The notes under the pieces were generated by a model. That model saw only the letters and a list, made by a program, of their open reading frames with translations, was not told the origin of the DNA and made no database searches. DNA of 43,923 nucleotides from an uncultured Pseudomonadales bacterium. GTDB taxonomy: Bacteria; Patescibacteriota; Microgenomatia; UBA1400; PJMF01. A program made the translations under genes and the position numbers. Where the stretch lies: contig CAZMZI010000002.1 of NCBI GenBank assembly GCA_964570775.1, forward strand, positions 1 through 43,923, written 5' to 3'. Below, piece by piece: positions 1 to 43,923 of this stretch (positions within the stretch are counted from its first letter, which is position 1; the number at the start of each line of letters is the position of its first letter).

Positions 1-3000
1 ACTCCACAGCCTTCTACACAGGTTGGGACAACATCCATGCAGAGTTCAACCTTGGTCAGTATGCCAAGCGTGTTTTCTTTGGAGCTTGGCAAGAACATGA
101 GGGACTCGGAAGTCCTACGGCCAAAGCACAACAAGCTGAGATTGTGCGGCTGCCGCTACTCCTTCTTTTTAAATTAGTTCTGCCCCCCAACCTCCATCGC
201 TTTGCCTTTATATTCCTAATGTTTGCTGTAGGTGGCGTTAGTATGTACTACTACCTAACCAGCATTTGGCTTAAGAGAACCAACACTATATATAGAAGCT
301 GGGTAGCCACCGTTGCCTCGCTATTTTATTTGCTTCACGTCCTCACTTTGCAACAGTTCTATATCAGCTTTGAAATGTTCACGGTGCAGTTTGCGTTTTT
401 CCCACTCCTCCTCCTCATCATCCACAAACTAGTGCAAAAACCAACCTACGCCAAAATGCTCTTGTTTGTACTAGTCCAAATTGCACTTGCACCCAGTGCC
501 CATACGCCAACTGTGTTTTACCTTGGTGTTGTTTTCTCTGTCATCTATGGCTTTTTTGTTTCCTTCCATACACATAAGAAACTGTTAACAGCTACTATCA
601 TGGCACTACTTATTGGCCTTGGCACCGCAGCAATTCATAGTTTTTGGATGATTCCCAATCTGTTTTATACCTTTTATAACGCTTCGTATGTGGCAGAAAG
701 TAAAGCCAACATCTTGTTTGGTCCAGAATCGTTGTGGAGCATTAGAGAAGCAAGCACCATGCATAGCTTCCTAACTGGCCTTCACTACCTGCTTACTTGG
801 AAAGACTATAGTTTTGAAAGTAGTTCCCACGTCTATATTTTTGACGAGTGGAAAGCTCACCTTGAAAGTCCCACCGTTATTCTACAAATGTATACTCTTG
901 GCATTTTTTCGCTGTTAGGACTTGGTGCCATAGTTCTAGACAAAACAAGAAAAGCAACACGCTGGGCAATTGTAATTCCCTATCTTTTTTGTGTCAGCTT
1001 TATTTGGCTGGGATTGTTTCCCACCCAGTATCTATTGCTACCACTTTTTAAAGTCTCTGCCGTCTTGGAAGCATTTAGAAACCCTTTCACTAAGCTTTCT
1101 GTCCTGTACACCTTCTTCTTAATCGTTGCCTTTGCGAGTTTTTTGGAAACGGTGTTAGCTATCATTAAAGAAAAACTTCCAACTAATCCGGCAAAAATGG
1201 TGAGCACCTTGGTGCTTGCACTCACCACTACCTACATTTTCTCTGTAGCAGAACCATCATTTTGGGGTAACTTTTTGAGTGATAAATTGGTAGCACAGTA
1301 CCCACCTGCGTACCAAGAACTTTTTTCATACATGAAGGGAAGAAACGAGTACGAAAGAGTACTTGAAATGCCATATACCTCGCATGAGGGTTGGGTGCTC
1401 CATAATTGGCCAACAGCTACACAAAACCAAGGCTACCAAGGCATTGGCTTTGTTTTTTTTGGTATCCCACAAAGTTACTTAACCCCCGATTTTGCCAGGT
1501 GGAATGCCGCAAATGACTATTTTTACCAAGAACTACAGTATGCTGTAAATACAAAAAATGCGACTCGCTTGGCGCACATTGCAGAAAAATATGTAGTTCC
1601 TTTGGTCATCTTAGACGAAACTAGAATTAACGCTCACAAAGCACATGATTTTGAAGCTACAAAACAGCTACTAACCGACGCAGGATTTGTACCAGTTTGG
1701 CACCATGAGTTTTTGACAGTGTATGAAAAAAAACTTGCTAACCGTTCAGATGGATTACTTGTTCCTTCAAGCATAAGCTTTACCGACCAGCGAATTGACC
1801 GAGTTAAAGAAGATGGTCGTTTTGTACAACAAGGCAACTATATACTGGACCCATCAGCAAAGCTTACAAAATTTTTCTATCCCTTTGCGCACCTCTACTT
1901 AGATGACATTCCTCTTGCAGCCTACTCAACCAACATAACCATGCTTACCGGGACTACACCACCGGGTGACTATATTCTCACCATTCCCGGTTTATCTGGT
2001 GATACGGTTGAAACAACCATGGCACTTAAGAGGTCTGGCAAACATATTTCAGTTTATTTCCCACAATATGCGTTAGTTGCTGGAGCTACTCGGGTGTCAC
2101 TGCCCCAGTTACAAAACCTTGAACTTACGTTGCCAGAAACAGCCATAACTGGAAATGTTGTTATCAACGGGACACCATTCGCACTCAATGAAAATGAAGT
2201 ACTCCATATTAGTGTGTCACTACAAAAAGAGGTTCCACTCCAATTTGCAAGTAGTGATGGCACAACCCTCCAGGAATATCTACCCAATTGGTCACAACTA
2301 CAGCAAACAACTAGTGCGGAGTTTACGGTAATTGATACCATTGGTTTAGAGATAGCCTTTCCACTGGCAACTGCAATCCTTTCTGCAAAACCTTCAGAAA
2401 ACTGTAGCAACGTAAAAGATACCAGCAGCATTGTGACAACCTTTGGCACAAACGGCGAAGCAACCTACACTGCTGATAAATTTGGGGTTAACTGCAATGC
2501 ACTTTCGCTCGATTTCATGACCCCTGCTTCTTCATATCTCATGCATGTGAAGGGAGAAAACTATGCAGGCAGAAGTACCAAGTTGTTTGTGAATTATTCT
2601 GGCCGAGATGCGGTACATGATGAGTACCTGCTGCCAGAATCCAGTTTTGATAAAACCTATGGATTACACAAGATTTCAAACGATGTATTGTCACAATTCT
2701 TTGTGAACTGGGAAACTCGTTCTTTTGGTAATGTAAGCAAAAATAAACTTGAAACCATTCAAGTAATCCCTTTGCCAATTGAACGATTTTCTAATGTCAA
2801 GTTAGAAAAACCACAGTTGCCCCTTGCGTATACCAACCCCATTACGGTTACTTCAACAAAATCATTTTTCGATGTTATCTATAAAGTTAAACTGGATTGT
2901 GAGTCAACCTGTTGGTTAGGACTAAACCAATCCTACGATCATTGGTGGCTTGCCTTTGATGCCTCAAATCTTAAACGCCTCACACATACCGTTTTTAATA

Positions 3001-3233
3001 ACTGGGCGAACATGTGGCAAGTAACAGATAAAAATAAAGGGGTGTATATCATATTTTTACCACAGCTTATTTCTATTGCCGCTCTGCTGGTAACACTACT
3101 TGGCATTGGCTGGTTAGGTATGGCAGCGTATGCATCAAATAAACTAGAACTACTTGAAAAAAAGAAGCGTGCACGCACGCTCCACATGACACCAAAACAT
3201 ACCCTACTTGGTATTAAACACCGCACAAAATAA
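1..3233 (+). CDS. Large polytopic membrane protein with GT-C-fold glycosyltransferase-like architecture (YfhO/AftD-like layout); 5' end runs off the window
   Basis: The frame of ORF 144..3233 stays open back to nt 3 (STAFYTGWDNIHAEFNLGQYAKRVFFGAWQEHEGLGS...), so the GTG at 144 is probably internal. The first ~400 aa are consecutive hydrophobic helices. They are followed by a ~550-aa soluble region, a single C-terminal TM helix (IIFLPQLISIAALLVTLLGIGWLGMAAY) and a basic tail. The functional call rests on architecture only. Confidence 0.55.
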   Translation, partial: STAFYTGWDNIHAEFNLGQYAKRVFFGAWQEHEGLGSPTAKAQQAEIVRLPLLLLFKLVLPPNLHRFAFIFLMFAVGGVSMYYYLTSIWLKRTNTIYRSWVATVASLFYLLHVLTLQQFYISFEMFTVQFAFFPLLLLIIHKLVQKPTYAKMLLFVLVQIALAPSAHTPTVFYLGVVFSVIYGFFVSFHTHKKLLTATIMALLIGLGTAAIHSFWMIPNLFYTFYNASYVAESKANILFGPESLWSIREASTMHSFLTGLHYLLTWKDYSFESSSHVYIFDEWKAHLESPTVILQMYTLGIFSLLGLGAIVLDKTRKATRWAIVIPYLFCVSFIWLGLFPTQYLLLPLFKVSAVLEAFRNPFTKLSVLYTFFLIVAFASFLETVLAIIKEKLPTNPAKMVSTLVLALTTTYIFSVAEPSFWGNFLSDKLVAQYPPAYQELFSYMKGRNEYERVLEMPYTSHEGWVLHNWPTATQNQGYQGIGFVFFGIPQSYLTPDFARWNAANDYFYQELQYAVNTKNATRLAHIAEKYVVPLVILDETRINAHKAHDFEATKQLLTDAGFVPVWHHEFLTVYEKKLANRSDGLLVPSSISFTDQRIDRVKEDGRFVQQGNYILDPSAKLTKFFYPFAHLYLDDIPLAAYSTNITMLTGTTPPGDYILTIPGLSGDTVETTMALKRSGKHISVYFPQYALVAGATRVSLPQLQNLELTLPETAITGNVVINGTPFALNENEVLHISVSLQKEVPLQFASSDGTTLQEYLPNWSQLQQTTSAEFTVIDTIGLEIAFPLATAILSAKPSENCSNVKDTSSIVTTFGTNGEATYTADKFGVNCNALSLDFMTPASSYLMHVKGENYAGRSTKLFVNYSGRDAVHDEYLLPESSFDKTYGLHKISNDVLSQFFVNWETRSFGNVSKNKLETIQVIPLPIERFSNVKLEKPQLPLAYTNPITVTSTKSFFDVIYKVKLDCESTCWLGLNQSYDHWWLAFDASNLKRLTHTVFNNWANMWQVTDKNKGVYIIFLPQLISIAALLVTLLGIGWLGMAAYASNKLELLEKKKRARTLHMTPKHTLLGIKHRTK

Positions 3234-3280
3234 CCCGCGTTACACTCTATGTAAGCTGCTCTTTGTACACTGAAGGCATA

Positions 3281-4471
3281 ATGAAATGGCCAGTGTTGTT
3301 AGCTCTCATGCTCACCTTCCTTGTAGTGGCCTCACCAGCACATGCCCAAATCATTATTTCTGAAGTACAAGCCAACCCACTAGAGGGCTCCGAGTGGGTT
3401 GAGCTTTACAATAGTAGTGAAACACCTGTACCTCTTGAGGGATGGCAACTGAGTGATACACTCGCTACACCCTCTGTACTACTTACTATCCCAACTGTCA
3501 CACTACAGGGTTTTGAAACAAAAGTGTTTGAAGTGAGTGGTCAAAAACTCAATAACACTGGAGATACAGTAACTGTGAGAGACAGTCTAGGTGCTATAGT
3601 AGATTCCCTTCCATTTCTTAGTGCCACTAAAGCAAAGTCCTGGCAAAAAACCAGTATAGAAAGTACTACTATTGAAACTGAACCAACACCAGGATTTCAG
3701 TTAGTACAACCAACACCTAGTCCTACTCCCTCACCACAAGTAACGCCAACACCCACCCCATCACTGGTACCTACCCCAACGCCATCGCCAGTACCTTCCT
3801 TATTACCTTCATCGGCACCACCAAACGCCACATCACTAGACTCACTTATAATCCCACAAGTATATGCATGCCCAAATGCAGGTGAACAAGAGTGGATACA
3901 ACTTCAAAATCTTTCCTCAGAAATACTCCCGCTCGTCGGCGTCACCCTAACTGATCTTGCAGGTAACTCACTCCCTTTGCCTAATCTCCTAGAACCTCAC
4001 AGCACCACAACCATCACACTTTCTAAGTCAGTACTTAACAATGCAGGTGAAACATTAACCTTTGCAAATAAAGACGGGACTCCAATCAAAGAAGTTGAAA
4101 TATTAGCGTGCCAAACTGGTGTGAGTACCACGCTTACCTCCTATCTTCAAAATACTCAAACATTCCAAGAAATAGACAGTAAGGTATCAGAAGTGAGTAC
4201 GAATACTGCCACTGCAACTCAAAGTGCAAGTTTAGAAAACACCCCTGCCATGCCTCCTGCATTGTTACAACTTAGTCAAAACATGTATGCGCTACCACTA
4301 CTCAAACTACCCCAACCACAAACACAGATGAGAGATACACCTATCGAGCTTACCAGGGCGGCAAAGCAGCTGCCAAAATCTGGTGTGATTTGTGCTATAG
4401 TAGGCGGGTTACTCTGCTGTATAGCTGCAGCATGGTACCAGTATAAGCAAACACTTACTGCACCATCATGA
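3281..4471 (+). CDS. Secreted surface protein with two lamin-tail domains (LTD), a Pro/Thr-rich linker and a C-terminal LPKSG sorting-signal-like anchor
   Basis: ATG at 3281 is preceded by GAAGG; the track start at 3263 is TTG. Signal peptide MKWPVLLALMLTFLVVASPAHA/Q. LTD signature IIISEVQANPLEGSEWVELYNSSETPVPLEGWQLSD ... LNNTGDTVTVRDSLGAIVDS. Second copy: EQEWIQLQNLSSE...LTDLAGN...LNNAGETLTFANKDG. C-terminus is LPKSG (4370..4384), then an 18-aa hydrophobic stretch, then YKQ. Confidence 0.8.
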   Translation: MKWPVLLALMLTFLVVASPAHAQIIISEVQANPLEGSEWVELYNSSETPVPLEGWQLSDTLATPSVLLTIPTVTLQGFETKVFEVSGQKLNNTGDTVTVRDSLGAIVDSLPFLSATKAKSWQKTSIESTTIETEPTPGFQLVQPTPSPTPSPQVTPTPTPSLVPTPTPSPVPSLLPSSAPPNATSLDSLIIPQVYACPNAGEQEWIQLQNLSSEILPLVGVTLTDLAGNSLPLPNLLEPHSTTTITLSKSVLNNAGETLTFANKDGTPIKEVEILACQTGVSTTLTSYLQNTQTFQEIDSKVSEVSTNTATATQSASLENTPAMPPALLQLSQNMYALPLLKLPQPQTQMRDTPIELTRAAKQLPKSGVICAIVGGLLCCIAAAWYQYKQTLTAPS

Positions 4472-4848
4472 ATGTCCAACTAGTCAAGAAATATTGTTTT
4501 GCTTTTGCACCATCAGTTGGATGGGCTATCATTATTTTTATTTTTTCTGCACAAAGCACACTTCCTTCAGCTAAAGCAACTGAATACGATTTTATTCTTA
4601 AAAAAGCAGCACACATGATTGTCTATGCCGTACTGTTTTTACTGTTATCTTGGGGATTTGGGAAAGTAAAAAATAACTACTCTGTCCATAAACACTGGTA
4701 CATGCCAGCTCTCATATGCTTTACCTACGCAATATCAGATGAGCTTCATCAAAACTTTGTTACTAACCGTCATCCCGCAATTCAAGACATCGGATACGAT
4801 ATGCTAGGAGTTTTTGTGGCATATTTAAAAAAGTCAGAGCGCAAATAG
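4468..4848 (+). CDS. VanZ-like family membrane protein
   Basis: 126 aa with about four hydrophobic helices. VanZ-like motifs KKAAHMIVYAVLFLLL and SDELHQNFVTNRHPAIQDIGYDMLGV. The start overlaps the upstream stop (ATGA at 4468..4471). Confidence 0.75.
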   Translation: MNVQLVKKYCFAFAPSVGWAIIIFIFSAQSTLPSAKATEYDFILKKAAHMIVYAVLFLLLSWGFGKVKNNYSVHKHWYMPALICFTYAISDELHQNFVTNRHPAIQDIGYDMLGVFVAYLKKSERK

Positions 4849-4870
4849 GTAGTACACCAACGAGTAACTA

Positions 4871-4898
4871 TTGACATCCTATCAGAGTACTCTACACT
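4871..4898 (+). promoter_or_regulatory. Sigma70-like promoter candidate for the HU gene
   Basis: Perfect TTGACA at 4871..4876, a 16-nt spacer, then TACACT at 4893..4898. It lies about 67 nt upstream of the hup ATG, which has GAAAGGG as a Shine-Dalgarno-like element just upstream. Confidence 0.3.
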
Positions 4899-4965
4899 AC
4901 TTACTCTACCACTTTTACACTATGTATCGTTTAAAAATAGTATGAAGTAATATGAAAGGGCAGGC

Positions 4966-5241
4966 ATGACAAAATCTCAATTAATTGACATTGTTGCAAA
5001 AAAAGCTCATCTTACTAAAAAAGCATCTGGAGATGCAATTGAAGCTCTATTCGATGAAGTGAATCGCGCACTCGGCAAAGGTGATAAAGTAGTAATCTCA
5101 GGATTTGGCACATTCTACATTAGTCAAGTTCGTGACAAGCAAGTTGTTCCATTTGGTGATGAAGGTAAGAGACAAACAATTAAGGGCCACAAAGTTGTAA
5201 ACTTTAGAGTTGGCAAACCACTCAAAAAAAATGTGTGGTAA
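4966..5241 (+). CDS. hup: HU/IHF-family nucleoid DNA-binding protein
   Basis: 91 aa: MTKSQLIDIVAKKAHLTKKASGDAIEALFDEV...VVISGFGTFYISQVRDKQ...FRVGKPLKK, the typical HU fold signature. Confidence 0.92.
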   Translation: MTKSQLIDIVAKKAHLTKKASGDAIEALFDEVNRALGKGDKVVISGFGTFYISQVRDKQVVPFGDEGKRQTIKGHKVVNFRVGKPLKKNVW

Positions 5242-5265
5242 CACCGTACGCACCTAGACACAAAA

Positions 5266-5295
5266 AACCTCTTGGGTAACTAAGAGGTTTTTTTT
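5266..5295 (+). terminator. Rho-independent terminator after hup
   Basis: 8-bp stem aacctctt (5266..5273) pairing with aagaggtt (5282..5289), loop gggtaact, followed by a run of T through 5295. Confidence 0.75.
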
Positions 5296-5313
5296 ATATA
5301 CTAGCCATACCCT

Positions 5314-6186
5314 ATGTTTAAAAAATACCAAGCACATATACTGCAAGTTGCCATTCATTCTTTGCAATTTAGAGCAGAAATGATTACGCACATAGTGCTT
5401 GATGCTGTGCCATTTGTGGTAGTGCTTTTTATTTGGCTAGCACTGTTTCAAAACACAGCAACAATTCAAAACTTCACATTCCCACAAATTGTAGAGTACT
5501 ACCTACTTGCACTCATTATTGAAAGATGTACCGCATCACACTTTGAGAGTTGGAGATCACAAGAAATTCGTGAAGGAAAAATTGATTACTACTTAACCAA
5601 ACCATTTTCCTACCTTCACAGTATCGTAGCAAAAGATATTGGTGGGAAAATAGTAAGCATTCTATTAAGTATTCCTATTTTTATGCTGCTTATCCTGCTT
5701 TTACAGCAAATTTTTTCCTTTCAGTTACCTTCCTTTTCTCTCGGTATTCTTATACCATTTGTATTGTTCCTTCTGTTTGCGTATGCAATGCAAACACTGA
5801 TAGCCCTGTGGATAGTTCTACTTACCTTTTGGTTTGAAGGTTCCGATGGGTTAGAACACTTTAAATGGATCACTATCTCGCTTTTTAGTGGCGCAATGCT
5901 GCCCTATACCTTTATGCCAGAGTGGTTGCAAACTGCATTCGACTATTTACCCTTTAAATACCTATACGCGGTGCCAATTGGCATTGCGCAACAACAACTT
6001 ACCATCTCGGCATCATTACTACTTGGAATGTCAGTTACACTGGTGACAATGGTTTTGTGTACAAAACTACTGTGGATAAAAGCTGTACGGGTGTATTGTT
6101 CGGCGGGGGGGTTAAACAAACACAATGAAAAAATATTGGTTTCTTTTCTGGTACTTTCGCAAAATGCAGCTCATGAAAATGGTTGA
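5314..6186 (+). CDS. ABC-2 type transporter permease, paralog 1 (DUF990/ABC2_membrane_6-like), with an anomalous 24-aa C-terminal tail
   Basis: Six-helix hydrophobic profile and M-x-KY N-terminus. Shares the motif G-(K/D)-(I/F)D-(Y/F)-x-L-(T/S)-KP with the three paralogs. It continues 24 aa past the family-typical ...YCSAGG end and overlaps the next gene by 62 nt. A G7 tract lies at 6105..6111. Confidence 0.75.
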   Translation: MFKKYQAHILQVAIHSLQFRAEMITHIVLDAVPFVVVLFIWLALFQNTATIQNFTFPQIVEYYLLALIIERCTASHFESWRSQEIREGKIDYYLTKPFSYLHSIVAKDIGGKIVSILLSIPIFMLLILLLQQIFSFQLPSFSLGILIPFVLFLLFAYAMQTLIALWIVLLTFWFEGSDGLEHFKWITISLFSGAMLPYTFMPEWLQTAFDYLPFKYLYAVPIGIAQQQLTISASLLLGMSVTLVTMVLCTKLLWIKAVRVYCSAGGLNKHNEKILVSFLVLSQNAAHENG

Positions 6187-6916
6187 GTACCGTTCAAACT
6201 TTTTATTTTGGTCTGTGGTCTCTCTGATGTGGACTGCCTTTAACTACTTTTTCTTCGGGCTGTTGTTTGGACAAAAGGATCAGCTTGCTGGATGGTCATA
6301 TCTCGAATTACAAGTGGTACTCTCTTTTTTTACAATGCTTGACTCATTCATTTGGTCTGTCTTTTATCCAAACATGACACAGTATACGCAAGCCATTTTT
6401 TCTGGTGAACTCAGCAAGTATTTGTTGCAACCAGTTAGCAGCTTGTTTCTGCTCACCACACAACATGCTACCTACCACAATGTTCCTCGTTTTTTAGTTG
6501 GATTAACAGTTCTTACACAATCACTGATTGCACTTGGTATATATCCTAGTTTCCTGCAGATACTTGCAAGCATGGTTCTGTTTTGTTGCAGTATTTTATT
6601 TATTTACACAGGCTGGTTTCTTACCGCAACACTTGCCTTTTGGGTTGAACGTTTTAATAACAGTGCGGATATTATGCCTGGACTCAGAAGGGTGTATCAA
6701 ATTCCTCGTCAACTCTATACAGGCACCATAAGTTTTGTGTTTACACTCGTTTTTCCACTTGGTCTTGTTACAACGCTCCCCAGTGAAGTTCTGTTACAAA
6801 AAAATACTTCGCTATCTCTAAGCGTCTACTTTGTAGCGTTTACACTCCTTTTCATGTTTGGTACCTACCGATTTTACAAATACTCTATTACCAAGTACAC
6901 AGGAGTTGGCGGCTAA
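6125..6916 (+). CDS. ABC-2 type transporter permease, paralog 2
   Basis: 263 aa. MKKYWFLFWYFRKMQLMKMVEYRSNF..., GELSKYLLQPVSSLF motif, multiple TM helices, ends ...KYTGVGG. Confidence 0.8.
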   Translation: MKKYWFLFWYFRKMQLMKMVEYRSNFLFWSVVSLMWTAFNYFFFGLLFGQKDQLAGWSYLELQVVLSFFTMLDSFIWSVFYPNMTQYTQAIFSGELSKYLLQPVSSLFLLTTQHATYHNVPRFLVGLTVLTQSLIALGIYPSFLQILASMVLFCCSILFIYTGWFLTATLAFWVERFNNSADIMPGLRRVYQIPRQLYTGTISFVFTLVFPLGLVTTLPSEVLLQKNTSLSLSVYFVAFTLLFMFGTYRFYKYSITKYTGVGG

Positions 6917-6947
6917 CACACCAATTTGGTGCGCTATACTAACACGT

Positions 6948-7949
6948 ATGTCAAAACCAGTTATTGAAGTTGCACACTTAACAAAACATTTTTCCGTGTA
7001 TAAAAAGCAACAGGGATTGTGGGGCTCGATACAGTCACTTTGGCACAGAGAATATGAAACAGTTGCTGCAGTAGAAGATGTAAGCTTTAGCATTGATGAA
7101 GGCGAGATAGTAGGATTTATTGGCAAAAATGGGGCAGGAAAAACAACCACCCTTAAAATGCTTTCTGGCTTGCTGTTCCCTACAAGCGGTTCAGTCTCTG
7201 TGCTCGGTTTTAATCCTTGGGACAGGAAATCTGCATTTCAAAAGCAGTTTGCATTAGTGATGGGTCAAAAAAATCAATTATGGTGGGACTTACCTGCTAT
7301 TGAAACCTTCAACTTAAACAAGGCTATCTACGAAATACCAGATGCTCAATTTAAAAAAACGCTTACAAAACTAACCGATTTGCTAGATATTGGAGATAGT
7401 TTACAAATACAGGTACGTAAGCTCTCTTTAGGTCAGAGAATGAAGTGTGAACTTATTGCTGCATTGCTCCACAATCCTAAAGTGTTGTTCTTAGATGAGC
7501 CAACAATTGGGTTAGATGTGGTGATGCAAAAAATTCTGCGTGACTTTATTGCAGCATATAACAAAGAGTTTGGTGCAACCATTATTCTCACCAGTCATTA
7601 TATGGATGATGTCAAAGAACTATGTAAGCGTGCAATTATTATTGATCAAGGCAAGAAAATTTTTGATGGACAATTACAGTCGATAATTGATGACTATGCC
7701 CGCAATAAAATTCTCTCGCTTGTTTTTAGTTCACCGGTTCCACTAGCAAAAGTGAAGTCATTTGGCACACTCAAAACTGAAAGTGAAGAAAAATCACATG
7801 CTGAAATTTCTTCTGCAACACTCTTGGTTCCAAGGAAGAAAGCAACAAGTGTCGCGGCAAAACTACTTTCCGAGTTACCGGTACAAGACCTAACAATAGA
7901 AGAACCCTCAATTGAGGCAATTATCCGTGAAGTCTTTGCAACTAAATAA
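6948..7949 (+). CDS. ABC transporter ATP-binding protein (COG4586-like)
   Basis: Walker A GKNGAGKTT, signature LSLGQRM, Walker B VLFLDEPT, H-loop TSHYM, plus the GQKNQLWWDLP motif. I chose the ATG at 6948 (MSKPVIEVAHLTKHF). The track start at 6858 would add 30 non-homologous aa overlapping the upstream permease. Confidence 0.9.
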   Translation: MSKPVIEVAHLTKHFSVYKKQQGLWGSIQSLWHREYETVAAVEDVSFSIDEGEIVGFIGKNGAGKTTTLKMLSGLLFPTSGSVSVLGFNPWDRKSAFQKQFALVMGQKNQLWWDLPAIETFNLNKAIYEIPDAQFKKTLTKLTDLLDIGDSLQIQVRKLSLGQRMKCELIAALLHNPKVLFLDEPTIGLDVVMQKILRDFIAAYNKEFGATIILTSHYMDDVKELCKRAIIIDQGKKIFDGQLQSIIDDYARNKILSLVFSSPVPLAKVKSFGTLKTESEEKSHAEISSATLLVPRKKATSVAAKLLSELPVQDLTIEEPSIEAIIREVFATK

Positions 7950-8740
7950 TGAACAAGTACTGGATACTGTTACTCCTTAGCTGGCAAAATGGCCTGGTAT
8001 ATAGAACGAGCGTTATACTGTGGCGATTCCGTCAACTACTTAGTACTATCATGGCTATCTCAGTTTGGTCTGTTGTATTTGGCGGACAACAGTTGGCATT
8101 TGGTTACTCTAACTCACAAATGACCACCTACATCTTACTTACTGCGTTCCTGCAAAGTATTGTGCTTGCTACAGTACTCCATGGCCTTGCAGAAACAATT
8201 TATTCTGGCAACTTGAGCAATATATTACTTAAACCCGTAAATGTGTTTGCTTACCTTGGCTTACAAGATGTAGCTGACAAAATCAAAAATGGTATAGCTC
8301 TCATCATTGAAACATTTATAGTACTCAGTATTTTTAAACTAGAACTTTCTGTACCTTCTTTACTGGTTATTGGTGTGTTTCTTGTTTGGGTAAGTGGAGC
8401 AATGGTTCTCAATTTTCTTGTAGCACTACTCTTTGGTGGGATAGGGTTCTGGAGCCCTGAGACTTGGGGCCCTCGATTTTTGTTTTTTATGTTTTTGGAA
8501 TTTACTGCAGGCAAACTGTTCCCATTAGATATCATGCCAAAAAGTGTGCAGGATGTTGTTTTTCTTACACCATTTCCCTACTTTTCATTTGTCCAAAGCC
8601 AACTTTTTTTACAAAAATTAACTCAAGCGGAAATCCTCCATCACTCGTTGATGTTAGGTTTCTGGATCATGCTACTCTGGGGTAGTGTTGTGTTGATTTG
8701 GAAAAAAGGACTACGTAATTACTCGTCAGCAGGAAGATAA
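7949..8740 (+). CDS. ABC-2 type transporter permease, paralog 3
   Basis: 263 aa. MNKYWILLLLSWQNGLVYRTS..., GNLSNILLKPVNVFAY motif, ends ...NYSSAGR. Its start overlaps the ATPase stop (TAATG at 7947..7951). Confidence 0.8.
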   Translation: MNKYWILLLLSWQNGLVYRTSVILWRFRQLLSTIMAISVWSVVFGGQQLAFGYSNSQMTTYILLTAFLQSIVLATVLHGLAETIYSGNLSNILLKPVNVFAYLGLQDVADKIKNGIALIIETFIVLSIFKLELSVPSLLVIGVFLVWVSGAMVLNFLVALLFGGIGFWSPETWGPRFLFFMFLEFTAGKLFPLDIMPKSVQDVVFLTPFPYFSFVQSQLFLQKLTQAEILHHSLMLGFWIMLLWGSVVLIWKKGLRNYSSAGR

Positions 8741-9526
8741 ATGCATAAATACTTTATTATTTGGGCCACGTTGGCTAGTAGTGCACTACAAGAAACCTTT
8801 ATTAACCGAGGTACAAACGCACTGTTTTTAAGTGGTAAGGTTATTCGCTTTGCCTTTTCACTCTTATTTTTACTGCTACTCAAAAACAATCTCAGTTCGT
8901 TTTCCACCTATACCGTGGACCAAGTTATTGTCTTTTATCTTACCTACCAATTTATTGATACTCTTGCACAAGTTTTTTACAGAGGTGTCTATTTGTTTGG
9001 AAACCAAATTAAATCGGGTGACTTTGATTTTTCACTCTCAAAACCAATCAGCCCTCTCTTTCAGGCTCTTGTTGGAAAACCTGATATCAATGATACTCTG
9101 TTTTTAATTGGTACAACCGTTTTTAGCGTACTGATGGCCTCACAACTAGCAATTACCATCACTCCCATCACCTTTATACTTTTTTGTATTTTGCTCTGTA
9201 ATAGCTTTATTGTTGCTACTGCACTTCATATCCTCGTCTTAGTGGCTGGAATACATCTCACCGAAGTTGACGGGATTATTTGGTTATATAGAGATGTGAC
9301 TAGACTTGGTCAATTTCCCGTAACCGCCTATATTGAACCACTAAGATCACTACTGCTGTTTGTCATTCCCGTGGGAATACTCTTCACTGTACCTGTGGAT
9401 GTACTGCTTGGCTTTGTTAGTCCAGTAGGGGCACTACTCACTTGTCTGTTTGGAATAGGACTCTTACTATGTTCAGTGAAGATATGGCACTGGAGCTTAA
9501 AACACTACCAAAGTGCAAGTAGTTGA
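8741..9526 (+). CDS. ABC-2 type transporter permease, paralog 4
   Basis: 261 aa. MHKYFIIWATLASSALQETFINRG..., GDFDFSLSKPISPLF motif, ends ...HYQSASS. The ATG immediately follows the upstream TAA. Confidence 0.8.
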   Translation: MHKYFIIWATLASSALQETFINRGTNALFLSGKVIRFAFSLLFLLLLKNNLSSFSTYTVDQVIVFYLTYQFIDTLAQVFYRGVYLFGNQIKSGDFDFSLSKPISPLFQALVGKPDINDTLFLIGTTVFSVLMASQLAITITPITFILFCILLCNSFIVATALHILVLVAGIHLTEVDGIIWLYRDVTRLGQFPVTAYIEPLRSLLLFVIPVGILFTVPVDVLLGFVSPVGALLTCLFGIGLLLCSVKIWHWSLKHYQSASS

Positions 9527-9535
9527 AATGAAAAC

Positions 9536-10057
9536 CTAACGCTTTGGAGACTGTCGCTTTCTGCGAGCTTTACCACCAGAACCAATTTTTCTTGTTTCCT
9601 TCATTCTGTCATCACGAGTTAACAAGTCACTTGGTTTAAGTAAGGTCTTGAATGCTGGGTTGAACTCAACCAATGCACGTGCTACACCATGTACCACTGC
9701 ACCAAGCTGAGAAGCAGCACCAGAGCCACTGACATGTACGTTAACACCAAATTTACCTTTTGTACCAGTTAAATCAAATGGTTTGTTAAAAACTGATGAA
9801 GAGTTAGAAATGGTACCAAAGTACTGACCAACTATTTTATCGTTTACGACAAACTCGCCACCATCTTCGTAGAGACGAACGCGAGCAGTGGCAACTTTTC
9901 TTCTACCAACTGCTTCTACGTACTTACCAGTTGGTGCTGTAACAGTAGAAACTGGAGCAGCTGCACCCCCGACGCTTCGCTGTGGTTTGACAACCTTGCG
10001 TTGTGTTTTAACAACTTTTTGAACTTTATTTGGTTTTTTACTTAACTTTAATGCCAT
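9536..10057 (-). CDS. rpsI: 30S ribosomal protein S9 with a ~40-aa Lys-rich N-terminal extension
   Basis: GRRKVATARVRL ... HVSGSGAASQLGAVVHGVARAL ... ARRKRQSPKR. 173 aa versus ~130 aa for typical S9. Confidence 0.96.
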   Translation of the reverse strand: MALKLSKKPNKVQKVVKTQRKVVKPQRSVGGAAAPVSTVTAPTGKYVEAVGRRKVATARVRLYEDGGEFVVNDKIVGQYFGTISNSSSVFNKPFDLTGTKGKFGVNVHVSGSGAASQLGAVVHGVARALVEFNPAFKTLLKPSDLLTRDDRMKETRKIGSGGKARRKRQSPKR

Positions 10058-10074
10058 ACGTTCTTTACTATCCC

Positions 10075-10500
10075 TTATGCTTCTTGTTTCAACTGGGCTG
10101 AATGCTTGTGCTCTGCACCTGCGTACACCTTAAGACGAGTCATTCTTTGATCGCGCAACTTGTTTTTTGGCAACATATTTACTACAGCCTTTTCGATAAT
10201 TCTTTCAGGAAAGGTCTGTCGTAACTCTGAAAGAGTACGAACTTTCAAACCTCCAGGGAAGTTTGAGTGTCTGTAGTACTTCTTATCTAGTTCTTTGTTA
10301 CCAGTAACTACCAACTCTTTAGCATTGATAACAACAACGTAATCGCCGCCATCAATGTGTGGAGTGTATTCTTTTTTGTGTTTTCCAATAAGCTTCTTTG
10401 CAATCTCAACTGCAACGGTACCAAGAACTTGATTTTTAGCATCAATAAGATGCCAAGTTCTGGAAACTTCACTGGTCTTTTGCATGTATGTTTTTTTCAT
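10075..10500 (-). CDS. rplM: 50S ribosomal protein L13
   Basis: SRTWHLIDAKNQVLGTVAVEIAKKLIGKHK...YYRHSNFPGG. The start could instead be the internal ATG at 10485. Confidence 0.95.
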   Translation of the reverse strand: MKKTYMQKTSEVSRTWHLIDAKNQVLGTVAVEIAKKLIGKHKKEYTPHIDGGDYVVVINAKELVVTGNKELDKKYYRHSNFPGGLKVRTLSELRQTFPERIIEKAVVNMLPKNKLRDQRMTRLKVYAGAEHKHSAQLKQEA

Positions 10501-10512
10501 GATCTCTTCTGG

Positions 10513-10977
10513 TTATTCAGCCTTTTTGGTAGTCTTCTTTGCTGTACTTATTTTCTTAGCTTCAGCCTTTGGAGCTGCAACTTTTTCTGTTTTAACGTTT
10601 TTGAGTGTGCCTACTACTGTTGGCTTCTTTATCAAAGCAAGCGATACAACCTCTGTATTATCACCTCTTCTTGTACCAACTTTAGAAATTCTGGTAAAAC
10701 CAGAAACTCTGTCGGTAAACTCTGGTGCAATACGCTCAACTAAGGTGTTAACCACATCTCTTACTCCAAAGAAACGATGTAAGTTTCTTCTAGATGAGAG
10801 TGAGTCAATTTTTGCTGTGCCAATAAGGCTATCAGCTAGTCTCTTTGTTTCCTTAGCCTTTGCCACGGTGGTAACAATTTCTCCTGTTTCAATAAGGGAA
10901 CGGACAAGGTTACGAAGTAACATCTTGCGATGGTTAGTATCTCTATTGAATTTTTTCTTATGAATTCTGTGTCTCAT
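10513..10977 (-). CDS. rplQ: 50S ribosomal protein L17 with a Lys/Ala-rich C-terminal tail
   Basis: MRHRIHKKKFNRDTNHRKMLLRNLVRSLIETGEIVTTVAKAKE... Confidence 0.96.
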   Translation of the reverse strand: MRHRIHKKKFNRDTNHRKMLLRNLVRSLIETGEIVTTVAKAKETKRLADSLIGTAKIDSLSSRRNLHRFFGVRDVVNTLVERIAPEFTDRVSGFTRISKVGTRRGDNTEVVSLALIKKPTVVGTLKNVKTEKVAAPKAEAKKISTAKKTTKKAE

Positions 10978-11008
10978 AGTACAGCAGCCAGCAACAACCT
11001 AGGGAACA

Positions 11009-11953
11009 TTATTCACCTAAGCTGACCCCCTTCTTTTGGAGAGCTTCGTCAATAACAACTACACTCTTACCACCTAAGTTCTTAACTTTTGCAATCACGG
11101 TTCTTGGTGCACCCATAAGGTCACCAACAGTTTCGAATCCACCTTTACGAAGTGCGTTTGCAATTCTAGTTGGTAAATCGAGTTCTTCAACAGTGAGTCT
11201 CATTACTTCTTGTTCTTCTGGAGAAAGAGAAACTTCAAGCTTCTCTTCAATCGCAACAACTGGTTCATACACTTGAGTGAACTGTCGTGACAAAATCTTT
11301 GCAGCCTGTTGTACAGCCTGTAAAGGTGAAAGTGTACCATCAGTCTCAACTTCTAAAATAAGCTTGTCGTAGTCTGTTCTTCTACCAACACGTGTTTGCT
11401 CAACTCTGTATGAAACTTTAACAACTGGGCTAAATAGTGCATCAAGAACGATGTCACCAATTGTTTTTGCACGCTTTTCGTCAGAAACAACGTATCCCAT
11501 ACCAGATTCAACAGTCATCTCAACATCAAGTTTTGAACCACTTGAGAGGGTTGCAATCACTTGATCTTTATTGATAACTTCCAAACCTGCTTCAGGTGAA
11601 ATATCAGCTGCAGTCACTGTTGCAGGACCTTTAGCACTGATTCTCATAACCGCTTCTTCACCAGTGGTTGATTTAACTCTAACTTGCTTGAGGTTAAGAG
11701 CCAACTGCAACACATCTTCTTTAAGGCCAGTTACGGTTGCATATTGATGGTCAGCACCTTCTACTCTCATAGAAGTAATTGCTGAACCTGGTAATGAAGT
11801 AAGCAGTACTCTGCGAAGTGCATTACCAAGAGTGTGACCATAGCCCTGTTCAAGAGGTTCCATACTAATGGTAGCTTTTGATCCAGAAGCATTCCCTTCA
11901 GTTACTTGAAATGAAGGATTCATTATTGGGTAGTTTTGCATTGTTGTGCTCAT
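11009..11953 (-). CDS. rpoA: DNA-directed RNA polymerase alpha subunit
   Basis: EPLEQGYGHTLGNALRRVLLTSLPGSAITS... with a C-terminal domain ELDLPTRIANALRKGGFETVGDL. Confidence 0.96.
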   Translation of the reverse strand: MSTTMQNYPIMNPSFQVTEGNASGSKATISMEPLEQGYGHTLGNALRRVLLTSLPGSAITSMRVEGADHQYATVTGLKEDVLQLALNLKQVRVKSTTGEEAVMRISAKGPATVTAADISPEAGLEVINKDQVIATLSSGSKLDVEMTVESGMGYVVSDEKRAKTIGDIVLDALFSPVVKVSYRVEQTRVGRRTDYDKLILEVETDGTLSPLQAVQQAAKILSRQFTQVYEPVVAIEEKLEVSLSPEEQEVMRLTVEELDLPTRIANALRKGGFETVGDLMGAPRTVIAKVKNLGGKSVVVIDEALQKKGVSLGE

Positions 11954-12021
11954 ATTATTGTTTCCTGTGTTTCTCCTCTCACCATGTGGTGAAATCTGTT
12001 ACTAGGTTTATACTTTTATCT

Positions 12022-12627
12022 TTATCTACTGTAGTACTCCACAATTAACTGTTCTTGTACTGTTTCGGTGATGTCAGCTCTCTCTGGAAGTCGAGAGATT
12101 TTAGCAACACCACTCTTGCTTACAATCCATGCTGGGGTTTGAGGGACATTCTTTAGCATCTCTGAAACACCTGCAATCTTGGTTGCTTTGTTGGTGAGTG
12201 TGATAACATCTTCAACTTGCACTCTGTATGAAGGTACGTTCATCTTTTTACCATTCACAAGAAGGTGACCATGGGAAACTAACTGGCGTGCATTTGCACG
12301 AGTATTTGCCCAACCAGCGCGGTACACAACGTTATCTAGTCTTCTTTCAAGTAAACTGAGTAAAGCTGCGCCTGTGGCAGTTGGATTCTTTGAAGCTGCC
12401 TCATATAGTTTGCGAAGCTGCTGCTCAATAACACCATAGATAAACTTTAGCTTTTGCTTTTCTTGTAATTGAACACCAAAGTCTGAAAGTTTTCTTCTCG
12501 ACTTAGCGCCATGCATTCCTGGTCTGATAGCCAATCTTCGAGCAACCTTCAAAGAATTAGACTTAAGTCCTAAATCTTCTCCAATTTTTCGTGCAAGCTT
12601 GTTGCGTGGTCCAGTGTATCGTGCCAT
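12022..12627 (-). CDS. rpsD: 30S ribosomal protein S4
   Basis: MARYTGPRNKLARKIGEDLGLKS... plus an S4 RNA-binding domain RLDNVVYRAGWANTRANARQLVSHGH. Confidence 0.97.
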   Translation of the reverse strand: MARYTGPRNKLARKIGEDLGLKSNSLKVARRLAIRPGMHGAKSRRKLSDFGVQLQEKQKLKFIYGVIEQQLRKLYEAASKNPTATGAALLSLLERRLDNVVYRAGWANTRANARQLVSHGHLLVNGKKMNVPSYRVQVEDVITLTNKATKIAGVSEMLKNVPQTPAWIVSKSGVAKISRLPERADITETVQEQLIVEYYSR

Positions 12628-12637
12628 ATCCTAATTC

Positions 12638-13036
12638 CTATTTGTTATGCTTTGCTTTTCTTGGTCTTGTACCATTGTGTGGATCTGGAGTCATGTCAGC
12701 AATAAGACTGACTCTAATTCCCATAGCCTTAAGTACTCTTAGTGCTACATCTCTGCCTGGGCCTGGACCTTTAATGAACACGTCCATTTGGCTCATTCCA
12801 TATGCTCTAGCCTTATTCACTGCATTTTCAACAGTGATTGTAGCTGCGTATGGTGTTGATTTTCTTGAACCGGTAAATCCTGATTCACCTGCTGAAGACC
12901 AGCAGACAACATTACCTTGCTCATCAGTAATACTAACGAGCGTTGTGTTAAATGTTGCAGTTACATACAAGCGACCTTTTTGGATTGCTCGAGCAACTTT
13001 TTTTGTTTGTGTTTTGGTTTGCGTAACTTTAGCCAT
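12638..13036 (-). CDS. rpsK: 30S ribosomal protein S11
   Basis: ATFNTTLVSITDEQGNVVCWSSAGESGFTGSRKSTPYAA... Confidence 0.97.
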   Translation of the reverse strand: MAKVTQTKTQTKKVARAIQKGRLYVTATFNTTLVSITDEQGNVVCWSSAGESGFTGSRKSTPYAATITVENAVNKARAYGMSQMDVFIKGPGPGRDVALRVLKAMGIRVSLIADMTPDPHNGTRPRKAKHNK

Positions 13037-13054
13037 GATCTGAATTCTTATCTA

Positions 13055-13459
13055 TTATTTCTTTGTTGCCTCAAGCTTTGCTGCCATCTCTTTGGTCATA
13101 GCACCAACAGTTCTTCTTCTTGCACCACCACGGGCGTTGCGTGAATTAGTTCTGGTTCTTTGACCACGAGCTGGTAACTTTGCAATATGTCTTAATCCTC
13201 TGTAGCAACGAATGCGCTTTAAGCGGTCAATGTTATCGTTCACATCTCTGCGAAGATCACCTTCAAGCATGAGACCGTCAAGTGCACGCTGAATTCTGTT
13301 TACTTCATCAGCAGTTAAGTCTTTTGCTCGTTTGTTACTATCTACATTTGCAACGCTCAAAATGTCTGCAGATACTTTTGCACCTATACCGTACACAGCT
13401 TGAAGTGCGTAAAATATTTTTTTATTCTCTGGTATATCAACACCAACAATACGAGGCAT
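13055..13459 (-). CDS. rpsM: 30S ribosomal protein S13
   Basis: MPRIVGVDIPENKKIFYALQAVYGIG...YRGLRH...LPARGQRTRTN. Confidence 0.97.
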   Translation of the reverse strand: MPRIVGVDIPENKKIFYALQAVYGIGAKVSADILSVANVDSNKRAKDLTADEVNRIQRALDGLMLEGDLRRDVNDNIDRLKRIRCYRGLRHIAKLPARGQRTRTNSRNARGGARRRTVGAMTKEMAAKLEATKK

Positions 13460-13475
13460 ACTTTTCCTTTATCAA

Positions 13476-13589
13476 TTAACCCTGACGTACCTTATGATTT
13501 GGATCCGAGCAGATCACGCGCGCAACACCTTTGCGTTTTATGATTTTGCAATGGAGACAACGTTTCTTTATCGAAGATTTGACTTTCAT
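13476..13589 (-). CDS. rpmJ: 50S ribosomal protein L36 (zinc-ribbon type); not in the supplied ORF track
   Basis: My translation of the reverse complement gives [37 protein letters not shown] followed by a stop (37 aa). It has the C-x2-C-x12-C-x4-H pattern and sits in the canonical position between infA and rpsM. Confidence 0.9.
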
Positions 13590-13653
13590 ACAGGTTCTTT
13601 TTCTTTTTTTGCCAGGGTTGAACTATACCTCAAATATTAAAAAATGAAAAGTA

Positions 13654-13983
13654 TTAGTTTTGCTGCGATTCATTTTTTGTTGATCTATACGTTATTTTAC
13701 ACTTTTTGAGGTCATATTTAGATACATAACCTTTAATCATGTCACCAGGCAAAACACGTATTCTAAACAGACGCATCTTACCAACAAGCGTACCAAGGAG
13801 TGTTTGACCCACCATTGGGGCAACCGGAGATGCTGTTACCGCTATACGAAACATCGTATTTGGTAAACATTCCTCTACTACACCTTCAACTTCAAATCTG
13901 TCATCTCTGTCAGATTTGTCGCTGGTTGTATCGACTTGTCGTTTTGCTTTTGCAGCACGTTTGTGTTCTTGTACTTTTCCCAT
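13654..13983 (-). CDS. infA: Translation initiation factor IF-1 with an N-terminal extension and an internal loop insertion
   Basis: Core EGVVEECLPNTMFRIAV...GKMRLFRIRVLPGDMIKGYVSKYDLKKCKITYRS aligns with the IF-1 S1-like OB fold. 109 aa versus ~72 aa. Confidence 0.9.
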   Translation of the reverse strand: MGKVQEHKRAAKAKRQVDTTSDKSDRDDRFEVEGVVEECLPNTMFRIAVTASPVAPMVGQTLLGTLVGKMRLFRIRVLPGDMIKGYVSKYDLKKCKITYRSTKNESQQN

Positions 13984-14021
13984 ATTTTCTTCTTTTCAAA
14001 CAGAAACCGTATTATACCAGA

Positions 14022-14762
14022 CTAAGCAAGTGGCGTCATCACTACTGGGCCATTTTTAGTAATTAGTACCGTTTCTTCAAACATACCAGCTAAGGAACCG
14101 TCGGCTGTACGGTAGGTCCACCCATCACTATCAACTATTAATCTGGGATTGCCTGCCGTGTACATAACCTCAATTGCAACTGTCTGCCCTTCAGTAAATC
14201 GTCGTTTTTTGTCTGATCGTTGTGAAAAACATGGTATTGCTGGATCCATATGAAGTTCTTTTCCAATTCCATGACCAGTAAGTTGATATACAACTCCATA
14301 TCCGTATTTTTGCAAGCCTTGCTCCATTGCTATGCTTACGTCATACACTGAGTTACCTACTTTTGCCTTGGCAATAGCATCCTTAAGAATCTGCTGGCCG
14401 CGCTCAAGAAACAACTGGGTAGACTCTGGAACTTCGCCAACCGCGAAAGTGATAGTGGTATCTAGATGAAAACCATTACTAATTAAGCCTAAATCAATGG
14501 TGAGCACATCACCTGCCTCTACAACTTTGCCCTTGGGAATACCATGACACATCTCATCATTTTTCATGATGCACGTTGCCCAGTGATATCCTGGCACGGT
14601 CGAAAAACTTGGTACATATCCAGCAGCAGAAATGAGCCGTTGTGCTTCTGCCTCAATCTCTTCAAACTGCATGCCGATGGTAACAAAACGCTGCAGGCTG
14701 CCTTTAATGCTTCCCAGCGCACTGCCCCCCTTACGCATATGTTCTATTTTAGTTTTATCCAT
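14022..14762 (-). CDS. map: Type I methionine aminopeptidase
   Basis: 246 aa. CHGIPKGKVVEAGDVLTIDLG, GHGIGKELHMDP, AIEVMY; canonical position after adk. Confidence 0.93.
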   Translation of the reverse strand: MDKTKIEHMRKGGSALGSIKGSLQRFVTIGMQFEEIEAEAQRLISAAGYVPSFSTVPGYHWATCIMKNDEMCHGIPKGKVVEAGDVLTIDLGLISNGFHLDTTITFAVGEVPESTQLFLERGQQILKDAIAKAKVGNSVYDVSIAMEQGLQKYGYGVVYQLTGHGIGKELHMDPAIPCFSQRSDKKRRFTEGQTVAIEVMYTAGNPRLIVDSDGWTYRTADGSLAGMFEETVLITKNGPVVMTPLA

Positions 14763-14774
14763 GTTTTCCTAGTA

Positions 14775-14811
14775 AAAAAGCTAGCAAGTAATGTACCATT
14801 GCTAGCTTTTT
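14775..14811 (-). terminator. Strong intergenic hairpin (terminator or attenuator-like) between adk and map
   Basis: Perfect 13-bp stem aaaaagctagcaa (14775..14787) pairing with ttgctagcttttt (14799..14811), with an 11-nt loop. On the minus strand the stem ends in a U6 run and map follows with an AGGA Shine-Dalgarno element. Confidence 0.45.
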
Positions 14812-14826
14812 GCCTAAATGCTGTAG

Positions 14827-15375
14827 TTACTTCTGCATAAGCTTTGCAATACCTGCTTGTATATCTTTGAACACAGTTTCAACATCGTTTTCACCGTTTA
14901 CAGAAATAAGCTTACCTTGCTTCTTGTAGTATTGTACAACAGGCTCTGTAAGTTCATGAAAAAGCTCAATTCGTTTTCTAATTGCAGAAACAGTCTCGTC
15001 TTCTCTATCACTAGTTCTGCCTGCAATACGCCAAAGAGCTTCTTTGTCTGATACGTCCAAAAACACAACAACGTCTACACCTCCATTAAACGCTTTAGCT
15101 TGCACTTCAGTTCTTGGAAAGCCATCCAGGATATACCCTTTTTCATACTCTGGCTTTTCTAAATACGTGAGCACAATTTCAAGTACGGTGTCATCTGGAA
15201 CTAACGCGCCAGAGTTAAGTGTTTCTTTTAACCATCTTCCCAACTGGGACTTTTCTTTAGACATGCCTCTAAAAATGTGTCCGGAAGACAAGTATGGGAT
15301 ATCGTACTTTTGTGACAAAAAGTTACCTTGCGTTGACTTGCCGGCACCTTGAATACCAATTAACACCATTTTCAT
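14827..15375 (-). CDS. adk: Adenylate kinase (short-LID form)
   Basis: MKMVLIGIQGAGKSTQGNFLSQKY...GALVPDD...GYILDGFPRT. 182 aa with no Cys-rich zinc lid. Confidence 0.94.
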   Translation of the reverse strand: MKMVLIGIQGAGKSTQGNFLSQKYDIPYLSSGHIFRGMSKEKSQLGRWLKETLNSGALVPDDTVLEIVLTYLEKPEYEKGYILDGFPRTEVQAKAFNGGVDVVVFLDVSDKEALWRIAGRTSDREDETVSAIRKRIELFHELTEPVVQYYKKQGKLISVNGENDVETVFKDIQAGIAKLMQK

Positions 15376-15417
15376 TACAAACTCTCCTGAACCAGATATT
15401 CTCTGGATAACCTACTA

Positions 15418-16704
15418 CTAGAGGTATTTATCATAGTTTTGCTCTACTAGGGAGCTTTCTGCTTGCTTGTAGGTTTCAATAATAACCGAAACCACAATGA
15501 GCAAGCTTGTTCCACTTACTGCTAACGAGCCAATATCAGTAAATAACTGCGCAACCAGCGGTAGCAAAGCAATACCACCTAAAAATAGTGCTCCCACAAG
15601 GGTAATTCTCGTCACCACAAACTCTAAAAATGTTTTAGTTGCTGCACCAGGCCTAATACCTGGAATAAACGCACCTGATTTTTTTAACTCAGTAGAGATG
15701 TCTTCGGCATTAAAAAACAGCAAGGCTGAAACAAATGAAAAACCAAAAACAATAAGGAAGTACGTAATCATGTACACTGGCGAGGTTTGTGCAAACTGCA
15801 CAGTAAGCATCTGACCAAATTTGATGAGACTATCATTTTGACTTGCAAGGAGTAACCGAGCTATAAATGATGGTACCAACATAATGGATACAGCGAAAAT
15901 AATAGGCATAACACCAGAAACATTTACACGAATTGGTAAATGGGTTTGCTGACCACCATATACTTTACTACCACGTACTCGCTTAGCATACTGAATGGGG
16001 ACTTTTCGCACAGCATCGTTCATAAACACTGTTAACCCAATTACCGCCACAAATACAGCTGCAAATGAGAGTAAAGATAGCCACTGTCCAGAACCAGAAC
16101 TATACACTAGTTGGCCAAAAGTTGTAGGAGCTTGGCTTAAGATACCACCAAGCAAGATCATAGAGATACCATTACCAAGACCAGATTCTGAGATTAGCTC
16201 ACCCAACCAAGTAATAACCATTGCACCGGCAACAAGTGTCAAAATCATTGCAATCAGTGAGATTGGATCTGACGACTCCAATAAGCTTTGTTGTCTGAGC
16301 AATGCTAAGACAGACAAACTTTGAACAACTGCCAATGGTACAGACAAAAACCTGGTGTATTGGTTAATTTTTTCTCTACCAGCTTCACCATCTTTTTGCA
16401 TTTCTTTCAAGGCAGGAATAACCATTCCAGATAGCTGCAAAATAATAGAGGCGGTAATAAATGGACTAATGCCCACAGCCATCACCGAAAAGTTTGCTAG
16501 AGTACCTCCAGAAAAGATATTAAGTAAGCTTAAAAATTGGTTGTCTGCAAATAAGGCTCGTAGCTGCACAACATTAACACCAGGGACGGGAACGTGAGCT
16601 AAAAATCTAAAAACAAGGAAAATGCTTGCAGTAAATAAGAGTTTCTTTCGTAACTCTGGATTTGAGACAACTTTTCGCAAAAATGTTGTAATCTTTTTCA
16701 TCAA
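15418..16704 (-). CDS. secY: Preprotein translocase subunit SecY
   Basis: 428 aa, 10-TM profile. [31 protein letters not shown]...INQYTRFL. Confidence 0.96.
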
Positions 16705-16748
16705 TCCTCAAGTTGTTAGTCTCAGGAGCACTACTGTACTACAAATGA

Positions 16749-17186
16749 CTAGGCGATACTACCACCAGTTTTTTCGATAGCATCTTTTGCTGCTACTGTG
16801 ACTAACACACCTTGTACAGAAACTTTGCGTGTAAGTGCACCAGTGGCAATAATTTTTGCTTTTTTGAATCGAACATCAATCACTTTTTCAAGTTTGAGAG
16901 TATCAAGTGTGATAACTTCTGCAGACATGTTCTCAATTTCAGAAAGAGTAACTTCTGCCGTTGGTCTGACCACGTTAAAACGACCTTTACCGCGAAGCAT
17001 TGGTAAACGCTTAATAAGTGGAAGTTGACCACCTTCAAACCAAAGAGGCACTTTACTTCCCTGACGAGATTTGTAACCTTTTTGACCTCTTCCAGAAGTG
17101 TGACCACCTTTACCAGAGCCATAGCCTCTACCTAAGCGCTTTTGTGCACGTGTTGTTGTTTTAAGAAGTTCACTAAGTAATGACAT
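16749..17186 (-). CDS. rplO: 50S ribosomal protein L15
   Basis: MSLLSELLK...KRLGRGYGSGKGGHTSGRGQKG. ATG at 17186 with AGGA 7 nt upstream; the track start at 17210 is TTG. Confidence 0.95.
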   Translation of the reverse strand: MSLLSELLKTTTRAQKRLGRGYGSGKGGHTSGRGQKGYKSRQGSKVPLWFEGGQLPLIKRLPMLRGKGRFNVVRPTAEVTLSEIENMSAEVITLDTLKLEKVIDVRFKKAKIIATGALTRKVSVQGVLVTVAAKDAIEKTGGSIA

Positions 17187-17217
17187 ACAAATCCTGTTGC
17201 TCTGAGGCAATACCTAC

Positions 17218-17865
17218 CTACTTGGCTGCTTTTTTTGCCGGTTTACGGGCAATCTTTTTTTCAGCAGCTGGCTTTTTTTCAGCTGGTTCAGCCTGTTGTG
17301 TGTTAGCTACTACATCATGCTGTGAAGCACGTTTCTTATGTTTTTCTTGCAGTTCTTTTGATTTTTGAGCTTCTTCTGCTTCCGAGTCAGCAATAGACTT
17401 AAGTTTAATACCCTTAAGAGCTACGATTCTTTCGATTTTTTTGAGTGCTTCAAAAGTTGCGTACACACTAGATACTTTATTTTCGGAACCTAAGATTTTG
17501 CTTGAGATATCTCTAACACCGGCAGCTTCAACAACTGCTCTGACAGGACCACCTGCAATAACACCAGAACCTTTAGGAGCAGGCTTAAGGAGTACTTTAC
17601 CAGCACCTTTTTTAACCAAAATTGAAAAAGGAATAGTAGTACCATTAAGTGGAACAGTAATCATTCTCTTACGAGCTTTTTTAATACCTTTTTTAATAGC
17701 TGAAACAACATCGGTTGCTTTTCCAAGACCAACCCCAACTTGACCTTTTTTGTCACCAACAACCATAAGTACGGAAAAACCTACGTTATTTCCACCTTTT
17801 GTCTTCTTGGAAACGCGAGAAATTTGGATAACCTTTTCTTCAAATTCTTTAACTTCAGTCTTCAT
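17218..17865 (-). CDS. rpsE: 30S ribosomal protein S5 with a ~50-aa Lys/Ala/Glu-rich C-terminal tail
   Basis: VIQISRVSKKTKGGNNVGFSVLMVVGDKKGQVGVGLGKA... 215 aa versus ~167 aa. Confidence 0.96.
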   Translation of the reverse strand: MKTEVKEFEEKVIQISRVSKKTKGGNNVGFSVLMVVGDKKGQVGVGLGKATDVVSAIKKGIKKARKRMITVPLNGTTIPFSILVKKGAGKVLLKPAPKGSGVIAGGPVRAVVEAAGVRDISSKILGSENKVSSVYATFEALKKIERIVALKGIKLKSIADSEAEEAQKSKELQEKHKKRASQHDVVANTQQAEPAEKKPAAEKKIARKPAKKAAK

Positions 17866-17879
17866 AACTTTATTTCTGC

Positions 17880-18245
17880 TTATACTTCTATACCTTGAGC
17901 TCTGAGTGTTTCTGCAACAATACTAACTCTACCATGATACTTATATTGACCACGATCAAACACTACTGCTGTTATTTTTTTAGCTTTAAGTGCTTTTGCT
18001 AACTCTGTTGCTGCCCCAGCTGCAAGCTCCTTTTTGGTAGCTTTGGTTTTCTTGTCTTTTCGAGCTGCAACGTCACTTGCTGCAACTACTGTTTTTTGCG
18101 CCACGTCATCAACTGCTTGCATGTAGGTGTATTTATTCGATCTAAACACCGTTACTCTTGGACGTTTTGCTGTACCATTTAGTTTAGAACGAACACGTAG
18201 TTTTCGTTTCTCAACTTTAGATAGTGAATGTCTTATGGTTGGCAT
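17880..18245 (-). CDS. rplR: 50S ribosomal protein L18
   Basis: RPRVTVFRSNKYTYMQAVDD...VVFDRGQYKYHGRV. Confidence 0.96.
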   Translation of the reverse strand: MPTIRHSLSKVEKRKLRVRSKLNGTAKRPRVTVFRSNKYTYMQAVDDVAQKTVVAASDVAARKDKKTKATKKELAAGAATELAKALKAKKITAVVFDRGQYKYHGRVSIVAETLRAQGIEV

Positions 18246-18262
18246 AGTACTTTCTTCTCAAA

Positions 18263-18799
18263 CTAAGCGGCAGCTTTTCCTTGTTTTCTTCGAACTACTT
18301 CATCTTCGTAACGGATACCTTTACCCTTATAAGGTTCTGGTGGTCTAATTTTGCGAATCTCTGCAGCCATTTGGCCTACTTGTTGTTTGTCTGTACCTTC
18401 AACATAGATCGTATCGGTACCTTCAACCTTAAGTGAAATTCCTGGCTTTGCTGGGACATCAACAGGATGTGAAAAACCAACAGCAAGTTGGATTCCTTGA
18501 CCTTGTGCTTTTGCTCTGTATCCAGTACCAATAAGTTTAAGTGTTTTCTTATATCCTGCAGTTACACCAATAATGGTGTTGTTTACTAGACTTCGAACTA
18601 ATCCGTGCAAAGCTTTTGTAGGCTTTTCATCATTACTTCGAGTAACAACAACCATGCCATCTGCAACAGCAACTTTAATTTTTGCTGGGATACTTGTAAC
18701 AAGTTCTCCCTTTGGCCCCTTAACAGTCACCACCTCTGCTGTTGCAGTAACGGTAACTCCTTGTGGGATGCTGATTGGTGTTCTTCCTATTCTAGACAT
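18263..18799 (-). CDS. rplF: 50S ribosomal protein L6
   Basis: MSRIGRTPISIPQGVTV...GPKGEL...PEPYKGKGIRY. Confidence 0.97.
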   Translation of the reverse strand: MSRIGRTPISIPQGVTVTATAEVVTVKGPKGELVTSIPAKIKVAVADGMVVVTRSNDEKPTKALHGLVRSLVNNTIIGVTAGYKKTLKLIGTGYRAKAQGQGIQLAVGFSHPVDVPAKPGISLKVEGTDTIYVEGTDKQQVGQMAAEIRKIRPPEPYKGKGIRYEDEVVRRKQGKAAA

Positions 18800-18822
18800 A
18801 TCGTTTTTTCTTTACGTTGTGA

Positions 18823-19218
18823 TTACCAAACTTGACAGAGTAATTCTCCACCTACATTTTCTTTTCTTGCCTGTGTATCGGTCATTACACCTTTACTTGT
18901 TGACAAGATAGTGATGCCATAACCACCAAGTGTTTTTGGAATAGCACCTGATGCTGTATATAATCTTCTTCCTGGCTTAGAAAGTCGTTTTACCTCATTA
19001 ATTGCAGGTTGCTTACCAACGTACTTCAAAGCAACAACTAATTTAGTAAATGGCATATCACCTTCAACCTTAACTGAAGACACATATCCCTCACTGACCA
19101 AAATGTCAGCAATAGACTTCTTCATGTTAGAGAATGGTGCTTCCACAACATTCAATCTAGCCATGTGAGCGTTTTTGATTCTGATAATAAAATCTGCAAT
19201 TGGATCAGTCATACTCAC
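18823..19218 (-). CDS. rpsH: 30S ribosomal protein S8
   Basis: MSMTDPIADFIIRIKNAHMA...GITILSTSKGVMTD. Confidence 0.97.
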   Translation of the reverse strand: MSMTDPIADFIIRIKNAHMARLNVVEAPFSNMKKSIADILVSEGYVSSVKVEGDMPFTKLVVALKYVGKQPAINEVKRLSKPGRRLYTASGAIPKTLGGYGITILSTSKGVMTDTQARKENVGGELLCQVW

Positions 19219-19223
19219 CTTGA

Positions 19224-19454
19224 TTACTTACTTGACTTAACTACGCCTGGTAGTTCGCCTTTAACTGCTAACTCTCTAAATGTAATACGGCTTAGCCCAA
19301 AGAATCTCATGTATCCTCTTGGACGGCCTGTTATTTTACAACGATTTTCACCTCTAGTCGAGAACTTGTTTGGCTTTTTCTCACCAGCAAGCTCGTATGT
19401 TTTTCTTTTCTCTTGTAGTTTCTTAGATTTTGCAATCTTAGATTTTTTAGCCAT
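19224..19454 (-). CDS. rpsN: 30S ribosomal protein S14 (76 aa, without the Zn-binding Cys quartet)
   Basis: [12 protein letters not shown]...[39 protein letters not shown]. Confidence 0.93.
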
Positions 19455-19466
19455 GAACTGCTTCCT

Positions 19467-20027
19467 TTACTTTTGGTCCTCTTTTTCAAACGGCATACCG
19501 AGTAACTCAAGCAATCTGAATGCTTGGTCATTTGTTGGAGAAGAAGTCACAAAATTAATTTGTAAACCTCTCACACTTTCAATGGTATCGTACTCGATCT
19601 CAGGAAAAATGATTTGTTCCTCAAGACCCATACTATAATTACCTTGACCATCAAATGCTTTTCTTGATACACCTCTAAAGTCCTTCACACGTGGAAGAGC
19701 AATAGAAATAAGTTTTGTTAAGAAATCCCACATATAGTGACCGCGCAATGTTACCATTACACCCATTGGATCACCTTCACGTAGTTTAAAACCAGCAATT
19801 GATTTCTTTGCTAGAGTAATTTGAGGTTTTTGACCACTCATTACCTGTAATTGAGTTACCACGTTCTCAATTATTGGTTTACGTGCTCTAGGATCTTGTG
19901 GATTAGTGATACCCACATTAATAACAATTTTCTTTAGTTTTGGCACAGCCATAACATTAGCAATCCCAAACTCTTTTCTGAGCTGAGGTGCAATAGTGCT
20001 GGTATAGGTATCTCTTATGTTTGACAT
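19467..20027 (-). CDS. rplE: 50S ribosomal protein L5
   Basis: VPKLKKIVINVGI...GDPMGVMVTLRGHYMWDFL...NYSMGLEEQIIFPEI. Confidence 0.97.
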   Translation of the reverse strand: MSNIRDTYTSTIAPQLRKEFGIANVMAVPKLKKIVINVGITNPQDPRARKPIIENVVTQLQVMSGQKPQITLAKKSIAGFKLREGDPMGVMVTLRGHYMWDFLTKLISIALPRVKDFRGVSRKAFDGQGNYSMGLEEQIIFPEIEYDTIESVRGLQINFVTSSPTNDQAFRLLELLGMPFEKEDQK

Positions 20028-20033
20028 ACTTTT

Positions 20034-20360
20034 TTACTTCTTAGCTGGTGCTTTTTCTGGAACTACAGCACCTGTTTTCTTAAACACTCTTGATTTTGTA
20101 CCGTCTTTTGCAATCTTGTATCCAATTCTGTCTGGTTGACCTTTGTCATTAACAATTGCAATCTTTGCTGTTGAGAGTGCTCTCTCAACAAGAACACGAT
20201 CACCTGTTCTACCACCCATTGGTTTAACGTGTTTAACGTACTTGTTTACACCTTCAACAACAACCTTATCTTTAGCTGGCACAACACGTACAATAGTACC
20301 TGATTTACCTTTGTCTTTACCTGTTGTTACTGTTACGTTGTCACCTGTTTTAAATTTCAT
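20034..20360 (-). CDS. rplX: 50S ribosomal protein L24
   Basis: KOW motif MKFKTGDNVTVTTGKDKGKSGTIVRV. Confidence 0.95.
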   Translation of the reverse strand: MKFKTGDNVTVTTGKDKGKSGTIVRVVPAKDKVVVEGVNKYVKHVKPMGGRTGDRVLVERALSTAKIAIVNDKGQPDRIGYKIAKDGTKSRVFKKTGAVVPEKAPAKK

Positions 20361-20373
20361 AACTCATTTCAAA

Positions 20374-20748
20374 TTACAAGACTTCTTGAGCCAAACTAGC
20401 AATTTTACTAAAACCATTGTCCTTAACTTCACGAGCAACTGGACCAAACACACGAGTTCCAACTGGAACTGGGTTTTTTCTGGACTCTATTATAACCGCT
20501 GCGTTGTCATCAAATCGAATGTATTCACCATTCTTTCTTCGAGACTCTTTTCTCGTTCTAACAATAATTGCTTTAACTTTTTCACCTTTTTTAACAGTGC
20601 CATTTGGATCAGCTTGGATAACTGAAGCAGCAACCACATCACCAACATAACCAAATCTACGTCTGGATCCGCCGTGAACTTGGATAACTCTGAGTCTCTT
20701 TGCTCCACTGTTATCGGCTACTTGTAGTACAGTTCGTAATTGAATCAT
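20374..20748 (-). CDS. rplN: 50S ribosomal protein L14
   Basis: [24 protein letters not shown]... Confidence 0.97.
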
Positions 20749-20757
20749 AGCCGACTC

Positions 20758-20991
20758 CTACTTCTCAACCTTCTTAACAACTTTGAATCGCTTGGTTTTA
20801 CTAACTGGTCTACAAGGAGCTATCTCAACTGTGTCACCAGCCTCTAAAACCATGTTCTCAAAATGACATGCAAAATTCTTTGTTCTTTTAACAGACTTTA
20901 GGTACATTGGGTGTTGCCACATACGAGCAACACTTACCTGTGCGGTTTGTGCTGTTTTAACTGACTGAACTGTTCCTTGTATCGTTTTCAT
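20758..20991 (-). CDS. rpsQ: 30S ribosomal protein S17
   Basis: GTVQSVKTAQTAQVSVARMWQHPMYLKSVKRTKNFACH...GDTVEIAPCRPVSKTKRF. Confidence 0.95.
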   Translation of the reverse strand: MKTIQGTVQSVKTAQTAQVSVARMWQHPMYLKSVKRTKNFACHFENMVLEAGDTVEIAPCRPVSKTKRFKVVKKVEK

Positions 20992-20999
20992 ACGTTTCT

Positions 21000-21203
21000 T
21001 TACTTACTAGCAAGCTCTTTCTTTTTGAGCACTGTCTTAACTCTTGCAATATCATCTGCCAATAAAGCAATATGTGTGTTTTTTCTGCGACCAGCTTTCT
21101 TCTCAAGACGAGCTCCCGCGAATTGCTTGATTAACTCCACAACTTGAGCTTGTAACTCGGTTATGCTTTTTTCATGTAGTGCTTTTATGTCGTTTCTTCT
21201 CAT
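21000..21203 (-). CDS. rpmC: 50S ribosomal protein L29
   Basis: MRRNDIKALHEKSITELQAQVVELIKQ... The ATG at 21203 starts 1 nt after the rplP TAA. The track start at 21215 is TTG and would overlap rplP. Confidence 0.92.
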   Translation of the reverse strand: MRRNDIKALHEKSITELQAQVVELIKQFAGARLEKKAGRRKNTHIALLADDIARVKTVLKKKELASK

Positions 21204-21204
21204 G

Positions 21205-21609
21205 TTATTTTCCAATGGTTGTTGTGCGAACCGAAAGCTTATGACCTGCTTTTCTGAACGCTTCTTTTGCCATATCTGCTGTTACACCTGCAATTTCAAA
21301 CAATACCATTCCAGGTTTTACAACTGCTACATATGTATCAATAGCACCTTTACCAGAACCCATTTTCACACCTACTGGCTTCTTAGTAATGGGCTTGTGT
21401 GGAAACACTCTCACCCAATACTTACCAGCACGCTTGGTCATAAAGGTAATCTTTTTGCGAGCTGCTTCAATTTCTCGAGTGCTAACCCAACCAGTGGTTG
21501 TAGCTTGCATACCGAACTCACCAAAAGCTACAGTTGCACCACGTTGTGCTTCACCTCTGCGCTTACCTCTAAATTGTTTTCTGTATTTGCTTTTCTTAGG
21601 TTGTAACAT
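21205..21609 (-). CDS. rplP: 50S ribosomal protein L16
   Basis: MLQPKKSKYRKQFRGKRRG... Confidence 0.97.
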   Translation of the reverse strand: MLQPKKSKYRKQFRGKRRGEAQRGATVAFGEFGMQATTTGWVSTREIEAARKKITFMTKRAGKYWVRVFPHKPITKKPVGVKMGSGKGAIDTYVAVVKPGMVLFEIAGVTADMAKEAFRKAGHKLSVRTTTIGK

Positions 21610-21632
21610 ATCTCAGGTCCACGCGAATTGGC

Positions 21633-22283
21633 TTATACTATCTCACCTTTGTTAATCCATACCTTAATACCAACGTATCCAGATCTTGTTGCTGCTGGCA
21701 TTTGGTAATAATCAATGTCAGCACGCATTGTTTGAGTTGGCACACTACCCTCAAAATACTTTTCTGTGCGGCCAATTTCTGCACCGCCAATTCTTCCAGC
21801 GAGTGCAATCTTGACACCTTCTGCACCTGCTTGCATAACCTTCTCAAGAGCTTGGTTTACAGCTCTGCGATGTGGATAACGCTTCAGGAGTTGTTGTGCT
21901 ATACGCTCAGCAACAAGTTTTGCACTTAAGTCTGGTTTAGTGACTTCCTCAACTCTTAAGTCAATTTTAACTTTATCCTTTTTTCGTTTGGCCACGTTAA
22001 GAATTCTCTCAATCTCACCCTTAACAACTTCCAAGTTTGCCCCACCTCGACCAATAACAACACCAGGTCTAGAAACAAACAGTACTACTCTGATAGCGGT
22101 AAGAGATCGTTCAATCTCTACTTTAACCAAACCAGCACTTTCCAACTTTGTCTTTAAGAATGCTCTTAGTTTGTAGTCTTCGAGTAGTTTACTAGCGTAA
22201 TCACTCTTATCTGCAAACCACTTAGACTTCCAGGTAAAGGTATTACCTAATCTAAAACCAGTTGGATTTACTTTTTGTCCCAT
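21633..22283 (-). CDS. rpsC: 30S ribosomal protein S3
   Basis: MGQKVNPTGFRLGNTFTWKSKWFA..., KH domain. Confidence 0.97.
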   Translation of the reverse strand: MGQKVNPTGFRLGNTFTWKSKWFADKSDYASKLLEDYKLRAFLKTKLESAGLVKVEIERSLTAIRVVLFVSRPGVVIGRGGANLEVVKGEIERILNVAKRKKDKVKIDLRVEEVTKPDLSAKLVAERIAQQLLKRYPHRRAVNQALEKVMQAGAEGVKIALAGRIGGAEIGRTEKYFEGSVPTQTMRADIDYYQMPAATRSGYVGIKVWINKGEIV

Positions 22284-22339
22284 ATGTTTCTTTTACGTGT
22301 ATCGTTTTACTCAAGAACTATGTATTCTACTACAAAACT

Positions 22340-22840
22340 CTACTTTTTACTCACTGACTTTTTTGCAGCAACCTTTTTGGTAGTTTCTACCTTTTTAGTT
22401 ACTTTTTTCTCTGTTACTGGTGCAACTGACTTTTCAGCTTGAGTTACTTCAGCTTTCTTTGTTACTGTTTCACTCTTTTTCGTAGCTTCTGGTGCAGTTG
22501 GTGCAACCACGCCTGCTTCTAGTTCTACAGTTACATGACAAGCTCTCTTCAAGATTGAGTGTGCTCTACCACGACTAACTGCTCTAAATCTGCGGTATCG
22601 TGGACCTTCACTCACCTGAATATTCTTCAAAGTAAGTTGATCAAAACTGTATCCATGGTTATGCATTGCATTCGCAATAGCTTGGCGAATCACTTTGAGT
22701 ACCACGAGCGATGCCTTCTTCTCAACCACAGCCAACTGCTTTATAGCTGCTTCTAGGTTCATTTTCTTAACAGCATGAGCAACCAATCGCACTTTTCGTG
22801 CTGGTTGTCTACTGTTTTTTTGTATAGCTGTTATTAACAT
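22340..22840 (-). CDS. rplV: 50S ribosomal protein L22 with a ~55-aa Lys/Thr/Ala-rich C-terminal tail
   Basis: ARKVRLVAHAVKKMNLEAAIKQL...GPRYRRFRAVSRGRAHSILKRACHVTVEL. 166 aa versus ~110 aa. Confidence 0.95.
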   Translation of the reverse strand: MLITAIQKNSRQPARKVRLVAHAVKKMNLEAAIKQLAVVEKKASLVVLKVIRQAIANAMHNHGYSFDQLTLKNIQVSEGPRYRRFRAVSRGRAHSILKRACHVTVELEAGVVAPTAPEATKKSETVTKKAEVTQAEKSVAPVTEKKVTKKVETTKKVAAKKSVSKK

Positions 22841-22861
22841 AATGCCTTTTTCAGATTAATC

Positions 22862-23146
22862 TTAGGTCTTTGTAAGTAAGCGTTTCACAATCTTACCGTG
22901 ACCTCTGAAAGTACGAGTTGGTGCAAACTCACCGAGCTTGTGACCTACCATAGCTTCAGAAACAAATACTTCAACAAAGTTTTTACCTTGATGAACCATA
23001 AAGGTGTGACCAACAAAATCTGGTGAGACAACACACTCTCTGCTCCAAGTTTTAATTGGTGTTTTAGTTCCAGTTGCTTTTTGAGCCATAACTTTTTTTA
23101 CGAGTTTTGGGTCTAAGTATGGTCCTTTTTTACTTGATCGTGACAT
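22862..23146 (-). CDS. rpsS: 30S ribosomal protein S19
   Basis: [15 protein letters not shown]...[16 protein letters not shown]. Confidence 0.97.
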
Positions 23147-23194
23147 ATATTTTCCTCTTGTTTATTTTACCGATAAATCGGCACATTTTAACAA

Positions 23195-24028
23195 TTACTT
23201 TACTCTTCTATCACGAACAATCAGTTTGTCTGTTCTGTGATGCTTCTTTCTTGTCTTCTTACCTAATGCATGCTTACCCCATGGTGTCTTTGGATGCTTC
23301 ATACCAACTCCAGATCTACCTTCACCACCACCATGTGGATGAGAGTCTGGATGCTGTGCGGTACCACGAACAGTTGGGCGAATACCCATAAGTCGTTTTC
23401 TACCAGCTTTACCAATTTTTCTGTTTTTCCATTCTTGATTGCCAACTTGACCAATGGTTGCGTAACACTCTGCACTAATAAGTCGTAGCTCTTTTGAAGG
23501 AAGCTGAATTGTTACAAACTTACCTTCTTTTGACTGCACCATTGCACCTGTGCCAGCACCACGAACCATCTGAGCACCTTTGCCTGCACGGATCTCAATG
23601 TTGTGAATGAACATACCAATTGGCACATTCTTAAGTGGTAATGCATTTCCAGCTTTTACTTCCACTTTTTCACCAGAGACAATAACATCACCTTCTGCTA
23701 AACCAAGTGGAGATACAATGTATGCCTTTTCACCATCTGCATAATAGAGAAGTGCAACGTTTGCACTACGCATTGGATCATACTCAATTCTTTTTACCGT
23801 TGCTGGAACACCAAACTTGTTACGTTTCCAGTCAATAATACGCATCTTTTTCTTAACACCACCACCACGATGTCTCACTGTAACTTTGCCACCAAAGCCA
23901 CGACCTTGTCGTTTCTTGTGACCAGATGCTAGTAATGCTTTTTCTGGCTTTCCAGACCAAAGCTCACTGCGATCTACTTCAACTTGATGTCTTCTTCCTG
24001 GTGTTGTTGCTTTTCGAGATAATAACAT
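23195..24028 (-). CDS. rplB: 50S ribosomal protein L2
   Basis: VRHRGGGVKK...RGTAQHPDSHPHGGGEGRS. Confidence 0.98.
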   Translation of the reverse strand: MLLSRKATTPGRRHQVEVDRSELWSGKPEKALLASGHKKRQGRGFGGKVTVRHRGGGVKKKMRIIDWKRNKFGVPATVKRIEYDPMRSANVALLYYADGEKAYIVSPLGLAEGDVIVSGEKVEVKAGNALPLKNVPIGMFIHNIEIRAGKGAQMVRGAGTGAMVQSKEGKFVTIQLPSKELRLISAECYATIGQVGNQEWKNRKIGKAGRKRLMGIRPTVRGTAQHPDSHPHGGGEGRSGVGMKHPKTPWGKHALGKKTRKKHHRTDKLIVRDRRVK

Positions 24029-24039
24029 ACGTCAAATCC

Positions 24040-24345
24040 TTACGCCTTGGTGCTTTCCGAAATGTCAAAAAGATTAATTGAGTTACCCTTAGCCAAAGTA
24101 ACAAGAGCTTTTTTGACTTTTCCTCCTGCAACTTCTAATCTCCTCTTACCAGTTTTGTGAAGGTCTTTTTGATTCATAATGGTACGAATCGACAACACCT
24201 TAACTGGAAAAAGTTTTTCAACTGCTTCCTTAATTTGATGCTTAGTTGCAAGTCTGCTAACCGCAAAAGTATAAATGTTCTTGGTGTTAGCAAGTCCAAG
24301 TGACTTTTCGGTAATTACTGGTTTAACAATACTATATGCGTTCAT
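24040..24345 (-). CDS. rplW: 50S ribosomal protein L23
   Basis: IVKPVITEKSLGLANTKNIYTFAVSRLATKHQIKEAVEKLF. Confidence 0.95.
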   Translation of the reverse strand: MNAYSIVKPVITEKSLGLANTKNIYTFAVSRLATKHQIKEAVEKLFPVKVLSIRTIMNQKDLHKTGKRRLEVAGGKVKKALVTLAKGNSINLFDISESTKA

Positions 24346-24353
24346 GTCAGGGT

Positions 24354-24998
24354 TTATTCTTTACTAGTTTTCTTTTTTGCTGAATTAGCAACTCTAGCTT
24401 CTAACAAATCAATTGCCTTAGGCTCAAACACAATTGCTTGTGCAGAACTAATGTCATGTGCATTTACTAATGCTGCAGTACTAAGAATGACATTAGATAA
24501 GTTAGCTAAAGAGCGCTCTACTAACTCGTTTCTTTCAGCTAACACAACAAGTACTCTAGACTTATCCATAACTGAAGAAAGCAAAGAAACTGCATTCTTG
24601 GTCTTACCTGAAAGACTAGTAATGTCGGCACAAACCTTAACTAAAGATACTTGTGCACTCAGTGCTGAAATAAGAGCCTTAGCTTTCATTGTGCGGGAGA
24701 GTGATCTGTCCCAGTTTTCGATACCCTTTGGTCCATGAGCAACACCACCACCAACAAAAATTGGTGCGCTTTGAGCACCGTGACGTGCGTTACCGGTACC
24801 CTTTTGTTTGTACATTTTTCGTTTGGTAAGGTTAACTTCAGATCTAGTCTTTACCTTGCTCGTACCTTGACGTGCATTTGAAAGATATACTCTGATTGCT
24901 TGTGAAAGTAGTGCTTTGTTAACTGGTGCACCAAAGAGTGCATCGGATACCGTTACAGAACCTTCTTTACCAGTGGTTGTGATACTCGATACTTTCAT
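24354..24998 (-). CDS. rplD: 50S ribosomal protein L4
   Basis: RQGTSKVKTRSEVNLTKRKMYKQKGTGNARHG. The start overlaps the rplC stop (TAATG). Confidence 0.96.
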   Translation of the reverse strand: MKVSSITTTGKEGSVTVSDALFGAPVNKALLSQAIRVYLSNARQGTSKVKTRSEVNLTKRKMYKQKGTGNARHGAQSAPIFVGGGVAHGPKGIENWDRSLSRTMKAKALISALSAQVSLVKVCADITSLSGKTKNAVSLLSSVMDKSRVLVVLAERNELVERSLANLSNVILSTAALVNAHDISSAQAIVFEPKAIDLLEARVANSAKKKTSKE

Positions 24999-25753
24999 TA
25001 TTCTGCACTTTCAGTAGATTGCTCAGCTTCTGGAGCTACAGTTTTAGGAAGACCAGATGCTTCTCTATCAAGCTCCACATGCTTCTTTGTACCAGTTTTT
25101 GAAATCTTAATATCACTCATAATTGATCCAGGTACTGGGCCACTGAGCCAAATTTCACCTGTTGATTCTTCAATGTGAAGAACCACTAATCCAGCAACTG
25201 ACTTTGCAACGTTACCATAATGACCTGGCATTCTTTTACCCATCCACACACGACCTGGGGTTGTACCAGCACCAATTGAACCAACTGCACGTGCTCTATC
25301 AGATTGACCGTGAGTTGCTGGGCCACCATGGAAACCATGTCTCTTCATAGCACCTGCAAAACCACGACCTTTTATGAAACCTTGAACTGAAACAACGTCA
25401 CCCACTTCCAAAATAGAAGCTAATGAAACTTGTTGACCTGCCTCATAGGTTGATGCATCGCCAAACACTCTAATACCCTTGATGTTCTTAACACCAGAAG
25501 AAAAACCACTCTTCTCTAATCTAGATCTAAGTGGCTTTGTCATGTTTTTAAGTTTTTTGGCACCGTACCCGACTTCAAGAATAGTGCAAGAAAGCTGCTC
25601 TCTTGTCTTACTGTTCTTATCAAGTACTAAAGTCTCTTTTTTACTGAGAATATTATTAACGCCTGCTTTAACTTTGGTAACAGCCAAGCGCTTGCCGTTC
25701 TTGGTCCAGGCTTGTGTCATTCCGAGTTTGGTCACAAAAAAATCTGTTAGCAT
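24998..25753 (-). CDS. rplC: 50S ribosomal protein L3
   Basis: KLGMTQAW...GFIKGRGFAGAMKRHGFHGGPATHGQSDRARAVGSIG. Confidence 0.96.
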   Translation of the reverse strand: MLTDFFVTKLGMTQAWTKNGKRLAVTKVKAGVNNILSKKETLVLDKNSKTREQLSCTILEVGYGAKKLKNMTKPLRSRLEKSGFSSGVKNIKGIRVFGDASTYEAGQQVSLASILEVGDVVSVQGFIKGRGFAGAMKRHGFHGGPATHGQSDRARAVGSIGAGTTPGRVWMGKRMPGHYGNVAKSVAGLVVLHIEESTGEIWLSGPVPGSIMSDIKISKTGTKKHVELDREASGLPKTVAPEAEQSTESAE

Positions 25754-25865
25754 AGCAGTATGTTTCTAGTTTTCTATAGTCCGTTTTTTGGTCTAAGCTC
25801 CTTTTGATTGGCAGAGCAACTCCTTCTCTTATCACTGTTACGTGACAATGTTTTGTATCCATCAA

Positions 25866-26195
25866 TTACATTTTTATCTGAATTGACACACCAGCTGGCA
25901 ACTCCAGATGCATGAGTGAATCAATTGTTTTACTAGTTGGGTTAACAATATCAATCAAGCGCTTGTGCGTTTTAATATGATAGTGCTCTTGTGCATTTTT
26001 ATCGGTATGAGGTGAAACCAACACGGTAAATTCTTTTTTGTCAGTTGGAAGTGGGACTGGTCCTACTACCTTTGCACCAGTTGAGAGTGCTGTTTCAAGA
26101 ATTTTGCGACTAGCTGTGTCAACAACTCTATGGTCATACGATTTAAGTCTGACTCTAATTGAGTACGTTGTTTGTGTAGTTTGTTTCTTAGTCAT
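25866..26195 (-). CDS. rpsJ: 30S ribosomal protein S10
   Basis: [24 protein letters not shown]...GPVPLPT. Confidence 0.97.
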
Positions 26196-26259
26196 ACTGT
26201 TAAAGAATGATACCTACTATTTTTTTCTTGTTGCCTATGGCGTTTAACCATAGGTCGAA

Positions 26260-26288
26260 ATTATATAATATCTTCCCCAAGAAGTAAA
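26260..26288 (-). promoter_or_regulatory. Sigma70-like promoter candidate for the S10 cluster
   Basis: On the minus strand: TTTACT (26288..26283), a 17-nt spacer, then TATAAT (26265..26260). It is followed by a 7-bp leader hairpin cctatgg/ccatagg (26234..26254) upstream of the rpsJ ATG. Confidence 0.35.
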
Positions 26289-26343
26289 CCCCGCTTTTGA
26301 TAAGAAAAGCGGGGTTTACCTCCCATCTTCATTGCTGAAGATG
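26284..26343 (-). terminator. Tandem hairpins immediately downstream of tuf
   Basis: Hairpin 1: perfect 15-bp stem gtaaaccccgctttt (26284..26298) pairing with aaaagcggggtttac (26305..26319), 6-nt loop. Hairpin 2: 8-bp stem catcttca (26324..26331) pairing with tgaagatg (26336..26343). The downstream U tract on the minus strand is weak (TTCTTGGGG), so this may act as a stabiliser or attenuator rather than a full terminator. Confidence 0.5.
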
Positions 26344-26359
26344 AAAGGCACCTTAGTAC

Positions 26360-27556
26360 TTATTTAATAACTTTTGTTATTGCACCAGCACCAATGGTGT
26401 GACCACCCTCGCGGATAGCAAATCGCAATCCCTCATGGAGTGCAACTGGAACAATAAGCTTTGCTGACATTTTAGCGTTGTCACCTGGCATAACCATTTC
26501 GACACCAGCTGGAAGTTGGATTTCTCCAGTCACGTCAGTAGTTCTGATGTAGAACTGTGGTCTGTAACCTGGGAAGAATGGCTTGTGACGACCACCTTCT
26601 TCTTTAGTTAAGATATACACTTCAGCTTCGAACTCGGTGTGAGGTTGAGCTGAACCAGTCTTAGCCAAAACTTGGCCGCGTTCAACACCTTCTTTATCAA
26701 CACCACGAAGCAAGATACCAACGTTGTCGCCAGCTTCACCTCTATCAAGAAGTTTGCGGAACATTTCAACACCAGTAACTGTTGTTTTGCTTGTTGGTCT
26801 GATACCAACCATTTCAACTTCTTCACCAACTTTAACAACACCAGATTCAATACGACCGGTAACAACTGTTCCTCTACCTTTAATTGAGAAAACGTCCTCA
26901 ATTGGCATAAGGAATGGTTTGTCGAGATCACGAACTGGGTCTGGGATGTATGAGTCAACAGTATCCATGAGTGCCATGACTTGCTTTTGAGCTTCAGCAT
27001 CACCTTCAAGTGCCTTAAGAGCACTTACTCTCAAAACTGGAGTTTCATCACCGTCAAAACCATACTTGGTAAGAAGCTCACGAACTTCCATTTCAACGAG
27101 ATCGAGTAACTCTGCGTCATCAACCATGTCACACTTATTAAGTGCAACAACAACTTTAGGAACGTTCACCTGCTTAGCAAGGAGAATGTGCTCACGAGTC
27201 TGTGGCATTGGACCATCAGTAGCAGCAACCACCAAAATTGCACCGTCCATCTGAGCTGCACCAGTGATCATGTTCTTGATGTAGTCAGCGTGACCTGGAG
27301 CGTCGATGTGAGCGTAGTGTCTCTTAGCTGTTTCATACTCAATGTGTGAAATGTTAATGGTAACACCACGAGCAGCTTCTTCTGGAGCGTTATCAATATC
27401 TCCATAGCCCATTGCTTTATTAATGTTAGACTTCACATGTGCAGCCAATGTTGTTGTAATTGCTGCGGAAAGTGTTGTCTTTCCATGGTCAACGTGACCA
27501 ATAGTACCAATATTTACGTGCTTTTTGTCACGTACAAATTTTGTTGCATCTGCCAT
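26360..27556 (-). CDS. tuf: Elongation factor Tu
   Basis: [18 protein letters not shown]...DAPGHADY...NKCD. Perfect AGGAGG lies 6 nt upstream of the ATG. Confidence 0.99.
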
Positions 27557-27637
27557 ATATGCCTCCTACTTTATTTATTCCAAACTCTTACTAACGAGTC
27601 TTCATTGTACTATGTTTACTCTCCACCTGTCACCCTG

Positions 27638-29770
27638 TTATCGAACTTTTTGTTCATCAATAATTTTTTGAGTGATATTTTGTGGAACAATATCGTAATG
27701 ACTTGGAAGCATCACCGATGATGCTCTTCCCTTGGTCATACTTCGAAGAATTGTAACATAGCCTTGCATCTCAGCCAATGGGGCGAGTGCCTTGATAATA
27801 ACTACGTTACCTCTGTTCGATGTTCCTTGAATTTGTGCTCTACGTGAACCCAAGTCTCCAATAACATCTCCCATGTATTCTTCTGGTGTTGTAACTTCAA
27901 CCTGCATAATTGGTTCGAGAAGAACCATACCTGCTCTAGAAGTTGCATCTCTCATTGCTAAAGAACCAGCCATCTTAAATGCAAGTTCGTTAGAGTCAAC
28001 TTCATGATATGAACCATCATATAAGGTTGCTTGTACGTCAACCATTGGGTAACCTGCTAAGAATCCACGCTCAAGTGATTCTTGCATACCTTTGTCAGTT
28101 GGTGTGATGTATTCACGTGGAACAGTACCTCCAGTGATCTCATTAACAAACTCATATCCTAAGCCTCTATCTCTTGGAGCAATTCTGATCATGACATGAC
28201 CATACTGTCCACGGCCACCACTTTGCTTAATGTACTTACCTTCACCTTCTGCAGCTTTGGTAATTGCTTCGCGGTACGCAACTTGAGGTGCGCCAATGTT
28301 GGCCTCAACCTTAAACTCGCGCTTCATACGATCAACCAAAATCTCCAAGTGCAACTCACCCATACCACCAATAATGGTTTGTCCGGTATCTGGGTTTGAT
28401 TTAATTGCAAAGGTTGGGTCTTCTTCAGAAAGTTTTGCCAAAGCCATACCCATCTTTTCTTGGTCAGACTTTGTTTTTGGTTCAATTGCTAAAGAGATAA
28501 CCGGTTCTGCAAACGTAATTCCCTCAAGAACAATAGGAAATTCTTGATCACAAACAGTATCACCTGTTTTAGTACTCTTTAAGCCAACTAATGCCACGAT
28601 TTCACCTGCACGAGCTTCAGTAATTTCTTCACGCTCATTTGCGTGCATAAGTAAAATGCGACCAACACGTTCTTTTTCACCACGAACTGAGTTATAAATA
28701 TAACTACCAGCTTTGATAACTCCAGAGTAAACACGTGTATACGTAAGTTTACCAACGTGTGGGTCAGTTTGAATCTTGAAGGCTAAACCACTCATTTTTT
28801 CTTCCGGACGAAGAGCTCTTGTAACTTCTTCTTTTGTCTTTGGGTTTTCACCAGTAATGTGATCAACGTCAACTGGAGAAGGAAGGTATTCAACAACAGC
28901 GTCAAGCATTGGTTGCACACCGGTGTTTTTGAGTGATGAACCTGCAAAAACAGGTACCAGTTTGTAACTAATAACCGCCCTTCTCAGAGCAGCTTTTAGT
29001 TCATTGATACTCATTTCCTCACCAGCAAAATACTTTTCGAGCAATGCATCATCAGTTTCTGCAATAGCTTCAACTAAAGTTGCACGAAGCTCTTCAACCT
29101 TCTGGGCATACTCTGCAGGAATTTCTCGAACTTCTGGTTCGGTGTCTGCAGCATTATCTTTCCAGTACAGTGCTTTTCTTTCAAGTAATTGAATGGTACC
29201 TCTAAAATCAATTTCAGAACCCATTGGCAATACCATTACGGCTGGAGTCACGCCAAATTTTGTCTTTACATCTTCAATTGTTGCAAAGAAATCCGCACCA
29301 AGCTTATCCATCTTGTTGATGAACACAATACGTGGCACTTTATACTTGTCTGCTTGTCTCCACACCGTCTCTGACTGAGACTGCACACCTTCTGAGGCGT
29401 CAAGAACGGTCACACCACCATCAAGCACACGAAGACTACGCTCTACTTCTGCAGTAAAGTCGACGTGTCCTGGAGTATCAATGATATTAAAACGATACTG
29501 TGCTTTTTCTAAATGTGTATCAAAGTGAGGGGTCCAAAAGGTTGTGGTTGCAGCAGACACGATAGTAATTCCACGCTCCTGCTCTTGTTCCATCCAGTCC
29601 ATGGTTGCAGCACCTTCGTGCACTTCACCAATTTTGTAGGTTCTACCAGTGAAATACAAAATACGCTCAGTGGTAGTAGTTTTGCCAGCATCAATATGCG
29701 CAATAATACCAATATTCCTAATTCTTTGAAGTGGAATCTTATTTCTATTTGCGTTTTGATCTGTTGCCAT
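27638..29770 (-). CDS. fusA: Elongation factor G
   Basis: [26 protein letters not shown]...[10 protein letters not shown]...NKMD. GAGGAG Shine-Dalgarno element upstream. Confidence 0.99.
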
Positions 29771-29811
29771 ACTCTTGCTCCTCAGTTTATTACTGTATTT
29801 GCTAAACCCAA

Positions 29812-29835
29812 GAAAAAGCCCCTAAGGACTTTTTC
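29812..29835 (-). promoter_or_regulatory. Intra-operon stem-loop between rpsG and fusA
   Basis: On the minus strand: GAAAAAGUCC-UUAG-GGGCUUUUUC, a 10-bp stem with one G-U pair. It is followed by UUGGGUUU, so it looks like an attenuator or processing signal. Confidence 0.3.
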
Positions 29836-29860
29836 TGCATCGAATGCTACCAAAACTTCT

Positions 29861-30337
29861 CTACCATCTAAAGTGTGAGAAAGCCTTGTTTGCTTCGGCC
29901 ATACGATGCGAAGTATTGCGCTTGTTGATTGCGCCACCTTGCTCACTTAAAGCGTCAACCATTTCGGCGACTAACTTTTCTGCGAATGTATGGTACTGCT
30001 TACTTGAACGGTTATTTGCCTCAAGTACCAACCAACGAAGTGCTAAAGCAAAGCCTCTTCTTGGTCTAACTGGCATTGGAACTTGATACGCTGCTCCACC
30101 AACTCTGCGGGAACGAACTTCCATTTGAGGTGTGACAATGCGGATAACTTCTTCAAAAGCATCAAGTGGCTTCTTTTTAGTGGCCTCAGCTAATGCCTCA
30201 AGTGCTAAGTATACCTGTTTTTGTGCAACAGACCTTTTGCCATCTTTCATGGCATAGTTAACGAGTTTTGCAATCTTAACTGAACCATACTTGCTGTCTG
30301 GTTCAACTTTTCTGATTGGGGCTTTTTTAGTTCTCAT
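29861..30337 (-). CDS. rpsG: 30S ribosomal protein S7
   Basis: PDSKYGSVKIAKLVNYAMKDGKRSVAQK...VRSRRVGGAAYQVP...ends AFSHFRW. Confidence 0.97.
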   Translation of the reverse strand: MRTKKAPIRKVEPDSKYGSVKIAKLVNYAMKDGKRSVAQKQVYLALEALAEATKKKPLDAFEEVIRIVTPQMEVRSRRVGGAAYQVPMPVRPRRGFALALRWLVLEANNRSSKQYHTFAEKLVAEMVDALSEQGGAINKRNTSHRMAEANKAFSHFRW

Positions 30338-30391
30338 GATATTTTCTTCTCCATTTGAATCAAATGAATACTTTCATGTGTGATGTTGCGA

Positions 30392-30802
30392 CTATGGACG
30401 CTTAACACCATACTTACTACGACTTGTTTTTCTGTTTGAAACACCAGCACAGTCATACTTACCACGAATGATGTGATACTTCACACCAGGTAAGTCTTTG
30501 ACTCTACCACCACGGATGAGCACCACACTGTGTTCTGCTAAGTTGTGGCCTTCACCTTGAATATATGCTGTCACTTCCATTTTATTGGAGAGACGCACAC
30601 GAGCAACTTTACGAAGAGCAGAGTTAGGTTTCTTAGGAGTCATTGTCTTAACCACAGTACACACACCACGTTTTTGTGGGTTGCGTGTTGAAACAGACTG
30701 AGTTGTGTTCGAGTTATAACTGCGACGTAAAGCCGTAGCCTTCACACGTTTAGGGTTTGACCTTCTTCCGCCTTTTCGAATAAGTTGATTAATTGTTGGC
30801 AT
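30392..30802 (-). CDS. rpsL: 30S ribosomal protein S12
   Basis: [11 protein letters not shown]...[30 protein letters not shown]...[13 protein letters not shown]. Confidence 0.98.
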
Positions 30803-30838
30803 GTACTACTATTTCCTTCTACTTTTTCGTGAACGCTG

Positions 30839-30847
30839 ATTATATCA
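30839..30847 (-). promoter_or_regulatory. Extended -10 promoter candidate (TGaTATAAA) upstream of rpsL
   Basis: The minus strand reads TGATATAAA (30847..30839), about 37 nt upstream of the rpsL ATG. I found no convincing -35 element. Confidence 0.3.
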
Positions 30848-30854
30848 CAAGCTA

Positions 30855-30883
30855 GAGGATAACTGACAGGGTCAGTTATCCTC
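30855..30883 (-). promoter_or_regulatory. Perfect 13-bp hairpin directly downstream of rpoC
   Basis: gaggataactgac (30855..30867) pairs with gtcagttatcctc (30871..30883), with a 3-nt loop. No U tract follows on the minus strand, so it is not a canonical intrinsic terminator. Confidence 0.4.
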
Positions 30884-30895
30884 CAACTGTTCGCA

Positions 30896-33800
30896 TTACA
30901 CTTCTATTTGTGCTCTTTCTTTACTGGTTGGGATTAAGCGACCAATGATAACGTTTTCTTTCAAGCCCTCGAGGTAATCAATTGCACCAGATGCAGCGGC
31001 ATCAGTTAACACATTCTTAGTGTGTTGGAATGATGCTGCAGACAACCATGAAGTAGTGAAGAGTGATGAGCGGGTAATACCAAGGAACAACACTTTAGCT
31101 GTTGCTGGTTCACCACCTGCAGCCATAACTTCATCATTTACTTCAATAAACTTGTTGCGTTCTGTTACCTCACCGGTTAAGAAGTCTGTGTCACCAGATG
31201 ATTCAATCTGCACTTTGTCACTCATCTTGCGAAGAATAACTTCAAAGTGCTTGTCATGAATAGGAATACCTTGTGACTCATACACAGCTTGGACCTGATC
31301 GATAACATACTTCTGGGCAACTAATAAACCGCCAACTTGCATTAACTCTTTACTGTTAATAGAGCCAGCAGTAAGTTGTTGTCCCACAGTAACTAGATCA
31401 CCATTTGCAACTTCGAGTTGTGTGTTTTCCGCCACCGTGTAGATTGCTTCTTCAACTGGAGCACTGGTTGTACGAACTCTCAGTTCAAGCTTACCTTCTT
31501 CGTTAGTGATGGTAACCTTACCAGATACCTCAGAAATGATTGCTTGTGTCTTTGGTGTTCGAGCTTCGAGGAGTTCTTCGACACGAGGTAAACCTTGAGT
31601 CACGTCACCACCCACGATACCACCCTTGTGCTTAGTACGCATAGTAAGCTGAGTACCAGGTTCACCAATTGACTGTGCAGCAACGATACCAACTGGTACA
31701 CCAATCTCAATCTCTTTTCTGGTACTAAAGTCCCAACCGTAACACTTAGCACACATTCCCTTTGGAGCTTCACAGGTTAAAGGAGAGAACACTGCAACAC
31801 TGTCAATTTCTGCAGCATCAATACTTTGTGAAAGTTCAGCAGTAAGAACATCACCTGCTTTAGCTAACACCTTAGCTCCCTTTTTGACATCTTGAGCTAA
31901 GTATCTACCCACAATTCTTGTTGCAAATACGTCACTTCTACCAGCTCTTGAAATATCGATGTGTTTGTTTGTGCCACAGTCCTGTAAGCGGATGATGACA
32001 TCATGAGCAACGTCACAAAGTCTTCGAGTAAGGTATCCAGCGTCTGCAGTTTTAATAGCAGAGTCTGTAAGACCTTTTCTAGAACCACGAGCTGAAGTCA
32101 CATACTCAAAAATTGTTAAGCCCTCACGGAAGTTAGACTTCGTTGGCATTTCCACAATATTACCAAGTGGGTCAACGACAAGTCCACGCATAGCAGCAAG
32201 CTGCTTAACTTGGTCTTTAGATGCACGGGTACCACCAGATTCAATAATCACTTTAACTGCATTACTTTCATGGTATGACTTCCATGTCTTTTCTGCAATT
32301 TCGTCTGTTGTAGCAATCCATACGTCAAAAGCAAGCTTCTTGCGTTCTTCACCAGAGATCATACCTTCAAAGTACTGTTCTTGGATGTTTTCCACTTGTT
32401 TGTTTGCTTTAACAATAATCTCTGCCTTTTCTTCAATCATTTCACAGTCTGAAACAGATACGGACAAACCAGAAACAGTTGCAGCTTTAAAACCAAGATC
32501 TTTGATAGCGTCAATAAGTGGTGCAATGGTTTCATTAGCATCATTCTTGATTGCATCAGTAACGATAGTCTTAATCTTCTTTGCAGTGATTGCTTCATTC
32601 ATGTAAGGCAATCCAGCTGGAAGCAAGTCATTGAACTCTAAGCGACCAACTGTTGTCTCTACAATTTCACCAGTACTAATACGTACGGATATTAACTGTC
32701 GTAACTGAATCATGCGAATTTGGTAAGCATGATATGCCTCTTCTTTTGAAGCAAAGATTGTTGGGAACTTTTCAAGACCTGTATCAAGCACGGTGTGGTA
32801 GTACGTACCCATAGCCATTTCCTTGTTTGGAATGGTAATAGGTTCACCATTTGCTGGCTTAAGTAAGTTCTTGGTTGCCATCATTAAGTCACATGCTTCT
32901 TGTTGAGCTTCTTTGGTTAACGGAACGTGAACAGCCATTTGGTCACCGTCAAAGTCAGCGTTATACCCTGAACATACAGCTGGATGTAAGCGAATAGCGT
33001 TTCCCTCAATAAGAATAGGGAAGAAAGCCTGCATACCCAACTTGTGAAGTGTAGGAGCACGGTTAAGGATAACTGGATGATTCTGGGTTACTTCCTCGAG
33101 AATACCGTACACAACTGGCTCTCTTCTATCAATAAGATGACGAGCACTCTTAACATTTGGAGCGGTTCCTTTGGTTATAAGTTCACGAAGCACATATGGC
33201 TTGAAAATTTCAAGAGCCATGTCTTTTGGCAAACCACACTCATTAAGTTTAAGCTCTGGACCCACCACGATAACTGAACGACCAGAATAGTCAACGCGTT
33301 TACCCAATAAGTTTTGGCGGAAACGACCTTGCTTACCCTTCAACATTTCTGAAAGGGATTTGAGTGGTCTTCTGTTGGTTCTTCTTCGAGATTGTCGTGC
33401 ACCACTACTGTCGATTAATGAATCAACAGCTTCTTGGAGCATACGTTTTTCGTTACGTAAAATAATCTCTGGAGCACCTAAATCAATGAGGTGTTTAAGA
33501 CGATTATTACGGTTGATAACTCTGCGATACAAGTCATTAAGGTCTGAGGTTGCAAATCTACCACCAGATAGCTGGACCATAGGTCTGAGGTCTGGAGGAA
33601 TGACTGGTAAGATAGACATGAACATCCACTCAGCTTCAATTGCAGCCTTGCGAAGTCCTTCAACTACTCTCAGTCTCTTAACAGCTTTAAGTCTCTTTGC
33701 GCCTTTGCTTTCTGCCATTTCATCACGGAGCTTGTCTACAAGTACGTCAAGATCAATAAGCTTAACCATCTCTAAGATAGCTTCTGCACCCATGCCTACA

Positions 33801-34582
33801 CGTAAATGATCAATGGCATCATACTCATCAAGCTTAAGGTATTCATCTTCAGTAAGAATAGTGCCACGGCTGATCTTCTTAACCATAGACTTCACTTGCT
33901 TAAAGATTTCTTCTGTCTGCTCGAGTTGTACTTCTAACTGTTGTTTGAGTCCAACAAGTTTGTTCTTTGCCTTAAGATCAAGCTCAGTCACCTTAAGTTG
34001 CATGGTCTCTTTATTAGTGACCTTTTCCTTGAGGTTCTCTTTTTCCTTAATCAGAATATCTTTGATGTCTTCCATCTGCTTCTTACTTGCAGCCTTAAGT
34101 TCATCTTGTGCAGCTACTAAGTCAACATCAAGTCTCTCAACAATTTCAACTTTTTCTTCTGCTTCAACATCAAGTACTAAGTACTTTGAGAAGTAAATGA
34201 TAGAGTTAAGGTTTCTTGGTGAGATATCAAGCAAGAGGGATAATTTAGATGGAGCACCCTTAAAGTACCAGATGTGCGCAACAGGAGCTGCGAGTGTAAT
34301 GTGACCCATGCGTTCTCGACGAACCTTTGCTTGAGTAACTTCAACACCACACTTGTCACAGATAATACCTTTATAACGAATGCGCTTGTACTTACCACAG
34401 TAACACTCGTAGTCTTTGATAGGACCAAAGATTTTTTCGTCAAATAAACCATCTTTTTCTGCCTTCAGCGAGCGATAGTTGATGGTTTCAGGTTTTCTGA
34501 CCTCTCCATGAGACCAAGATTTGATTGTATCTGGTGAAGCAATCCTAATTTCTAAAGCTGAAAAGTTTGTAATGTTTCCCAT
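30896..34582 (-). CDS. rpoC: DNA-directed RNA polymerase beta-prime subunit
   Basis: Zn-finger [23 protein letters not shown], catalytic [14 protein letters not shown], bridge-helix and trigger-loop regions. 1228 aa. Confidence 0.99.
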
Positions 34583-34594
34583 AGTCAGTTCTCC

Positions 34595-37500
34595 TTATGC
34601 TTCATCTTCCTCAGTAGTTTCTAACTCGTCCACTGGAATCTCAGTGACTTCAGCCGGCACAATCTCAATCTCATCAGTATCTGGCTCAACTGTTTCTTCA
34701 ATTCCAGCTGCAGCCTCTAGCTCTGCCATCTCTTCTGGAGTGATCTCAACTTTTTCTTCTACCACTTCTTCGAGCACTGCTTCATGTGGAACAACATCAA
34801 TACCAAGTGAGTTAAGTTCACGCATTAACACTCTAAATGATTCTGGAACTGTTGGAGCTGGAATATCCAAACCCTTCACAATTGCTTCGAATGCCTTTGC
34901 TCTACCCATCACGTCGTCAGACTTAATGGTAAGCATTTCTTGGAGAATGTGTGCTGCTCTGTGTGCTTCAAGTGCCCAGACTTCCATTTCTCCCAAACGC
35001 TGTCCACCCATCTGAGCTTTACCACCCAAAGGTTGTTGCGTAACTAAAGAGTATGGACCGGTTGAACGTGCGTGCATCTTATCTTCCACCATGTGTGAAA
35101 GTTTTAGGATATAGCCAATACCAACGGTTGTCTCTTCACCAAATTGTTCACCAGTTCTACCATCATAGAGTTGTGCTTTACCAGAAACTGGCAAACCAGC
35201 TCTTTCAAGCTCATTCCAGATTCTACTTTCTTCAAACTTCTCGAAAGCTGGGACAGCAATGGTGTAACCCAATTTAGAAGCTGCCCAACCTGCATGAGCT
35301 TCGAACAACTGTCCAAGGTTCATACGTGCAAGCACTGAGAGTGGAGAAATAATAATGTCTACTGGAGTACCATCTTCTAAGTGTGGCATGTCTGCTGAAG
35401 GAACAATTTTAGAAATAACACCCTTGTTACCGTGGCGTCCTGCCAACTTGTCACCAACTGTGATTTTTCGCAGCTGTGCTACTTTAACCGTCACTTCTTT
35501 AAGTGTACCTGGGTCGAGTTCATCACCAAGGTCACTATCAAGAATTTGTACATCAATGACAATACCTTGCTCACCATGTGGTAAACGAACTGAGGTGTCA
35601 CGAACTTCTCGAGACTTTTCACCAAAAATTGCTCTAAGCAATCTCTCTTCTGGAGTTAACTCGGTTTCACCTTTTGGAGCAATCTTACCTACCAAGATGT
35701 CACCAGCGGTAACAACACTACCAACTCGGATGATACCGTCTGGTGTAAGGTTTGAGAGATACACTTCAGAAACATTTGGAATGTCATTTGTAAGCTCTTC
35801 TGGGCCTAACTTAGTGTCCATTACTTTGGCTTTGTGTTCGTTAATTTGGATGGAAGTGAGTGTGTCATCCTTAACCAATCGGTCAGAGATCACAATAGCA
35901 TCTTCGTACCCTAAACCATCGAATGATGCATAGGCAATTAAAAGGTTTGTACCAAGTGAAAGTTCACCATGATCAGCTGAAGGACCATCAATAATGACGT
36001 CACCTTTCTTAATCTGGTCTCCCACTGACACAATTGGGGTTTGTGAGTAACAAGTACTTTGTGAAGTTCTGACAAACTTTTGAATAAAGTAGGTCTCTTC
36101 ATCACCAGTTACTTCTGAAATTTCATCTGCTACTGCATCTGTAAGCTTAGCTGCATCTGTTTTGGACAATGTAATGACAACCTTATTTGCATCAACATAA
36201 CTAACAGTACCTGCATGTCTTGCTTCAACAGTTCTTCCCATCGAAGTAGCAACTGAGCGTTCCATACCGGTTCCCACAATTGGAGCTTGAGGTCGCACCA
36301 ATGGAACAGCCTGACACTGCATATGGGTACCCATCAAAGCACGGTTAGCTTCGTCATGTGCAATGAAAGGAATAAGTGATGCTGAAGTACCAATAACTTG
36401 ACGTGGCACAACATCCATGTACTCAACTTCTTTAACACTACCTTCAATAAAGTTGTTCATGTAGCGCATTGGAATCCACTCACTTTGAATAACTCCCTTA
36501 GCATCAATATCAACACTTGCGTGAGTAATCTTGTAATCTTCTTCCTCGTCGGCTGAAAGGTACACAACTTCATCTTGCACAACCATCTCACCTTTAACTT
36601 CTTTAACAGTTCTGTATGGTGCTTCAAGGAATCCAAAGTCGTTTACTCTTGTGTACAAAGAAAGATAGGTTACCAAACCAATGTTTGGACCTTCTGGAGA
36701 ACGAACTGGGTCAATTCTAGAATACTGTGACGCGTTGATGTCACGCATTGAGAACGATGCACGCTCTCTAGTAACACCGCCAGTACCCATCACTGATAAT
36801 CTGCGAAGATTGTCAATTTCTGAAAGTGGATTTGTTTGATCAAGAATGGTTGATAATCTGTTTCTTCTAAAGAACTCAGAAATAGTAGCAATAAGAGGAC
36901 GAGCATTTACTAATGCTGCTGGAGTTAGCACCTCATCAGTCTTAGTTAGTGACATTTTTTCTCTGATTGATCGCTCTAATCTAATTAGCCCAATTCTGAA
37001 TGCTGAATCTTTAACCAACTCACCAATCTGACGAACACGTCTGTTACTCAAGTGGTCAATATCATCAAGTTTGCCAACACCATTTTGAAGTTTAATAAGG
37101 TAGGAAACGGTTGCTAAGATATCTTCTTTTGTTAAGATTGTGGTGTTTAAATCAACTGATAAACCCAAGCGTCTATTCAGTTTGTAACGACCAACTCTAT
37201 CTAAGTTGTAGCGTCGATCATCGAAGAAAAGCTGTTTAATATACTCGGTTGCATTATCAAGCACGGCTGGCTCACCAGGACGCATCTTTTCGTAAATTTC
37301 TATAAGAGCTTCTTCTCTTGTCTTCGAAACATCTTTTTGGATTGTGTTTTCAATAAGATCTAGTTGGTCAATGCCAATTGCTTCTGTAAGCGCTGCACGA
37401 ATTTCGTCATCGGTACTGTATCCAACTGCTCTAAGTAGTACGGTTACTGGCATCTTGCGACGTCTGTCAATTTTAACCGTAATGACATCACGCTTACCAA

Positions 37501-38011
37501 CACTTACTTCAATCCAAGAGCCACGTTTTGGTCGTAATTCTGCAGTGTAGAGACTTCTACCAGTTGCAGTATCAATTTCAGCACTGAATGATGCACCAGG
37601 GGCACGAACCAGCTGTGTAACAACTGCACGCTCAATACCATTCACCACAAACGTACCAATAGGAGTCATCTTTGGAATATCACCTAAGAAAACTTCTTGT
37701 TTTTGTTCTTCTCCCGTTTTCTTGTTAAGTAGTGATGCTTCAACGTATAAAGGCATGTCATACGTCACGCCTTTTGCTTTAGCTTGTTCAATTGTGTACT
37801 TTGGCTTACCAAAACGATATTCACCAAATGCTAAACGCCAGTTTTTGCCGGTGTAGTCAGAAATTCCTTGATCGCCGTTTACTTCAGTAAGCGACTGCTT
37901 GATACCTACAGTTAGAAAATGTTGGTAACTATCAAGCTGTAGCTTGACCAAGTCGAGCTCAGGAAGCACCTTATTTGTAAATCCCCAATTTTGGCGTGTT
38001 GTGTTAGACAT
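34595..38011 (-). CDS. rpoB: DNA-directed RNA polymerase beta subunit
   Basis: GRHGNKGVISKIVP, ...GGQRLGEMEVWALEA.... 1138 aa with a GGGAAGGGA purine-rich Shine-Dalgarno element upstream. Confidence 0.99.
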   Translation of the reverse strand: MSNTTRQNWGFTNKVLPELDLVKLQLDSYQHFLTVGIKQSLTEVNGDQGISDYTGKNWRLAFGEYRFGKPKYTIEQAKAKGVTYDMPLYVEASLLNKKTGEEQKQEVFLGDIPKMTPIGTFVVNGIERAVVTQLVRAPGASFSAEIDTATGRSLYTAELRPKRGSWIEVSVGKRDVITVKIDRRRKMPVTVLLRAVGYSTDDEIRAALTEAIGIDQLDLIENTIQKDVSKTREEALIEIYEKMRPGEPAVLDNATEYIKQLFFDDRRYNLDRVGRYKLNRRLGLSVDLNTTILTKEDILATVSYLIKLQNGVGKLDDIDHLSNRRVRQIGELVKDSAFRIGLIRLERSIREKMSLTKTDEVLTPAALVNARPLIATISEFFRRNRLSTILDQTNPLSEIDNLRRLSVMGTGGVTRERASFSMRDINASQYSRIDPVRSPEGPNIGLVTYLSLYTRVNDFGFLEAPYRTVKEVKGEMVVQDEVVYLSADEEEDYKITHASVDIDAKGVIQSEWIPMRYMNNFIEGSVKEVEYMDVVPRQVIGTSASLIPFIAHDEANRALMGTHMQCQAVPLVRPQAPIVGTGMERSVATSMGRTVEARHAGTVSYVDANKVVITLSKTDAAKLTDAVADEISEVTGDEETYFIQKFVRTSQSTCYSQTPIVSVGDQIKKGDVIIDGPSADHGELSLGTNLLIAYASFDGLGYEDAIVISDRLVKDDTLTSIQINEHKAKVMDTKLGPEELTNDIPNVSEVYLSNLTPDGIIRVGSVVTAGDILVGKIAPKGETELTPEERLLRAIFGEKSREVRDTSVRLPHGEQGIVIDVQILDSDLGDELDPGTLKEVTVKVAQLRKITVGDKLAGRHGNKGVISKIVPSADMPHLEDGTPVDIIISPLSVLARMNLGQLFEAHAGWAASKLGYTIAVPAFEKFEESRIWNELERAGLPVSGKAQLYDGRTGEQFGEETTVGIGYILKLSHMVEDKMHARSTGPYSLVTQQPLGGKAQMGGQRLGEMEVWALEAHRAAHILQEMLTIKSDDVMGRAKAFEAIVKGLDIPAPTVPESFRVLMRELNSLGIDVVPHEAVLEEVVEEKVEITPEEMAELEAAAGIEETVEPDTDEIEIVPAEVTEIPVDELETTEEDEA

Positions 38012-38093
38012 GAAAATCCCTTCCCTACTGTTGATTCCTTGACTTTGTACCGTGTCACTAGTTCGTTATACTTACTGTCAAAAGTTCGTGAGG

Positions 38094-38198
38094 CAGAAAA
38101 CGTGGCACCAGGTTTAACCCCGTTAATTTGTGTGCCACGAAAAATACAGAGAGGCACTCTGTGCTCTCCCTTTGTTACTTATTTGAAACCGAAGTTTC
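38094..38198 (-). promoter_or_regulatory. Structured segment of the 265-nt rpoB leader: a cUUCGg hairpin plus two terminator-like stem-loops
   Basis: On the minus strand, 5' to 3'. First, GAAAC-UUCG-GUUUC (38198..38185). Second, GAGAGCAC-AGA-GUGCcUCUC or the alternative ACAGAG-UGCCU-CUCUGU, followed by AUUUUU (38168..38141). Third, CGUGGCAC...UUAAC-GGG-GUUAA...GUGCCACG followed by UUUUCU (38139..38094). Confidence 0.35.
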
Positions 38199-38276
38199 GT
38201 ATTCTCTACTTCTCAAGAAACAACCTCACGCTCTTTTTTGTACAACTGAAGACCCAATTGTAGCACTAGAGATATG

Positions 38277-39257
38277 CTAGCGCAAGTATCTATTAATGTT
38301 TGCGTTATGCTCATCTAAGGTCTGAGCAAAATACATCTCACCAGAAGGTGCATGGAGATAAAAAAGGTCATCAACAACTAAGGGATCCAATGCTGCCTTC
38401 AGTGCATTACTGCCAGGATTACAAATAGGGCCAGGTGGCAAACCAGGATACATATAGGTATTGAACAAACTAGTAATTTGCTTATCTGCCGAAAGTGGTG
38501 TGCCCCACCACTCTCCTTGTGCATTCTTACCTTTTGCATATTGGAGTGTTGCGTCTACTTGCAGTGCCATACCCAAATCAATTCTGTTCCAAAGGATGCC
38601 TGCTACATGTCGCATCTGCGTATAGTCACGCGCCTCTCTTTGTACCAACGAAGCCATAATAAGCACATCCTCAAACGGCCTCACTTGTGCATCAATCAAA
38701 CTCTGTAGTGAGTCGACTTGAGCTATATACTGCGTAGTAAGCAGCTCATACAACTGTTCAGCTGTCATCTCTCTAGGCACTAGGTAGGTTTCTGGAAACA
38801 GCGTCCCTTCACTTTCTGAAGACAAAGACAAGAAGGTTTCAATATCAAACTCCGTGAGCTCTTCTTGCGCATCCAAATACTCTGCAACTTGTTCTACCCT
38901 CCAGCCTTCAAGTATGGTTATCCACACGTCTTGTGTCCCTTTTGTAAGTTGCTGGGCAATCTCATGAGGTGTCTGTGTAGGTGACAAATCAAAAGACCCA
39001 GCTTGTAACTTTGGACCAAGACCTTTGAAACGTACTAATAATTTAAAGAGATTAGCATTTTTAATGAGGCCTGCTTCTTGCAATCTGTAAGCAATTGAAC
39101 CTACTGCCTCACCTTTTTTTATAACAAAAACTTGATTTATCGTTTGTGCATCAGAGACAGGCTGCAATAGTGTCCAAACAAAGAGAAACACACTAGCCAC
39201 TAAAATAGAGAGTGTAACACAAGCTCCCAGTAACAACTGTTTTTTTGAAATACTCAT
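38277..39257 (-). CDS. mltG: Endolytic murein transglycosylase MltG (YceG family)
   Basis: N-terminal TM helix. YceG signature MASLVQREARDYTQMRHVAGILWNRIDLGMALQVDATLQYA...YNTYMYPGLPPGPICNPG. The ATG at 39257 overlaps the macro-domain gene stop (TGATG); the track start at 39260 is TTG. Confidence 0.9.
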   Translation of the reverse strand: MSISKKQLLLGACVTLSILVASVFLFVWTLLQPVSDAQTINQVFVIKKGEAVGSIAYRLQEAGLIKNANLFKLLVRFKGLGPKLQAGSFDLSPTQTPHEIAQQLTKGTQDVWITILEGWRVEQVAEYLDAQEELTEFDIETFLSLSSESEGTLFPETYLVPREMTAEQLYELLTTQYIAQVDSLQSLIDAQVRPFEDVLIMASLVQREARDYTQMRHVAGILWNRIDLGMALQVDATLQYAKGKNAQGEWWGTPLSADKQITSLFNTYMYPGLPPGPICNPGSNALKAALDPLVVDDLFYLHAPSGEMYFAQTLDEHNANINRYLR

Positions 39258-39832
39258 CAAGCATCATTTCTGTTATATGTTTCATCAAAAATTGGCTCTG
39301 CAATAGCACATTTTTCTGCAGTATAAAAAATGCAACGTACTTCCTTAATGGTAGAACCTGCAAACTGAGGGTCAAAAAAGTATCCGCCAATTGCTCTTGC
39401 CATAACTTGAGAAGCTTTATCAACTGGATACCCAGAGATACCGGTAGAAATACAGGGGAATGTAATGCTTGTTAACTGATACTGGTCAGCCAACCAAAGA
39501 CAATTACGATAGCATGCCGTTAGCAACTGGGTTTCTTGTCCATCTGCTTTGCCAAACACTGGTCCAACGGTATGGATAATGTATGGTGCGGGAAGATTAT
39601 ATCCCTTGGTAATTATAACTTGCGCAGTTTCTAAACCACCATACTGTTTGCACTCTTCTTTCATCCCTGGTCCTGCAGCCTGCGTAATTGCCGTATCCAC
39701 ACCACCAGCCATTTCGAAATTTTTGGTTGTGGCATTTACAATAGCATCGGTGTGTTGTTGCGTTATATCACCTTCCAGCAACACAACCAAGGGTAACGTA
39801 CCAAAGTGTTTCCAGTATTCTTTTTTATGCAT
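39257..39832 (-). CDS. Macro-domain protein (ADP-ribose / O-acetyl-ADP-ribose binding or hydrolase family)
   Basis: LLEGDITQQHTDAIVNATTKNFEMAGGVDTAITQAAGP...IIHTVGPVF...SITFPCISTGISGYP, the canonical macro-domain motifs. Confidence 0.85.
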   Translation of the reverse strand: MHKKEYWKHFGTLPLVVLLEGDITQQHTDAIVNATTKNFEMAGGVDTAITQAAGPGMKEECKQYGGLETAQVIITKGYNLPAPYIIHTVGPVFGKADGQETQLLTACYRNCLWLADQYQLTSITFPCISTGISGYPVDKASQVMARAIGGYFFDPQFAGSTIKEVRCIFYTAEKCAIAEPIFDETYNRNDA

Positions 39833-39874
39833 AGCGCGTAATATCCCAATAGTAACACAAACTACAACAGGCCT

Positions 39875-40264
39875 CTACTCATGTTCATCAATCCATTCTT
39901 GTAAGAAAGTAGCAGCCGCAAAGTGGTCAATTGCACTTCTTCGCACTGCTTTCTTTGCAAATTGGAGCTTTTCATGTACGGATTTAGAGCTCAGGGTTTC
40001 GTCAATACACTGCACTGGAAGTGACACACGTTGTTGTAACTCTTGTGCAAATGTTTGGCTTTTTTGAGCCATTTCATTTTCAGAAACACCAACCACTATT
40101 TGGGCAACTTCTTCCTCGGCAATAATGGCGAGCAAAATTGAAAACAGATTGGCATCATTTGGCACAATGGTAAGTGGGTCTGCAAGTGTGCCTCGACTCA
40201 CTGCTACACCCACCCGTACTGTGCCATAATCGAGTGCTAATGTCTTTGGAATCATAGTGGTCAT
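39875..40264 (-). CDS. ruvX: YqgF/RuvX-family putative pre-16S rRNA nuclease (Holliday-junction-resolvase-like)
   Basis: MTTMIPKTLALDYGTVRVGVAVS...IVVGVSENEMAQ...IDETLSSK...DHFAAATFLQEW. The ATG at 40264 overlaps the sortase stop (TAATG); the 20-aa upstream extension in the track is non-homologous. Confidence 0.88.
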   Translation of the reverse strand: MTTMIPKTLALDYGTVRVGVAVSRGTLADPLTIVPNDANLFSILLAIIAEEEVAQIVVGVSENEMAQKSQTFAQELQQRVSLPVQCIDETLSSKSVHEKLQFAKKAVRRSAIDHFAAATFLQEWIDEHE

Positions 40265-41211
40265 TATTGTACCAGCTGAGCTGTAACTACACCTCTGCGA
40301 AGGTAAGTACCCTCTGGGGTACAAGTTACTAGCTTAAGCTGCTTTGCATCGTAGTGTTGTGTCAAGATATACACGTCTTCAGGTTGTACTTCAGTTTTTT
40401 CCTGAACTATGTATCGATACTTCACCCCGTCTGCGGTTACAAAAATCTCGTCACCAGATTTAAGTGTCATAATAGTACTAAAAATTGAATTATACCTTCG
40501 GGGATTCTTTTCACTGGGGTTATAAAACTGTCTGAGCACCGAGTGTCCAAAAATTACTGGCGCACCTGGTTTGCCAGGCAAAGCAGTACCTTTATATGCC
40601 ACCAAAGACTTATTAAGGTCAACCCCTCCCACAGTAACAACTGCGTTCTGAATGTTCAGCTTTGGAATATCAATAACATACTCTTCAATTGAGCTCTCTG
40701 TACTTCCTTGTAGTGGCAATTCTGGCAGGGTGGCAGTAGTAAACCAATTATTGAGGTTAGTGTAATCTAGTTGTTCATCAACAATGATAGGCTCGATGTG
40801 CTCATCGCTCAAACCAGCTACTGTTCCGGAATTATCAATTACTAAAGGAGTAACATCCATAACTTGTTCACGAGGAATCGGTGCTAAGAGATATGCCGTT
40901 TGCAGTGCAGGTGAAGTACTCACATAATACGTCAAGATTGGGAACACAGCACTGCCAACCAAGTAGATGCCAAAACCTAGAAAAAAAACTGGTATAACAA
41001 ATGCTCCAAGTCGTACTACTTTTGGCACTCTCCTCTTAACTTTTTGAGCGCGCTCTGTTACATAGGTTTTTTCGACTACGTCACTCACAGACATTCGAGC
41101 CATTTGTTTTTGAATTTTCGACTCTAATTCCTCTAAAGGTACACCACGAAGTAACGCTTTACGATATAACTCAACTAATTGAGAATGGAGAACGGTCTGC
41201 TTGGCACTCAT
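40264..41211 (-). CDS. Sortase-family transpeptidase with a ~65-aa cytoplasmic N-terminal extension
   Basis: TM helix LGAFVIPVFFLGFGIYLVGSAVFPIL. Catalytic triad context: PVIFGHS (His), QLKLVTCTP (TLxTC-type Cys), YLRRGVVTAQLV (Arg). The start overlaps the upstream gene stop (TAATG at 41209..41213). Confidence 0.88.
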   Translation of the reverse strand: MSAKQTVLHSQLVELYRKALLRGVPLEELESKIQKQMARMSVSDVVEKTYVTERAQKVKRRVPKVVRLGAFVIPVFFLGFGIYLVGSAVFPILTYYVSTSPALQTAYLLAPIPREQVMDVTPLVIDNSGTVAGLSDEHIEPIIVDEQLDYTNLNNWFTTATLPELPLQGSTESSIEEYVIDIPKLNIQNAVVTVGGVDLNKSLVAYKGTALPGKPGAPVIFGHSVLRQFYNPSEKNPRRYNSIFSTIMTLKSGDEIFVTADGVKYRYIVQEKTEVQPEDVYILTQHYDAKQLKLVTCTPEGTYLRRGVVTAQLVQ

Positions 41212-43436
41212 TACTTAATTTCTTTTTTGAGCACTACTTCAACACGCTTGGCATCCTTAGGCACGCTGCGAGCAAAAGAAGGCATGAGTACTGCTTCAAC
41301 ACTTTTCACCCCTGTCAGGGTTTTTAAGTAGTTCTGAGCATCAGCTACAGATAAGCCGAGTATGCCCTGCTTTGCTTCTTCCAAACTAATCTTTGGGATT
41401 GCTACAGAACTAAGGTTTGCTGAAATCTTAGTGATACCTGCGGATCCAGATGCAGTTTTAGTTTCCTCTGGTGCTGAAAGGATTTGAGGCTTTTCCTCGG
41501 AGAGTTCATACCCTTCTGGAATTTCACTGGCCAAAACTGCTGCTGCAAGTGGCTGCAAATCTTGAATAGTATAGGAAAGAAGAGATACCGTCATTTCTAA
41601 GTCTGCAGTCACCTCATTGGCTTCCGTATCAACTTTTGCATCGTATGTAACAGACTCTTTAGATACCACTGCTTCTGGTAACACATATACCCCCTCTGGA
41701 GCCTCATCTTGCAAGGCTTTGCTTGCCTCATCTAGAAGTTTTTTCTTTAGTTCACTGAATGCTTCAGCTTGGTCTGCAGCAGCAACAACCCGGACTTCTC
41801 TGCTTGAACCACCGGTGAAATCTTTAGTGGCTACTGCTTCATACGTTGTTGCAGCGAAAGACTCAATGATGAATTTACTCTCTTTAGCAATATTACTTTC
41901 AATACCAATTTCTTTAGCGGTAATAGCAACATCTGTTTTACCAAACTCGGTTTCTGTCTTACCAACTTTTTCAGTTACACTTGCAGAAGCAACTTTCACG
42001 TCTGTATCAAGAGTGAACAACAAAGATCCAGATTTGAAGGAGGTACCAGCTTTAAACTCTTTTTCTGCAGTCGTTTTGTTATAGAGGGTAACAGTACCTT
42101 TAGCTTTTTCACCAACAATTTTAATACCAGTGGTAAGTATAGTGTTTTCTCCCGAAACTGTTTTAGAAACTGTCTTGGCTGCAAGTATCAACTTTTCTGC
42201 ATCAGATTGAGTTGCCGTAGAATCGAGTTGCAGCGTAACCTGCTTGGCAACTTGCTTCGTTTCAAGCTCAAGCACAAACTTGGTTGTCGCAAAGAGAGAC
42301 GTGGCAAAAAAGGCTAATGCAACAATAGTAAGTAATCCACCTACAATTCCCGCTATAACAAATTTCTTTGTATGTTTGGTATGAAATAAAGAGTGCATAT
42401 CTTTTTTTGTAGCAGCTGGAGCATTTTTTGTTTCCACATGTTCAGAAGCTTGTTTTTTGGCAGCATGACTGGTAGGTGCATGTACAGCTGAATGGGCATC
42501 TTTAAGTTTTTCTGGCGGTATAGGTATTCCAAAAGAAGTTGGTTGATGCTCGGCGAAACCTAAATCTGCAGCGGTACTTTGTGAAACAGCTTGCAACTCC
42601 GAACCAGCTACAGGTTGGAGATGCTGTGAAGATTGGGATGCTGTTGACAATCCTTTTGTTGCTGCAATAGCTACGCCCGCTTCATCTGCCAAAGTCTGCA
42701 GATATTCTTGCTGAGAAATAACGTGGATTGTTGGAGTTTGCAAAAATTCTGGATGCTCTGTCCAGTTAATCGCTAAAAGATGTTGCTGAACTTCACGTAA
42801 CGCTTCATCTGTCTCATCACTTGATGCTAAAAGCAACTGAGGGGGTAAATAACCGGCATTTTCAACAGATGGATTTGAAAATCGTGCAAGACCTTCTGCT
42901 AAATCACCTACTAAATCTCCAGATCTACCAACAGATACAGTACCCGTAACCGTACCTCTTTCCACAAGTGACAACGTCACGTGTTCTACTCCAACTATTA
43001 CTACAACGGCAGAAAACCGTGCATCTTTGGCAAGTTGTTTTTCCACTACTGCCTCAGATGTGACTATAAAACCAAGTGGCTCTAGTGAAAGATCATCGGT
43101 AATTTTTTTTAGGAGAGGTTTTTTCTCGTCTGCTAATTCACCAGCCTTGGTCCATGTATGTGGCACTGCAAATAGAACAGCACTGACTTGTTCTGACTCA
43201 GGACCTAAGTCTTGCAGTACCTCATCAGTTCTTTGTACGGCTGTCGTAGTATCTGTATATTTTTTTTGCTTAGAGCGTTGTTCAAGCTCAACTACACCGT
43301 TCTCAATTTTGAGCAGTAGTGACTGTACTGAACCACTCGTAATTATTAGACCAAGAAAACGATCAACTGTTTGAGTAGCTGTTTTTTTGTTGGTAAAGAG
43401 TTGTGGCAGTTCCATAGTGTGCGCAACAGAAAACAA
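41211..43436 (-). CDS. Bitopic membrane protein of unknown function: degenerate ASKHA (actin/Hsp70-like) cytoplasmic domain, low-complexity linker, one TM helix and a ~355-aa ectodomain
   Basis: 741-aa ORF. The track start is a TTG with GGGAG 11 nt upstream, and an ATG at codon 8 is an alternative. TM helix FVIAGIVGGLLTIVALAFFATSLFA (about aa 358-385). See the findings for the motif-level reasoning. I recognise no confident family. Confidence 0.6.
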   Translation of the reverse strand: MFSVAHTMELPQLFTNKKTATQTVDRFLGLIITSGSVQSLLLKIENGVVELEQRSKQKKYTDTTTAVQRTDEVLQDLGPESEQVSAVLFAVPHTWTKAGELADEKKPLLKKITDDLSLEPLGFIVTSEAVVEKQLAKDARFSAVVVIVGVEHVTLSLVERGTVTGTVSVGRSGDLVGDLAEGLARFSNPSVENAGYLPPQLLLASSDETDEALREVQQHLLAINWTEHPEFLQTPTIHVISQQEYLQTLADEAGVAIAATKGLSTASQSSQHLQPVAGSELQAVSQSTAADLGFAEHQPTSFGIPIPPEKLKDAHSAVHAPTSHAAKKQASEHVETKNAPAATKKDMHSLFHTKHTKKFVIAGIVGGLLTIVALAFFATSLFATTKFVLELETKQVAKQVTLQLDSTATQSDAEKLILAAKTVSKTVSGENTILTTGIKIVGEKAKGTVTLYNKTTAEKEFKAGTSFKSGSLLFTLDTDVKVASASVTEKVGKTETEFGKTDVAITAKEIGIESNIAKESKFIIESFAATTYEAVATKDFTGGSSREVRVVAAADQAEAFSELKKKLLDEASKALQDEAPEGVYVLPEAVVSKESVTYDAKVDTEANEVTADLEMTVSLLSYTIQDLQPLAAAVLASEIPEGYELSEEKPQILSAPEETKTASGSAGITKISANLSSVAIPKISLEEAKQGILGLSVADAQNYLKTLTGVKSVEAVLMPSFARSVPKDAKRVEVVLKKEIK

Positions 43437-43516
43437 GGAAGACTATTCTCCCTCTCTCTATGATACATCACATTAAAGCAAAAAAGCAGCCTGCTGAGAA
43501 GATGAAAAGTAGTAGA

Positions 43517-43923
43517 CTACTCTAAGTAGACTCTTCGCACTCCCGCCGATACAGACTGTTCTTTAACAATCTTAACTGGACCAATACTGCCAGTACTGGC
43601 TACATGTGGACCACCACAGAACTCTTTTGAGACCCAGTTAGTTTCTGGATCTGCTCCGATGGTGTACACGGTAACCGTATCAGGGTACTTTTCAACAAAA
43701 AAGGCAATTGCGCCAGAAGAAAGCGCTTCCTGTTTTGGCAGAGTTTGTACACTCACCGGCAAGTCCTCACGAATCCATTGGTTCATTTGGTCTTCAACTT
43801 GTTGCTTTTGCTCTTGGGTTAGAGGCTCTGTGTGGGTAAAATCAAAACGCAAACGATCTCCCGTAATGTTTGACCCTTTTTGTTGTACGTGAGTTCCCAC
43901 AATTTTTCGTAATGCCGCATGTA
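43517..43923 (-). CDS. alaS: 3' end of an alanyl-tRNA synthetase or AlaX-type editing protein (tRNA_SAD editing domain); the gene continues beyond the window
   Basis: The frame is open to the window edge: ...HAALRKIVGTHVQQKGSNITGDRLRFDFTH...EFCGGPHVASTGSIGPVKIVKEQSVSAGVRRVYLE-stop. This aligns with the AlaRS editing-domain motifs HAALRKVLGTHV.QKGS, CGGTH and AAGVRRIEAV. Confidence 0.8.
   Translation of the reverse strand, partial: HAALRKIVGTHVQQKGSNITGDRLRFDFTHTEPLTQEQKQQVEDQMNQWIREDLPVSVQTLPKQEALSSGAIAFFVEKYPDTVTVYTIGADPETNWVSKEFCGGPHVASTGSIGPVKIVKEQSVSAGVRRVYLE

Follow-up and report, generated by a model that had tools for sequence, protein, structure and literature searches.

The locus raises the question of what kind of protein is encoded by a long minus-strand gene lodged between alaS and the genes sortase, ruvX and mltG, and whether its contact with the sortase gene reflects its core function. 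The window, i.e. the whole stretch of DNA that was analysed, is 43,923 nucleotides long and comes from an ultrasmall bacterium of the CPR (Patescibacteria). The genes relevant to the question are as follows.

43517..43923, minus strand: 3' end of alaS, conserved upstream neighbour, running off the window (PF07973 3e-17; tblastn synteny)
41211..43415, minus strand: coding sequence of the bitopic protein (ORF list; homologue starts; P0001)
41209..41213, minus strand: TAATG stop/start overlap of the bitopic gene and the sortase gene (sequence)
40264..41211, minus strand: sortase of 315 aa (PF04203 7e-21; orthologue alignment)
39875..40264, minus strand: ruvX (YqgF) (PF03652 5e-25)
38277..39260, minus strand: mltG (YceG), last conserved member of the alaS-...-ruvX-mltG cluster (PF02618 2e-71; synteny in 50+ loci)
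3263..4471, plus strand: candidate sortase substrate, a secreted LTD-domain protein (PF00932 2e-20; C-terminal sequence)

The minus-strand frame runs uninterrupted over 41211..43436 and gives 741 aa from a TTG at 43436. The probable start is the ATG at 43415 (MELPQLF), which gives 734 aa; homologues start here (MxLPxLF), with M1 at least 90% conserved among them. The NCBI protein P0001 (734 aa) is 100% identical. The open frame, the homologues and this identical protein confirm the gene that a sequence-only reading had proposed at 41211-43436. The family profile matches 11,708 clusters (50% identity) at E<=1e-3, of which 3,487 reach E<=1e-30, numbers far above chance. The protein is built of the following parts.

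42651..43367, minus strand: cytoplasmic minimal ASKHA (actin/FtsA-like) domain, residues ~17-255 (AF2, Foldseek, hhalign)
43326..43355, minus strand: degenerate phosphate-1 loop, LGLIITSGSV replacing ALDIGTEFV (global hhalign mapping, column census)
42975..43007, minus strand: degenerate phosphate-2 loop, VVVIVGVEHVT replacing ILADVGGGTTD (hhalign, column census)
42882..42932, minus strand: retained VGRSxxxxxDxxEGLAR motif (alignment, census, hhalign)
42363..42650, minus strand: low-complexity cytoplasmic linker, residues 256-351 (mostly low AF2 pLDDT, 46-65)
42519..42566, minus strand: two conserved short linear motifs in the linker, DLGF (284-287) and TSFGIPI (293-299) (alignment)
42291..42362, minus strand: single TM helix, residues 352-375 (sequence; helix at residues 9-34 of the C-terminal model)
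41214..42290, minus strand: extracellular Baseplate J/gp47/gp6-like multidomain ectodomain, residues 376-734 (AF2, Foldseek, PF04865)
41826..42125, minus strand: beta-barrel part with the PF04865 signal, VGEKAKGxVxxxNKT... (PF04865 in P0041, P0065 and P0209; GlxA beta-barrel matches)
41793..41813, minus strand: invariant GGSSREV motif of the ectodomain (alignment)

The hydrophobic helix at 42291-42362 agrees with the 42282-42365 read earlier, and the bitopic N-in/C-out architecture is retained. A basic HTKHTKK stretch precedes the helix on the cytoplasmic side, which fits the positive-inside rule, and the sequence carries no N-terminal signal peptide. The linker differs in length among homologues, and G296 of its TSFGIPI motif is invariant in the alignment. 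A sequence scan of the C-terminus (...RVEVVLKKEIK) revealed neither a hydrophobic segment nor an LPxTG-type sorting signal; such signals were seen in other proteins only.

The N-terminal domain and its Saccharibacterial relative

The AlphaFold2 model of residues 1-306 (pLDDT 86.5, pTM 0.80) displays a duplicated beta-beta-beta-alpha-beta-alpha-beta-alpha (RNase-H-like) topology, which is the subdomain arrangement of ASKHA (actin/Hsp70/sugar-kinase) proteins. Foldseek against the PDB returned 804 matches at E<=1e-3, of which the best 50 are all ASKHA, and the matches include Ppx/GppA (5e-10), PilM (2e-8), EutJ, ROK kinases, YeaZ and CoaX. The global TM-scores are modest (0.35-0.48), while the local 3Di alignments cover the whole protein. 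The ASKHA fold on which the sequence-only reading had staked its case is therefore present in the structure search. Sequence profiles lead to no characterised family: the window protein lies below every Pfam threshold and has no FtsA-profile match in either Pfam or NCBIfam at E<=1 (PF14450 and TIGR01174 included), the 54 family members give no match to an ASKHA-family Pfam model at E<=0.1, and the family profile has no match among PDB sequences.

The nucleotide-binding motifs have been followed by a column census over 54 homologues. The phosphate-1 Asp column is occupied by L/I/V/W/H, with Asp in a single homologue (1/54), and the phosphate-2 Asp column by V/L/F/I/Y, with Asp in none (0/54). 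The Gly-rich loops are missing, and A-S-x stands for the adenosine GGG. The ASKHA positions kept are G115, E121-A122, G163-R164-S165 and D171; within VGRSxxxxxDxxEGLAR, S165, D171 and E174 are invariant, the counterpart being GGRS...D of an FtsA-like paralogue of Saccharibacteria. Topology, structural matches and motif loss together bear out a degenerate ASKHA fold, and the loss of the nucleotide-binding motifs suggests that the domain is likely a pseudo-ATPase, both as first proposed from the sequence.

An active nucleotide-dependent enzyme of the actin-like or kinase type, working via non-canonical residues as part of an energy-transducing machine, appears very unlikely. Such an enzyme could rely on the invariant G115, E121, G163-R164-S165, D171 and E174 and on an acidic residue three positions past the canonical phosphate-1 Asp, present in 35/54 homologues; however, the window protein has Ser at this variable position, and both Asp residues and the Gly-rich loops are missing in essentially all members, as is the adenosine GGG. 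The picture of an active version is rather offered by the unfused Saccharibacterial paralogue, which keeps every motif (canonical DIGT, DVGGGTTD and GGGA; PF14450 2.7e-15).

Comparison of the N-domain profile with that paralogue by hhalign gave a probability of 95.8 and E 8e-9 over 136 columns, and 94.6 and 6.8e-8 in a repeat with a second tool, the template being one low-diversity family (84-88% identical members) and the actin-like comparators those of E. coli. The controls (E. coli FtsA, MreB, GspL and HofM; shuffled and reversed profiles) were null, with E 0.3-0.5. In the global alignment, template residues ~95-190 and ~262-305 are left unmatched by the N-domain (~240 aa), and the domain lacks the FtsA 1C (SHS2) and 2B subdomains. 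It also appears to be specifically related to this third FtsA/PilM paralogue of Saccharibacteria; the FtsA/PilM-type connector suggested earlier is thus upheld in a narrower form.

The ectodomain and the Saccharibacterial module

The ectodomain, which the sequence-only reading could not assign to a named family, is placed as Baseplate J/gp47/gp6-like by PF04865 within the family and by Foldseek searches of the PDB and BFVD. Its AF2 model (pLDDT 92.9) matches the baseplate wedge proteins of Diffocin, phi812, Mu, A-1(L), XM1 and phiCD508 in the PDB with E 2e-6 to 6e-4, at probability 1.0 over 335-386 columns and with the domain order of the wedge proteins, the Foldseek alignments as a whole spanning 320-450 columns. 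The local 3Di alignments run over the full length here too; the global TM of ~0.2 places the likeness in the domain order and not in the rigid-body arrangement. The BFVD search also returned Baseplate J-like proteins. PF04865 matches 34/54 family members at E<=0.1 (best 1e-6) and the window protein not at all at E<=1; P0041, P0065 and P0209 reach 22-23 bits, the cut-off being 21.1, over profile positions ~20-112 of 255 only. The beta-barrel holds the invariant residues G430, G435, A438, G440 and N446, and a pattern search with GGSSREV retrieved 65 species loci. The PGAP name of the Saccharibacterial homologue is "baseplate J/gp47 family protein", and ECOD independently assigns gp6 domain III to SEML1_0655. 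The ectodomain is probably homologous to the baseplate wedge proteins of phages and tailocins (Baseplate J/gp47/gp6).

This similarity in sequence and fold could mark the gene as part, or as a leftover, of the baseplate of a prophage, a tailocin or a contractile injection system, fallen by chance among housekeeping genes, a reading that is scarcely credible. The slot between alaS and ruvX-mltG is fixed in >65 species, next to rpoB and the ribosomal operons, and no tail, sheath, tube or spike genes, i.e. no contractile-tail or baseplate cluster, accompany the gene in any locus, the neighbours being alaS, sortase, ruvX, mltG and rpoB in all of them. A TM anchor with a cytoplasmic domain is also incompatible with a virion part, and the family numbers 11,708 clusters. 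The synteny effectively refutes this reading. As a functional indicator the alaS/ruvX/mltG neighbourhood is weak.

Three Saccharibacterial loci hold the order alaS > FtsA-like > TM + Baseplate-J > ruvX > mltG, and the same order is found in S. epibionticum from SEML1_0657 to SEML1_0653 (PMC10633639 Table S1). In Saccharibacteria no sortase occupies this slot, the sortase genes lying at other places. A stand-alone FtsA-like gene is absent from the 7 kb around the fused gene in all 64 loci. The paralogue match and the two-gene module in the same slot suggest that the window protein is the fused, degenerate form of the module; judged by sequence and gene order, the fused gene of Microgenomatia would be the counterpart of the two-gene module of Saccharimonadia. 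In published Tn-seq of S. epibionticum, SEML1_0655 (baseplate J/gp47 family) is core, Patescibacteria-enriched and class II essential, and a growth defect is apparent by passage 2 for SEML1_0656, its actin-like partner; SEML1_0655 belongs to one of the core families that Meheust et al. 2019 report as enriched in Patescibacteria. Relatives of the bitopic protein thus matter to the growth of the only cultivated relative so far tested. The true FtsA of S. epibionticum (next to FtsZ) and its T4P PilM are separate genes, the latter forming part of a PilM-PilN pair encoded elsewhere in the genome.

In GspL, a TM helix joins a degenerate actin-like domain to an outer domain. The overall logic of the window protein is alike, and PilM is among the best Foldseek matches (E 2e-8, TMq 0.44-0.48), as would suit an assembly-platform subunit of the PilM-PilN/GspL type that links an ATPase to the pilus base in a type IV pilus, competence or other filament machine. 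The Saccharibacterial partner is also labelled "pilus assembly protein PilM" by PGAP and Prokka, and ECOD reports a segment like the "pilus-binding domain of G3P" in the Saccharibacterial ectodomain. Such a subunit is nevertheless quite unlikely, as PilM_2/GspL profiles match 0/54 members, hhalign finds no match to E. coli HofM or GspL, and ~70 neighbourhoods contain no pilB, pilC, pilN, pilO, pilin or gsp genes. Furthermore, S. epibionticum keeps its T4P PilM-PilN at another place, and the ectodomain is baseplate-like rather than of the ferredoxin-like PilN/PilO/GspL fold.

The sortase and the proposed role

The last base of the stop TAA of the bitopic gene (41213-41211) is the first base of the sortase ATG, and the last base of the sortase stop TAA is likewise the first base of the ruvX ATG at 40264 (TAATG). 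The translational coupling to the sortase noticed earlier is thus seen directly in the sequence. The adjacency is also conserved in related genomes, as had been anticipated: the sortase lies directly downstream in 62/63 species loci with room for it, the junctions in these 62 loci ranging from -8 to +49 nt and most being an overlap or a gap of at most 12 nt, and it adjoins in three divergent Woesebacteria loci, which are among the most divergent fused members. The sortase consists of a conserved cytoplasmic N-tail (LxxLYRxALxxGVxLxxLExK), a TM helix, a linker and a catalytic domain with H223, C297 and R305; across the 62 orthologues aligned, FGHS, LVTCTP and YLRRG are conserved. The candidate substrate at 3263..4471 ends in LPKSG, a hydrophobic helix and a short tail, and LPESG signals are also present in two other loci (L052 and L056).

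The TAATG coupling, the adjoining sortase, the LxxLYRxAL motif in an unusually long cytoplasmic tail and the LPxSG substrates nearby would all suit a dedicated sortase partner, whose pseudo-actin domain holds or positions the sortase via this tail. Such a role as the core function, which the sequence-only reading had raised in its scaffold that positions sortase, is unlikely and finds no support here. The Saccharibacterial module stands in the equivalent slot, lacks a sortase there and is yet required for fitness, and the conservation of the ectodomain exceeds the need of a mere tether. The sortases of one divergent locus (L063) and of the Woesebacteria members have only 218-252 aa and are without the long conserved tail, so direct cytoplasmic contact between pseudo-actin domain and sortase cannot be a general feature of the family. 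Positioning of the sortase would be no more than an addition made in particular lineages.

The protein is a Patescibacteria-specific bitopic envelope protein with a pseudo-ASKHA domain, a linker and TM helix, and a baseplate-like ectodomain; the fused variant is new, the folds being already known. The explanation we moderately favour is a fused, degenerate form of the CPR actin-like and baseplate-like envelope module that acts as a scaffold, with a sortase recruited in Microgenomatia. The ancestral two-gene module would comprise an intact actin-like ATPase and a TM + Baseplate-J protein, and the N-domain would descend from the third FtsA/PilM paralogue through loss of 1C, 2B and the nucleotide-binding motifs. 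The product may be a nucleotide-independent transmembrane scaffold, whose pseudo-actin domain would dock a cytoplasmic partner, itself or actin-like/divisome proteins, and whose ectodomain would form an oligomeric platform on the outer face of the membrane, at which the cell envelope is assembled. The sortase, co-translated in Microgenomatia, may be recruited to this platform there, leading to anchoring of LPxSG proteins at the scaffold site. Architecture and gene order are our sole grounds for inferring both the scaffold role and the recruitment of the sortase.

Comparison with known systems

The neighbour sortase resembles the Gram-positive housekeeping sortases (class A/E, septum) in its sortase domain, His-Cys-Arg triad and LPxSG + TM + tail substrates. 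It differs from them in its unusual ~66-aa conserved cytoplasmic tail and in passing none of the class-specific NCBIfam models, while exceeding the general one (sortase_fam TIGR01076, 44.3 bits, the cut-off being 39.35). The literature searched holds no description of a sortase obligatorily coupled to a pseudo-actin membrane protein. GspL/EpsL (T2SS) and PilM-PilN fusions share with the window protein a nucleotide-free actin-like docking domain, one TM and an outer domain, but have no sequence relationship detectable by hhalign and another ectodomain fold; the bitopic gene has no secretion or pilus genes nearby, and its partner gene is a sortase.

Among the baseplate proteins (Baseplate J, Mu gp47, P2 gpJ, T4 gp6, the Diffocin "triplex"), the likeness is such that the beta-barrel segment of some members reaches the Pfam gathering score; the window protein, in contrast, is membrane-anchored, cellular and part of a housekeeping operon without tail genes, it carries the invariant GGSSREV motif, and its global superposition with them is poor (TM ~0.2). 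With the FtsA and PilM actins (PF14450, PF11104) it shares the ASKHA core fold, whereas it lacks a Pfam/TIGR match to either, the 1C/2B subdomains and the phosphate-1, phosphate-2 and adenosine motifs; FtsA reaches the membrane by a C-terminal amphipathic helix, and the window protein has a covalently joined TM helix instead.

The Saccharibacterial pair is alike in gene order and sequence. SEML1_0655 has a homologous TM + ectodomain (tblastn 1e-15, ~26% identity, GGSSREV common to both) and the same alaS/ruvX/mltG neighbourhood; it carries, however, a ~100-aa SpoIIAA/STAS-like cytoplasmic domain where the window protein has its pseudo-actin domain, and has a separate actin-like gene upstream and no adjoining sortase. 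That upstream gene, the third FtsA/PilM paralogue (SEML1_0656), shares the GRS...D, YLPxxxLL and W...PF..PT segments with the N-domain and occupies the equivalent slot, directly ahead of the TM + Baseplate-J coding sequence.

Domain architecture of the bitopic protein

The bitopic protein consists of a pseudo-actin domain, a linker, a transmembrane (TM) helix and a baseplate-like ectodomain, in this order. Its start is placed at the ATG at 43415 by equivalence to the homologues (MxLPxLF, with M1 conserved in at least 90% of the alignment). Since the homologues begin there and the identical NCBI protein, P0001, is 734 aa long, residues are numbered from this ATG. The window spans the full length (43,923 bp) of the contig carrying P0001, and its GC content is uniform at ~40-42%.

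41211..43436, minus strand: mechanical open reading frame of the bitopic protein, 741 aa from TTG
42519-42566, minus strand: linker motifs DLGF and TSFGIPI, located by alignment

The protein is unrecognised by Pfam and NCBIfam, which gave just sub-threshold noise (DUF3899, DUF3072), and HMMER searches of all PDB sequences yielded nothing meaningful with either the single sequence (phmmer) or a 54-member family profile (hmmsearch). The AlphaFold2 model of residues 1-306, built on a 54-sequence alignment, is confident (pLDDT 86.5, pTM 0.80) and displays the duplicated beta-beta-beta-alpha-beta-alpha-beta-alpha topology of the ASKHA (actin/Hsp70) fold in ~240 residues, followed by a disordered tail. 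Foldseek comparison of this N-domain with the PDB gave 804 matches at E<=1e-3. Every one of the 50 listed is an ASKHA protein, the matches including Ppx/GppA (5e-10), P. aeruginosa PilM (2e-8), EutJ, ROK kinases, YeaZ, CoaX and BT_3980, with TM-scores of 0.35-0.48. The duplicated topology of the model and the ASKHA proteins among the listed matches confirm the fold proposed in the sequence-only reading.

The degeneracy of the nucleotide-binding motifs, proposed in the same reading, is seen across the family when the 54 homologues are scored column by column. The phosphate-1 Asp column is occupied by L/I/V/W/H (Asp in 1 of 54) and the phosphate-2 Asp column by V/L/F/I/Y (Asp in none of the 54), while the GGGT loop is unconserved and the adenosine GGG position reads A-S-x. 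Residues G115, E121-A122 (connect-1 'E..A'), G163-R164-S165, D171 and E174 are kept. Judged from this motif loss, the N-domain is most likely a nucleotide-independent pseudo-ATPase, and the alternative that it works as an active ATPase is unlikely.

The linker (residues 256-351) is of low complexity and varies in length among the homologues. It bears two conserved short motifs, (E/D)LGF(S/T)EV and TSFGIPI with an invariant Gly, which are modelled at a pLDDT of ~61-65, above that of the flanking linker. In distant family members, one (D/E)(L/M)GFx(I/V)GxDV replaces the two motifs.

The ectodomain, which could not earlier be placed in any named family, is Baseplate J/gp47/gp6-like, as evident from Pfam, Foldseek and BFVD. 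In the Pfam scan, PF04865 (Baseplate_J) matches 34 of the 54 family members at E<=0.1 (best 1e-6), and no other Pfam family recurs among them; some members and one Saccharibacterial relative exceed its gathering score of 21.1 (22-23 bits). The match spans profile positions ~20-112, the beta-barrel part. The AlphaFold model of residues 341-734 is very confident (pLDDT 92.9); in it, a beta-rich region and alpha/beta domains come after the TM helix. Its Foldseek matches in the PDB are baseplate wedge proteins (probability 1.0, 335-386 aligned columns), namely the Diffocin triplex 8v3w (2e-6), phi812, Mu, cyanophage A-1(L), XM1 and phiCD508, together with the GlxA beta-barrel, and the BFVD search returned named Baseplate J-like viral proteins. 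Global TM-scores against the wedge proteins are just ~0.2; the likeness lies in domain content and order, with a differing rigid-body arrangement. The motifs TTGxKxVGEKAKG, AxxIGxExN and GGSSREV are invariant in the ectodomain.

Gene neighbourhood and the coupled sortase

The gene is coupled to a sortase gene at the operon level, in the following layout.

43517-43923, minus strand: alaS 3' end, upstream of the bitopic protein gene
40264-41211, minus strand: sortase gene, next after the bitopic protein gene
41014-41211, minus strand: sortase N-tail, residues 1-66, from the orthologue alignment
39875-40264, minus strand: ruvX, next after the sortase gene
39257-39832, minus strand: macro-domain gene (PF01661, 1e-38), between ruvX and mltG
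38277-39260, minus strand: mltG/YceG, followed by rpoB, rpoC and ribosomal protein genes

Both stop-start overlaps described from the sequence are present: the last base of the bitopic protein's TAA is the first of the sortase ATG (…aag TAATG agt…), and the last base of the sortase TAA is common to the ruvX ATG (…caa TAATG acc…). A promoter and terminator scan was uninformative, promoter-like sites being fewer than in shuffles. Apart from the window, only its four closest relatives (L001-L004) carry the macro-domain gene; the remaining ~60 loci lack it.

The family profile, searched against 1.84 billion representative proteins, matched 11,708 clusters at E<=1e-3, of which 3,487 reached E<=1e-30. 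The named source organisms are Woesebacteria, Pacebacteria and other Patescibacteria, and all proteins are labelled 'hypothetical protein'. The best 150 representatives of the 11,708 clusters are all 656-825 aa long, and almost every one is aligned over the full length of the profile; on this length and coverage, and on a continuous reading frame in 60+ species, the idea that the fusion is an assembly or gene-calling artefact was rejected.

Related loci were retrieved with the GGSSREV pattern and 17 closer sequences, one genome being taken per GTDB species, and their neighbour content was called by tblastn with the window's neighbours. The pattern scan gave 65 loci, and the sortase lies directly downstream in 62 of them. 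The exceptions are two loci where the contig ends (L017, L061) and the sole Saccharibacterial locus among the 65 (L065). The adjacency seen earlier at the single locus is conserved in related genomes. The distance from the stop codon to the sortase start ranges from -8 to +49 nt; in most loci the two genes overlap by 1, 4 or 8 nt or are separated by at most 12 nt. The upstream alaS and the downstream ruvX and mltG are conserved as well as the sortase is. The possibility that the gene is a prophage remnant is unlikely, and a prophage origin was rejected on this synteny; with this ectodomain, a phage baseplate fold has clearly been taken over for a housekeeping setting in the cell. The sortase coupling is old within Microgenomatia, because the most divergent fused members, from Woesebacteria (25-28% identity), keep the order alaS, bitopic protein, sortase, ruvX, small ORF, mltG and rpoB.

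Several side observations were made on these loci. In the divergent Woesebacteria loci (L073-L075), genes for RNase J, FtsK and an HTH_25 (RodZ-like) protein lie upstream of alaS (~1200-3900), and a conserved 65-66-aa ORF lies between ruvX and mltG (~9270-9480). In L029 (9142-10007), the downstream sortase appears broken into two tblastn matches, 361 nt away from the called start; this one genome may have a frameshift or pseudogene. Many metagenome-assembled genomes with the locus (L001, L009-L013 and others) are titled 'uncultured Pseudomonadales bacterium' or 'Gammaproteobacteria', and the complete genome CP011212.1 (L057) is titled 'candidate division TM6'; on a clearly Patescibacterial locus, such titles are probably taxonomic mislabels.

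The neighbouring gene product matches the Sortase domain PF04203 (7e-21) and TIGR01076 (over its cut-off), and passes none of the NCBIfam sortase class models. Its conserved catalytic residues in the orthologue alignment are H223 (FGHS), C297 (LVTCTP) and R305 (YLRRG). Its cytoplasmic N-tail of ~66 aa is unusually long, with a conserved LxxLYRxALxxGVxLxxLExK. The sortases of L063 and of the divergent Woesebacteria loci (L073-L075), 218-252 aa in length, lack this tail. The bitopic protein was rejected as a sortase substrate, being without a C-terminal sorting signal. A plausible candidate substrate is encoded elsewhere in the window:

3263-4471, plus strand: secreted LTD-domain protein (PF00932), 402 aa, with an N-terminal signal peptide and a C-terminal sorting-type end

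Its C-terminus is composed of LPKSG, the hydrophobic helix VICAIVGGLLCCIAAAWY and QYKQTLTAPS. Proteins at L052 (1149-1634) and L056 (1078-1575) end in LPESG, a TM segment and KxKN. These putative substrates suggest LPxSG as the recognition motif of the sortase. Sortases are near-ubiquitous in Microgenomatia (PMC6744442), and the lineage-specific coupling fits the report of Meheust et al.

Directly upstream of the LTD-domain protein, a 1029-aa ORF (144-3233, plus strand) without a Pfam match at E<=1e-3 is predicted to encode a large polytopic membrane protein, so far uncharacterised, whose two ends are rich in hydrophobic segments. The cluster at 5314-9526 (plus strand) is an ABC-2 type transporter cluster with a single ATPase gene and four PF06182 permease paralogues, and its adjacent reading frames overlap.

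The split module of Saccharibacteria

In the Saccharibacterial loci (L065, L066/L067 and L068), two genes, neither of them a sortase, occupy the space between alaS and ruvX-mltG. The first encodes an FtsA-like protein of 420-421 aa (PF14450, 2.7e-15; TIGR01174, 3e-35, below the model cut-off), 84-88% identical among many Saccharibacteria, with intact DIGT, DVGGGTTD and GGGA motifs. The second starts a few bases from the stop of the first, and its product of 549-553 aa comprises a ~100-aa cytoplasmic domain, one TM helix and the same Baseplate-J-like ectodomain, including GGSSREVKVV. The ~100-aa domain (L065 6497-6800; residues 6-105 of SEML1_0655 of S. epibionticum ML1) is SpoIIAA/STAS-like and stands where the Microgenomatia protein has its pseudo-actin; it may be a docking site for the separate actin-like paralogue.

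Profile comparison by hhalign related the N-domain to the Saccharibacterial FtsA-like protein (probability 95.8, E 8e-9, 136 columns), and a second comparison gave a probability of 94.6, E 6.8e-8 and 30% identity. Against E. coli FtsA, MreB, GspL and HofM the result was null, so the N-domain is not assignable to any of these by sequence; they and the shuffled or reversed controls gave E of 0.3-0.5. The global alignment pairs DIGT, DVGGGTTD and GGRS of the FtsA-like protein with IITS, IVGVEHVT and VGRS, respectively, of the bitopic protein, and YLPNRILLCGGGAS with YLPPQLLLASSDET; the FtsA 1C and 2B insertions are without counterpart. In the 64 remaining loci, a separate FtsA-like gene is absent up to 7 kb from the fused gene. 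The bitopic protein descends from, or is at least specifically related to, the actin-like gene that accompanies the homologous ectodomain protein in another CPR class. Read most simply, the actin-like paralogue and the TM/Baseplate-J protein became fused to give the Microgenomatia protein, and the Saccharibacterial arrangement is the split form of the same module. After fusion, the actin-like paralogue would have been cut down to its core and lost its catalytic motifs.

Annotation and fitness data for S. epibionticum ML1 are available in Tables S1 and S2 of Wang et al. 2023 (PMC10633639), whose main text leaves SEML1_0653-0657 unmentioned. In these tables, SEML1_0657 is alaS, SEML1_0654 RuvX and SEML1_0653 MltG. 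SEML1_0656 is annotated 'pilus assembly protein PilM' (KEGG K03590; FtsA domain, SHS2-like top hits), and SEML1_0655 is a 'baseplate J/gp47 family protein' flagged as a core and Patescibacteria-enriched family. ECOD assigns gp6 domain III to SEML1_0655, which independently supports the ectodomain assignment. SEML1_0655 is NE at T0 and ES at T1 and T2, i.e. class II essential (normalised reads 373, 34 and 24), and SEML1_0656 is NE/NE/GD (reads 2427, 660 and 221); the split form is important for fitness (PMC10633639). As the true FtsA adjoining FtsZ (SEML1_0174 and SEML1_0175) and the T4P PilM adjoining PilN (SEML1_0104) are encoded elsewhere in the same genome (PMC10633639), the partner of the baseplate-like protein is a third paralogue. 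The sortases SEML1_0327 and SEML1_0711 also lie elsewhere in that genome (PMC10633639).

Proposed role and comparison with known systems

The bitopic protein would serve as a nucleotide-independent transmembrane scaffold, linking a cytoplasmic assembly, formed by self-association or with actin-like or divisome partners, to an extracellular platform that is probably oligomeric and takes part in envelope assembly. To this platform the Microgenomatia would have added a sortase. A narrower role as a dedicated sortase positioner is suggested by the coupling in Microgenomatia; it is ranked below a general envelope scaffold that recruited a sortase, because the Saccharibacterial module persists and matters without an adjacent sortase. 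The general scaffold can be extended to an unrecognised Patescibacterial trans-envelope machine, a reading we regard as rather doubtful. Here the third FtsA/PilM paralogue, intact in Saccharimonadia and fused and catalytically dead in Microgenomatia, would be joined through the membrane to a wedge domain that was exapted from phage baseplates and oligomerises on the cell surface; the platform would be the physical site of sortase-dependent LPxSG-protein anchoring in Microgenomatia, and in all CPR would be required for envelope growth or the host-attached lifestyle.

Neither fold is new, and for Saccharibacteria the ectodomain family already carries a database label. The literature searched (CPR sortases; baseplate J in Patescibacteria or with sortase; Saccharibacterial FtsA/baseplate) held no description of the family, and the 2026 Pam-pilus preprint does not involve it. 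Undescribed in that literature are the architecture with a fused pseudo-actin, its Rosetta-stone connection with a third FtsA/PilM paralogue, and the translational coupling to a sortase, which is nearly invariant.

A large part of bacterial diversity belongs to the CPR/Patescibacteria, about whose envelope biology almost nothing is known. Among the core families enriched in them is that of the ectodomain, and its Saccharibacterial member turns essential while the cells grow on the host (PMC10633639 Table S1). The fusion of this family to a dead actin-like domain in one class, and its position beside an intact actin-like gene in another, provide Rosetta-stone evidence for joint action. This partnership is testable in the genetically tractable S. 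epibionticum (SEML1_0655, SEML1_0656), and the invariable sortase coupling in Microgenomatia ties the module to surface-protein anchoring. The protein, with the function we infer for it, offers a concrete entry to CPR envelope biology through an existing genetic system. Membership of the PilM-PilN/GspL proteins fails on every tested feature, but the analogy, drawn for PilM-PilN in the sequence-only reading, describes the design of the protein well.
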